Source: Cystobasidiomycetes sp. EMM_F5 (lineage: Eukaryota). Taken from it: 64,000 bases of DNA. The position numbers were made by a program, and so were the translations under genes. The stretch covers positions 62,001 to 126,000 of the forward strand of contig JBPGPT010000021.1 in assembly GCA_051047955.1 (NCBI GenBank), in the 5' to 3' direction. The notes under the pieces are model-generated. The model had not been told where the DNA came from. It saw only the letters and a list, made by a program, of their open reading frames with translations, and did not search any database. Positions 1 to 64,000 of this stretch are shown here, piece by piece (position 1 is the stretch's first letter; the number at the start of each line of letters is the position of its first letter).

Positions 1-1567
1 TGTCATATTCTGTGACCGTGGATCGATGACTTCATACTCGTCAATTTTATGCTGATCCAATGTGGCGTCTTTTCGGAATTTCAAGGTATGTCCCATCCAT
101 CCGGTGTCATCATCGTCATCGCCTTCCAGAATCTCGCCTGCATACCCGTCTATGGGCTCCTCAGATTGTGCCTCTGTCTCATCGACTTCTGGTTGTGCAG
201 ACGCGGCCGCCGTTCGAAGTTTGCTTCTAAAGCCATTCAGTGCATCAAGGAGGTCGTCGTCCTCGACTTTCCGCTTCTTGCCCTTAGAACTGCCAGCGCT
301 GCCTTTTCCGACCGATCTACCACCCGTTGCATACTTTGCCCTTTCGGCCGCAAGTAAGGCTGCACCGTCATGTTTTGACTGCTTTTTCCCGTTTCCATTG
401 GTACTGGACCCTTCGCTCTGGTTCGCAGAACCCCGTCGTGTAAGGCTCTTTAGATCTGCCTGAACTTTGGCAATCTCCGCCTTGACGCGGTCGGCCTCAG
501 AAAGGGTACCATTATCTGCTTTCGTCGATTTCTTGCCTTTACCGTGTTTCTCGCTATACTCTGCATCGTTAGCAGCTACTTCCTCGACGCGAGTTGAGTA
601 GGCTTCTGCACCGAAGAGGTCACTTGCTTTCACGCGGCTCGGGCGTTGTTCCTGCATTTCTTCAGCTTTGCGTTTCGGCACAGACTTGGCCCTTTGCAAA
701 TTCTCGCCGAATCCTTCTGGCATACGCAAAGGTAGTCCACCATGATCCTTTGATTCCGCTCTTAAAGTCGGATCGTCTGCCAAGGCATCGTGTGCGCTCG
801 TCAACTTGCTGGTCCCTGCAGTGGGCGGAGCTGCGGCTTCTTCGTCATCGCCAAAGGAAACCAGGCTCTTATTCTTCACGCCTTCCTTCTTCTTACCGCG
901 CGATGCAGCAGCTTTGCGGGCTTCCTTACGGGCCTTGACTTGCTCTCGTTTCTCAGCTGCTGTGATGCGCGGCACGATATCCGGAAAAGGGTTGTCATCG
1001 ACTTCTATAGTCTTGATACTAGGTGGATAGACTGGGCGCTCGGAATCAGGTTGCAGTTCGCTTTCGCTGATCTTGACGACGTTGAAATAGGTGTCGCCCT
1101 TGACGGTGCCAAAAATTGTATGCTTGCCATTGAGAGCCTCGGCTTTGTCGAGAGTTATGAAGAATCTGCACTCGAAGCGTCAAGCGTCAATTACAGCATG
1201 CTTGGTTGACTGCACTATCAACATACTGCGACAAATTTGTGTTTCGTTTGCCGGCGTTTGCGCACGCGACTATCCCCCGACGATTGAAGCGCAGTCTCTG
1301 AGAGATTTCGTCTGGAAAGTGGTCGCCGTCGTATATACTATCACCACCCTCGCCGCTGTTGCTGGCATCGCCAGTCTGCACGCAGAAGCCCGGCACGACT
1401 CTGTGGAATTGACAGCCGTCATAGTAGCCTTCGAGTGCCAGCTGCACAAAGTTGCGGACCGCTTGCTTCGCTTCACGCGGCCATAGTTCGATTACGACAT
1501 CTCCGGCAGTGGTCTTGATAGTCACCCTGCCTTGAGTGACGGGCTCGACCGTGATGGGTTGTGCCAT
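1..1567 (-). CDS. CWC27: Spliceosomal cyclophilin-type PPIase Cwc27; multi-exon, 3' end runs off the window
   Basis: MAQPITVEPVTQGRVTIKTTAGDVVIELWPREAKQAVRNFVQLALEGYYDGCQFHRVVPGFCVQTGD...GGDSIY...FPDEISQRLRFNRRG...NTNLSQ is the Cwc27-type cyclophilin N-terminus. It is followed by a Lys/Glu-rich tail on the minus strand. Confidence 0.9.
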
Positions 1568-1811
1568 GAGTCGAACGGGTCTCAAGATACAGAAGCGAGA
1601 GATGGTGCACCCGACACGAAAGCGGTGAGAGTATGAGCACTTGCAAATGTAGCAACAACAGCAATAGATACCTAGCCTTTACCCTCCGATACAGGTTTCA
1701 CATTGATAAGCTCGAAGCTGGGAATTTCCTGAAATACTGCCAACGTCCCTTCCTGCATGACCCGAGCTGTTTACGGAGCTCTTCGATTGGCACATTCAAT
1801 TGCTGACGATA

Positions 1812-3159
1812 TCACGCCGTTGTAATGTTAGCCCATCTCTTGAGACGGAAGTCCGCCTCCCTTTTGGAGAATAAAGCAGTCAATGGGTCGTTGGAACAGC
1901 AAGCCTTGAAGCAACCCACCTGCGCTTCAAGTGCCTCTTTAGTCTGTCACACAGTTCCTCTATGTTTCCGTCGAGGCGCAACGAAGGTAGCTTGATCTTG
2001 TGCCACTCCAAATTCCTCTTGATGGCAGAAATGTTCATCGATTTCAATCGTTTGAGGTTGTCACGACCGATGTACTGATCTGTGATATTGAGATGATAGA
2101 TGGAACTCAGATCGCGCAAATATCGGCGACAATTGTCTACTCCATAGTCAGATTTCAGCATATAACTCTAGGACATACCTGGCCTAAACTTACCGGGAAC
2201 AGCAATCTCGAAGTCCTGGTAAAGCCCGTGGCTTTCTGCATACTTCTCGGCAATATAGCGGAGACTAACCATTCCGATGCGAGTCTCGCTCAAGTCTAGC
2301 TTATTCAGGTTACTCAGACAGGCCAGCTACGATGGTAGGAAGACGGGTCCAGTTCAGTGTCTTTTAGAAGTGGAAATTTCCCACCACGCACATTATGGCA
2401 AGAGCAATGCTTGATTCTCGGGTTCCTGGATAAGTCTAGCCATACTAGTCGTTTCTTGAGCGCGACCAGGTGAGCGGTAGCTTCAGAGCTGATACCAGTA
2501 CCAGAAAGATCTAGCTGGGAAATTCTCAGATTAGACAGGCATGCGACGTGCTCATTCTTGAGAGAAATGTTGCGTAGAACAAGAATCTCTAGGCTACGAA
2601 AGGCGTGAGGAGCCTGGAAGACGCGTAGGGTGTTATAGGGATTCAGGCGTGTGATGCCAATCATGTCTGGCTGCAAAGATGCTGTCAGGCTAAGCGCAGA
2701 AAGACCGAGACTTCTGAAGACTGCGAGCACATCCGGATTGAAGAGACCTGACTCTGCAGGCGTCAGCGAGAGGAGCGCATTCATGTCAAATAAAGGTAGT
2801 TCACCAGCTTCTCCGATAGCTTCGGCAACCTTGTCTACGCTGTGCCAGGGAAGATGACGTCTTGCTGAATCTTGGATGGGTAAGGGCAGCAGATCCACGA
2901 TAACATCTTCTAGAGACTGGTCGTCGGCTCGTGGTTTGTAGCCCCAGTGGCGCCGTCCTATGCTGTGGATGGTCTCGTCACATCCGTACGGAGAGTCCTC
3001 GGAGGTGAGGACGTCGGAAGATTGGTCCGAGGATAACGGGTTGTGACGATACGCTTCAGAGCCGCTATAGACGTCCTTGGCTGAGTCGAATTCCGCCACT
3101 AGGTTGGTATGTCGAACAGGTCCCTCGCTGGTTGGGATCTTGATTCTTACAATGACCAT
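1812..3159 (-). CDS. Leucine-rich-repeat protein with C-terminal SAP-like helix pair (4 inferred exons)
   Basis: LRR units: LEILVLRNISL, ISQLDLSGTGI, LVWLDLSRNPRI, LNKLDLSETRI. Canonical GT-AG introns join ORF 2314..3204 to ORF 1880..2161, and the last exon ends ...WANITTA-TGA at 1812. The start ATG at 3159 is inferred. Confidence 0.7.
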
Positions 3160-3519
3160 GTCGGAACAAGCAGTACGGAGTTGTTGAAAAGGGCAGCTGT
3201 GCAATATTAGACTGCGCAGTGGTGCTGTGACGGGCTACAGCCTGACGTGGTGTTTGATCCAAGATGTGCAGGTATTTCAGTTGTATAGAGCAGAAGAGAG
3301 ATTCAACAGGATGATGGAGGGAAAGGTTCAAAAAGAACCGGCGAAGTTTGGGTGGAATACCATTCGGAAGGGGGGGGATCCGGAGGGCGGAGTGAGGGGG
3401 TGGCGAAAAACGGTGGGCGTGCCTGTCAGAGGGTCAATGCGTACTCTCTGCAGACGATGCACTGCGTCCATGCCGTAATGTTGCAATATGATACATGCTT
3501 GCGACTGCTTCATCTATTT

Positions 3520-5851
3520 CTATGCCTTCGGCTGACTTACCGGCGTTCGCCTCCCGCCTGACAAACCAGCAGCTGCCAGCTTTTCGGCATGCTTTTGTTC
3601 AAGCTCAGCGAGCTGATGCGCAAGCTGAATGGCAGCAGGACTGTTTGCTCTCAGTGTGGCGCCGTAACGCCAGAGAATGAATGCTGAGTCGTTCGATCAG
3701 TCAGAATCCGAGCCAATTGATGAGACGCTGGCCAGACTCACGTATGACGGCCAGCACGAACCCGACCATCGCTATCAGAAATGCAGCCCATGAGTAACCG
3801 AGGTTGTTATCTGCCGGAATCACTTAAGTCGGGGTCCTTGATGACAATGCCTAGATCACTCACACATTTGCGTTACGAACAGCGGAAAGATAAATCCCAT
3901 AAAGTTCCGGACAAACGATTGTGCAGACATTGCGGAAGACGCATAGATAGTGTATGCGTCTGCAAGATACAAGAAGACTGGAAGCCAATCCTGATTAGTA
4001 ACCATATCGTTTGATTATGTTGGAGAGTGCTCACCTCCTTGGTAGATGTAATAAATGCCGCTAATAGTGATTGTCAAACCAACTAAAGGGCCAAACCAGT
4101 GCCCCTTGATAGCCCATGCGAAAATCATGCTCCCGCACGCAAACATGAGACCGCCATACAAAGAACCGTAAAGCCTTGCTTCAATGCCTTTTGTCGGTTC
4201 TACAGAAATCAGCCTCAGTCAGCCGCGTTGCGCGTCCCGAGAGCCGAATAATGAACTCACGATATCGCTTGTAAGCGCGCTCCTGAAAGATATTGCCGAA
4301 ATAGCCAACGAATCCGCCTAGACTGAACAGAAACGTCGATCTTAGAGAACAAACAGAACGCCTCATGCATCCAAAACATACGCAACAGCCAGAAAGGCCA
4401 ACCCAGAAGCACCGAGACTCCAACCGTATACGTTTTGATATACGAGCCCGACCGCCTCCACCAGCTGTAGCCACCCATCATTAGTGATTGCAGACCAGTA
4501 CGCAATGCATTACTTACGCCATAGAGTGCGCCCCAGGCAAATCCGACCCAGATCGACAATGACAAGACTAGGTCCCTCGAAATCAGCTGCCAATACCCGA
4601 AACTGGAAGACGGTCTAGCCAGAACCTCACCTATAGGTTCCGTGAAGAAGAACCATATAGGACGCGAGACTCCGGTCTTGATGAGGATCAGCAGAGTCGC
4701 GCGCTCCTCATCCGCACGACACCGATAATCAAGGCCTGTTTCCTTGCGAAGTTTTGCAGCACGACGGGATAGAATGACGGATCCTCGGGTCTCACGGAAG
4801 CAGACGAGGACGATTACAGCAGTAGCGCCAGCCATGATCATTTGTATCCATTCAATCCATCGCCAGCCTGCGTACTGTGCGACATAACCAAACATTGCTG
4901 GCCCGAAGCCCTGCAATTGAAGACGAGCATCGAGATGTAAATGGGTGGCCGATAACAGACAGTATGCTTTGACCGACCGTTCCGGCAAATGCGCCGATGC
5001 TAAAGACAGCCATCGGTCTTCCCCGTTCTTTTGCGTTCCAGATGCTTCATCAAGCATTCACAAATTTAGCACATGATCTGAAGATGATAATGAGTAGCCT
5101 ACTCTGCTATCGTTCCCCCAACCATTGTACTGCCAACGCTTCCTGCAACGCCAGACAGGAAACGGAAGACGCAGATGAGTGCCAGATCGCTTCCCAAGGC
5201 TAATGGGAGGTAGAAGACTGTAGCGACAGCGTTAGTGATGATTCTGCGAGTAAAACGCGATTGGACCCACGCGTAAAGAGCACCATGGAGGCTCTGTACA
5301 TTGTGTTGCGTCCGTAGACTTCAGAGATGGGTGCCAATACAAGTGGACCGAGTCCGAAGCCCAGAGCATATATGGAGAATGCCAGAGATATCGCAATGTG
5401 TGAGAAGCCAAGATCCTGCATCATGTCTTGGGTACCGCTAACGAAGCCAGGTCCGGCAATAGCGACAAGCAAGGTCAACCAAGATCCTGAATCCGAAATC
5501 TCGTCAAATTCTTCCGTGCTTAGAAACACTACATCTTGTGTAGTCACCGATCAGTGTTATGATCCATTTGCGCCGCCTGGGCCATTCGAACGGATTGTCC
5601 TGGTCGCCGACGTCAAATTCGACATAGATAGGGTGATTAGGTTCAGCGAGAACGGCGGTCGCATGAGACGAGGCATCGCTCGGAGCTTCTTCGGCCTTGC
5701 TTTTTGGCAGCTGTGATGGAGCTATCGTCCACTTGTGTTGCGCGTCCGACCATGCCAAAGGTGACGCTTCTGCCTGATGTGACTCCGCTCGTCCGGGCCC
5801 ACTTCCTGCTTGACTGTCCTGAAGTCCGCTTTCGACATCGTCGCGACTCAT
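3520..5851 (-). CDS. MFS transporter, DHA1 (drug:H+ antiporter) family; many introns
   Basis: Motifs: DQDNPFEWPRRRKW, GFGLGPLVLAPISEVYGR, GWRWIEWIQMI, ETRGSVILSRRAAKLRKETG, RPIWFFFTEPI, YLADAYTIYASSAMSAQSFVRN. The exact 3' end is uncertain because of a possible final intron. Confidence 0.9.
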
Positions 5852-6366
5852 AATAGCGCAGTGGTATACATATGAAACAGTGTATGCAGCTCTAAAGTAC
5901 TACAGATAGAACCAAGCTCAAACGAAAAGCTGGATCTCTTTGCCATATCGGTCCGGGCCGCGGTGCAAAGGCGGCATCTCGGAAAATATCATAATCATCG
6001 TCGAGACTTTACGATTTCTGGTTGTGTGTACACGGAGGTCGTCTTGTTACCTTTGACGCCGCGCATCTTTATATTCGCTGTTGCAGCTTTTCCCAGCCAT
6101 AAGTGTCGCCAGGATCGCTAGAAACCGGATTTCTAGATACGTTGCCTGGTCAAGTAGATCAGACCAGGTGTGGAGATGCTATACGGTGTCACAATGCGGA
6201 TTGGGAAGCGAGAACGCGCAGTCTTCGGTGGAGATAGGGTTGTTGCTTTTTCATCGTCGACCTCTCGTAATGACCTAAGATGAATTCGGGTGCGCCTGGG
6301 TAAAGAGACAGCTTCAAATCCTGCTTGTGCTGATGTATTCAATTGCTTGATTATCTGGCTTGGGTG

Positions 6367-6668
6367 TCAACGAGCTTTCTGCTCTGTGAACAGGACATGC
6401 TGTCGATTCCACCTGGTCAGCATGCCACAGCCTAGCCGTATAGAAGACGGATTTGAAAAGCACCTTTTTGATGATCCAGTCGTGCTTGAGCCTCTGCAGC
6501 TTCTCCGGCATAGCCCTCAGCTTTGTCGTCGTGTAAAATGCGCCTGTCAGGCAATTCGACCAGGCTGTTAGCTGCACAGCAGTACCGTATCTTGGCGGCA
6601 CGTCTCTCACCAGTGCCAGCGGTAGACACAAGCCGAATTATCTGTGTGCGCGCCTTGGACTTCGCCAT
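6367..6668 (-). CDS. Mitochondrial ribosomal protein bL33m (3 exons)
   Basis: Spliced product MAKSKARTQIIRLVSTAGTG/AFYTTTKLRAMPEKLQRLKHDWIIKK/HVLFTEQKAR* matches the L33 signature (RLVSxAGTGxFYTT...KxD...HVLFxE). Confidence 0.9.
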
Positions 6669-6741
6669 TCTGTTGCTGCGTCCAGCTTTGGTTGAGTTGA
6701 AACGAAGGATACCCAGTTCCTGGTTTCCGGGCTGCCAAATC

Positions 6742-8195
6742 ATGGACCATGTCAATACTGACGCAAGTCGGGCTGCATCATCTCGTCAAACTGGGTACTG
6801 ACATCTAGCTATCCTGCCAACAATACTGCGCTATTGCTGAAGATTTCCATACAGCTATCTCCTTCTAGCCATACCAATCATCCTGTGGACCTGCGTGCGT
6901 TCCGCAAGCTCCAACTTGAGTCTGCGAGCTCACACAAGCTTCGACGACGCAGTCCTCATTCATATCCAATGCGATATTCACGGATTTCAACTACCCGAAG
7001 CGTACGTAAAGTGGACGGGGTTCATATTCCCGAATTGAGGACATACTTTCCCACCAGCCTTCTTCGCGGCCTATCTCAACACCGCAAGCTTCGTGCTGTA
7101 TCTCTTGCCGAAGCTCTTCAGACGCAGCAAAGTGGAAGAGACGGCGCCTTTGCTCCGCAGGGCCGATGACTCTACTGTACCGTTCACCGACAGCGAGCTA
7201 AGCAGGCTGGCAAGGGTATTCTGCATAATATGGTGGGCGAGCAGCAAAAGCACAAATTCTGTGTAGATTGTTGAGCGTGCCAACAGGTTTGCTTCAAATC
7301 TGCTCGGTAACCTGGCACTCGGCTTGACCTCAGTCAGCAGCATGACTATCCTGACGAGCTTAAGCGGCCTATTCACGCTCATTTTTGGTGTCATCTTTAC
7401 CGTTGAGCGTTTCACAATAACAAAATTGCTGGCGGTGCTTAGCAGGTGAGCTTGAGTTCAAGTGCTGCTTATCGTGCTGGTGACTCAAGACTTGACAACA
7501 GTATTCTTGGCGTCGTACTTTTGTCAAGAGCGGATAGCAAGGTCGGTGTTCTGCAGTACTTCGTTGCGCCATCCCCTCGAATTCCGAAGCAAGCGCTACT
7601 AGGGGATGTATTTGCCCTGGGTGCCGCTTTGACGTACGCAGTGTACACTGTTTGGCTGAAAGCTCGTTGTGGTGATGAAAGGAGGATTTCGTGAGTCGTG
7701 TTGCCCCTTTAAGAGATGTGACTGATGTGTACACCTCTGCAGAATGACTCGCTTTTTCGGCTATGTAGGCGGCTGGAACATCATATTTCTACTCCCTATA
7801 CTGGCCATTCTTCACTGGACGAAACTTGAAACATTCGAGCTACCGAGACATCCACGTCTCATAGGCAGTCTTTTGGTCAACGCTGCGTTTACGTTGTAAG
7901 TCAGTAATCCGTATGTCATCACGTCAGCTAAGCACTCCTGTCACACAGCATCGGAGACATGTGCATGATGGCAGCCATGCTGCGCACTTCTCCGTTGGCT
8001 GTCACGCTGGGTCTGGCTTGTCAGATACCTCTGTCGGTCGCAGGCGATCTGTGGCGCGGCACACAAATTGGAGGCGCACAGACAGCGTTTGGCGCCGTCC
8101 TCATTATCCTTGCCTTCGTGATTGTCGGACTTGCGGACGCCAACGAGACAGAGAGCCATGGCTTGATCCGCGCGGCTGTTCAGGACACACCATGA
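6742..8195 (+). CDS. SLC35F5/Thi74-like EamA (DMT superfamily) transporter
   Basis: Spliced segments: GYLLLAIPIILWT, FNYPKPFFAAYLNTASFVLYLLP, SMTILTSLSGLFTLIFG, ALLGDVFALGAALTYAVYTVWLK, FFGYVGGWN, LRTSPLAVTLGLACQIPLSVAGD. Confidence 0.85.
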
Positions 8196-8401
8196 GCAGG
8201 AAAAGAATTCAGTCCGTTCCACACGCTGTCGGTTCGCATAATCGAAGCGAACAGCACTTCCGCACCACTGTCCCATACAAGTGGCAACAACATGGTGGAT
8301 GACTTCGACTACTACCGCTGGCATTCCACTATACACATGCGCTACAAGAAGAGAGTCGCGACAAGCACACGCCAGCAGAGTTCGCACAACAATTTATCCC
8401 A

Positions 8402-11400
8402 TCATCTACGACGAAGTGCAAGAGAGTACACTCGCTCAGTATTGCCGTCTCGAAATACGACGTGCGGTCTTCGGTCGTCTGCCTCAGATTCTCTTTGCGT
8501 CGCGCCGTCTGATGCCATCGGCGCAACGCCTTGACCGTCATAGCAACATCGTATACCCGTCCCACGGATCAACTGTACGATCTTTGTTGGATCGTTAATA
8601 TCTCGGATCTCGATGAAGCGGTTATCGAAAGCCAGAACATATGGATGGCAAAATACTATCGCGTCTGGCCTTCCTTCCCATTCGATGATATCGTTGTAGC
8701 GTTCCGCTAAGGGATCGCCGTGCTTATCAGCGAAAATGGCAAATGCTATACTTCGGAATTAGCACAGTATGATGGCACGTAGTCGATGAACTTACTATCG
8801 TAGCAGAACATGAAGCAGCCGTCGGAAACTCGGAACAAGCTTATAGCGCGCGCTTCTGCGCATCTTCTTTGAATGTTGGCCAACCTAGCATCGAAACGTG
8901 CAGGGTCAAGGCGTAAAGCTGTCCAGTCCGGGAACTAGAGAGACGTTAATATCAAGTTGAAGTCGCATACGCCGTAAATCAAGACTCACAGAAGCTGTCT
9001 TCATAGTCTCGATATCAAGAATTTCGAAGCCGACGGCACAATCGAGTGCTAGCTTGCTTCTAGTAAAGGAAAGACCATGAATCTCGGTAGGCACAACGGC
9101 ATCCTGTCGAAAGGCTTTAGCCTCGTCAGTGCGAATGATTGCAGATACCGTACCTTGTATAACCGGAACCATTCTGTTTTCTTTCCGCCTATGCCCAGGA
9201 AGCGACTGTGCTGGGCACGACTCCTGTCATTTGTAGCAATGGGTTCCATCGCTTTCAATACCGTAGAATTGACTCCATCTTTTTTTGCATAAACGGCTAG
9301 TGTACGCGGTCCGACGCGACCGACCCTGAAGAATAGTACATCCCTCTGACCAGAGACCTGTTCGGGAGGCGTCTGATTTTTGGACTCCGATCGACTGGGC
9401 ATAACTAGCGTATCAATGAGATAAGCTACGAGTTTGCCTTCAGTTTGTATCAGGAAGATGCCAAATTCTTGCAGTACGGCACAATGAGTGACCGGGATCT
9501 GTAGTATTTGACGAAGCGTTGATGGATCGTGCTGCACTGCGACGAACAGACCGCATGCAGCACCGAAAGCCACTAAGGGCTGTCGGTCGGGACCCACTGC
9601 GTACTCTACAAGATTAGTCATAGACGCGACTACTGCGTCGCAGAACCTACGGAAAGGGCACGAGCACAAGATGCGCCCGTTGGGAGGCAACGCAGCAGTT
9701 GAACCCGCTCTACGGATGTCGGGGTCAAGCAAAACTTCCCGCACAAAGATCTCATTAAGATCAAGGGCGGCTTGTCGGATCGCAATTGCCTGCTCAAGCT
9801 TGACTCGCCATTCTCTCCGGATCCTGTCATCGCGATCTTGCTTCTGGCCCTCCACAAACAATGTATACGTTCCGCCGTTCCGCCCGCTGATACGAAAAAC
9901 AATTGGCCAGACTTTGCTGTCTTGTATGGTACTCGACGCAGTGGTTTGATTGTCACGACGCTCATTTTGACCCATTACGCTGCGCAGATGAAAGCCGGAG
10001 GATTTGATCTGCGGTGGGTCGTCAAAGCCACCGACTTCGAGCATTTCCAGGCGGATCGGCTGTCAAGATCACAGGAGTATCAGATAGGGTGTTCCTGTGC
10101 CGCACGCATGCAGTCTATTGAGGAAATGACCCACTTTACGAATCAAACGATATCCTTCTCCTGTACGTCTGGGCTTGGCGATCGTTACTATGCAGGATCA
10201 AGATCAGTTTGAACGGTCGTCTTGCATACACTTGCTTACGGAAATGATCGAAGAGCATGACCTGATATTCTGACCACTCCGACAGACTGCCTTCAGGACG
10301 TGAGAGCATACGGCCATGCTGAAAGAGCTGACGAGATTCGTTGAGCAAGTCGAGATTCTATGGCGTCCGAGCTGTCAGTAGGGAACAGGAACATGCAGCA
10401 TCCGATACCTACACTGTAATTGCTGTCACGTATTATAAGTGAGTCGTATTGGAGACATGCGACAGCCATCTTAGCATTGCCCTGAGCAGTATCGCAAGCC
10501 AAGCATTGCTCGCGAATGATTTGTGCTGCCTCTTTCGCTGCTTCTTGATCAACATGTGTGTCTGGCGTTTGTTTGATGTACTCCGCTAGTAACAGAGGAT
10601 AACGCTGTAGTCGGATTGTTGCACGGGTGTGATAGTGACGAAAGTCTTGCTTAATCTTGAAAGCCTCGCGTCGAGAGCTGACAAATGCTGAAAAAGCAGG
10701 GTTTCGGTGGCGTTCCGTTTCAACGAGATAGTCGCCCTTTGCCAACGCGCCCGCATACTTAACGAATGCCTGACGCCATTCCAGACATGCATCCAGTACG
10801 ATATCTGCTATACTTTGTATCACAGGTGACTGCTCGCGCTGTCGGCTTTGCAACGCATTCAAAAATTTGTCACTGTGTTGCCGTAGCTCGTCAAGGTTGG
10901 CAAAGACATCAGTCAAGAAAGCATTCAGGCGCAGACCGTCTATGACAGACGGCTGTGCCGTGCGCAAAGCTTCATGAAATGCCTATGAATCTGTTAAATA
11001 TGACTGTCGATGTGGGTCTTCTGCTGACTCACTATCTCGAAAAGGTCCAGATCTTTCTTATACTCTTGCTCTCCTTTGATGAATTCGAAGATTATGCCCT
11101 GACGACGCTTCTCCTTCTCGCTCATAGTCTCGAGTAGGTGTGAAGGCACACTAGACGCCCAGGCATCGGGGGTTGGAGGTTCCTGTCACTCTATCACGTC
11201 AGCGATCACTGTGACCCGGCCTGAGTCCGTAGATAAATGCACCTCATTGGTTTGACTGAGTGAAACAGCCGATAGCTTTCTCTGCAGTCCGAACTGTGAT
11301 GAAGACAGTAAGTCGTCGCAACACAGCTGATTAAAGCAGACCCACTGGTGAAGGGCCATTCGGACAAAATGGAGAGTAGCACGCTCCTGCAGCAGCCGTG

Positions 11401-14096
11401 CCCGCCAGTCCACAAAAGGGTGAGTAGCATTGAGTGAATTTGGTAACTACTCCGAGCGGAAGCGCTTCTTCTGGCGACTGCGTGCGCCTGTACGCATTGC
11501 TGTTGAAATCGTATTCATTGAGACCAGCGAAAGCTGCACGGTCCTCGCCAGTGAAGCAAAAGAGCTGAGATGCAGAGTCAAGCAGCCGGACATCGGCCCA
11601 CTCTACTTCGTGGAATAACAATTGCTCATAGAGGCTACGCGCGACGTGCAGACTGACGCGGCGGTCCTCTGCAAATGGCCATGGTAAATAATCGAGAAGG
11701 CACGTCTGCATTTGCACAGTAAGCATTGATAGCTGTCAGGGAAATGACATCAGCACCTACGACTACATCTTCGCCTGTGAAGCTGCTGGGATAGGCTGAA
11801 ACAATTAAATTCAGCTATACATCTTCTCGTTGCTGGCTATTCTTGGTGCATGACGCTACTTACAGATCAATGATTGAGTATGCTCAGTCCGCGGAAGCCG
11901 GTCTTGCAGAGAACTTGCTAGATTACTCAATAGAGCAGGATTAAGATACGACTGGTCCGTATTTCGGTCACGCTCGCGTTGTGGTCCACGATTCCTCATG
12001 CGACTGGCTCTTGAGCCAAAGTAATCATCTGTGGACAATGAACTGCTGGAAGGTGCTAAAGATTTTTGGCGGGATGGTTGTTGCGTACCGCTTGCTATCC
12101 TCGCAGAGGTCGACGACGACTCGGCGAGAGAAGGAGATATTGAAATGGTGGGCGAAGACGGCAAGTGCGGCAGTTGCGGTAGGTCATCATTAGTAGCGCG
12201 GCGACTGGTTGTCCGCTTCGGCAATCGTGTCAATACCTCCGCGTAGCCGTGCGACCCTGTATCGATGCGGTTAACATGTGCTCCGGAAGCTGATGTCGAT
12301 CTCGAATCGCCGTTTGCGTCCTGACGAGAGGCAAAAGATCGCTGTGACGGCTGCCTGGCGCGCTCCCCAACGTAGCTTTGCATCGAGTGAGAAGCCACAG
12401 GTTCCGAGATCGAATGCGCGATGGGTGGAGGAGCGATGGGTCGTGGCAAGCGAGCTATTTCCGAAGGGCCAGCAGTACCCGCAATCGTCTGGTAGCGATG
12501 TGTGTTCCTCGTCTGTGACAGGGACCGCTCGGTGCCAGTCGTCTGAACAGGATGCTTGCTCGGGGGATCCGGTACGGCATTAGCTGAGCTACTCAACGAC
12601 CCCGGTGAGGAGTGCGGATCTCCAGCTGCATAGAACGCTTGCGCGAAAGCAGAACGACCATTGTCAACAAGCCTAGATGTGGAAGGCAGAGATGCTGACG
12701 CCGATCTACTATGTTCTTGAGCTCCACGTAAAGCCGGGGCTGATAGCAATGCCTCCTCTTCTTGCGGTACCGGTAATACCCTCCTAGAGCTTTTCCGGGA
12801 TGGCGAATACGACCGCCCGCTCATGCTTGAAGCTGTAGACGAGCGTGTTACCGATGAAGTGCTGGCGCTGTTCGAGAATTGACCAAGCGGCATGCTGCCC
12901 TGGCTTGTGTTACTTTCAACGGACGGTCTTGATGTCGTAGAACGACTGGAAGTTGTGAGAGATGGAGTTGAGTAATTCGAGAAATTCGACATATTGGGCG
13001 ACGCTGGGTTCATGTTGCTGTCATATACAGGTTTTGAAGTTGAGGCTGAAGATGAAGCAGCGGAATTTGTCCGTGGATGTGGTTTTCGTATAGATGGCTG
13101 CCTTGGGCCATTTGGAGTGCCAAAGCCTGAACCATGGGCAATTCGGTACGTTGACTGTATTGGTACCGGAGGCTGCGGAAGATCGTTGCTTGTGCCGTAC
13201 GACCGGCTATCGAATTGGCTGTTTTGGACAGGCGACGTCGGAATGTACGGGACAAACGGCGGCGCGGCTGGCATTGTAAGAGGTCCAGGCGGCAAGGTCG
13301 TAGGTGGAGTATTGTTACCCTCGTACATTGAGATGATACCGCCGGGAGAATATCTAGCAGGCCGTTCGTTATCAGAGTGATCTGAATAAGCATTGTAGTC
13401 GGTCGAAGCTTGGTCGGAAGGTCGTCTGCGTGATCCACTATTACCTCCGAGCGGAGCAGCATGCTTGATGTGAATATCGTTCATTTGCTCCATAAGATCG
13501 TTTAGTTGGAAGCCGGAGCTATTCACTGCCAGCGGCGGCAATGCAACCTGCATTGGCTGATACGCGCCGCTGTGAGATGCAAGTCCTGCATATCTCGACG
13601 GATCCAGATAGCCTCCGTTCGCATCTGACGGCGAACCGATAGCTTGACCATGCTGCGAGTCCTGCGAACGCGGCGACAAGCCAGCGTCGTAGTTTGAGAT
13701 TGATTGCGTCTCCCCCATCGTTGCCTTTGGGTGAGGCGGTAAACCCCATCCTATACGTCCGTACGACTGCACGGCAGCACTGTCTGTGCTGTATTGGCTC
13801 TTTGCGTAATCGTATCGAGAATCAGGCTGATGACCGCTGCCGTACTGTGCAAAATGGTCATTCTGCTCGGGCTGCGGATACCGTCCAGCAGTATCGTAGC
13901 CTGACTGGCTATAGTATCCTGGATATCCGGCGTGCTGATGCTGCTGCATATTATTGTTGGACGTGTTTGCATGACCATTGTAATCCGACGGTCCGGAAAT
14001 ATGGGCAGCATCGTGAGGGCCTCCGTAGCCATTCGCGCTGCCAGCAGGCTGTCGGTACTGCGCGCCATACCCGTAGCGAGTATCATGGCCGTTCAT
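8402..14096 (-). CDS. Rho1 guanine-nucleotide exchange factor, Rom1/Rom2/Tus1 type (disordered N-term, DEP, DH, PH, CNH)
   Basis: CYSPFC...CYSPFCP motif after the DEP region; DH domain (RLQRYPLLL); PH domain (EYQVMLFDH); CNH domain (IIEWEGRPDAIVFCHPYVLAFDNRFIEIR). Stop TGA at 8402. Confidence 0.9.
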
Positions 14097-14441
14097 GGCG
14101 ATGTATCATCCAGGCCGCCTGGGTTCCCGATGTACAGGGCTTGTACGAAATGTCGTGCACACTCAGCACGCAGAGCATGTTACATTCAAGTCATGAGTCG
14201 CAGAGCCCGTTAGTTTGTCGCATATTTGTCAGGAAGTCATGCATGAGCAGCTAATCTACGTGCAAAGACGGCAGTCGTTTGTCATTTCAGTGGATGCCAA
14301 TCCCCATTCCAACCAGCTCGAATAGTCGCTACAACAACACTTTGGACATGTACTTCAAGGACACTGCAATTATTGATTAGATCACGAATACGAGATACTA
14401 GACTGAAATGATTCAGCGGTTGGATATTGCCCGGATCCGCT

Positions 14442-17400
14442 CTATGCGAGCCGGGCAATAGCGAGGGCATCCTCGTCTAGGACAATGAGCGATGTGTCGG
14501 CTATAGTGCCTTCGTCTGCATCACGATCGATCTCATTGACGGCAGTTTGCGAAGCAGAGACTTGTGATTCACGGCGGAAGGCCGCCGACTGCTGCACTAC
14601 GGGAGTTGTTTCAGCCAACGACGAGGTTATACTCTGACTTTCATCTTCGTCGGAATCGGAGACTTCTGCGATTGGCCGACTCGAAACTGCTTTTCGGGGT
14701 GTAGGGCTTGCGCGATCGTCACTGTCTTCAGAGTCACTGGATGCCGTCTCGCTTTGTGATTCGGTAGCTTCTGAATCATCGGTACTTGCTTTCGAGAGGT
14801 CTGCCTCTGTAGATTGGGTGGCGGTGACGACGGTAGCAGCGGATGCCGAAGCGCCGATGTTAGGGCGAGAAGCAACAAATGACAAGGGCTGCCTGGTACG
14901 CCGCTGACTTCGCGCTGGTTGACTAGGCACGACATCCTCAAACTATCCACACGGATAACCATCAGTCTTTAGCCTGGCGGATCGAAGGATAGAGCTTTAC
15001 GTACCCCGCTTCCGCGAAGTTGAGCTAGTAAGCCGAGAGCGGCCTCAGCCGTATTGGTACGCTCAAAGCTAGTCGATTGGGGAGTCGGACTTTGCACCTT
15101 CTGCAGACGCTCGCCATGCGCTTTGCGAGCCCTCGTGCGTCCCATGGCTCGCCCTTCCCGCAGCCTCGAGAACAGATCTTCCATTATTTGTCCGTCAACG
15201 GGAACGGATGGCGTCTCCGCAGCTTTCGGTGCACGAGCGCCCTTTGCGGCATCGCGTGCAGCACGACGCTTTTCGGCTGCCACTTGTTGCTTTAGAGCTG
15301 CCTCGTTGTCTGCCTGCGCCCGCTACAATACAATACTGCAGGTCAATCTATGCCACACCGGCTGAATGTTCGCATACTTACCTTGTAAGAAGATACAAAT
15401 GTGTTCAGATTGCCAAAGAATTCGTTCGAAGATATAGATTCATCGGCGCCAAAGTATGTGACCACTCCAGAAAACGCGGAATCCGCGAGCGTGACCCTGT
15501 CCTCTAGAGCTTGCACTTGAAGCGAGGCGTCTCTAATAAATCTGAACATCTTACGTGGGTAGGCATCGCGGGATTCGAGATCATCCAGATAGTCATCGAA
15601 GTGCTCTCTCAAAGCTGACGTGACCGAGTCCAGACCGCCCCGAAGCTCCGTGAGCCCTTTCCGAACTTCGCTCAGGTTGACTACGATGAAGTATAATCAG
15701 CAGGAAATCGTCAAATGAGCGGATAATCCGTCTGTATTTACTTCGGTACGCTTCAATGGGATCCGCAAGTTCTTGTATGAAATCCGTCATATCTGGAAAC
15801 TTCGTTGTTATCGTTCGCTCCAGAGTGTGGAGGAGCGACTGCCCAGAAGCCGATTTCGTATCCACCAACTAACCAAAACGCGTTACGCTGGCAATCTCGA
15901 CAATTCTCCGCTTCCTGTACTCACCCTGTTGATACTGTTGATCTTGAAGCCAAAAGCCCCTCCATTATAGCCTTGGGCGTTCATGAAATTACCCAACAGC
16001 AGGATCAGCTTAAGGAGTTGCCCAAAGTGGCGCGCTTCGCGTAGACTCTCGCACGCTCTGTTCAATTGCTTGGCTTGCTGCAGAAGTGATGTCTGGCTTT
16101 CTTGAAATTTCGCGCGGTAGAGCATACCTTCGACTCTGATCGGGAGATGCTTGATCTTCATGAGCTCCACCAAGAAGCGATCAGCATGCGCGAGCAGAGC
16201 CAAATCTGCATCGTCGTCCGTCTTGTGCTGATTGAGCTTTCCGACCAGATCCGGCGTAGGTAGCATTGGTTTCAATTCTCCCAGGAAGTGTTCTGAGCAT
16301 AAAATCTCGTCGTAGGTCAGGAGCCGTTCAGTCACATCAAGAATCTTCGCTTGAACGTCATCCTTGGCGGAGTGTTTGCGTATAAGTATTTCTGCAGGTC
16401 TGGACTGAGCATGGACGAATGTAGGATAGCGTCAATTATGAATACGTACCAATACGCTCGCGCTTCTTGTCATCTAGGACACTCTTGAGATCGTCTCGCT
16501 TTTTCTTGGCCACCTTGTTGCCTATCGCCTTGGTCTTGAAGTCTTCCTCAATTTGGTCAAAGATACCTTCCTTAGTGAGTTTCGAAGCCAACTCTAGCTC
16601 ATCGACGTTGTTCACCACCCAAATAGTATTGGTTAGTTGTGTTGGATTTACCTTCTCCCAAACAACTTGCTTCAATTGGCGCTTCGCTGTAACTACCTGA
16701 TCTTTGCGGGCAATGGCTGGCTTCATCAGACCGCTGGAGGGTGGAGTTGGCACTGCTACTTTGGCCCCAGGAGGCGGTGGAACCCAAAGACCTCGCTCAG
16801 GATGCGTAATCTTGCTACCGGCAGGTCCGACAACAGCATCCCCATCGACAATCTTGGCATTCGGGACCAGCGCCACCTTTCTGGCCTTGAGCATGGCTGC
16901 CATTGAACCTGGTCCATCAGTTGCACTGATTATACCGCTGAGAAGTCCAGCTGGTAGTGGTGGTGGTGGTGGCGGCGGTGGCGGAGGCAAAGACCCGGAT
17001 GATGTAGGTGCAGGAGCCTCTCTAGCAGACATAGCTTCACCTGAGATGGGCGGTCGGGGAGGGGCGGGCGGAGCTGGTGGCGGGGGCGGAACAGCGATAG
17101 CCGTGGATGTATCATTTTGGATGTCTGGGAAAGAATATATATCAGTAGGCAGAACTTCGGGCCAGAAAAGCAGAAATCCTACCGGATGCCACTGAAGAAG
17201 GAGGAACATCGTCCTCAGTCGGACGCCGCTTGTGTGACTTTGCTGGCCTGTCTGGCGTTGTCGGTGATAAAGGTTGCCGACTTGGACTGTCTGCAGGGAG
17301 CGGCAACACTGTGTCATCTGCAGAGCTGTTTGCTGGTGATGCCCTGGCCCTCAGACTTGCAAGTAGATTTGTTGGTAGCGCTTTGGCTCCAAACCGAGCC

Positions 17401-20400
17401 GTCGCTGTCGGCGTCCTTGGTGCATCTTCAGAATTTTCACTCAAGTTGCGTTGTGGTAACAGACGCGTTTCAGCTGTTCCTGCCTTGTCGAGCTGGCCGA
17501 CAGTAGAGAGTGGAGATTGGAGCCCTGAGGGTGAGTAGACGATCTTGGATCTGTCAATACCGCTCGGAGAAGGAGTGCCTCTTGCACGATCGCGCGGTCG
17601 GGTGCTCTGTGGTGTTACGCCCGGATGACGCTCGGCTAAAGGGGAGAGATTCGATGCGCCAGCCGCTAAGCTAGCCTCAATATGCGCTCTGACTGCTTGA
17701 TCGTCTGCGTCCTCGAATGCACTCCGTCGTATAGTGGTCTTGTCCCACTTGTGTGACCCTTGTCGACTGCGCAATGACTCTGTGATACCCGGAGGCGCAG
17801 CCTTACTCAGATGACGACCTTCTAAACGTTCAATAGTCTTGATCCGTTCCATTTTCTTCTCCATAAGCCCGACAAGCTCGCCTCGATCCACTAGGTTCGT
17901 ATCGTCGGTCAGACCTTCCAGCCCTCGCGACTCCTTGAGCATATTGAATAATTCCTGACTAAAAAGTTCCGCCTGTGCAATCTTTTCATTGGAAGCGCTT
18001 TCCTGTTCGTGAATTTTCTGACGCAGAAGATCTGTAGCCTGACGAGAGAAGGCCAGGTCCTCTTCCAGCCGGTAAAGCTTTTGGTTCATCTCGCCGACCA
18101 AGCCGTCATCTCGTTTACTGAGCTCGTCCGCGAGATCTGCCTTCTCCCTCCGGAGCTTGCTTGCTTGGCGATGCCATTGGTCAACTTGATCTTCCAGATC
18201 TGCTAGACGATCTTCATTGGCGAATTTACTTATTAAAGTGGAGACGCTAAACCCAAGCATTTCGGAAAAGTCCCGTTCAACACCCTTGCGGTCGAGCACA
18301 ATCGATGTGATTACCGAGTCAATCAGCTGGAAGTACCTCACTCGAGCTTCTCCTTCCTCTCGGATTAGCAGTAAATGTTGCATTGCCGAAACGAAAAAGT
18401 CGTGAGCCCGAGTTCCCTCAACTGAAGACAGTAAGGCTCGAAAGACATCCCAAGGATCCTTAAAATCGCGCAGTATGTCTTGTTCGAAATTCTCGACCAC
18501 CCGCTGATAGTCCTCTTCAGCTTGTTCCTCATACTGCTTGATCTGAATGTCAATCTGTGGATGCTTGAATGTCCGCATCTTTACCAAGATTCTTCCGAGA
18601 CCAGCATGCTCCATTTGTTGCCGCAAGTGTACTCGGACCTGATAGTCGGGGGGAAGGAGCGAGATTGCGTTGACTAGCCATAAATTTACAAGCTGGCAGA
18701 ACAGGGTAAGACGAGCTGTATCTCGATGGACTGAAGATCCCTACCGTGTATTCATTGAGTATTGACCCTCCCGATGCTGTTGTTGCGTTTGATTGACTCT
18801 GCTGAAGCGCCTCTCGACTTCGCAATGTGCGGACTTCATCGCTTGCGCCGACCAAACTGCCCATCTTGCCACGACCGTCAATCGTAGCCTCCAAGATGGT
18901 GAACCAAGCATCGAAGCGAGCCTTCTCTCCTTTTGCATTCATAAGACTATCGAGGGCTCTCAGCACGTACTGGTGACCCTGATGATCGTTCCAGTAGGCC
19001 AGGAAGGTGAGCATATCTATAACAAGCTTTCGACAAGCAATGTTCGACGACACCATCGCCAAAGCAATCTCGTTGATAGAGATTGGATGTGACATGGCTT
19101 CATCAGCGCCAAGCTAGCAGGAGAGTTATCAGCTCTCGAACGATGTCAGTGGCTAGTTGTGATGTGACCAACCTTTATACCCAAAAGGGTCTTGAGGCAT
19201 TTCGCAAGCTCCAACTCAAGTTTGGCATGGTGGTCTGACAGAGGTAGTGGAAGACGAGTAATGCTGGCAAGCGCGCTTGTCAAGGCAGGGAGACCTTTGT
19301 ATGCTACGATGAACTCCTTCACCCATGCCAATTCGTATGTCCGTAAAGCCACGGTTAGGCTGCTGACCTCGCTCGGCTGTATTGTCCCATGCATAATCTT
19401 CCCAAGATACCATTGGGGTGTTTGGGTCGACGCTCGCAAAATGCTGTTAGCTGAGTTTGTTGCCGCAATCATGTTTATCGCCGGCAAATTGGCATCATAA
19501 CTGCCTTCATTAACACTCAAAGTTGGCGATGACATTGGCGGAGACAGTGCGTCGGACGATGGCGGTACTGCCGCGCGATTCTGCTTCCATTCCTGAAGAG
19601 CATCGTTGTATACCATAGCCCACTTTTTCGCTATCGGAAACGATGCCATGCTGGCGTGCTTGTCGAAAGGAACTTTGCGTTCGAGGAGAAGTGCAAATTT
19701 CTCCTCAATCTCACTGTCCTTGCTGGGTCGCGGAAAGTAGAACTCGCTTGACGCCAGATTTGGAGTGGCAACCGGAGGCAGTATAGAGGCATGGTGTTGC
19801 GACAGCGACACGCTAGATTTTCGCGATATAACAGATCTGACTGACGTGCGCGAAGTTCGTATGGAGGCGGAAGACGAGGTCAAGCCAGGCGAATAGCTCG
19901 GGTTTGCGGAGGACTGTGATTGTGAGTAAGGGTAGTGCGCAATGTAGGGGCTGGCACTTGGCGGCAGAGACCTTGAACTGGGTGAGTATGGAGTAGTTGA
20001 GGCTACAGAATCTCTTCGGGCTTGCATATTGCCGTTATGGTCGCTGTAGACGTTGATGTTGCCACCATTCATGTCTGCATCAAAACCGCGAGACGACCCA
20101 GACGCAGCTGCTGTTCTTCTCCTTCTCTGTTCTTCCTCGCTCTGCAGGCGGTCCATGTTGGGGCGTCGTAGTGACTGTGACTTTGTGGGAGAGCGAGCAC
20201 TCGAACTGGAAGCATGCGATTGTCCCTCTGACACGGAACTGCGCTGGTGTCTTAGCCTAGCCTGGTGGTCGCTGTCGTTGTAGAGGACATCGGGCGTCTG
20301 ACTTCGAACACTGTAGTCATTGTACGGCCTGCTTTCGGGTATCAGATGAATGGGTGCCGTGATGTGCGAATTCAAAGGCGGCGAAAGCGGTCGGGAAGAG

Positions 20401-20681
20401 CTGCTACCTGAATGCTGGGAGGCCACGCTGTAGACCGAGGCAGCTCGTGCATTTGTCGTTGTGTATCCGCTGCCACTAGCATAGCTGTTCTGGGCAGCGG
20501 CAAAGGACCCGTCCACACCGATAAGTGCTGGGCTTGCGAGGCCGTTTGTCCGTCTAGGTGTAGGTGGTGCATTCGGCTGAGTCGTCGAAGCGTACGGCAC
20601 GCTGGATCCGTCGAGCGTGTCTGACGCGCTCGATATTGTCCTTGAGCGATGCTTCTTTGACCTGCCAAACAGAGTGCTCAT
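14442..20681 (-). CDS. Diaphanous-related formin (GBD/FH3, poly-Pro FH1, FH2, DAD)
   Basis: GBD (KKWAMVYND, SLTVALRTYELAWVKEF); FH3 (RFDAWF...IDGRGKMGSLVGAS); poly-Pro tracts near 16950-17100; FH2 (LKQVVWEK, LILLLGNFMN...GGAFGFKINSINRLVDTKS); DAD-like GQIMEDLFSRLREG. Confidence 0.95.
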
Positions 20682-21586
20682 CGTTGGCAGCAGCGTGGTA
20701 GCGGCATGCCAGTCTGAGTGCAGACTTCAGGATATGGCATGCGTCCACAGAGTCACAGCATGTATTAATTGCGAACAGCGATCAAGACTTGGTCGAGTTC
20801 AACGGCGCGTAAAGTGGGTGCTCTTCCACACCAACCGCTGCTGAGGCCTGTTTATGCACCGTGACGAGCAGCTATGGTTTATATGCCTCGCATCTTTAAC
20901 AAGCAGTCACAATCTACGGCAAACGGATGTCTGCCGCATCACTCAGAAACAATGGGTTCCGAAGCATTTCATGGCATGCCCGTTTTGCCCGGCACCTGAT
21001 ACTCGCAGACACATGCACTACTCACAAATCAGCCTCCGATGCGCTAGCTGAGCGCCCTATTACTTGATACTCTATCGCGACGTCGCGCAATGTCCAGCTC
21101 AAACAGCGTTCTCACACATTGTTCCATCTACTCTAGCAGTGTTCCGACCACAACATGACCGCCGACCGGGAACTGAGCACCATCACGTTCCAGTAGCCAG
21201 TTGCTGTCCTGCCTAAAGCTTCATTCCATGCTGCACCGGGAAGGTCGCACGCTGGTCGGACAATTGCCAAAAAAAAAAACCCAACAGTTCGGTATGCACT
21301 AATCTGCAACCTTACACTTGTGTAACACTGTCTTCTCATGAGCATGATAGTAGAAGCCGCATTTGTATCGTGTCGCTCTCAGAAGTCCCTTCTATACTGC
21401 AGTGATCCTGCCTTTCGAAAGCAAAACTGAATGGACCTTCATTCCATCCCTTTCCGTCCATCCTACTGCTGTTATATGCTCGCCTGCGTGTATATATGCA
21501 GGTCTGTAGATCAAATAATGGTCTGCTACACAACAGCGATCTGATGTTACGGTGCCGCCACACTAGATCTGACCCCACGGGTCACC

Positions 21587-21719
21587 ACATTCGGGCACAT
21601 CGGATCGCATCATAAAATATGAGCGATCTATTCCTGGTATGTCCATCAGAAATCTGGGTCGTTTGGATCGCCGGAACATTCGGCTGACATTCGGCATGCA
21701 TCTAGAACTAAACATACGG
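21587..21719. promoter_or_regulatory. Cluster of five ACATTCGG-like motifs upstream of the ferritin-like gene
   Basis: ACATTCGG at 21587, 21676 and 21687; ACATCGG at 21597; ACATACGG at 21712. All lie about 180-320 bp upstream of the ATG at 21902. Regulatory function is inferred. Confidence 0.4.
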
Positions 21720-21901
21720 TCCGATGGACAATGTAACGCCACCACTGACGACAGCGTGTAAGAGCAGTGCTATATGAGCATATGTATGCGTGTTGATCGT
21801 CGACTGCGTGCAACACACGGATGATGCCGTCTTTCCGTCTTTCCCATTTGCTATCCGTTCCATTTCTGCTAAAGATATACTGAACCTGCTCCATCCGCAT
21901 T

Positions 21902-23262
21902 ATGAAGAGCTTTGCAACCTTGACTGCCCTGGCAGGTTTAGCCTCATCGGCATTAGCCGCTCCATTGCAGAAGCGCCAGGTTATAAATGCAAACGGAACT
22001 GCTGGTAGGTGATCTCAACGTTCCGAGACTTGAGCGTGCTGACAGCCTCCGCAACAGCATTTCCTGTTGGCGACGTCAACGTTCTCAACTTGTCAGTATC
22101 AGCAGAAAATCAGTGCACATATGCTCACATCTGTTCGCTCGACCGGCGCGTTGGCTTTGGAATACCTCGAGTTAAACCTGTACGAAACCGTAGTGACGAG
22201 ATACTCGAACCAGGACTTTGTCAACAATAACTTTACGGCAGCCGACCGTGCAACGTTCCTGCAAATCATCGCTCAGGAGCAAATGCATATTGCTGCATTA
22301 CAGGCGCAAGTTAAAATGAGTAAGGGTCGACCGTCCTCAATGATTTAGTCAAAGGCTGATGAGCGAGATACCTACTTCAAATAGATGGCGGCCAAGTAAT
22401 CCAGCCATGCAACTACTCCTACGGGAATGCGCCTACTCTGAAGGCACTTCTTAACGCGACAGACGCTGTTAATGGTCTCGGCCCATCTGCCTATATCGGA
22501 GCGGGAGGCTTCCTACAAAGCAAACTGCTCTTGACAGCTGGGGCGGCGATTGGTAAGATATAGGGTAGCAGGTGTCCATTTTACTTGCTGAATTTGATTG
22601 CTTTAGGTAACATCGAGACACGACACAACAGTTGGCTCAACGGCTTACTCGGCCGAAGCGAGCAGCCAAGTGAGGCAGTATCTCCGTAGTAAGATGATGC
22701 AACTGACTCTAGCTGTGTTTCAGACGCGTTCCAGACACCACTCAGTCCTACTCAAGCATACGGAGTTGCGTCACAATTCATCATCAACGGCACTTGCCCG
22801 CCTAGCAATGCAAACCTCCAGGGCGCAATCTTGGCTTATCCGCCAAGTTTGAACATCACAAACCAAGGCTACCCAGCTGCACCTCTCAATGCCGGATCGA
22901 CTCTGTTCCTGCGAGCGGTTGGTAACGTTACCGCCCCACGCGCCGCATTCGTGTACGGCTTGAACACGACCATTGTGTCTTTTAACGCCTCTTCCGGCAC
23001 GACTACAATCCCAAGTGACGTTAGCGGACAAGCCTATGTCGTTTTGACAACTGCCAGCCAAGGTCAAGCACTGAATGAGCAGAAGTAAGATTAGGCCATG
23101 CTGTCGAAGTCGGACTCGCACTGATCTTTATTATGTCTTTATTATGAAAATCACAGCTCGGTCACGGCACCACAGGCATTCTATGTAGACGCACCTGCCC
23201 AGGGCTTCGCCAATTATCAGGTCACTACGTACGACTTCCTGCCAGGACCTGGTCGCAAGTAG
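21902..23262 (+). CDS. Secreted ferritin-like domain protein (Rds1/Ferritin_2 type)
   Basis: Signal peptide MKSFATLTALAGLASSALAAPLQKR. Domain motifs DVNVLNF/ALALEYLE, QIIAQEQMHI, IQPCNYSYG, GPSAYIGAG, NIETRHNSWL, AFQTPLSP...FIINGTCPPSN. Intron 2 needs a non-canonical acceptor. Confidence 0.8.
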
Positions 23263-23616
23263 ATCAATCAGCTCTTCTGGACAGCTCGACTCAGCGAAGG
23301 GACAATCAGACACAGAGAATCTAGAGAACAGAGATGAGAGTAATACCGAAGCAAAGTGATGAAAACACAGTAATCTTCAGAAAACCTTTCACTATCCATG
23401 TATCGGGCTTTTCTTGTCCTTGTCTCGTTTTTTGTCGCTCCATCAACATGCTGCTGGGTGATTGTATCAGCTCTATTGTTCTTGATTACGGAGACCGTAA
23501 TTGTGTTCCAGAACTTGTGCTGAGCAGACGCGAAGAGCATTAGTAGCCACTGACCGCGCGGTTGGTCTTTTCGTTCTGCGCAATCCAACCTCAGTCTAGG
23601 TGCACCGAACCTGACT

Positions 23617-25378
23617 ATGGCTCTGACAAAAGAGGAAGATGCTGCTACCAGATCCGAGATACGCGCTGCCATCAAGAGAGGTGCAGCAGAGTGAGTGTGA
23701 CGAGCTGTGGCAACAATATTTGTTACAGTCCATCTGCCCGCAAGCCCCCATTGCGTCAAGGTAGCGCAGCTGACGTGTCTACGCTGTATGCAGTACCATA
23801 ACGAAGAAGTCCCTCGTCGCTGCCGTGATAAAGCGTTTACATCTGGAGGATGGTCACTTTGGCAAACAAGACCGCGACAGTATCGCGGAAATAGCCAAAG
23901 ACGTGCTGGCAAGTGAAGCATTCACAACTCTAAGATAATCATGTCTTACATCTAGCGCGACATTAGGCATCTCGTGATACCGGGCGTAGCGAATCACCGC
24001 TTTCGCGTAACAAATCCGTGCGAAACTCACTATTATGCGCGCAGCCACTCATAGCTGATTAAAGTACATCCTTCAGTCACATCCTGCAACTAGCCACGCG
24101 CAATCCGAAAAGCCAGCCAAACCAGAAGTGCAGAAAACGGCATGTTTGCTGAAGTATTGGGCGTATGCGCGGTCTGTTGACGTGTTTTCATTACAATACG
24201 AAACAGCATGTCATCATCGACTCGTCACAAGACGAGGCAAATGGGGTTGACAGATCAGGCAGCCGCACGCAAGCTGGTTCAGATTCCGATGATAGCGAAC
24301 CCGAAGTAAAGGCGAAGGCGAAATCAAAGAAGGTGGGTACATACATAGTTGCTCGTGGACTGACGCAATCATCTTATAGGTTTGCATTTTTTCAGGAAAA
24401 GACTTCCACCTCCACAATTCCGAAAAAGCGGAAGTCGGACAACAAACAGTTTCGGACAGCGGAATTCATCAATTCGGAGGTGAGGACTATTTCGAGATGT
24501 ATGGTGTGCTTCATTATCCCTCCTGACCCTCCTGAGCAGGGAGACCCCATTGAGCCTACTCTGAACAGCGATGACGAGGAGGCAGTACGACCCAAGAAGA
24601 AACCGAAGGCATCTGTTGACAAGGATGCAGAGAAGGGTGAAGGGAAGGCAAAGGTTGTAAGCTGTTTGCGCTTAGCATGATAATGCAAGCACTCAGACAA
24701 CTCCGCTTGGCAGAAGAAGCCACGCGGAAAGAAGGCTGCCGAGCCTGAAGATCCCGAAGAGGCTGAAATTGCTAGATTGAAAGTAAGGCGGTCCGCGTCT
24801 AGGACAATGCGACTATGTCTGACTTGAAACACTAGAAATTTGTTTCAGCATGCGGTGTGCGAAAACAATGGGCTACCCTATTCACAAAGGAGGATGTCTC
24901 GACAAGCAAAGCTCAGATAAAGTACCTAAAGCAACTATTGACTGATCTGGGCATGCCATCAAGAATGTCTCTCAGCGCAGCGGCCGAGATCAAGGCGAAG
25001 CGCGAGTTGGCGCAAGAGGCTGCAGATCTAGGGATTGATGCTCCCGCTTATAAACTAGATGCGCCTGATGGCAGCGGGAGAGGCAATACTAGAGGGAGGA
25101 GAGCCGCTGCGCCCAAACAGACCGTGTCTAAGCGGAAGACGAGAGTTGACAGTGATGAAGAGGAAGGTGAAAATAGCGCCAGTGAAGCTGGAAGATCATC
25201 GGATGATATTACAGCAAAGGTTAGGAGCTCACCTTGAGAATCTACAATGACCGTACTGACCCACTTCGACACTTAGGGCAAGCGCGAATATGTCCCTAAG
25301 GACGGGGCTGATACGGGTGGCAGCGGAGACGATAGCGATTCGTCAGGTTCCGATAATGGCAGCGAAGACAGTACGTGA
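23617..25378 (+). CDS. HIRIP3-like acidic/basic nuclear protein (putative histone chaperone)
   Basis: Helical N-terminus (MALTKEED...ITKKSLVAAVIKRLHL), Lys/Asp-rich linker, and C-terminal IARLKKFVSACGVRKQWATLF...KQLLTDLGMPSRMSLSAAAEIKAKRELAQE. The family call comes from recalled motif similarity, and the 5' exons are tentative. Confidence 0.6.
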
Positions 25379-26783
25379 GACAATGTTTACAAGCCTTATG
25401 CGGCTCTGGACGCCGTCCAAGCGCGTGTCTTCAGCTAGCCGTGCAGCGCCTGATGTCATATCGTTCTTCATTGGTGGATGGTACAGGGGAACAAGCAGTC
25501 CGAACTGCCAAAACACTGAAACGACGCGTCAATCGGAATTTTGAAGCTTTCGTAGGTTCACTAGCCGGGGCAGGGGATTCGCGATTGTACTAGATGGTGC
25601 ACTTTATCGCAATTGATAAGTCAAACAAGCATTTCTTGTTGTCTGTCAATTTTCTCCTGCCCAATTTACACGACTCTCTGCGCGTTCGGGTAAGTTACAT
25701 GTCGTCAGTTTTGGAGGCACGTGCAAGTTTGCTGTTCAGGCACATCCGAAAATTGACCCTCGCAGAAGATCTGGAAGCTGTAATGCAGCAAATGCGAGCT
25801 TCTGACGCAGACTGTTTGCGCGCATTGCGGTTGATAGCTGCCGTTCTTCTGTGCTGCCTTTTGTTTTGGTCGAAGTTCGGCCAACGGTACTGGATGCGGC
25901 AGGTCTGTGCGAGTGCCTTCGGATGTGTCATTTCCACCGAGTAAAACTCGCTTTTTCCATCATTCGCAACAACCGGAAACAGTCGCAGGTGGGCTTGTCG
26001 TTCTTACACTGCTATCACACGTCCGTGCATCGGTAAACAGCCAGCCTCAGTCGCCCTGCCGCCTTAGGGGACCCGCCGCGCGGCGTGATCGAGCTTTGAC
26101 CACCTCCAGTTTGAGCGAGCGAGCGACATAAAGTGTCGTGTTGCCTACCGAAACACGACAAAAATATTTGACGGTAAGCGAGTAATGCCTTTGCATTGAG
26201 CATGTAGAACTGACACTGTACACTGCTGGGTACGGCAGCCCAGTATTTGCTTTCCGAGTGTTTTCCCCTTTATTCTGCCACTGGCTCCAGGAGGAACACA
26301 AACGAAAATACACGCAACCCAGCATCTTGGAAAATTCAAGACTCCTCTCTCGTGGATGCTTCTTGGATAGCGCGTACAGGTGCACTTGCACAGTCTTTCG
26401 CGACCCATCCTATTTCACAGCCCTGCTCACCTTCATTCACGGTAAGAAAAGCCGATGGCTTGTATAACTCCTGTGTGCTGAAATATGGTCTTTCCCGCGT
26501 CCTACATGGCACAAATCTATAATCTCGTGCAGCAAGTCCTTACCCATCTGTATTTGGGCAACCCGTACTTCGGATTCCACCGAATTCAGCACAACTAGTA
26601 GCGGCTGGAAAGTCGTGGAAATTGGTCAGTGATGCGGAAAAGCTGTTTATATACTTTCAACACGGCAAACTCATCAGGTCGACGCTTCGATGATTTTATA
26701 CAGGCATACTTACGGCAATTTAGCCTCAGCGGTCTGTATCGCCGTTAAAGTCACGCTGAACGGGAAAAGGCCGCGTCGCCGCG

Positions 26784-29700
26784 ATGAACCGGGTAAGTTG
26801 GTATACATGACAGACAATAACAAGGTGTCTAAGGCTTTTCGCTGCTGGGCCAGAAATCCGCCGCGAGTGCCTCTGGTCGGGCAGTCTCCAGTCGATCAGC
26901 TAAAGTGGCGAAATCCAGGGGCAGAGCGGTTGTGTCTCCAGATGACAACGACACGGTACAAACAACGCCACCGGTTTCTTCCGCTTCTTCGACTACAAAT
27001 AGTGCAATCTCTACGACGACGCCAACGACAGTAAAGGGTGCAGCCTCTAGCAGGAAGAAGCCCGGTAATGCCCGTGCGCGAAAAGATGGTGATGACACCC
27101 CTTTTGTCCTATCCATGCCGACCGTTGCAGTCACGCGTGAATCACCAGATTCACCGCCCTCAGCTTCACCCATCGCATCGAGTCAAGTAAGCAACATGGC
27201 AGGCGGCGCATCGACACTTGCTGCGCTTTCCACGAGCAAAGCACAGGTGGACACGAAAAAGTTTTATCTCACTTCGGAACCCGCATCGGCAGAAATGGGT
27301 AGGCGACAGTCTTCCACTTCCAGCATAGGCAAACGGCATCTTCCGCGTCGCGGGGAGAAGCGAAAGTACACGGAGGAGCCATCCTCTGACGAGGGCGATG
27401 ATGCTGGAACACCCAGAGGGCTGCCAAACAATGCAAAGCAAGCTGGTAAGGGAAGGTCTGCAGAACCTCCCCTAACACTGTCGCTCTCTCGAAGCTCCTC
27501 CCCTGCAGCACTTTCACTCGCTGGCAGCGAAAGCTTACATGACTATCCGCATAGCAGTCCACAAGTGGAGCGAGGGCTAGACTATGGAACTAGCGCGACA
27601 GCCAGTGCAAACGTACGCGGAAGGAATGGGAAGTCTATCAAGCGGGTAGAAGTAACGCCGCCCTCATCCACCGCAGCCGGAAAGAGAAGCAGAAGAAGAA
27701 TTGTCGAGTCTGGCAGTGATGGTACCGTTTCCCCGCCAGACACAGCAGGGCTCGATGACGACGCGCATGTCAAGGAGGAGATTGCTAGTGACTACCGGAG
27801 ATCTACTTCGGCCGCCATCATGGATCTGGAAAGTATCAAATCAAGGTCTCGCGAAAGCACTCCGGAGATCCCGCTCAGTGCACGTGGTCACGTTCAGTCT
27901 CTCGACGTAGTGAATAACAGCCTACTTCATCCCGATGCTCGCCGAGCTGCGTCAAAAGCATCGTCTCGTAACTCAACTCCTGGGCGGTCCGCTGCCGATG
28001 ACGCGGACGACATCGGCGAAGACGATGCTACATCAATAGGCAGGGCAGTTTCGGAGGCGCCATCTAATGCACCATCTATCGCAGCAACAGCCCTTTTGCT
28101 GTCTGGCATTGATGATGATGCGGATGCAGACTTGCAGAGCGGGCTTGATAGCGGCCACATGTCGATGTCCGCAGACCCTGCTGGTCCACTACGGAAAAAG
28201 CGGGGAAGACCGCCGAAGAAGAAGGGCGCAGAGATCGAGCCGGTCACCACTCGTGGACGAGCCACTTCAGCCATACCGCCTGCCACTGTCACTAGTAAGC
28301 ACGGCATTTCGATGCGATCTTCAATATGACTCATGGCATCGATTCTGATCTATGTTCCATTCCAACAGATCCGGCATCCGTAAATATAACACTTGTGAAG
28401 CAGAGTACAGCGGCTCTTAAGCTTAGAGATCGGTATGTGCCGTCCCCAGCTTAGCTAGCTGCAGACTGAAGTCTGTACCTGCTCAGTATTCAAGCCACTC
28501 TGGATTACGAGAGGCAGCTAATTCAAGACAATCAGCATCCGCTGCTCGCCAAGGCTCTGGCTAATCTGGAGATAGCGCGATCAATGCGGCTTGCCGAGCT
28601 CAAGCTCGTAAATCAGGCGCGCATGAAAGCCCGACAGCGGACCGAGGAGGCTCAGGTCAGGCAGAAATGGCTACAATGGGAAGATGCCAAAAGGGCATTG
28701 TGGATGGAGATCTGGAAGGATCTTGATAGTCGAGAACGGCGGCTCAACATCGAAGTCTGCGATTCTGAGTTATGTGAGTGGACTTGGGTCAAGACGCAGC
28801 GTCACTAGCTTATACGGTCTATTTAATAGCCGCATTACTGTGTCCGGGCGTGCAGCACGACTTGCCTCCTCCTGCCTACCCGCTTGCACGTATGCAAGTA
28901 CTAGGTGTTAACGGAACCAATGCTCAGGTTACAGAGCTGCAAAGGCACACCATAATACCATATGATCAAGCTACTGCGCAACATAGTCGGTGGTCATTGC
29001 AAGCTGAAGAAATTCAGAGTGATCTCGAGATGCTCGGACTGCGCAAGTCTCAGGCGATTACAGCGATTGACATGCTCGATCCAATCGGCTCAAGCGCAAT
29101 GCTGCCGATCGCCCACGAACAATACGATGATTCTCCTAGAGACGCGCGTCTACGTGTGCAGCCACTTCGCTCAAAAGTGAGTCTCAGCGTAGCTACCACA
29201 GATTCTGACTGACACACATTTGTGTATTAGCGCAAGCGAGGTGAAGACGACCGACCATACATACTGCAACCGCAAATCCCTATTCAACCAAGCCCAACTG
29301 GTATACCTCCAAGATTCTTATCGTCGGATCAAGTTGCATATAGACCTCCCGGAGGTCCTGTCAGACATCAGCAAGGACAGTCTGCTAATCAACCCATCGT
29401 TATTGAAGATAGTTCTCCAGCTGCCAAACAAGCCAAGCTGCCGTCATATCCACGGGATCGTGTCAGCAGATTCGCGGATGAGACGAGACCGCCGATCCAC
29501 ATGGACGAAGTATTGCAGAAGGGGCGTTATCCTCAACACCACTATGGGGATCCGGGCCATTATCATCACAGCCAGAAGCCTTCGCTCGATCAGCTTATGG
29601 CACGCGACATGGCTCCCTTTGCATATCGTGCTGGATCTCCCCCACTCCACTACGACCAGTACGGCATGCCCCTGTACTATGCTCAAGATATTCCATACCA

Positions 29701-30130
29701 TCCAGGAAACGTGTACGGACCTGGCTACTCGCTTCCAAATGAACATTACGCATATCCACATGGTCTGCCTCATCACCCAGATGCGCAGGCTCACAGCGCA
29801 ACATCCTACCCAGTACATCCGGCATATCAGCATTACTTGGCAGATCCACACTACAGAGGGCCTGGTAGCTATCCGGAAGTCCTTCCCATCGCGCCGCATC
29901 CCGGCCTTCCTACATCCGGCAAGTACAGCAAAGCAACACCTACTGCTACCCCTAGAAAAGCGGCCGATGATACGCCTCGCAAAGGCGAGGGTACTGCGGT
30001 TGCCAAGGTACAGCAGCCGGGGCAAGCGAGCCGACCACTTTCGAGTGGGCAGATGCACCTAGACGAGAGCGAACCTGACTGGCGCAGTCGGACCCGCGAT
30101 TGGCAGCGCGATGTGCAGGCTACACACTAA
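26784..30130 (+). CDS. Sds3-like coiled-coil chromatin protein with AT-hook and His/Tyr/Pro-rich C-terminus
   Basis: Exon 1 is ATG AAC CGG/GTAAGT. It is followed by a Ser-rich disordered region, AT-hook KKRGRPPKK, and a coiled coil LDYERQLIQDNQHPLLAKALANLEIARSMRL...KWLQWEDAKRAL resembling the Sds3/Dep1 domain. Confidence 0.6.
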
Positions 30131-30354
30131 TTTCGACCGGGATCAGCAGATCGCCTGCGACATCCGTAGGAAAGCACGCCTACCAGCGTGTAATTCTCGT
30201 CGAGTACAATCTAGCTCGATGTCTGACTCATTGCTAGATTGAGCGCATCTCACTATTCTTGTTGACCCGTGTAGCATACATTATTATTCGCGAACAACAG
30301 CCATGACTTTGTCCTTGTTGTTGTCGCGATATCGTATTCCGTGTCATATATTTA

Positions 30355-30677
30355 CTATGACTGCTGGTCTTCGGTAGCACTGTCTGGGCCTAGCGTACGA
30401 GAGGAAGCCATGAACCTGGAGATTGCCCATTCAGCCAGGTCCGCCATAAAAAACAGGCAGGCTTCCAGACGCACAGAGCAGCCTGCATGCATGCCAATTC
30501 CCGTATCTGCTGAGCCTGCAGACAGGCTACATCCACCTGGCGGTCAAAGGCTTCGACGCGCCTGCTCATTTCGGCCAGACGGCTCGCAAGCTGGGCAATT
30601 TGGCGCTGCTTTGTCGCGGCCGAAGACGAGGTAGTCTGAGCTGCGCCAGCGGGATACAGCGATGCTCTGGACGACAT
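30355..30677 (-). CDS. HSK3: DASH/Dam1 kinetochore complex subunit Hsk3
   Basis: Spliced product MSSRASLYP...KQRQIAQLASRLAEMSRRVEAFDRQVDVACLQAQQIRELACMQAALFMASSR matches the Hsk3 pattern (KQRQ..L...QA..IR.L....ALFMA.S). One GT-AG intron. Confidence 0.75.
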
Positions 30678-30850
30678 GGCTGGCTTGTGCACAGTACAAT
30701 TCGGTAACGATCGATTTGAAGCGAAACCGGACCCATTCTACGATACGCTGGAACAGTCTTTGAAGCTGACGCTAACCTTTCATCTCTGCTCGTATTCCAA
30801 CATTTGAACAATCTCGAGTCCTGACTCTGTTTGCTAACTCCCCTTCCGAC

Positions 30851-31980
30851 ATGACGCTCGCAGCTGTCGCACAGATATGTTCACGCAACAACGTCGCCAC
30901 TAATTTACGCGTATGCCGTTCCGTCGTCAAGAGAGCTGCTCAAGCAGGCGCAAAGCTTGTATGCCTTCCGGAAGCGAGCGACTATATTGCAAGCTCTGAC
31001 GAAGGTGAGTCGATGGGACATCGGGAAGCTTGTTGGTTTCGGTGGCTGAATCGTGCTTGTCAATTACGTGTGCAGTTTACAATTTGGCGGAGACGCTGGA
31101 GAAATCCTTCTTCGTCAAGGGCTTGCAAGAAGAAGCAAAGTTGTCAGACGTATGGGTGTCGGTCGGCGTACACGAGCGGCCTGCAGACGCGTCAAGTCAA
31201 CAAACGCCAAATGGTCACAAAGACAACAAGCAGTGCTATAATTCACAATGCCTTATCGATCCTGAGGGTAACATTGCAAGTGTATACCGCAAGCTTCACC
31301 TGTTCGACGTCAATATTAAAGGAGGTCTGTCGATACAAGAAAGCGGGACGACATTGAAGGGCGAGGCAATGCCAGATGTGACAAAGACTGCTGTCGGGAA
31401 AGGTGCGAAATTCACATACCTGACGAGCTTATCTTCTGATGACGTACATACATAGTCGGCATGCTCACCTGCTACGACGTGCGGTTCCCGGAGATAGCCT
31501 TGATACTGCGAGAAAAGGGTGCAGATATCCTAACTTATCCCTCAGCATTCACGGTAAAGACGGGAATGTCACATTGGGGTGAGTCAGCTTCTCGAACAAT
31601 CTTTTCAGCAAGCTGATCTTTCATTAACGCTAGAACCCCTCCTCCGAGCGCGGGCTATAGAAAATCAAGTATACGTACTCGCAGCCGGGCAAGTGGGGTC
31701 GCATCCACCGACTAAGCGAGTGTCGTATGGTAAAGCCTGCATAATCGACCCGTGGGGAGCCGTGGTAGCGCAGTGCAACGACGATGTTGTGTCCCATGAA
31801 CAAATAGACGAGAACGACGATGCTGGGAGTTACTGCATGGCAAAGTAGGCACACTGAGATCCGTACACCCGAATCAAAGCTAATGCAAATTGCAGTATCG
31901 ACTTGGAGTACATGGCTAGACTGCGAAAAGAAATGCCGTTGTGGGACCAGCGGCGTTCCGAAATCTACAAACAGCAGTGA
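30851..31980 (+). CDS. NIT1: Nitrilase-superfamily amidase, Nit1 type (deaminated glutathione amidase)
   Basis: Catalytic E-K-C motifs CLPEASDY, YRKLHLFDV and TCYDVRFPE; also [36 protein letters not shown] and IIDPWG. Confidence 0.92.
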
Positions 31981-32138
31981 TATGGTCTGGATCGCTGTCA
32001 CCGACGCGCCATATCCATCACTTTATTATGTGATGGATGAGAGGGTAATAAAATCGAGACATCGTCGCACAATTAGATTTGCGCTGTTTGGCCTTGTCAA
32101 CAACGTGCAAAAACTACATCTACAGGGTATGTCCTGGC

Positions 32139-33810
32139 TCAGATAGCCTTGTAGTCAAGCTTGGCTAGATTGAGATACCACACACGCTCAGCATTTGCAC
32201 ACGCAACATATTATGCGCAACGACTTACACTCGTGTTTCTTGGCTTCTTGTAATTTTCTCACTGCTTTGTTGAGATCGTCTTGGACAATGTAATCTCGCT
32301 CTTCTCTAATGGCAAACATGCCCGCTTCCGTCGCTACATTCCGCAAGTCTGGACATTGCGAGCCTCGTTAGCTTTATATGCTCGGGCTATGATCAAGACG
32401 AAATACTGACCTGCTCCATTGAAACCTTCCGAAAGCTTGACAATAGCTTCATAGTCAATCTCTCCTGATTTCCTGATTGGCCCGCAGTGTATCTTTAAGA
32501 TTTCCATCCGTGACACCTCATTCGGCAGCGGAATCTCAATCTTCCTATCGATTCTCCCCGGCCGCATAAGTGCTGGGTCGAGCGTGTCTGGACGATTCGT
32601 TGCCATGATTATCTTTGTCTTGCCGAGGTAGTCGAAACCGTCCATCTGATTGAGCAGCTCCATCAATGTCCGCTGGATTTCGCGATCTGCCGAAGTGCCT
32701 TCGCTGAACCGCCGCCCTCCGATAGCGTCAATCTCGTCCATGAAGATGATACATGGTTCGTGTTCTTTGGCGTATCCGAACATCTCCCGCACTAATCTTG
32801 CAGACTCTCCAATGTATTTGTCAACGATGGCCGATGAAACGACTGTAGGGTAAGGCCATCTTCAGCAAGGCGGCATGCAGCCGTCAAGGGTACACTCACC
32901 CTTCAGAAAGTTTGTGCCCATGGTACTAGCAACAGCTTTGGCTAAGAGCGTCTTGCCGGTACCTGGTGGACCGTATAGGAGTACACCCTTGGGGGGCTTG
33001 ATTCCCACCCGCAGAAAGAGTTCGGGGTTTTGAAGAGGTAATTCGATGACTTCTCGCAATTCTCGTATTTGCTCGCTCAACCCGCCGATTCCAGCAAAGC
33101 TGACGTTGCCTGGGTCTTCTATTGACATATTGTATACCAGCGGATCGACCTCTCTCGGCAGAACTCTACGGCATTGACATGTCGTTGAGTATAGAATCAA
33201 CATACATTGGGCCTCACCTACCTCATAATCGTCAACGTCGTCATATCGAGAGCTACTCGAGTGCCTGGTTTCAGCTTGTCGCGATTGACAGATGACCTGC
33301 ACCCGACTACATAGCGGGGTCCAGAAGATGCCTTGACAATGACTGTGATGATTGTGAGGGTCGGCGATGTGGTCTAGCGCTGCATGCAAGAAATGCAGCC
33401 TTACACCTCTCTTCGTCCAATTGCCGCGTCACCTCTCCTACAATCTGGCCAACACTCTGCAGCGCCTTGATGTCGTTTTCTGACTTTTCATAGTCTGCCT
33501 CGAAGTTGCGTATGTTGAGCCGGACTACAAGATTGTATTTGTCGCATTCGTGGAGTCGGTGCATCATCGTGCATTACAAACAAGGTCCGGTGGAATCGCG
33601 AAAAAGAACATTAGCCGTGCATCTCGTTCTGACGACGTTGCTACGCACTTCGTTTCAAGTCGTCGCCCAGCGCTTCATGTTCGTTTACTCTCTGTTTCCA
33701 TATCGATATCCACCGCGTCAGCGCCCTGACAGTACCAGGTTTGAGCAGCCGCAGCCTACCCGCTTGTACGTTGCCAGAGCTTCCGCCTTTCGCGTATCTG
33801 TATCAGCCAT
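32139..33810 (-). CDS. RPT4: 26S proteasome AAA-ATPase subunit Rpt4
   Basis: [31 protein letters not shown], Walker [63 protein letters not shown]-terminal KLDYKAI*. Confidence 0.97.
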
Positions 33811-34425
33811 ATTGCCGTGGTTGTGAAGGGCAATTGCTGGTTTGCAAGTCCGTAAATGGATCTTGATCAACTTCTCAGACGCCGCAACGGTGCAAGCCTT
33901 GACCTATGACCAAACAACACAAATCTGAAGAACTTGCGATTTATGATGAAGACACGGTCATAATTCGACGAGCAGGCTTCCCTCTGCGGCATAAGCTAAC
34001 GACCGGTTGTGAAAGCTATCCAGACCGGCCGTTAACGTGATCCGCAAACTCCGCCTTACTGGTACACAGGACAAGGCTCGCGTCGCGAACCAGATATCTA
34101 CAGTCTACGTAAACTATTTCCCCTGATGTTCGTCCGAATCCCGGATATCGCGCAAAGTCGTTGAGTCCAAAGGCTATGAACATCCCGCTCGGCCAGTTCA
34201 GTGTTTGATTATTAACGGAGGTACCCGCAATACACCCACTAGCACTGAGTAGCGTCGTGGCTTGTCAAGACTAAGAAGCTGACGGTAAGAGCATTCGGCT
34301 GATGTTTCCGCGCGATATAAGGCGAGCAGACGATATACGCAAACATCCGACAAGCGAGCCTTCACCTTTGCAATTAGCTGACCAGCATTGCTTGCGGTTT
34401 CCATGGATCATAACAGCGCATGATG

Positions 34426-34449
34426 TACGCGCTCTACGCGCTCTACGCG
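34426..34449. repeat. 9-bp tandem repeat (TACGCGCTC) x2.7
   Basis: tacgcgctc tacgcgctc tacgcg is read directly, in the divergent intergenic region between RPT4 and paralogue A. Confidence 0.7.
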
Positions 34450-35550
34450 GTGTTGCTTGCAGAACGGTTGGCCACTTCTCCGAAATCAGTCTATCAGAGC
34501 AACCGCAGAGGTGATCCCGGAGATGGCCCAAGGTCATACGGTAGGATGGAGCACGCGTAAAGCGTATGCAATCAAGGACGGGCGAAGGGAACCTTTCAGC
34601 TTCGCTCTCCTCTCTTGTCTCGGTCTGCATATCCTGCTGGACAGTATTATGCCTGAAAGTGAGTGTCGATGTAGTCGAAGTCAGGCTGCAGCTGACGTGC
34701 AGGATAAGATTGAATGCAGGGATAGGCTCCTCCTCAAGTTCCTCGCGGCGATGTCAGCTCGACCGAATCACTTCGTCAGCGAATCCTGCTCATTCCATAT
34801 TCACAAGCAACGCTGGGCGGGTTCATCGCAGCGACTCATCTTCCCGTCGGTATCCATGTCATCAAAGCTTTGTCAAAGCGCACCGTCACTACAAATTGTC
34901 CCCAAAACCGGGCGTAAAGACCAGAAACACGCTGGCTGTTTGTGCCAACTTTTGGTGGCGAAATGCGCTATCCATGTCGAACGCCTTTACAATGCACGGC
35001 TCACTCGGGAATGCGGAGAACGACCCTCTGAGATTCGCGCTCACAGCACCCTAAACCTGTAGAACAGCTGATCTCGGCGTGCTGACAGCGTCAGTCCGGA
35101 CCCTCCGTGTCCGTTAACAGGTGCGGGTACGATCGAGGTCTTCCAATCTCGCTGGAGGGCCCTTAGTGCTGGGCAGGAATTCTGCACGAATAAAAGCGGG
35201 CAAAGAAGGACATCGAGCACGACGAAGCTTAAAGCTGGCTGCCTTGCTGGCTGGCTGGCTTACTTACGAACGCAGACCTGCACCTTGGAAGAGCCTCAAC
35301 GTCGCGGCGGTGCTTTTTCGTAGACTGACTCGACTACCGACGGAGCTCGAAACGACCCTTGGCTCTGCTTCAAAAGAAACGCATCTCGACTGGGTCGCTT
35401 TTGGTAGTGAGTCCTTGATACACACACCCAAACGCGAAAACACAGTTGGAGGCGTCCGAGACGAGAGACTATTGCTCTCGCTTCCTGGCCGTGCATTCGT
35501 CCGTACCTGCCTCGCGCGTGCACCCAACGAAAAAAAGGCCTTAAATCTGA

Positions 35551-37494
35551 ATGTCAACATCAAGTTCGCCTTTTCTGACTACTGTACCTCCACCTCCAGT
35601 GCACTCTGTGTACTCGACACCGTCTGCTGCTGCATCTCAGCTCAGTCGTGCTCCTTCAAATAAGCAGCATTCGTCAGAGTGCCCGTACTTTACGTCTGCT
35701 CCCACCGAAGACGCGTCCCAAATGGACAACATGGCTCACTACGGCGGCATGCACAACCATAGTCACGACATGGATCATTCATCTGCTTCTGCTGAACACG
35801 TCCATTACAATCATGCAGGTCGCCCTCACGGCGCGTCTGCCCCTCCTTCGCTCGATGGAAACGCTCAAGAATCGGCCTCTGGCTTCCAGGCTGGCACCGT
35901 CAAGACTAGCAATAATGACATGGTCTACCTCCTCACGGGTGATGGTCAGTCTAATGCTACCGTGCCGTCGTCCTGGGTCACCGTACCTTGGTCTCAAATC
36001 CTGAAGGAACTTCAAGGCAACGAACACTTGTGCCTCGCGCTCGGCCGAGCAGTTAGCACACAACAAGGGATTCGAAACAAGCTGCTCAGGGTACTTTCTG
36101 ATGGCAGTAACACATCAAGCTCTGCCAACTCGAGCCTCGACTTCAGCGACTTCTCTCTCGCTTCTGCTCTTGACAACAGTACTGCACCCGGTAGCGAGCT
36201 CTTTGCTGGTGGCAACCAGTCTGACAACATTTGGGACTCGCCTCTCGCGACCAATACACAGCATGAACAAGTCCAGGTAAGCTGCTATATGCAGTCGCTG
36301 CTCCGCCCCGACCGTCATTCGTGTCTGACATTTTTTTGGCAGAACACCCCGCTCACCTCGTCTGCAGACGAGTCTCCAATGTCGGCCGCAAAGCCTAGCT
36401 TCTGGGCAACGACAGCATCTGTTCAACCAATGAACCTTAATGTTGCCAATCTTGCCAATCTCCCTGCTATGCCGACGCCCGCTGGCAGTGTCTTATCTCC
36501 GACTGCTATTCCCATGCTCGGCAGCTCTTTCGCCAAAGAGATCATTGCAAGCAGCGACACCATCGACCAAATGATCCTTCGTGAGCGCGAATACAATCAG
36601 GAACGCAAAGAGTACATCTGGTCTCAGCTCGATCTCATGCTATACGAGATTGACGACCCGCTTGCGCAAAATGCAATCCGGGAGGAAGGCAGTATCAAGA
36701 TGACTTTCCCAATTGGCACGATGCTGCTCTGCAAGGAGAAGGATGGCGCTATCGCCAGTCCCGCCTACACCGCAGGTAACCCTCATTCGAATGAATGGCT
36801 CAAGTGCCAGGTATGCCACCACAAATGCTCTTATCGTGCCGACACCTCCTCGCTCAAGAGACCAAAGGTAAACCTTCGTTCTTGCGTCATTGCCTCTGTA
36901 GAAGCTTATCGTTCCTTCAAACAGACCATCCGCGAACACTTCCAAAAATGCCTCTGGCTCGGCGATAATCACCCACTCAAAGTACTTTCTGCCCTTCAGC
37001 TTCGTGTTCTTGAGCGCGAGTCACAAGGCCTTCTTCCAAACCGTCGCCGTGCCCGCGGCATTCGCCCTGGCCACCATCCATCTGTCGGTGGTATCCAGCC
37101 GAGCGCTTCGCCAGCTGTCAAGTACTCCCCTTATCCCGCTGCCCGTCCACCTCCTGTCTATTCCGGAAATGTAGGCGTTCAAATAGCACCGGTCGCCCGT
37201 AGCATAACTCCTGCTTCAATGATGGGCTCCTCCATGATGGGCCGACCGGAAGGTCATCCTTTCTTCGGTATGGCACCGCTGCCCTCGATGCCAAGCATGC
37301 TTGCTCCGATGCAGATGGAGCCTGCTCAATATACAGGCAATCCGTATAGCGTTCCAATCACCCGCAATACTGTCAGTCACCTGCATATGCAAAATATGCC
37401 AAACACAAATGGCCGTCACTACAATAACGCAGGCGACTCTCCGCTCACCAATAGTATCAGCGGAGGCGAGTCGCCAGAAGCTCGAATGAGATGA
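35551..37494 (+). CDS. Unrecognised family, paralogue A (putative Cys/His zinc-binding regulator)
   Basis: 647-codon ORF with two in-frame introns (36277-36342, 36868-36924). Shares the VTVPW module, LSPTA and the ~150-aa Cys/His domain with paralogues B and C. Confidence 0.85.
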   Translation: MSTSSSPFLTTVPPPPVHSVYSTPSAAASQLSRAPSNKQHSSECPYFTSAPTEDASQMDNMAHYGGMHNHSHDMDHSSASAEHVHYNHAGRPHGASAPPSLDGNAQESASGFQAGTVKTSNNDMVYLLTGDGQSNATVPSSWVTVPWSQILKELQGNEHLCLALGRAVSTQQGIRNKLLRVLSDGSNTSSSANSSLDFSDFSLASALDNSTAPGSELFAGGNQSDNIWDSPLATNTQHEQVQVSCYMQSLLRPDRHSCLTFFWQNTPLTSSADESPMSAAKPSFWATTASVQPMNLNVANLANLPAMPTPAGSVLSPTAIPMLGSSFAKEIIASSDTIDQMILREREYNQERKEYIWSQLDLMLYEIDDPLAQNAIREEGSIKMTFPIGTMLLCKEKDGAIASPAYTAGNPHSNEWLKCQVCHHKCSYRADTSSLKRPKVNLRSCVIASVEAYRSFKQTIREHFQKCLWLGDNHPLKVLSALQLRVLERESQGLLPNRRRARGIRPGHHPSVGGIQPSASPAVKYSPYPAARPPPVYSGNVGVQIAPVARSITPASMMGSSMMGRPEGHPFFGMAPLPSMPSMLAPMQMEPAQYTGNPYSVPITRNTVSHLHMQNMPNTNGRHYNNAGDSPLTNSISGGESPEARMR

Positions 37495-38699
37495 TGTGAC
37501 ATCGTCCAACGCCTGGGACTTCCCTGCTTGTTTCTTTCTAAATCTTTTTGTTTTTTTTTTTCGGTTTCTGGTTCCGCCTGTCTTACTTCGTGCTGCAGCA
37601 CTACGATATTCATCTTCAGCCACCCTTAAAAATAGCAACGCGATCAAATACTACCAGCGCGTCTCTTGCACGTCATAACGTCTGAGTCCCCTCTCCACGC
37701 TTGTCATGTACGCCTCGTCACGCAATTATCAAACGACAAAATCCTCACCAACGAAATCTCCCACGATTTGTTCTACTCGCGGCGTCCTCCTTTACTTGTT
37801 ACCTCGTAAACGCTACAAGCAACATACCTCCAAAAAGCGTATTATAGCTACCCCTCCTCCCGCGCTCCCCCTCACAATACCACGATCCCATCTCCATAGA
37901 TAAACTGTTTGGCCGAGTGTAGTGTAGATGCTTACTGTACATGAAGTCTTTCGACTTGTGTCTTACGGTTCCTACTTGCGTTGCGTTGATCGCATAAAAG
38001 CGTTCAATTGTCATGATGGGTTGCTTCTTGCCTGGACACCGAAAGACTTTGCTTCTTCACCATGACTCGTCAGCATGTTTACACGCAACTGCTCCTGCTC
38101 GTACTCATCAGGACAGCAGTAAATCTGCCATCAACTTCCGCAACCGTCGCCGTCGTTGCTTCTGCGCTGGTCTCGCTTGACCCGGCAGCAGGCTCGTCCA
38201 AAGATAGCTCATACCTACTCTTCTTACGACGTGAATGCTGACAATGTGAACGCGCTCGCGATCCGGACTGCACTTTTGGCTCTGCGGTTGAGTCTTCTCG
38301 GCGACTCCAACAGCTCTGTGTAACATGGATGGCGCTGCAGGGTGAAACTACTGAAGTACTTACCATAAAGAGCAAGTCTCACAGGCTTACTCTGTAGTAC
38401 TGCTGATCTCTCTGACTCGCTCGACGTGTCAAACCTCGACTGACGAGCTGCCACCGCAGCGACAGATTCGCGCTCTACAGCTGCCTCGCACAACATGCAA
38501 GATCGGGGTAGGACTACTTTAGCGCTTCGCTCGCTCAACTCAACAAAGAATTCTCTTGCACGCCTTATCAGAATCCCCCAGACAAGCGAGCGGGCAGGCT
38601 TCCTGATAAAAGGCGGCCTGACTCGTCTGCTTCTTGTCTTCCTTTCCAACGCACAGTACCGTAAAGAGTGCCGCTTATATTACTGACATATAGCAAAAG

Positions 38700-40487
38700 A
38701 TGCAGCAGCTCATCAGCGACAACATCAACAGCAACAGCTTCCAGGCAGTCGTGCCTAGCCCTCCTGTTCGTACCATCTCCCATCACACTCTCGTCAATTC
38801 CCCAAACGCAAGTCTGCTATCCACACCAGCTTCGATGACTGGCTCTCTAGCCGTCGTTTCTCCAGATGCAATGCGAAGCGGAACGTCGTATGACGTTCGG
38901 AGCGATACCTCCTTCGGCGATGAAGTACAATCAGCAAATCAAACTCCTGCTCTGCCAAAGGGCAAGCTTATCGATGCCGTGTCCACGCAAGTCAACTTCA
39001 CCTTCCAACAGGGATCCGTTCAAGCGAGCAATGATAGCTCCATCTACGTGCTCTCAGAAGACGCTTCGATGCTAGTCACCGTCCCATGGCTCAGCATATT
39101 AACAGAGCTCTATCAGAACGAGAATCTCATCTCCGCCATGCTCACCAGCATGGAGAGCCAGCCAAATTTGCGCACAAAAGCGTTGCAGATCCTGAATCGC
39201 AATCAACCTGCGAACCCTCCTTTCCAGTCCATGCAGAATCCTCACTTTTCAGACTTTACCATCTCTTCGGCTATCCAATGCTCAGAGACTCCTGTGACTT
39301 ATCCACTCTTCCAATCTTCTTCGACGGTCGACTTGAGTAACAACGCTATGCCAGGCACAGCTGGTATCACCGGTTGGGACGCCGTATGTCAACAGGTACG
39401 CCCAGCTAATTCAGGTGAGGTACCGCATCATGCTGAGCCAGTGTTTCTGTCTCAGAAGACAACGTCTAGCCCGTCATCACAAGCTGCCACCTCTGGCTCT
39501 GCAAGAACTGCAGCGCTGCAGTCACCGGGAGGCAATCTGTCTCCTACCGCGCGGCCTCCCACAGCCTTCGACTTGCCTCCCATGCCCTTCCCAGACTTCT
39601 CCGGCTCCATTCAAAACGCTCCAGACCAGAGCTCAGGAGCCAACATCATCGGCGTCAGCTATCCGTCCGTCGTCACCGCAGATTTGGATAGCATCGACCC
39701 TATGATCATGGCGGAAAGACCACACAACCCAACTCAGCGCGAGTACATCTGGTCACATGCATCGTACGAGCTGTACGAAGTAGACACACCCGAAGGTCTC
39801 ATTGCACAGCAAGAAAGTGGAACCATTCGAATGGTGTTTCCTCCAGGCACTATGCTTCTCGCCCATGATACCGATGGTGCCGAGGCTAGCCCCGCATGGA
39901 CGGCCCGCCGTGCCAACATGAAAGATTCCAACGAATGGCTCAAAGCTCAGGTCTGCCACCATCTGTGCTTGCAGTACAAGGCAGGCACCCGGCGACTAAA
40001 CAGGCCAAGAACCATTCGGGATCACTTCCAGAAGGTACGCTTCGCGACATTCGAATACTACACGCAATCTGACTTGATTCATTGTATATAGTGTGTATGG
40101 TTGCCACCCAATCATCCATTGAAGGTGCTTTCGACACTCCAGCTCAAGGTACTTGATCTCCGACAGAATGGACTAATTCCCACAAAGAGCCGAACAAGGA
40201 GCATTCACATGGGATATGCTCGTCCTATAGGTGGCCTGCAGACCGGAGGACTTGGCTCAAACCTGGCATCTCCATTCGCCAGTCCTTTCATCGAGAACTC
40301 CATCACCAGTGCATCGAATTATACAATGCAATTCAGAACAAACAACCAAAGCACCTTCCCAACCCTTGCAAGTCCTCTAGTCAATGTAGCGAGCGGCCCA
40401 TCAGGGCACACTCACATCCACAAGAAGCGAAAATCGGAACATAGCGATTCACCTCTGTCGAGCCCGTATTCAGATTCTTCGGAATAA
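38700..40487 (+). CDS. Unrecognised family, paralogue B
   Basis: Introns 39396-39455 and 40035-40091. The spliced product contains LVTVPW and ...SNEWLKAQVCHHLC...RPRTIRDHFQK/CVWLPPNHPLKVL. An acceptor just before the ATG (38693) suggests an upstream exon. Confidence 0.85.
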
Positions 40488-42068
40488 GGCGTGTTCATTA
40501 TACCTGTTTCAATATACATGATGTGGGAGGATCAGATCGTCGACCTATTGTACATGCTTGATTCGATTCCATAGCTTCTCTCCACCTTGCTGTCTCATGT
40601 TTGAATTGCCCTTTGTAGAGATCCAAACTTGTTTTTGCATTGTAGCAATATGATACTGCGGCGTCCACTGCTGGAATTAGGTCGGCTCGCTTCGCTGTAG
40701 CGTTGCCAGTGGAAAAGTTTGGCCAGAGCGTCAGTACCGCTCCGCCAGCTCCGCCCTTGCCCGACTTTGGGTGTCCCGGGACGAGAGCAAAACGAGCATC
40801 AAGTGCGCGCGAATCCGAAGTACTCAATCTGCAACTCGTGCAAATACGGTCCTTGAACATGCCAGGCAGCTCATCTCACTGCATGCTGGAACTCTGGATA
40901 TCTACATTGACCCATCTGCGCGGGCTGCACCAGATTGCCAATCCAACAAAGCCCACCGGACTGATCATGACGCTCTGATATGGACTCTGTCATGGCTCAT
41001 TCATTATCTTTGAGGCGACCGGCCGCAGTATATACGAGGTGCTCGCGCCCGCTGGTTATACAGGACGCGACGTTGAGCGCGCTTGCCCGCCGGTCTGCCC
41101 GCTTCGGCGTTGTAGCAAAGCTTCACGGGGCGATGCGGTCGACACAACCCTACACCACAATGCATCACACTTTCCAACGCTCCCGTCTGACGGGTGTCTT
41201 AGAGTGACTAGCGTCGTCGGATCTCCATTCAATCCCAACGGCCAACGGCTGCTCCGAGAAGAACTCTCGAGCGGCTTTGTGCATCAGACGAGATAAGTGT
41301 TCTCTTTTGGCTCCGCGTAAAGGACTCAATTGGAGCACAAGGCTTTTCCGGTTGCGATCCACTCTGCGATTGAATGCTAACCCCGCATACTGACGTCGAA
41401 CGGAGCTTTTGTCCAAATGAACAGTCGTTATGCTCACAAAGACCCCACAGAATAGTAACTAAGGCGGTTGAAATGGATGAATGACAAGCTCGTGGCCGAG
41501 CGTGGTGGCTTTGAACAGCGGCGAAGCGAGGTGAACTGACAAGCAATTCTGACCGGGCTGCAGAGGCTAGCGTGGTAGACTTTTTCTCAGCTATCGAAAG
41601 GACACCTCTGCGACTCTTTCTACCACTCTCACCTGAGAACCCTCGTCTTGGCTGCCAAAGATCCTTTCGCCGCGGTTTGTCGACCTTCTCATCCTAGCTT
41701 TAGTGACCGCCACAAAAGCCCCACTCTTTGGCCGGTCACAACATTTGTATCAGCAAAATCACAGAATTGGCGCAGGTTGACCAGGGTTTCAGTGAGTCCG
41801 TCTTGTGACCTGTGTCACAATCGCGCTTAATGATGGTCCGTTAAGACTTTGCCTTTTGGCACCTCCAGACACCAAGGCTTGCAGATCAACCACTCTAACG
41901 GAACCTGTGAGTAGGCTGCATACAAGCGGACTGACGCACTCCTGCGTCTCGAGCGAAAGCTGACCGTTCCGTTTGCCCTACTTCTGCTCGGCAGGCCACC
42001 GAATTTCCTTTTCATCGCGCAGCTGTGCATCCCGGAGCGATCAGGAGAGCTGACCCCGCAAGCACATC

Positions 42069-45000
42069 ATGGGTTCAAATACTCAGGCCCCGCCCCCTCA
42101 TCGCCGCAATGTAAGTCCACTCTGGGTTTCCAGCTTTGTGCGCAGTTTGGGTCTGCTTGCTACGCAAACTACCCTAAAACAGCAGAGTCTGGCAATTTGA
42201 CAATCTCCGCTGACACAGGCAACGTTTCTATTACCCACATACATACCCGCCCTCTGATCCTCGTCATAATCATATCCCTCCGTACTTATCACTACAGCCT
42301 CGACATAACCCACAACAGCGTCCGGCAATAGTCATGTCTTCCAGAGCTCAGGCCAGCGGCGGGATAGACAGTGGAGTGTCATCACCAGAGACCGGTCCGA
42401 CATCCTTGACTGGCTCTCCGGCTCTATACCATGGCATACAGCGAGGATTTGGCTCTGCTGCTAGCACTACTCCTAGTAGCATCACCAGCGCTTCGACATG
42501 CTCTCAGCAACCATTCAACAGCATTCATAGTACTCATGGCCATTCTCGTACAACGTCCATATCATCCGTTGCCTCTACTTCCAATCCCATTGACTCAGCA
42601 TTCTACAGTGGTACTCCAGCTCAAAGTAACGAGCAGACCCTTTACATTCGCGTCCCATCCGCTGGCAATGAAGGCAATGCTGAAGGCCATGTTGTGCCAC
42701 TCGACGAATCTAACAAAAACCGCAATACAGAGGACTTTTGGGTAACCGTTCCCTGGCAAGCTATCGGCCATAAAATGCTCGAGCAGCCCACCCTTCTCTT
42801 GGACCTGCTCGAAAGCGTCAAGGCAACTCCAGTCATGAAGAACCGTATCTTGCGAATGCTAGCTGCCAGTTCCAACGAAGTATGCCCAGATAGCGGGTAT
42901 ATCGGGGCGCATGAGCAGGGCGACTTCAATTTACCATCCTCGCCCAACCCTATGCGAGCATCCAACATGTCACTGTTCCCTCCAATGCCAATGCCTGACG
43001 TATCAGCGTCGACCTGGAGCACGCCGGGATATCCAAACCCGAGCGAGTATCACTCCAGTGCGCCAGTAAGGGTAAAATGCACTTTGCTGTGAAGACAAGG
43101 GCTGACAATCCCGCGACCAGGCTACACCTGCACATGGCCTTGTTGGCTCAGATCAGTCATCTGCTGGCTCTCCAGGCCATACAGGAGGTCACGCCGGTGC
43201 ATGGCCTGCATTCCCTGGAGCAACGTTTGATGCCATGTCCATCTCTGTACCAAACGCAGCAAACTCAGCCCTAGGTGATATGAGCGCTCTTCTGAACGGG
43301 CAACTGTCGCCGACTGCGGCCATGTTCAACCAATTCCCTTCAGCAATTGCGGCCGCACCTGATACAATCGACCGCGGCATCTTGACGCAAGTCGAGAGCA
43401 ATACAATGGTGGAGGAGTACGTATGGTGTCCTGCTGATGCTTCTCTCTATGAGATGAGCAACCCTCGGGCCGCTCAAGCCTTGTTGGCGCCCGGCTCGAT
43501 CAGAATGACATTCCCGCCCCATACTATGATACTGGCGTGGGAGAAGGACGGCACTGCAGCAAGTCCCGCATTCAAGCCTCTGCATCCGCATTCCAATCAA
43601 TGGTTGAAGGCTCAAGTCTGTGATCACCGATGCGCATACAGAGCCGGTACAAACTCGCTGAAGCGGCCAATTACTATACGTGACCACTTCCGAAAGGTCA
43701 GTGTGACTCTCGACGGTCGCCCTGAGCTTGATCGCTGAGAGCTTGTCACATAGTGTGTCTACCTGGAAGAGAACCATCCACTCAAGGTATTGTGCTCGCT
43801 GGAACTCGCCGCTCACGAAAGAGCATCGCAGGGCTTGCTGCCAACGCGTCGTAGAACACGCGGCGGCCGTCTTGGAGCCATGAAGAGCGTGAGTACATAT
43901 GATCCATACCCATGATCTATCCCCACCTTCCTTCGTTACAAAAGTAGTAGCATTTGTGCATCCCCCTTTCTCGCCGACCTCATTCCTCTTTCGCCGTTCC
44001 CTCGATTGGTAGGATTGTTATTCTATACGAGCGTTGTGCTGAAATACAATCCTTCCCTGTCCATTCTCTTTGCGTGTGGTCCACTGTCTCCCTCCGCAGG
44101 ACTTTACGAGCTCAGCATCGTCCATGCACAATTTGCCACTGAGCAAGGTCCGTGCGCATCAAGTTGGACGAAGCTCCGTATCTTCACATGGTGGATTGAC
44201 GTCAAGTGCTGGTACTGGAGGAGAATCGGCAGACTCCGACTCGGATTACGTTCCACCTCGTTCAACTTCTGCTGCGACTAGCATGCTGTCTCTATCGGGA
44301 CTGTACGCAAACTCAAATCAGGCCGCGACTGTACCGGTCGCTCCTACCACATCTGCTGGCGGCGACGCACAGATGGAAGGTAGTACATCGAGCAATACAT
44401 TCGCCAATGACAAAGCACCTCGCTCCCTGAGGGGCATTACAAAGGTTGCTGATGCTACCGTTACACTGCCAAAGCAAGACAACAGCATTCTTCCAGGGCA
44501 TGCAAGGCGACATACAATGGCAGACACGAGGTCTTTATTTTCGAATGTGCTGCATGACTACTCAGGCCATCATGACGGCCACGACATGGTGAGCGGAGTC
44601 GTCAAAACCTGAGAGTATGAGACTCTCCTTTTACTGAGCAGATATTATATCAGGACACATTTGACAACACTCCTATCTCGCTGGCAGGTCTTCCTCTCAC
44701 TCTGGGCTCATCGGGCGCAGTATTCGGCACGTCAAGCGATACATTCAGTCAGCAGATAAGCGGTCCATTCACTGGCCATCCTGGCATTTTTGGCAGTACG
44801 GTAGGCGACACTTCTCATTTCAATAGCATCCCTTCATCCACTTTCCATCCCTTTTCCGCATCGAGAACCGTATCCCCGAACGACTTTTCTAGTCAGCCAG
44901 ATTTTGGCATGCATTCACCGGTGAATGACCTGCCGCCCCTGAGTTTGGGAGTGTTGGCAAAGTTTCATACTCCGACAATGGATCCACGCGAGATGACTCA

Positions 45001-45352
45001 AGGCCATCAAGCTGGATATGCATTCCGAGACTACTTTTCGGACTCTGCTTCGTCCGACTGCTCTGCATCGTCTTCTGCTGCTCCTTCTCAAGCTCCATCA
45101 CCTGCCACATCTCCGATCCGTATGTATGCCTCATCTCGCGAGGATGATATTCCTGTCCAGGATATGCGGGATATGACTGTCGCCAAGAATACACGTGCTC
45201 CCGGCAGCCCTGCTTACTTGATCTCTCCTACACTCCGTGCTCCCGCTCTTCCCCTCTCATTCTTACAGCAACACGACAGTGCCTACAATTCCTCTGCTAG
45301 CTTCGACACCGACGACGATGACGACCTCAAGGCTGGCTTCAATCTAAATTAG
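42069..45352 (+). CDS. Unrecognised family, paralogue C (long Ser-rich C-terminal extension)
   Basis: Inferred introns 42111-42297, 43066-43120, 43697-43753, 43889-44099 and one starting at 44589. Contains WVTVPW and ...SNQWLKAQVCDHRC...RPITIRDHFRK/CVYLEENHPLKVL. The 5' exon and tail splicing are less certain. Confidence 0.8.
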
Positions 45353-45801
45353 CCAAAAGAACGGATGCCATCTTTTGGCAGATTCCGTTACACCATAAGA
45401 AGGACGGAACACGTCCTGGCTAGACATACGGCCAAGTCGCTCTGCGCTCTCCTCAGCTTCAAGCACCAAAATTGGCACCAATGCTTCATACATCAGCGTT
45501 CTTTCATGTTTTATTATTCTCAGCTTGTAGCTCCCGTCGCTGTAGCTTTTCACTTCTTAGCTACAACTCCAGTCATCTTTGTTGAATCCGAAGCTGTGTC
45601 AGATTGAATACGAGAGTAGATATCGTTCAAGTTCCCCCTCGAGGTCTTTCCGAGAGAACAACTGCGAGCACTTTGACCGTAGTCTTACATTCTCAGCTCT
45701 TATTGCACATTTGTCGCCTGTGCTGATATCGTCCACTTTGTCCAAGTCGGACCTCTCCAAGGTCAACGGCAGTCCGACACTGCGCAAGTAACCAACAAAT
45801 C

Positions 45802-48800
45802 ATGGCGGACAGGCAAGTTGACGATGCTGCATTCACAGCAGACATGCCAGTATACATAGCAGCATGCTGACGCTGGACACGAAATATCGCATCCGTCACA
45901 CTTTCCTGCGCGTCGTCGTCTGAATGGGAACCCCCCAAAATCCGTATGCTTGGGATCAACAATGCAGACCTATCCAGTTCACGGAGCATCTCCAGGTGCG
46001 TGCAGCTCGTAGCGTCTTGGAAGAGGCCTGGCTGACATTATCATGGCTGCGTCCTTGGTGGGCAACCCCCAGCTCTCGGCAGTGGGCATCCAGCCTGCTG
46101 CCATCAGCTTCAACACGCTCACTATGGAGTCGGATCGCTTCATCTGTGTCCGGGAAGAGGTGCGCTCCCGTCGACCAATCGAATGGACTGCGATATTCTG
46201 ACGCCGTTGCCTTGCGCTTTCGAACATGGTGAATTGCAATGACAGGGCGGTCCCAAGAAGGAGGTCGTTATCGTAGACCTCGCTGATGCAAACAATATCG
46301 TACGGAGGCCCATAAGCGCAGAGTCTGCCATAATGCACCCGGCCAAGAAGATTATCGCCCTGCGAGGTGAGCGGTCACGGCATAGCTTGGTATGGTTTTA
46401 AGACGCGCTGACACCCTGCCATCTGCGTCATGCGAATCAGCTCAGCGACAATTGCAAGTCTTCGACATGTAGGTAGTCTAAGCACTCAATCTGGGCCGAC
46501 TGCTGATGATGGACCCGGCAACAGCGATGCGAAAGCCAAGGTCAAATCACATTTAATGCACGAGGTGGGTTGCTGCATACGTAGAGATGCTGGCATATGG
46601 CCTAATTTTGCCCCCCTCGCATGCAGGACGTATCATTCTGGAAATGGATATCGGAAAGCACGCTGGGGATTGTCACGGAGAGTGCAGTCTACCACTGGTC
46701 AGCGACTGGCGATGCGGCACCGGTCAAAGCATTCGACCGACATGCAAATCTTGCTGGACACCAAATCATCAATTACCGCGCATCATCTGATGAAAAGTGG
46801 CTAGTACTAGTCGGCATTGCGACAAATCCAGCGCCAGATGGCTTCAAGGTCAAGGGGTCGCTGCAATTGTACTCTAAGGAACGCTCAGTGTCGCAGCCGA
46901 TTGAAGGGCACGCAGCCGCATTCGCAAATGTCAAACTGGAAGGCTCGAACATCGAAACCAAGCTGTTCACCTTTGCAAATCGTACCGCGACTGGCGCCAA
47001 ATTGCACATTGTCGAAATTGATCATCAGGCAAATGCTCCTGTATATACCAAGAAGGCTGTCGATGTCTTTTTCCCAGCAGAAGCGACAAACGACTTTCCG
47101 GTTGCCATGCAGGTGTCGAAAAGGTGGGTATCGAAAAGTACAGAGGGCTGCTGTATCTCAAGCGCTGACGAGGGCACTGCCTCACAGGTACGGTGTCATC
47201 TACCTCGTGACAAAATACGGCTTCATTCATCTGTACGACATTGAGACTGGCGCAAACATCTACATGAATCGTATCTCTGGCGAAACTATATTCGTGACTT
47301 GCGAACACGAAGCCACCAGCGGTATCATCGGCGTCAACAGGAAAGGTCAGGTTCTCTCCGTCTCCGTCGACGACGAGACGATTATTCCATACATCCTTAA
47401 CACGCTCAACAATACCGACTTGGCCATCAAGCTCGCTTCTCGAGGCAATCTGCCTGGTGCAGACGGGCTCTACCAACAGCAATTCTCCCAGCTCTTCCAA
47501 GCAGGGCAATATTCTGATGCCGCCAAGGTCGCTGCGACGTCCCCCAGAGGCATACTACGTACTCCTCAAACAATCGATATGTTCAAGCAAGTACCCGTAC
47601 AGCCCGGTCAGATGAGTCCGATTCTACAATACTTTGGCATTCTGCTCGAGCGGGGAAAGCTCAACCGGTACGAATCAATCGAATTGTCGAAGCCTGTGCT
47701 CACTCAAGGCCGGAAGCAACTGCTCGAGAAATGGCTGAAGGAGGACAAGGTAGATCAGATGCGAGGCTCGCACTTGTGTTCCTGATATGCTAATCGTTTA
47801 CTCCACAGATCGATTGCTCTGAAGAGTTGGGTGATATCGTCCGGCAACACGATATGACTCTTGCTTTGTCCGTCTATCTTAGGGCTAGCGTACCCAACAA
47901 GGTCGTTGCGTGCTTTGCAGAGACCGGCCAATTCAGCAAGATTATCGTCTACTCCCAGCGAGTCAATTATACACCTGATTATCCTTCGCTGTTGCAACAC
48001 ATTACCCGTCTCAACCCAGAACAAGGCGCTGAATTTGCCAAGATGCTCGTGCAGAACGAGTCTGGTCCCCTCATAGATCTAGAGCGTGTCGTAGACATCT
48101 TCCAATCGCAAAACATGTATCAACAAGCAACCTCCTTCTTGCTGGAAGCGCTCAAGGACAACCAGCCTGAACAAGCTCATCTACAGACTCGTCTACTCGA
48201 GATGAATCTGGTCAATGCTCCACAAGTGGCCGATGCTATTCTCAGCAACCAGATGTTCTCGCATTACGATCGGCCGCGCATAGCCAACCTCTGCGAGAAA
48301 GCCGGCCTGCTGCAGCGGGCTCTCGAGCATTACGAAGATCTGAACGACATCAAGCGCGTTGTGGTCCATACCAATCTACTTCCAACAGACGTAAGTTACG
48401 TTGTTTCATCACTCCTTATGGACAATCTGACATGGGTGACACGCAGTGGCTCGTTGACTACTTCGGAAAGCTGACTGTAGAGAACACCCTTGAATGTTTC
48501 CGCGAGATGCTTAAAATCAACATTCGCCAAAATCTGCAAGTGGTTGTGCAAGCAGCTACCAAATACTCAGAATTGATTGGACCGGTCCGCTTAATCGAGC
48601 TGTTCGAGTCTTTCAAGACTTTCGAAGGATTGTACTACTATCTAGGATCGATTGTAAACCTGAGCACAGACTCGGAAGTTCAGTTCAAGTACATTCAGGC
48701 CGCGACGCGGACAGGCCAGATCCGCGAAGTCGAACGCATTTGTCGCGAGTCGAATCACTACAACCCCGAAAAGGTCAAGAACTTCCTCAAAGAAGCCAAA

Positions 48801-51800
48801 CTACAGGACCAGCTCCCGCTCATCATCGTTTGCGACCGCTTTGGTTTCGTACATGATCTTGTCTTGTACTTGTATCAGAACGGACTGCAAAACTTCATCG
48901 AAGTGTACGTGCAGCGTGTCAACTCCGCTCGCACCCCGCAGGTTGTTGGCGGTCTGCTCGACGTCGACTGCGATGAAACGACAATCAAGCAATTGCTCAT
49001 GTCTGTCACTGGAACCATGTCTATTGACGAGTTGGTCGACGAGGTAGAGAAGCGTAATCGACTGAAGCTCATCCTGCCATTCCTGGAAAACAAGATTGCC
49101 AATGGTCAACAAGAGCCTGCTATTTATAATGCGATTGCAAAGATCTACATCGACTCTAACAACAATCCGGAGGCATTCCTCAAGGAGAATAATGTGAGTT
49201 GAGACTTACACGAGATATTGCATCGCTTATTAAATTGTATTTTGTCTAGATATACGATCCGGCGACCGTCGGCAAGTACTGCGAGAAGCGTGATCCTTAT
49301 CTAGCATACATTGCGTATGCCAAGGGCTTCTGTGATCAGGAGCTTATCAATATTACCAACGAGAACCAGATGTATAAGCATCAGGCGCGGTATCTCGTCA
49401 AGCGACGTCAACTTGACCTCTGGTCAACGGTCCTGAACAAGGAGAATATGCATAGACGGTCACTCATCGATCAGGTCGTCGCAACGGCAGTACCAGAGTC
49501 GATCGACCCGGAGGATGTCTCAGTAACGGTCAAAGCATTCTTCGCAGCTGATTTACCAGGCGAACTTATCGAACTACTGGAAAAGATTGTGCTCGAACAG
49601 TCTGCTTTCAACGACAATGCCAACCTCAAGAAACTGTTGCTGCTGACTGCCATTCGCTCTGACAAGGGTCGTGTCATGGGCTACATCGACAAGCTGGACG
49701 GCTTTGATGTACACGAGATCGCCGGCATTGCGATTGAAAATTCGCTGTACGAGGAGGCCTTCACTCTGTTCAAAAAGCACAACATGCACCTCGAAGCGGT
49801 CAATGTGCTCGTCGAGTACATAGTTGGCATCGATAGAGCTTCTCAATACGCAAACAAAGTCAACGAACCTGCAGTCTGGTCGAGGCTTGGTAAAGCCCAA
49901 CTAGACGGCCTTCGCATCAAGGATGCTATCGGTGAATTATTCTCCGATATCTTCTGTGAATCTTGAAAGTCTGCTGACCGCGTTTCTTACAAAAGACTCC
50001 TACGTTAAAGCCAACGATGCCACGAATTACGCTGAAGTCATCGAAACTGCTGAGCGAGCGGGCAAGTATGACGACATGGTTCGATACCTGCAAATGGCAC
50101 GTAAGACCCTGCGAGAACCCAAGATCGATACCGAGCTGGTCGTAGCCTACGCCAAGACAGATCGTTTGTCCGACATGGAGGAGTTCCTCGGCATGACCAA
50201 CGTTGCAGACTTGCTGACAGCAGGAGAGAAAGTGTTTGAACAGAGCCTTTACGAAGCTGCCAGACTGCTCTTCTCGAGTATTTCAAACTGGGCTAGATTG
50301 GCAACGACCCTAATCTATCTTGGCGAGAACCAGGCTGCTGTCGATGCCGCTCGGAAAGCTGGGAACACGCAGTACGTCAGCTCGTGCCTTTGGTCATAAT
50401 ACTTCTTTCTGATGTTCGGAATATCAAAGGGTGTGGAAGCAGGTAAATGCTGCGTGCGTGGACAAGAAGGAGTTCCGCTTGGCGCAAATCTGCGGTCTCA
50501 ACCTCATCGTGCACGCAGAAGAGTTGCAGGTATGCAGATCTCGACTCGGCTGCAATGTGTGATCTGATGAGCAATCGGCTTCACAGTCGCTTGTCAAGCT
50601 GTACGAATCGAGAGGCTATTTCGAGGAGCTAATGTCGTTACTGGAAGCCGGACTCGGTCTGGAACGGGCACACATGGGCATGTTCACGGAGCTCTCCATC
50701 CTCTATGCAAAGTATGCTACACAGAAGCTCATGGAACACCTCAAGCTTTTCTGGTCACGCATTAACATACCTAAAGTCATTGCTGCAGCAGATCGAGCCC
50801 ATCTCTGGCCGGAGCTTATCTTCCTCTATGTGAAGTATGACGAATTCGACAATGCTGCACTTGCTATAATGAACTATTCTGGAGACGCGTGGGAACATAA
50901 CCAGTTCAAGGAAATCATTGTCAAGGTGGCCAACATCGAGATATACTACAAAGCACTCAGCTTCTATATCGAACAGCAACCACTATTGTTGAATGACTTG
51001 CTCACAGCACTGACTCCACGCATCGACCATTCCCGGGTTGTCCGCCTGATCATGAAGCAAGATCATCTACCCCTAGTCAAGCCATACCTCATTGCCATCA
51101 AAGGCCTCGATTTGGAGGCTGTCAATAATGCTTTCACCGATCTATTGATCGAGGAAGAGGATGCTGCGACTTTGCGCGATGCCATAGACACGAATACCAA
51201 CTTCGACGTGAATGGCTTGGCGTCGCGTCTAGAGAAGCACGAACTCCTAGATTTCCGTCGCATCGCTGCGCATCTGTATAAGAAGACTGGACGATGGGAC
51301 GACTCCATTGCACTAAGCAAAGCAGACAAGTTGTACAAAGACGCAATGGTCACCGCAGCGGAATCGCAAAGCAGGGAGCAAGCTGAAGAGCTTGTCAATT
51401 ATTTCGTGACACTTGGCAACAAGGAATGTTTCTGCGCTTCGCGTAAGTGTCGCTAAAATGCAGCAGTCTCTGACAACAGCTGACCATGCTTAAAAGTTTA
51501 TATATGCTACGATTTGCTGCGGCCGGATTATGTTTCCGAATTAACTTGGAGACATGCTCTCAACGACTTTGCAATGCCATACCGCTTGCAGGTCGAGCGG
51601 GAGCAGGTATGTAAACTTCGCCAACGTAGGCGTCTTTTGTGCTGATGTGCTGATGATTTTGTTACAGTATACTCGCATCGCCTCACTGGAGGAGCTCATA
51701 AAAAAGCTGTCTGCGAAAGATGAAAAGAAGGAGAAGGAGGAAAGCGAAGCGCCTATTTTCATGGGGACTGGGCGGTTGATGATTGGAAATGGACCAGTCA

Positions 51801-51880
51801 ACGGCATGGGTGGGCCACCAATGCCGATGCCGATGCAAATGCAAATGCCCATGCAAACAGGAATGCCGGGGTTCTATTAG
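45802..51880 (+). CDS. CHC1: Clathrin heavy chain
   Basis: Spliced N-terminus [13 protein letters not shown]...[65 protein letters not shown]; ends ...TGMPGFY*. Confidence 0.98.
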
Positions 51881-52054
51881 ATCGTGTAAAAGTGTGCCTG
51901 AACGACCGTCCACGAATCAGTGTCTGCCTTCGTTGTCCTATGGTCTGTTGCAATGCCTATATCCAGTTGCTTCTTTCCCTAAGGAGACTATGGTACATTG
52001 GCTTCGCATCGAAAAACTGTCCTTGGCCAGTATAGCATTTCTGACACTTGTCAA

Positions 52055-55804
<3,750 letters not shown>

Positions 55805-56345
55805 GTCTGGCTGTCCACGCGGTTGCGGTCAGACTCTTCAATCATGACACATTGCAGGTCTGCATATCGTCAGCATGCCTTGTATCGGTCAAGGCGCTGC
55901 GACCGTTCAAGCTGCTATCTATACGGCGCCCAAAGCTGCGATCGATTCGCTAAAGACTGAGGGAGTTCAGACTATCCTTCACAACTTTATCGTGCTTCTT
56001 CCTGTCCACCGTACCCTTGCATTGTACTGCTGACAATTTCTTGTTCGCTCGTCGCGTAGGTCTGCAAGTCGCGAGACTTTTGGGAGGTCCATCCTGGCGT
56101 AGTGTTCTTTTATTCTTCGCTATGTCCCAAAGCTCGTCCAGCCTGTGCTGCACAAGTCTCCGCAATACTTTGTAAAGCCAACCTGTCAACCTGCATACAA
56201 CTATAGCTACAGCTACAGCTTGTGCAAGTGGGTGTTGCCAGGTCACGTGTTCCTTCACCGGCTGTCGTGCACCTTCTCGTAACCGGTGTACCAGTCAAAA
56301 TGTTGGTTCTCTTTGTGAACGACAGCTGCGAGTGCAAAAGCTACG

Positions 56346-57898
56346 ATGAGCTTGAATATACAGAGTCTATGTCGGTGAAATGGTCGAGTCTGGTTGGAGT
56401 ATACGCTGACAGCCTGCCGGAGCAGTCGATGTCTCGGGGAAGATTGCCGTGGTGACGGGTGGTGGTAGGAGAAAGGGCAATGCAGACGAGGCATGGCGAA
56501 TGCTGACGATGATAACGAACAGGAAGCGGCTTGGGAACCAGTCTGTCTCATCCTCTGCCCTTCTCGTGTATTCACTGACGTCGTTGTAAGTGATGGCGAC
56601 CGCTCTGGTCCAGAACGGGGCTAGGGTTATTATCGCATCGAGAAAGGAGAAGGCTCTCAAAGAAGTAAGGGAATGCGTTTCAGGTTCTCTTTGCCGCTCA
56701 CCCAGCACGACAGGTCGCAGACGAGCTAAACAAGAATGGACCTGGCAAATGCGAATAGTGTGTTTCTCCATCATGTCTCATTGTTCGTGTCACATGGCTG
56801 ACTTGTGCCGTATAGCATCGTTGCGGACGTTGGCGTAAGCAGACCACCATACCATAATGCCTTGATTACATCACTCATTGACGGCAGTATCGCAGAATAA
56901 AGATGGATGCGATAAACTCGCTGACGAAGTCAAGAAGAGGACTAACAAGATCCATATCCTGATCAAGTGAGTATCCTGACGGTGTCCACATGTCGTGACA
57001 GCGGCTGATGATTGACTTCACTGCAGCAACTCGGGCGTGTATGTCTCAATCGATGCGACGTGTGGCACTTGCGTCGCTGACATCTCGAGCGCATTGCAGT
57101 ACGTGGGGAGCACCGTACGAGAAGGTTCCGGAGAAGGAAGGCAAGTCGGCGCGTTTGTAACAGCCAATTTCCTTATCTGACTCGCGGTAACACAGGATGG
57201 GACAGAGTCTTCGGTACGCTCATCACCACAAGAAGCTTTCTTGACGTCCTCTCACCCGTTTTGCGATTCTAGCGACGAATGTCAAGAGTCTGTTCTATCT
57301 TACCGTCGCTCTAACGCCTCTGTTAGCTAAGGATTCCGACAACATCAGTAGGTATTGCAAGCCCACTATGACTATACATAATGTTGACGGCTCGTCCTAT
57401 AGATCCTGGACGAGTCATCAATATCGCTTCAGTAGCTGGACTGGATGCCGTCACGGAGGGAACTTCGCTCGCGTCCGAAGGGATGGGTTTGTGGTCGTAC
57501 AATACGTCAAAAGCAGCAGCAATCGTAGGTTACAAGATCTTATCTCGACTGCATTCGCATTGAACAATGTCTGCTTCTCACAGCATCTCACAAAAACGCT
57601 AGCATCCACCCTCGCCTCCAAGCGAATCTGCGTTAACGCTATCTGTCCAGGAGTATACGCCAGTCGCATGACTGCATTCGGCCTCAAGACAAACAAGGAA
57701 GGAATCTCCGCCGCGTACCCTATGGGACGTATCGGAACGCCAGAGGATATCGGAGGTCTTGTGCTCTTCCTCACTTCGAGAGCTGGAGCGCACATCTCGG
57801 GCACGTTTATAGAGACGGACGGCGGTGCACTCAATGCAGGACGCGGATACAGAAGTAAAGCCGACCCCGAGGTTCTCAAACGGGAAGCCAAGCTGTAG
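56346..57898 (+). CDS. Short-chain dehydrogenase/reductase (about 12 introns)
   Basis: Spliced MSLNIQSLFDVSGKIAVVTGGGSGLG, ILINNSGVTWGAP, EKEGWDRVF, catalytic SYNTSKAA, VNAICPGVYASRMT, PMGRIGTPEDI. Confidence 0.9.
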
Positions 57899-58603
57899 AA
57901 TGGTCTGAATGTAGCCTTTGCAAATTGTGCCGTCGGGTCATGTTATCTTCTGCGGAGATGAGTTTTTGGGTTGCGGTTGATTTCTCTGCCTACCAACAGA
58001 GTCTTTTCCAAACCCCGATTGTCTCTCCGTTCACGTCTATGGTTCAGTCTGACGTTGCGCGACCGTTGACCGGCCTGCGATGTCCTCTTGCAAACTCTGG
58101 CAGGGTAGAGACAGACAAACCGGCGCGCAGGCTAGGCAGAGGCGTAAACGAGCAAAACAGAATTTGCAGCAAAGGGCGTCGATGCATCATGGCTGTTCTG
58201 CTCACGCACTCTGCTGACATGGCTGCACGGTCGCATGCCTGTCCATCCGCGCTTGCCCCATTCCCGCCTCTCTGCCGTCATCATCCAGCCTCGTTCACAG
58301 AACACCATACAGCTTCGTCTCGTCGTATAAGCTGAATATCACGTCTTCTCTAGCAGTACAGACACAAAGGATCCCTCAGCCTGACTGTTTGGGCAGACTT
58401 TGAAGTCCGGTATACATCCAGTGTCCACCAACTCCGTCCCGGCCAAGCAAGCCTCCCGTCGCCGTACGGCTTACTTGCTGCTGTTCGCCCTTAGTAGGCA
58501 TTTTCGCCCCTGTCGACGACTGTGCATTGCACGGTAAGGGTGTTTCGCACGCTCCGGATATCTAGGCAAGCCTGCCGCAACGCAATCAACACTCCGTACA
58601 GTA

Positions 58604-61243
58604 ATGTCGTCTACGCTTGCTAGCCGGACGACAACACTCTCTCGCGCCGTCTCCTCCGTGTCTGCGGCTTTGAATGCTGCATCTGCGACACCGGCCAACT
58701 CCACCGCGTCCAGCAGCAGCATGGCATCCTTGACGAGCGCGACCTCGGCAGTGGCTAATTCGACGGGTTCACCTGTATCGGGGGAGATACAATCGCCCAT
58801 CGTGCTGGATACAAGAGTCACGGCAGCGTTCGGCATACTGGGAGCATTCCTCCTGTGTTCCGGACTTGCCCTTGCCTTTACGGGATCTGCTTATCGAAGG
58901 TCAGTTCAACAAGGCGGAGGAGTTTTGGAGTGGACTGAGATTTACTTGTATCACCTTCATACTGCTTCGACAGGCTGGCAATTTTCTTGACAACATGTTA
59001 CACTCTCGCGACTGTTGTACTAATAATGATTCTCCACTTTGGCGTCGAGAAGATGGTCAGCCCACCTTCTGATGGGGCTATGGTCGGATTTGTGTTTGCG
59101 GGCTTTGGAGCTGGAACAGCATTTGGGATGGGTGCGGTGGTATTTCATCGAGGAGCCAAGGTCATCCTACCAGCACTCGCAGGCTTTAGTTAGTAGCGTT
59201 TGATGCCATTTGCTTTTGCAAAGCTGACAGGTTAATGGTGCCGTAGTGCTTGGTCTGACGATCCAGTCACTCAAGAACGATGGGCTGATACAGTCCGTCG
59301 GCTTTCGGTGCGTCATCAAGATTCATTATGCGTACACTGTCTGCGTTTGACATATTCCAACCTTGCAGATACTTCTTGTACCTTGGCACTACCGCAATAG
59401 CTTTTGTACTGGGCATCATACCACGATTCCACGACATTGCATTCTTGATTAGCTCCGCTTTCCTGGGAGCCCTGGCTATCGTTCTTGGCATTGTAAGGGA
59501 GCAGCGACAAAGAGGCCTCGATCTTATACTGACCAGGTAATATAGGACTGCTTCACTACTCAGGACCTGAAGGAGTTCTTCGTCTTCAACCTCGGGTTCA
59601 AAGCCATTTTCGACCAGCTTGACGGACACTTTCCTGTCAATTCTGGTATGCAAATCGAATTGGGAGTGTTACTGCTTCTCAGCATCATCGCAACTGCTGC
59701 TCAAATCCGACTGTTCAATATTTTCGAGACGAAACTCAAGTCTGTTTTTGGGAAGCGCGAGAAAGCGAACGGTCAAGACGATGTACACCGTCAAGACGAG
59801 AAGGCTGCTCATCGCATATCAACAATCATGACCAACGATGTTGGGAAGTTTGAGCACAGATACTCTCGAAGTGGTCTTCCGTTCGCTATGCCTTCGCAAA
59901 AATACGAACACCAAAGAGATGCATCGTTGTCGAGCATGGCCAGCAGTCCAGTCTTCCACTCTGCTACTCAGACGCCAAAATCCGCAACCATGCCTCTTCT
60001 CCTGCCGGAGTTGTCATATTCTGCGCGACCGAATGAGACTGCACTGATGCAGCAAGAAATTCTGGCTCCAGCTTTGTCGTCTATACCCAGCGAGCCGGAT
60101 AGCCCTGTAACGCCGATCGGACATCGAGCGTCTCATTCCCTACCAACCAGCAATGCACCTTCGGATAGCGAGCATACGAGTGTTGAAGCGCAGATCGCCA
60201 ATAAAGAGCGCGACTTGGAAGAAATTGCAAAGATTCGTCAAAGTATTGGTATGTTACGAGATGAGCTGCGCAGAGACTCTTCGGAATCAGCCAGAACGGA
60301 TCCTTTTGGGAAGAAGGAGTCAACCCATGCTAGAAGCGGATCTGCCTCAACGCTCATGGCAACACAGGAGGTAATAAAGTACGCTTCACCACGTCCAATG
60401 AGTCAGCGTGCCATTCTGGTCAGACATGGACGATCTCAAAGTCAATTGAGCATGGACGCGCTGGCAGAAGAAGGGCGTATTGCTGCGCGACCCGGCATGA
60501 CGGATTATCAGTACGTGTCATCGCCAAGCGTTCTGCAAGCGCAGCGAAAACTGGAAGGAGGAAATACACAGCAGAGTAGCATGTCGCATGCATACTCCGC
60601 CAGCAATCTGAACCGGCACAGCAGACAAATGTCACAGCCACGGTACTCGAATCTGGCTCGTCCTCTAGAGAATCCTGTTCGCCCTGCTCATGTCCGATCG
60701 CAATCTGCTACTACTCTTCTGGACAGAGTTTCGGCCCACAATAACGCTCAGCGCATAGTCACGGGCTTGCTTGATCAGCATCCGTCAACTTCTGCCGAAG
60801 TAGATAAGCCTGTACCGCGATCGATGACTATGGACATACGAGATTTGGATGCCAAACATCGGAAGCGACTGAGCGAGATTCAAAATCTAGGTCGTCCAAC
60901 TTCAGTAATGTTGAGCGCAGTGCCAGCTGCGACGGTGAAACATTCCCCGGATACAAGCAGGATCAGCATGGGACCAGAAGCGACAAATAGGGCTCCTCAT
61001 GAAAAGCGAAGAAGTACGTTGAACACAGGACCGACGCAAGGCATCGAGTATTCGAGTGCCACGCCAAGGTTCAGCAGCACGACAGCCCGAAGATTGTCAC
61101 AAGCGGATGAGCTTGGTCGGTTGCGACCAAGTCCGATTCTTGCGCATCAAGCCAGCAAGATGGAGGCTACCAATGCAATGCCGAATGTTGCATTTGTAGC
61201 TTCTTCCTCTCGCAAGACACCGCATAGTTGGTTGGACTACTGA
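58604..61243 (+). CDS. DUF4203 (TM7S3/TMEM198-like) multi-pass membrane protein with disordered cytosolic tail
   Basis: VLDTRVTAAFGILGAFLLCSGLALAFTG, several hydrophobic exons, ISSAFLGALAIVLGI/DCFTTQDLKEFFVFNLGF. The true start may lie upstream at about 58220-58490. Confidence 0.7.
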
Positions 61244-61459
61244 GAGGCTTTGTCGGAGTGTAGGATAGATGCTATTTATTATAAAATGCTTGTGCTTTCC
61301 GCACATTGTGTTTGGCAATTTTTATGAAAGTATCGGATACAGCAACCCATCTATTGTTCCCTACGTCTAATGCACGCGTTATTCCTCTCATCGTTTACCG
61401 ATCCCACGCGCCCCTCCCGCTTCCGATACAACCCTTCATCTAGCAAGCAGTCTGCCACC

Positions 61460-63401
61460 TCAACCTTCAGTCCTGTTGATTTCACCAGCGGGATCATTCG
61501 CAAGTTCCCTCTCCCTCTCCTCAAGCGCGGCTCTGGCGCCAGGTGGCATAGTAGAAGGGCTCACAAAGTCTTCGTATCGAAACTTGTCTTTTGCTGCTAT
61601 TGTCGGCTGTTGAGGTGACGAGAAGGGTGATGGCGAAGCGGGAGTCGCTACTGGACGTGGTCGGAAAGTATCGACGGCTTTGATGGGGATAGTGTAGCGT
61701 GACTGGAGATGACGATGGTTAGAATGTCTAGCGTAAGCGTAATCGCATTCGAGATGCCTTACCTCTTCACAACCAAATGCCTTTGGTACGAGTTTGATAA
61801 CGGTATGTAACGGAATCTTGATGTATGGCAGCTCATCCTGGGACAAGCCGTGCATGTAGGCGTAAAGACACCTAATAACTGCCTGATGGCATACGAGGAG
61901 AATATTCTCTTGCCGTTCGAGCTCCATGATGACTGGTTCGAGTCGGACGACGACGTCCCTGTACGATTCACCACCTTGGTAGCGATAGTTGTACTTGTCA
62001 TTATCCCTCGCCGCATAGTCTTCGGGAAAGGCTACCTCAATCTCCTCATACGTCATTCCATCACACACTCCCGCATCGAGCTCGTCAAGACTCTTCCATG
62101 TCAGCTTCGGATATGGTAGTTGGTGCGCAGTCTCAATGGTGCGCTGTAGCGTGCTCGTCCATACGGTCAGTGGAACATCACCGACATTGTCCTTGATGAG
62201 TTTCGGTAATGCGGCAGCGTAGCCCCGACCCTGGACGGACAGAGGGGAGTCTCCACCAATCTTGCCTTCGACATTGTACTGCGACTCGCCGTGTCGACTG
62301 AGAAAGATGGCGCGTGGTGTAATGTGCAGGTTCATGAGGTCTGTCGGAATGAGAAGTCAGGACTAGACGGAATGGAGTGATATGGATGTAGTAAGCCTAC
62401 AGAAGACGCAACGTGACTCTAGGTATCCGTCTATTCTGTTGACGATGACCTGTTTGCCTACGTCGCTGTGTTGCGGGTCAGTACATCAGCTGTTAGTGAG
62501 GGAGCTTGCGTGTGTCTGAAACGCACATAATCTTGCAGTAGGAATACTTTTCCTCTGGCGACATTGTGCCCAATTCCTCGTACGAGTGTTCGTACGTCTT
62601 GATTCTCGCTCTAAAGTCCCTCTCTGCCTCTGCCTTGTCCATTCCGTCGTAGTCTGGGTCGCCCGAGGACACCTTTACTGCGATATTTGCTGCAATGACG
62701 GTCGGGTCTGTGCAGATACTCTCGAGAAAGATGAGCTTTATGGAGGGTTCCTGAGCGAGTCTCTCTACAATCTTCCTTCTCCTTCCCCTGTTTGAGTTTG
62801 TTGCGTCGAATACGCCCACATTGCCCTGTTCATCCTTGAGCCAGGCGATGAGCGCTTCTAGGCACTCGACTGCCAACTCTTCTCTGGCGGCAGCAGCCTG
62901 CTCGTTCTTGTTGTCGAAGAATGAAGCATTGTGGACTTCCTTGACCCCGGTCTCCCTCTGCTGCTGCTTTGCCTTTGCCCTGCGGAGTTGACCGACGTTG
63001 AAGACGCGGACGTCGTACTCTAGCCAACGCAGGTACCGCATGAGCCTGTTGGACAGGTAGCTCTTGCCTCTTGCTGGGAGTCCAACCATGCAGACGCACA
63101 GCTTGGTCTCGGACTGGTCGGGTTTGGATATCGTCTGTCCCGAGAGGCCGTACCTCGACGAGTGCATGCTGCCCGACCTCGAGGGAGCGCGAGACTGGTT
63201 TGCCGTGTGGTTGGCGTGCTCATCGACGCTCGACGAGCTGGACGGCGTCATGTTTCCTGCAATGTGACCATCCGAGACGGGCAGGAATGGGGGAGACGCG
63301 AGGTGAGTCTGCGATGTGGGCGACAGCATGGGCGACTGGGCCTGCGGGGACGCCTTGTAGGAGCGTGTCCGCGTAATGTTGCTGCCGGTAGTGCCCGACA
63401 T
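61460..63401 (-). CDS. Bifunctional 6-phosphofructo-2-kinase/fructose-2,6-bisphosphatase
   Basis: Kinase motifs MVGLPARGKS and VFDATNS; phosphatase IFLSRHGES, LDELDAGVCDGMTYEEI, GGESYRDVVVRLEPVIMELERQ. Confidence 0.95.
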
Positions 63402-64000
63402 TGTGAGTAAATGGTGTAAGATGGAGAGCTTTGAAAGGAGGAAGTAGTGAAATGGTATTTCAATTACAAAAGTAGATTAAACGAGACTGCGGGCATTTGT
63501 ATAGTATGTATACTGCCATAATGTACATTCTAATGCACGCAGCCCTCCGTGTCTTGTGCTTGTATTGGCAGCACAGCCCCACTTCCATTAGCAAACCTCC
63601 AACTTGGAATTTCAAATCACCGCAACCGCCTTTGTAACCATCCAACCGCTGTTCCAAGTCCAGGTACTCTACTACCTTGCACCTCCAGCTTCGGGCCAGT
63701 TGTAAAGACTCGCCCCCAGCTCACCCGACGGTCTCCACGACGGCGCTCGCAAAGCTGCTCGTCCATCCCAAATCTCTGCGTCCTCCATAAGGAACTTTTA
63801 AACCCCCAATAAAACTACAAGCCCCAGGTAGCGTCGGTGTGGGCCCCGACGCACGAGCTGCTGAATTGGGTCCCTCTGACGAGGTGGGCACGCTATAACA
63901 ACATACGACACTGTCTCTGGAGAATCTAGAAATTCCACCAAGATCCAGGCAACCTGCCGCAGAGAAAGGGAGGAAACTGCTGCAGCGCACTCGAGAACAG

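Follow-up and report, generated by a model that had tools for sequence, protein, structure and literature searches.

We found three genes (g1, g2 and g3) in the leaf-surface yeast Cystobasidiomycetes sp. EMM_F5 whose sequences place them in an undescribed modular protein family, so far known from Pucciniomycotina only. They sit on the + strand, flanked by RPT4 and the gene for clathrin heavy chain, at 35551-45352 of the window (the whole stretch of DNA analysed, 64,000 nucleotides), in agreement with the original prediction of three same-strand genes between RPT4 and CHC1. Gene models were built from open frames and GT..AG sites, and give the following layout.

35551..37494, + strand: g1 coding region, exons 35551-36276, 36343-36867 and 36925-37494; 606 aa
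36277..36342, + strand: g1 intron 1, phase 0, 66 nt, GTAAGC..CAG, in frame so that the ORF is open across it; spliced in the NCBI model
36868-36924, + strand: g1 intron 2, 57 nt, in frame, inside the core domain
38700..40487, + strand: g2 coding region, exons 38700-39395, 39456-40034 and 40092-40487; 556 aa
40035-40091, + strand: g2 intron within the core domain
42334..45352, + strand: g3 coding region as modelled, exons 42334-43065, 43121-43696, 43754-43888, 44100-44588 and 44654-45352; 876 aa
43697-43753, + strand: g3 intron within the core domain

The first intron is in phase 0 in all three genes (66 nt in g1, 60 nt in g2, 55 nt in g3) and follows a first exon of 726, 696 and 732 nt, respectively. 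The site of the second intron differs, falling between RPK and T in g1 and between HF(Q/R)K and C in g2 and g3. At NCBI g1 is hypothetical protein EMMF5_004372, with its start 55 codons downstream of ours and the in-frame second intron retained, while the model of g2, EMMF5_004373, is 576 aa long and retains the first in-frame intron. Exons 4 and 5 of g3 (44100-45352) are the least certain part, predicted from frames and splice sites alone; without splicing of the 211-nt intron, a stop comes after 8 codons. That the NCBI models deviate from ours at three introns and at the g1 start, and that g3 was not found in the protein collections searched, would suit genes that are mis-predicted or decaying, with conserved Cys and His residues that play no metal role. 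We consider this highly improbable: the frames are open for 556-876 codons with canonical splice sites, amino-acid identity is about 50% despite saturated synonymous sites, the same modules recur in relatives from other organisms, and the core fold is confidently predicted for a homologue.

The age of the copies was also examined. Between copies dN is 0.38-0.63 and third-position identity 27-41%, and dS is saturated to the point of being incomputable. In the tree P0003 is the partner of g2 (support 100/99) and P0013 that of g3 (92/85); the sequence nearest to g1, by identity only, is P0006 from elsewhere (72%). We take the duplications to be old because synonymous sites are saturated and because closer relatives occur outside the trio for g2 and g3, and by the identity measure for g1. 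With about 50% of amino acids nevertheless kept, g1-g3 are, judged from their sequences, anciently diverged paralogues kept under constraint, and the suggestion of old duplications retained by selection stands.

All three proteins share a series of modules, and the coordinates of these are listed here.

35884..36105, + strand: g1 N-terminal module, F..G....SN...Y......WVTVPW plus helices
38997..39206, + strand: g2 N-terminal module, with LVTVPW
42601..42870, + strand: g3 N-terminal module, with WVTVPW
36493-36507 (g1), 39537-39551 (g2) and 43304-43318 (g3), + strand: LSPTA motif, in the linker
36520..37080, + strand: g1 core domain, with an acidic beta-rich half, C-x3-C...H-x3-C finger, NHPLKVL helix and RRRAR patch (37042-37065)
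39651..40220, + strand: g2 core domain, basic patch KSRTR at 40185-40199
43325..43888, + strand: g3 core domain, basic patch RRRTRGGR at 43847-43870
40422-40433, + strand: KKRK cluster in the g2 tail
36814..36951, + strand: putative g1 zinc site, Cys 36814-16, Cys 36826-28, His 36937-39 and Cys 36949-51, ligation by these being inferred
39954-40094, + strand: putative g2 zinc ligands
43619-43756, + strand: putative g3 zinc ligands

The N-terminal module carries the motif WVTVPW in g1 and g3 and LVTVPW in g2. In the AlphaFold2 model of a homologue it consists of three strands and then three helices, so that the helical module foreseen around VTVPW does have helices, but VTVPW itself is modelled as a beta-strand leading into them. 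The linkers between the modules, rich like the tails in Ser/Pro/Ala, cannot be aligned among g1-g3 apart from the motifs LPxMPxP and LSPTA, which are kept. Exon 1 overall is only 26-28% identical among copies, versus 53%, 53% and 48% in pairwise comparisons (over 116-124 codons) of the core domain of about 150 aa; the contrast of unalignable linkers with intact domains had been noted correctly. The common architecture that had been described likewise holds for VTVPW, the phase-0 intron, LSPTA, the core and the basic patch, but not for the Met-rich tail, which only g1 has (9% Met). Charge is unevenly distributed within the core: the finger, the following helix and the basic patch together have a net charge of +9 to +12 and pI 10.2-11.0 in g1-g3, and the beta-rich half a net charge of -4 to -7 and pI 4.6-5.1.

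The pattern C-x3-C-x(14-18)-H-x3-C is kept in every sequence covering that stretch. It is contiguous in all six sequences that no intron interrupts there (g1, g2 and g3 after splicing, P0024, P0031 and P0035), while P0022, P0026 and locus L002 read through the intron and the last Cys appears after it. The spacer to His is of 17 residues in g1 and g3, 18 in g2 and 14 in the Atractiella homolog, and the last Cys is followed as C-L-W (g1), C-V-W (g2), C-V-Y (g3) or C-K-L (Atractiella). The residues between the paired Cys are variable and include His (CHHKC, CDHRC, CLPNC, CGIGC). One zinc is likely to be bound through C-x3-C and H-x3-C, and such conservation of its putative ligands sustains the proposal of a zinc-binding candidate.

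AlphaFold2 modelled the core of the homologue P0035 at pLDDT 91.9 and pTM 0.85; aligned to the g1 core, this protein shows 51% identity in one exon part and 72% in the other. Its full-length model is ordered only at residues 40-118 and 205-360, and the alignments are shallow (27-29 rows). ESMFold2 left the fold of the g2 core uncertain, with pLDDT below 50 in at least one run. In the core model, counted by our own residue numbers, helix 93-98 precedes the two Cys, and helix 117-126 contains His123 and is closed by Cys127; as modelled, then, the ligand layout is a knuckle-plus-helix arrangement as in classical fingers. Foldseek found no PDB match at E <=0.001 for either the full-length or the core model. 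In a wide structure comparison the full-length model reached at best Z 4.2; the core gave 11 chains at Z >=2, the best at 2.3, against the 7-8 typically reached by models without a clear Foldseek match; a second pass gave none of 427 chains at Z >=2. The predicted core fold thus resembles no solved structure (best Z 2.3). Together the Pfam and AlphaFold/Foldseek checks, the latter on the homologue, gave no confident match to a characterised enzyme, structural or transposase family.

Searches for relatives relied chiefly on a profile made from the three domains, as had been proposed. Run against 1.84e9 cluster representatives it returned 31 matches, of which 26 are family members, g1 and g2 included; the scores lie at E 1e-61 to 1e-62 for these two and reach 1e-48 for relatives from other organisms, so that the resemblance is no chance one. 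The other five (P0021, P0023, P0027, P0029 and P0030) are long repeat proteins that we judged spurious, from the complete sequences of the first three and 120-aa excerpts of the last two. Pfam-A gave no family at the gathering cut-off for 7 window pieces and 29 family rows. Every named member is annotated "hypothetical protein", and all come from EMM_F5, one Cyphobasidiales MAG or Atractiella, that is, from two Cystobasidiomycetes and Atractiella only, all Pucciniomycotina; the Atractiella protein has a 97.7% probability of family membership by hhalign. The family had been called unrecognised and lineage-restricted, and both descriptions are borne out. Lineage-restricted orphan families are common in fungi. 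A word-indexed protein search with whole g1 or its core recovered only g1 itself, an alignment search limited to proteins of 589-2000 aa gave no matches, and a scan of metagenome contigs yielded two short loci, L001 and L002, without useful gene context. A literature text search turned up no description of the family, though an unnamed family is hardly findable by words. MedA and Clp1 are fungal regulators that likewise lack a Pfam family; kinship with them was dropped, as the profile matched no Ascomycota or Agaricomycotina proteins, a weak exclusion at the sensitivity of three sequences.

We infer that g1-g3 bind zinc, are located in the nucleus, bind nucleic acid and have a regulatory role, and tentatively favour reading them as zinc-binding nuclear paralogues that contact nucleic acid and have become sub-functionalised regulators of gene expression. 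Each protein would comprise four parts: an N-terminal alpha/beta module, a disordered linker, a compact core of about 150 aa and a disordered tail. The core would hold one zinc between a loop, which supplies C-x3-C, and the end of the helix that follows, which supplies H-x3-C. A strongly basic surface would be made up of the finger, the helix following the finger and the Arg-rich patch. That surface could serve nuclear entry and contact with nucleic acid, most likely DNA, while recruitment of partners might fall to the acidic beta-rich half, to the N-terminal module and to the disordered regions. Features of nuclear type include the Arg-rich patches beyond the helix (RRRAR in g1, KSRTR in g2, RRRTRGGR in g3) and KKRK in the g2 tail. 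Weak leads in this direction are a BED-labelled ESM Atlas cluster nearest to the g2 core and a zf-C3HC match of g1 below the Pfam cut-off, both detailed below. DNA binding and transcription control are plausible, fitting the basic finger half (pI 10.2-11.0) and the disordered tails. PDB searches by sequence and by structure matched neither DNA-binding families nor known folds. One finger alone seldom confers sequence-specific DNA binding. A bolder version, in which the core represents a DNA-binding domain that is new and has its own fold, founding a transcription-factor family confined to Pucciniomycotina (yeasts of the phyllosphere and of lichens among them), and the ancient tandem trio is a small regulatory set with possibly shared targets, seems to us conceivable but doubtful.

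CCHC fingers frequently bind protein instead of DNA. The family's module may do so, although we lean against it, the module then working in the manner of oligomerising CCHC fingers or of the BIR-like modules by which ZC3HC1/Pml39 anchor to the nuclear basket. In that case g1-g3 would be adaptors or scaffolds, nuclear or not, and their disordered regions would carry docking motifs; LPxMPxP and LSPTA are kept in the unalignable linkers as docking or phosphorylation motifs would be. The sole Pfam signal points the same way: zf-C3HC, the NuBaID N-terminal domain, in g1 at E 0.0047 (17.4 bits versus a cut-off of 22.2, in one of 29 members). In the available text of PMC10162418 the NuBaID half-signature is G-[WYF]-X(6,24)-C-X(2,3)-C-X(17,82)-H-X(3)-C-X-[WYFML]. 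This form is partly fitted, with CCHC ligands, the permitted C-x3-C, and C-x3-C-x17-H-x3-C-x-[WY] in g1 (as C-L-W) and g3, or x18 in g2, but no G-[WYF] stands 6-24 residues upstream; instead N-E-W comes five residues ahead of the first Cys. The tandem BIR-like modules that define NuBaID number two, whereas each family protein has a single C-x3-C...H-x3-C module, and it stays below the Pfam cut-off. Nor is the BIR spacing as given there, C-X(2)-C-X(16)-H-X(6)-C (PMC10162418, available text), that of the family (C-x3-C, H-x3-C). No BIR or Pml39 chain was among the 11 chains at Z >=2, the whole-domain model having been compared. The finger half is very basic, better suited to nucleic acid. Among PDB sequences the profile comes closest to the N-terminal CCHC finger of BCL11B, though not significantly (E 0.75). 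That finger shares the CCHC pattern, but in BCL11A/B it is a short self-association module within a multi-finger protein, and kinship was rejected since E 0.75 is at chance level; a profile match to the C-terminal region of the catalase-peroxidase KatG (E 0.38-0.64) was likewise taken as chance.

Classical C2H2 fingers have C-x2-4-C-x12-H-x3-5-H; the family has Cys as its last ligand and a spacer of 14-18 residues, and no zf-C2H2-type Pfam match occurred among the 7 window pieces and the 29 rows. GAGA factor-type single fingers are alike in having a Cys knuckle followed by a helix with the last two ligands, one finger and an Arg-rich neighbouring stretch, but differ in the last ligand (His there, Cys here), in the spacer (longer than 12 here) and in that the family's basic patch lies beyond a further long helix.

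The finger could also descend from the BED type of hAT transposases and their domesticated derivatives; the family would then owe its DNA-binding module to domestication, with the finger set into a new domain, which we think unlikely. For the g2 core, the nearest ESM Atlas cluster bears the title "BED zinc finger domain-containing protein" (rank 1, score 0.88, 172 of 256 features), and the identical cluster is at rank 6 for g1 (0.82); all ESM Atlas scores for g1 and g2 are below 0.9 and so leads only, and only 10% of that cluster carries zf-BED. By eye, a conserved Trp precedes the Cys pair and G-T-x-S-L-K-R precedes His, in the manner of the BED consensus. The family further resembles zf-BED in its basic context, its single copy and His-x3-Cys/His in the next helix. 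It differs in having C-x3-C, versus C-x2-C in BED, and 14-18 residues to His, and in the fusion of its finger into a 150-aa domain without a transposase. One Trp (SNEW/SNQW) is near-invariant before the Cys pair, with Tyr/Phe/His after it, and C-x3-C...H-x3-C is present, at a spacing other than that of BED. zf-BED (PF02892) matched none of 29 members at E up to 1, where HMMER filters drop most matches above about 0.1. No hAT or other transposase family was matched in the window pieces, and no inverted repeats were found within 34000-46500. The comparison of BED folds used whole-domain models, and within a model of 165 aa a finger of 45 aa could escape detection. BED domains are described in the available text of PMC9296551 as 50-60 aa long, with a Cys/His pattern and aromatic residues conserved at two positions.

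Basic, zinc-knuckle, mostly disordered proteins are typical of RNA-binding factors too, and the basic finger half might bind RNA, or the role might lie outside gene regulation (e.g., cytoplasmic signalling or structure). We rate this as quite improbable; no RNA-binding family or fold was matched, and the Arg-rich clusters and KKRK resemble nuclear import signals.

The three conserved modules, and a core fold confidently predicted without a solved neighbor, make the family a candidate for a new domain entry and a structure target. If DNA binding is true, it adds a lineage-specific transcription-factor class; if protein binding is true, it is a stand-alone relative of the CCHC interaction modules. 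To our knowledge hardly any work exists on regulators in Pucciniomycotina yeasts, whose classes count phyllosphere and lichen-associated fungi among their members. The claim is a modest one, the family being linked to no phenotype.

We also examined the neighborhood of the trio, which is flanked as follows by genes outside the family.

32334..33428, - strand: upstream flank, AAA exons of RPT4 (26S proteasome subunit 10B)
46606..51456, + strand: downstream flank, clathrin heavy chain (propeller, linker, CHCR repeats)

The AAA gene at 32334-33428 (-) matches RPT4/10B best (E 1e-77 to 1e-80), with Cdc48-type ATPases at 1e-56, and the clathrin heavy chain domains start at about 46800. A scan of 23 chosen window ORFs of at least 175 aa found cyclophilin, RhoGEF/CNH, formin, RPT4, clathrin, PH/BAR and PFK2 families. 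Among these 23 there was no homeodomain or STE3 pheromone-receptor family, and so neither the homeodomain pair nor the pheromone/receptor genes that mark a mating-type locus; with housekeeping genes as neighbors, the developmental or self/non-self role once floated for the trio finds no backing here. The hetero-oligomerisation that had been suggested gains no support from these results either, nor do they speak against it. Three short DNA contigs from two sequencing runs match the region at >=99%.

The DNA is that of a basidiomycete yeast, Cystobasidiomycetes sp. EMM_F5, a phyllosphere isolate whose genome was annotated with funannotate, according to its genome announcement (PMC12697161), which also mentions 27 Cystobasidiomycetes genomes. 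Models for the three tandem genes g1, g2 and g3 were built on open frames and canonical splice sites, and are listed with their flanking genes.

32334-33428, - strand: AAA exons of RPT4 (top PDB matches RPT4 / subunit 10B, E 1e-77 to 1e-80)
35551-36276, 36343-36867 and 36925-37494, + strand: exons of g1 (606 aa)
38700-39395, 39456-40034 and 40092-40487, + strand: exons of g2 (556 aa)
42334-43065, 43121-43696, 43754-43888, 44100-44588 and 44654-45352, + strand: exons of g3 (876 aa; the final two drawn from frames and splice sites alone)
36868-36924, 40035-40091 and 43697-43753: intron 2 of g1, g2 and g3, each 57 nt and phase 0
36472-36492, 39513 onward (DLPPMPFP) and 42976-42996: LPxMPxP motif of g1, g2 and g3
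from about 46800: clathrin heavy chain domains, the downstream flank of the trio

The NCBI models of g1 (P0001) and g2 (P0036) match ours save at three points: each retains one in-frame intron, and the g1 start is 55 codons later. Two introns of g1 (36277-36342 and 36868-36924) and one of g2 (39396-39455) are in frame and free of stops, so that public gene models can retain them silently; P0001 retains g1 intron 2 as 19 additional residues within the finger, and P0036 retains g2 intron 1. The g3 protein is absent from the protein collections searched. Upstream of g3, at 42069-42218, a 14-codon mini-ORF (ATG at 42069), in a frame differing from that of the g3 ORF, is followed by GTAAGT...CTGAC...CAG; this has the look of an upstream ORF and an intron in the 5′ UTR; alternatively, the real start of g3 may be other than 42334.

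The three genes share one order of modules, largely as the original prediction had described: a low-complexity start, a (W/L)VTVPW module, phase-0 intron 1 (66, 60 and 55 nt in g1, g2 and g3), LSPTA, a conserved core, an Arg-rich patch and a Ser/Pro/Ala-rich tail. Pairwise identities are 53%, 53% and 48% for the exon-2 part of the core, and 26-28% for the whole of exon 1. The otherwise unalignable linker keeps the short proline motif LPxMPxP, found in g1, g2 and g3 and also in 7 of the 25 further members of the family, spread over several subfamilies (among them P0005, P0008, P0009, P0019, P0034 and P0035); many of these 25 are fragments without the linker. Like LSPTA, the motif probably serves for docking or phosphorylation. 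GC skew on the + strand is strongly negative at 36001-46000, where four of five 2-kb bins lie between -0.14 and -0.20, and about +/-0.07 elsewhere; the negative stretch coincides with g1-g3, and we think its source is their Ser/Pro/Ala/Thr-rich coding strands.

The age of the duplications was examined at several levels. The only DNA-level repeat among the copies is a single 37-nt stretch (encoding SNEWLKAQVCH) of 68-81% identity, and no inverted repeats were found in 34000-46500, so the copies show neither recent duplication or gene conversion nor a transposon signature. Among the three genes dN is 0.38-0.63, while synonymous change is saturated, dS not being computable by NG86 and third-position identity standing at 27-41%. 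A tree was built on 26 rows and 86 columns and left out L001 (a short metagenome locus near-identical to P0011), P0017 (of the same cluster as P0035), P0024 (finger only), P0032-34 and five spurious matches. On it g2 groups with P0003, an environmental sequence (support 100/99), and g3 with P0013 (92/85); P0006, 72% identical, is the closest to g1. Its deeper branches are unsettled, 13 of 23 inner branches staying open. The site of intron 2 follows subfamily: it lies after RPK in g1 and the g1-like P0007, and after HF(Q/R)K in g2, g3 and the metagenome locus L002, the g1 site (RPK|T) being 8 codons upstream of the g2/g3 site (HFQK|C), an offset that could be due to intron sliding or independent gain. 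Saturated synonymous sites, tree pairings and intron 2 sorting together indicate old duplications kept by selection, as had been proposed from the sequence. Mis-predicted or decaying genes seem very improbable, the retained introns and the missing g3 protein notwithstanding.

Among the window pieces and the 29 family rows scanned, none scored at the cut-off of a Pfam family. The profile search suggested in the original prediction was run with the three cores against 1.84 billion cluster representatives, yielding 31 matches at E <= 0.001 (23 at <= 1e-10 and 9 at <= 1e-30). Two are g1 and g2 themselves, and five, long repeat proteins aligning in many short stretches, were set aside, leaving 24 relatives, most of which are about the size of one exon and come from assemblies of metagenomes or read archives. 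Four of the five set aside (P0021, P0027, P0029 and P0030), bacterial-looking, each align with the acidic half of the core over 4-8 stretches (e.g. ...IWSATD.DW...LRVYGPDG.TLVASD.DGG...); as no beta-sandwich came up in the fold searches, this likeness was taken as compositional rather than as kinship. Organism names were sought for 20 clusters by exact sequence, and the only ones obtained were EMM_F5, a Cyphobasidiales MAG (CAD6563675.1, P0035) and Atractiella rhizophila (KAH8919862.1, P0031), every named member being labeled "hypothetical protein". The Atractiella protein scores as a family member at 97.7% probability (hhalign). As far as this search sees, with a three-sequence profile that may miss remoter kin, the family appears confined to Pucciniomycotina and older than the class Cystobasidiomycetes.

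A putative zinc site is likely. C-x3-C and, after 14-18 residues, H-x3-C are kept in every sequence covering that stretch (CHHKC...REHFQKC in g1, CDHRC...RDHFRKC in g3, CLPNC...RAHLATC in Atractiella); the pattern is unbroken in all six sequences without an intron break there, and in those read through the intron the last Cys appears after it. Additional His residues within C-x3-C are variable.

Three known fingers offer weak leads, none of which amounts to membership. The ESM Atlas cluster closest to the g2 core, at a score of 0.88 and with 172 features in common, is labeled "BED zinc finger"; zf-BED is present in only 10% of its members. A Trp ahead of the Cys pair and GT-SLKR ahead of the His are reminiscent of BED fingers; Pfam zf-BED matched none of the 29 family rows, and a BED-derived origin is unlikely. 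Pfam zf-C3HC matched g1 at E 0.0047, under the cut-off. The Cys/His pattern of the family agrees with part of the BIR-like half-signature published in PMC10162418, but the family has one module instead of two and lacks G-[WYF], and the fold searches with the homologue models returned no BIR-like structures. The top PDB sequence match, the CCHC finger of BCL11B, is at chance level (E 0.75).

ESMFold2 left the fold of the g2 core uncertain. AlphaFold2 models were of the Cyphobasidiales homologue P0035, not a window protein, and rest on shallow alignments. The full-length model (29 rows) is ordered only at 40-118 (a run of three strands followed by three helices, block pLDDT 77-90) and 205-360 (block pLDDT 87-98), while a core-only model (27 rows) reached pLDDT 91.9 and pTM 0.85, its five models spanning 86.8-91.9. 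In the core model the Cys pair is in a loop after helix 93-98, and the His and last Cys are at the end of helix 117-126, a predicted knuckle-plus-helix finger layout. Foldseek gave no match at E <= 0.001 to either model. When VIA compared the core exhaustively with 48,161 chains, the best Z was 2.3 (only 11 chains at 2 or more), and a second VIA look gave 0 of 427 chains; by the tool's own yardstick Z 7-8 is usual for models without a Foldseek match, so the core is unusually distant from known folds. The structural check that had been proposed thus gave a confidently modelled homologue core, with no solved neighbour found by Foldseek or VIA.

The family is real, constrained and undescribed; a zinc site is likely, and the fold, predicted with confidence, has no solved neighbour. 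The original observation is confirmed and its reading as zinc-binding regulators partly supported; the regulatory function is one that we infer. Finger, NHPLKVL helix and Arg patch carry a net charge of +9 to +12 (pI 10.2-11.0), and the preceding beta-rich half -4 to -7 (pI 4.6-5.1). We tentatively favor nuclear, zinc-binding, modular regulators, which would touch nucleic acid (DNA, most likely) through the basic finger half and draw in partners through the other modules and the disordered regions. Chief among the rivals, and possible though doubtful, is protein binding by the CCHC module, which would make the family scaffolds or adaptors; RNA binding or a non-regulatory role is quite unlikely. 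Hetero-oligomerisation and a self/non-self role, both also floated, found no support, nor did a role in mating, and the neighboring genes are housekeeping ones. As things stand, these modular regulator candidates are one among many lineage-restricted fungal orphan families, and they lend themselves well to a new domain entry and to bench work.

Upstream of RPT4, two long open frames on the + strand (26833-28329 and 29231-30130) have no Pfam match, one Ser-rich with a terminal, AT-hook-like KKRGRPPKKK and the other Pro/His/Tyr-rich; they may be additional disordered nuclear proteins. In two public DNA runs, one labeled phyllosphere metagenome, three short contigs match g1 at 36471-36968 with at least 99% identity, so this strain or one very close to it is present in other samples.

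What the first reader, a model, noticed from the sequence alone, without database searches (positions are those of the whole stretch)
36553..37059. Conserved domain with invariant C-x-H-x-C...H-x3-C...H and a basic tail
The aligned core reads A: WLKCQVCHHKC-SYRADTSSLKRPKTIREHFQKCLWLGDNHPLKVL, B: WLKAQVCHHLCLQYKAGTRRLNRPRTIRDHFQKCVWLPPNHPLKVL, C: WLKAQVCDHRC-AYRAGTNSLKRPITIRDHFRKCVYLEENHPLKVL. It is preceded by shared D.ID...EY.W...LYE...G.I.M.FP..TM.L....DG..ASPA and followed by GL.P...R.R. The H-F-x-K-C ending resembles C2HC fingers, and W-x2-C-x2-C...TSSLKR recalls BED fingers. However, the first Cys is Ala in two of three copies, so the ligand set is probably non-standard. Equivalent regions are about 39687-40202 and 43361-43867.
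Basis: partly seen in the sequence, partly recalled or inferred. Interest (0 to 1): 0.75.

Follow-up and report, generated by a model that had tools for sequence, protein, structure and literature searches.

The report
Undescribed fungal zinc-finger protein family
Three neighbouring genes in a basidiomycete yeast encode a compact, probably zinc-binding domain that matched no catalogued family or solved structure and most likely belongs to a small, old group of gene regulators in these fungi.

Summary
The three cores are real, but each is split by a 57-nt intron. They lie in three tandem fungal genes (A, B, C) and are 49-58% identical over about 150 residues. In homologues the His of 'C-x-H-x-C' is kept in 5 of 16 rows and the first Cys in 1 of 16. 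Four other residues never vary (16/16, 16/16, 14/14, 15/15) and give a plain C2HC set, C-x3-C-x17/18-H-x3-C.

The finger is the C-terminal half of a domain that AlphaFold2 folds confidently (pLDDT 90, pTM 0.84). Spliced members have no Pfam hit, and the model has no significant PDB or viral fold match. Each protein also has a second small N-terminal domain, long Ser/Pro-rich regions and a basic tail, the layout of a transcription factor. The three copies are old (one-clade test rejected, p=2e-5). All three named fungal members are Cystobasidiomycetes.

A 20-residue BED-finger resemblance exists, but the BED signature is not met. Verdict: an undescribed, probably lineage-restricted C2HC-finger family, most likely DNA-binding regulators. 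Zinc and DNA binding are inferred, not shown.

The parts
35722..37494 (+). Gene A, about 549 aa after splicing. The start is uncertain: the ORF is open from 35551 and the annotated P0001 starts later.
   Evidence: in-script model has no internal stop
35884..36105 (+). Gene A N-terminal small domain (strands, VTVPW motif, three helices by analogy with the model of B)
36277..36342 (+). Gene A intron 1, 66 nt, GT..AG
   Evidence: removed in annotated P0001
36553..37062 (+). Gene A main domain: acidic beta-rich first half (about 86 aa), C2HC finger, long helix, basic tail
36805..36807 (+). Extra Cys found only in gene A (1 of 16 rows); not a family ligand
   Evidence: position is three codons before the first ligand Cys
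36814..36828 (+). Gene A invariant Cys pair, C-x3-C (codons 36814-16 and 36826-28)
36868..36924 (+). Gene A intron 2, 57 nt, in frame and without a stop. It is retained in annotated P0001, which adds 19 residues to the finger loop.
   Evidence: the gap is seen against the intronless homologue L004
36937..36951 (+). Gene A invariant His-x3-Cys (codons 36937-39 and 36949-51)
37024..37062 (+). Gene A GLLP plus Arg-rich tail (possible nuclear signal or DNA contact; inferred)
38700..40487 (+). Gene B, 576 aa; the spliced model equals annotated P0039
38997..39203 (+). Gene B N-terminal small domain (predicted folded, pLDDT 77-87)
39687..40205 (+). Gene B main domain; ligand codons 39954, 39966, 40023, 40092 (C-x3-C-x18-H-x3-C)
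40035..40091 (+). Gene B intron, 57 nt, just before the last ligand Cys
42334..45352 (+). Gene C, about 880 aa in my model. Introns 43066-43120, 43697-43753, 43889-44099 and 44589-44641; the first and the last two are inferred from splice signals and frame.
   Evidence: region 44388-44555 matches the C-terminal part of P0040
42589..42867 (+). Gene C N-terminal small domain
43361..43867 (+). Gene C main domain; ligand codons 43619, 43631, 43685, 43754
43697..43753 (+). Gene C intron, 57 nt, same site as in B; absent from intronless L004, and 76 nt long at the same site in L005

Best explanation
A, B and C are old tandem paralogues of an undescribed fungal family of transcription-factor-like proteins. 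Each has a folded domain of about 150 residues. Its C-terminal half binds one zinc ion through C-x3-C-x17/18-H-x3-C. The zinc ties a basic loop (YRAG..SLKRP type) to a helix, which is followed by a second long helix and an Arg-rich tail. This basic half most likely contacts DNA, while the acidic beta-rich first half packs against it as a scaffold. The long Ser/Pro/Thr-rich regions would act as effector regions, and the small N-terminal domain as a partner-binding module. Shown: gene structure, family, invariant ligand pattern, purifying selection, confident predicted fold, charge split. Inferred: zinc binding (about 0.85), nuclear DNA binding and transcriptional control (about 0.55).
For: Four invariant Cys/Cys/His/Cys columns (16/16, 16/16, 14/14, 15/15). 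The same spacing occurs in 6 of 6 proteins with a continuous finger: x17 in five, x18 in B. The His lies in the predicted helix 112-121 and the last Cys directly after it, four residues on, so both can face one side. The finger-to-tail half has 13-14 K/R against 2-6 D/E, and the first half is acidic, in 5 of 5 proteins. Outside the main domain A, B and C are 14-17% Ser and 9-10% Pro, and B is predicted disordered except for two folded regions. pS 0.74-0.89 against pN 0.18-0.37 in 6 of 6 pairs. A+B+C as one clade is rejected, p-AU 2e-5, 20 rows. Weak BED-like signals point towards a DNA-binding finger: E 4e-4; top cluster BED, 0.87, zf-BED on 10% of its members.
Against: No experiment, and no atomic coordinates were available, so ligand distances were not measured. 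The Cys pair lies in coil after a helix rather than in the beta-hairpin of classical and BED fingers. No known DNA-binding fold was matched. Single fingers can serve for dimerisation instead of DNA binding (PMC12774644, passages). The rows counted for invariance were hand-picked (16, 14 and 15 of 38) and several are close relatives (P0004, P0036, P0038, L005).
Confidence: 0.55

Rival explanations
1. The finger descends from a BED finger (hAT-transposase type) whose ligands slid along the chain: the first Cys was lost and replaced by a Cys four residues after the second, the first His became Pro, and a new H-x3-C took over six residues later. It then acquired flanking structure. This is an origin story compatible with DNA binding.
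For: A gapless register of about 20 residues with the 7 complete BED repeats of P0030 (K-[C/A]-x-[IV]-C ... Y-R-x-x-T-x-x-L-K-[KR]). A family profile scores 5 of 7 repeats above all 500 shuffles. A BED profile scores A, C, P0040 and P0041 above all 300 shuffles. The Atlas top hit for spliced B is a BED cluster (0.87). Gene A alone fits Cx2C-x21-H-x3-C.
Against: P0030 was picked from 1.8 billion proteins for likeness to A, so the shuffle tests are biased. hhalign probability is 4.7%. B scores 0.0 bits, reached by 14 of 300 shuffles. Pfam zf-BED does not hit. The W/F pair is absent. The model has a helix where BED has a strand. The Atlas score is under 0.9, a lead only. No transposase domain is found in or beside the genes.
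Confidence: 0.2
2. The zinc module is a protein- or RNA-binding unit (chromatin cofactor, adaptor or dimeriser), not a sequence-specific DNA binder.
For: It is a single finger embedded in a larger domain. H-x3-C fingers such as UBZ, LYAR and U11-48K types bind ubiquitin, protein or RNA (recalled, not tested). Single C2H2 fingers with added structure can dimerise. No DNA-binding fold was matched.
Against: The strongly basic conserved loop and tail and the transcription-factor-like layout. The spacing differs from the x11 spacing of UBZ and LYAR (recalled), and the Asp that follows the His in UBZ (recalled) is not present.
Confidence: 0.3
3. The domain is an enzyme or a non-zinc structural unit, and the Cys/His residues are catalytic or bind another metal.
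For: The first half holds many conserved polar residues (D.ID, EKDG, HSN[EQ]W), and the fold is unmatched.
Against: C-x3-C ... H-x3-C with a helical second pair is a typical structural zinc site (established knowledge). HPH is missing in B. No enzyme fold or family was hit.
Confidence: 0.08

Closest known systems
BED finger (Pfam PF02892; Cx2CxnHx3-5[H/C] with N-terminal W and F, per PMC3606216 and PMC3365051, passages)
   Same: About 20 residues in register, including Y-R-x-x-T-x-x-L-K-R; helical second ligand pair; H-x3-C ending allowed.
   Different: C-x3-C instead of C-x2-C; BED's first His is Pro here; no W/F pair; no hairpin in the model; embedded in a 150-residue domain; no transposase.
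C2HC (CCHC) zinc fingers in general (UBZ, LYAR, MYST types; recalled)
   Same: Cys, Cys, His, Cys ligand order with H-x3-C on a helix.
   Different: Spacer of 17-18 residues instead of about 11-12 (recalled). No Pfam model of these hits spliced members. The C-x3-C-x17-H spacing with His was not found in the paper search (3 papers held only 'cx3cx17'; two are on ferredoxins, one on venom peptides; listings only).
Pfam zf-C3HC / NuBaID N-terminal domain (PF07967)
   Same: Weak hit on the unspliced gene A frame, E 7e-4, 20 bits.
   Different: Below the 22.2-bit cut-off. The match spans the retained intron, and no spliced member hits it.
Fungal transcription factors derived from transposase DNA-binding domains, such as Aft/Rcs1 of the WRKY-GCM1 superfamily (PMC1702500, passages)
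   Same: Possible model for a lineage-limited, stand-alone zinc DNA-binding domain that duplicates and diverges.
   Different: No WRKY-GCM1 match by sequence or fold; the second ligand pair is helical here.

Membership tests
C2HC zinc finger (general class) | Four conserved ligands in the order Cys, Cys, His, Cys | tested here: met
   16/16, 16/16, 14/14, 15/15 in the rows that cover each column; 6 of 6 continuous fingers
C2HC zinc finger (general class) | The four residues cluster in the fold | tested here: inconclusive
   Confident model, with His in a helix and the last Cys four residues on; coordinates not given, so distances were not measured
C2HC zinc finger (general class) | Binds zinc | not testable with these tools
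   Needs ICP-MS or XAS
BED finger | Cx2C first ligand pair | tested here: not met
   The first Cys is present in 1 of 16 rows (gene A only); the family pair is C-x3-C
BED finger | Conserved N-terminal Trp and Phe | tested here: not met
   In the ungapped register the W position is Pro and the F position Arg/Thr in P0040 and P0041, with one aromatic between them. P0039 has a 3-residue insert here, and P0010's upstream part is probably intron.
BED finger | Hx3-5[H/C] on a helix | tested here: met
   H-x3-C at the end of predicted helix 112-121, but six residues later than BED's first His
BED finger | Beta-hairpin bearing the Cys pair plus an extra N-terminal strand | tested here: inconclusive
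   The zinc-free model shows helix 88-93 and coil 94-111; no BED entry among the listed fold matches, which does not exclude it
BED finger | Pfam zf-BED score above cut-off | tested here: not met
   No hit for family members; positive control P0030 E 9e-83; the window loci are not among the 4 sub-cut-off G000 candidates
BED finger | DNA binding | not testable with these tools
   Needs EMSA or SELEX
zf-C3HC / NuBaID (PF07967) | Score above the 22.2-bit gathering cut-off | tested here: not met
   20 bits, only on the intron-retaining frame; none on spliced members
hAT or other DNA transposon | Transposase catalytic domain and terminal inverted repeats | tested here: not met
   No transposase family in the 56 sequences scanned (window ORFs and pieces, plus P0041; not all 126 ORFs). 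The longest inverted pair in 30000-52000 is 30 nt at 73%. Flanks are an AAA-ATPase gene and clathrin heavy chain.

The most novel reading that the evidence does not exclude
This is a new eukaryotic DNA-binding fold and the founding member of an unrecognised transcription-factor family of Cystobasidiomycetes. It arose from a BED-type finger by sliding both ligand pairs along the chain, and it has split into several old subfamilies, three of which sit here as a tandem cluster.
Probability: 0.2. Interest if true: 0.68.

Novelty: new variant of a known kind. Interest (0 to 1): 0.45.

Why it matters
Fungal transcription-factor catalogues rest on known Pfam domains, so a family like this is invisible to them. 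A confidently folded 150-residue domain with no structural match and a clear zinc-ligand set is a ready target for structure and SELEX work. If it binds DNA, it adds a new DNA-binding domain to eukaryotes and gives a first class-specific regulator for Cystobasidiomycetes, which include leaf- and lichen-associated yeasts (recalled). If the BED link holds, it is a clean case of ligand migration in a zinc finger. On the other side, lineage-limited domains of unknown function are common in poorly annotated fungi, and no phenotype is attached.

Tried and rejected
Word-index protein searches found only proteins already known from this genome or one close hit: 1 of 187 candidates; 2 of 8000; 0 of 7775 longer proteins; weak evidence against fused forms.

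The first Atlas search, with the intron-retaining frame, gave unnamed clusters only. No relative in viral contigs (0 of 75 pattern matches). No Rfam match in 33000-47000. No RNA holder was listed for the locus, which is no evidence on expression or splicing.

Homodimer prediction for the N-terminal domain of A gave no answer (score 0.00, alignment not used). Earlier-findings look-ups were empty. Paper searches (listings only) showed no description of this family; the library lacks most subscription journals.

Rejected: zf-C3HC (intron artefact), recent triplication (AU test), mobile element, and a non-standard ligand set. Organism labels were obtained for 15 of the 30 hits, plus P0001; the others were not looked up successfully, so the range is incompletely known. 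Synteny in other species could not be tested.

Full report
Setting. The window is fungal DNA with introns. Neighbouring frames encode clathrin heavy chain, a formin, a RhoGEF/CNH protein, an AAA ATPase, a nitrilase-family protein and 6-phosphofructo-2-kinase. It lies in G000:C124, an 18.3-Mb assembly. The frame holding the finding matches P0001 at 100%, which NCBI labels a hypothetical protein of a Cystobasidiomycetes yeast.

Observation. The three cores are present, each interrupted by a 57-nt GT..AG intron: A 36868-36924, B 40035-40091, C 43697-43753. The B junction agrees with the annotated protein P0039. L004, an intronless metagenome contig that encodes a C-like protein (P0040, 646 aa), runs through all three sites without the 19 codons. 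L005 has a 76-nt intron at the B/C site. The intron of A is in frame and has no stop, and the annotation P0001 keeps it; that stretches the finger spacer from 17 to 36 residues. The main domains are 49-58% identical among A, B and C, far above shuffles. G000 holds no further copy by three protein queries, and an in-window tblastn finds only these three genes.

Anatomy. In-script models give 549, 576 and about 880 residues without internal stops; the first and last two introns of C are inferred. AlphaFold2 on B finds two folded regions, about 100-170 and 313-475, in otherwise disordered chain. The N-terminal region carries a F-x-x-G ... Y ... VTVPW motif followed by helices and is seen in all 8 sequences aligned. 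The main domain folded alone (L004:1135-1620, 38-row alignment) has mean pLDDT 90.2 and pTM 0.84. It has short strands and two short helices in the first 85 residues, a helix at 88-93, a coil at 94-111, and helices at 112-121 and 130-146. The first half is acidic and the finger-to-tail half is basic (13-14 K/R against 2-6 D/E) in 5 of 5 proteins.

Ligands. A full HMMER search of 1.84 billion representatives gave 30 hits at E<=0.001. Most are exon-sized pieces called on eukaryotic contigs that run into introns. For each part of the finger I counted only rows that appear to cover it: 16, 14 and 15 of 38. Rows that read into presumed introns were dropped by eye, and several kept rows are close relatives. 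Four columns never vary: Cys 16/16, Cys 16/16, His 14/14, Cys 15/15. All 6 proteins with a continuous finger read C-x3-C-x17/18-H-x3-C. So the set is an ordinary CCHC order with unusual spacing. Zinc binding follows from established knowledge of such motifs and was not measured.

Age and range. Synonymous sites are saturated (pS 0.74-0.89) while pN is 0.18-0.37 in all 6 pairs. In a 20-row tree of the first 87 columns (long-branch rows P0024 and P0028 and near-duplicate P0018 left out; one search includes them), B pairs with P0007 (100/99), A with P0002 (92/85) and C with P0021 (89/87). A+B+C as one clade is rejected, p-AU 2e-5. The duplications therefore predate the split from those other organisms, and further well-supported groups exist. 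Labels were obtained for 15 hits plus P0001. The only fungal names are Cystobasidiomycetes: P0001, P0039 (both this genome's proteins) and P0041, Cyphobasidiales. Restriction to this class is likely but not shown; P0024 and P0028 (32-34% identity) are unplaced. No viral relative was found.

The BED question. For it: the last hit is a beetle BED array (E 4e-4 summed over 7 stretches); the Atlas ranks a BED cluster first for spliced B (0.87, a lead only); about 20 residues align without gaps; and cross-profile scores beat shuffles for 5 of 7 repeats and 4 of 5 family members. Against it: that BED protein was pre-selected; hhalign gives 4.7%; and the published signature, Cx2CxnHx3-5[H/C] with N-terminal W and F (PMC3606216 and PMC3365051, passages), is not met by the family. 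The hairpin described for BED fingers (PMC1702500, passages) is not seen in the model. It may work like a BED finger, and may descend from one by a shift of both ligand pairs, but it is not a member.

Mechanism. Most likely these are nuclear regulators. Zinc fixes a basic loop and helix that, with the following helix and Arg tail, contact DNA; the disordered regions recruit cofactors; the N-terminal domain binds partners (confidence 0.55). The main rival is a protein- or RNA-binding zinc module (0.3); single fingers with added structure can dimerise instead of binding DNA (PMC12774644, passages). An enzyme is unlikely (0.08). No supplementary files were consulted.

Verdict. The feature is real and is an undescribed family by the searches run (listings only). 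It is best filed as a new variant of the C2HC zinc-finger kind, inside a domain without a known structural match. Interest 0.45; 0.68 if it proves to be a new DNA-binding fold derived from BED.

Noticed in passing
window 36868-36924, 40035-40091, 43697-43753: All three finger introns are exactly 57 nt, although A's sits eight codons upstream of the B/C site. Homologue fragments break at three recurring places in the finger (after HSN[EQ]W, after RPK, after HFxK), which suggests intron gain and loss inside it.
   Followed up: partly
window 36868-36924: The public model P0001 keeps this in-frame intron, probably an annotation error; regulated retention, which would lengthen the finger loop by 19 residues, is not excluded.
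   Followed up: partly
window 35884-36105, 38997-39203, 42589-42867: A second undescribed conserved domain of about 70-90 aa (VTVPW motif plus helices), predicted folded in B, with no significant Pfam hit.
   Followed up: partly
window 44100-45352: ORFs that look like a separate gene are probably the 3' exons of gene C; two short motifs (PRSLRGIT, RRHT.AD) are shared with P0040.
   Followed up: partly
window 36000-46000: Marked negative GC skew (-0.09 to -0.20 per 2 kb) over the cluster, probably from Ser/Pro-rich coding on the + strand.
   Followed up: no
window 11856-14096 (-) and 59648-61243 (+): Long ORFs (746 and 531 aa) without a Pfam hit; the first may be the N-terminal part of the adjacent RhoGEF gene.
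   Followed up: no
L015 (G000:C2:488567-488644): A single C2H2-like finger that scores just under the zf-BED cut-off (18 bits), unrelated to this cluster.
   Followed up: no
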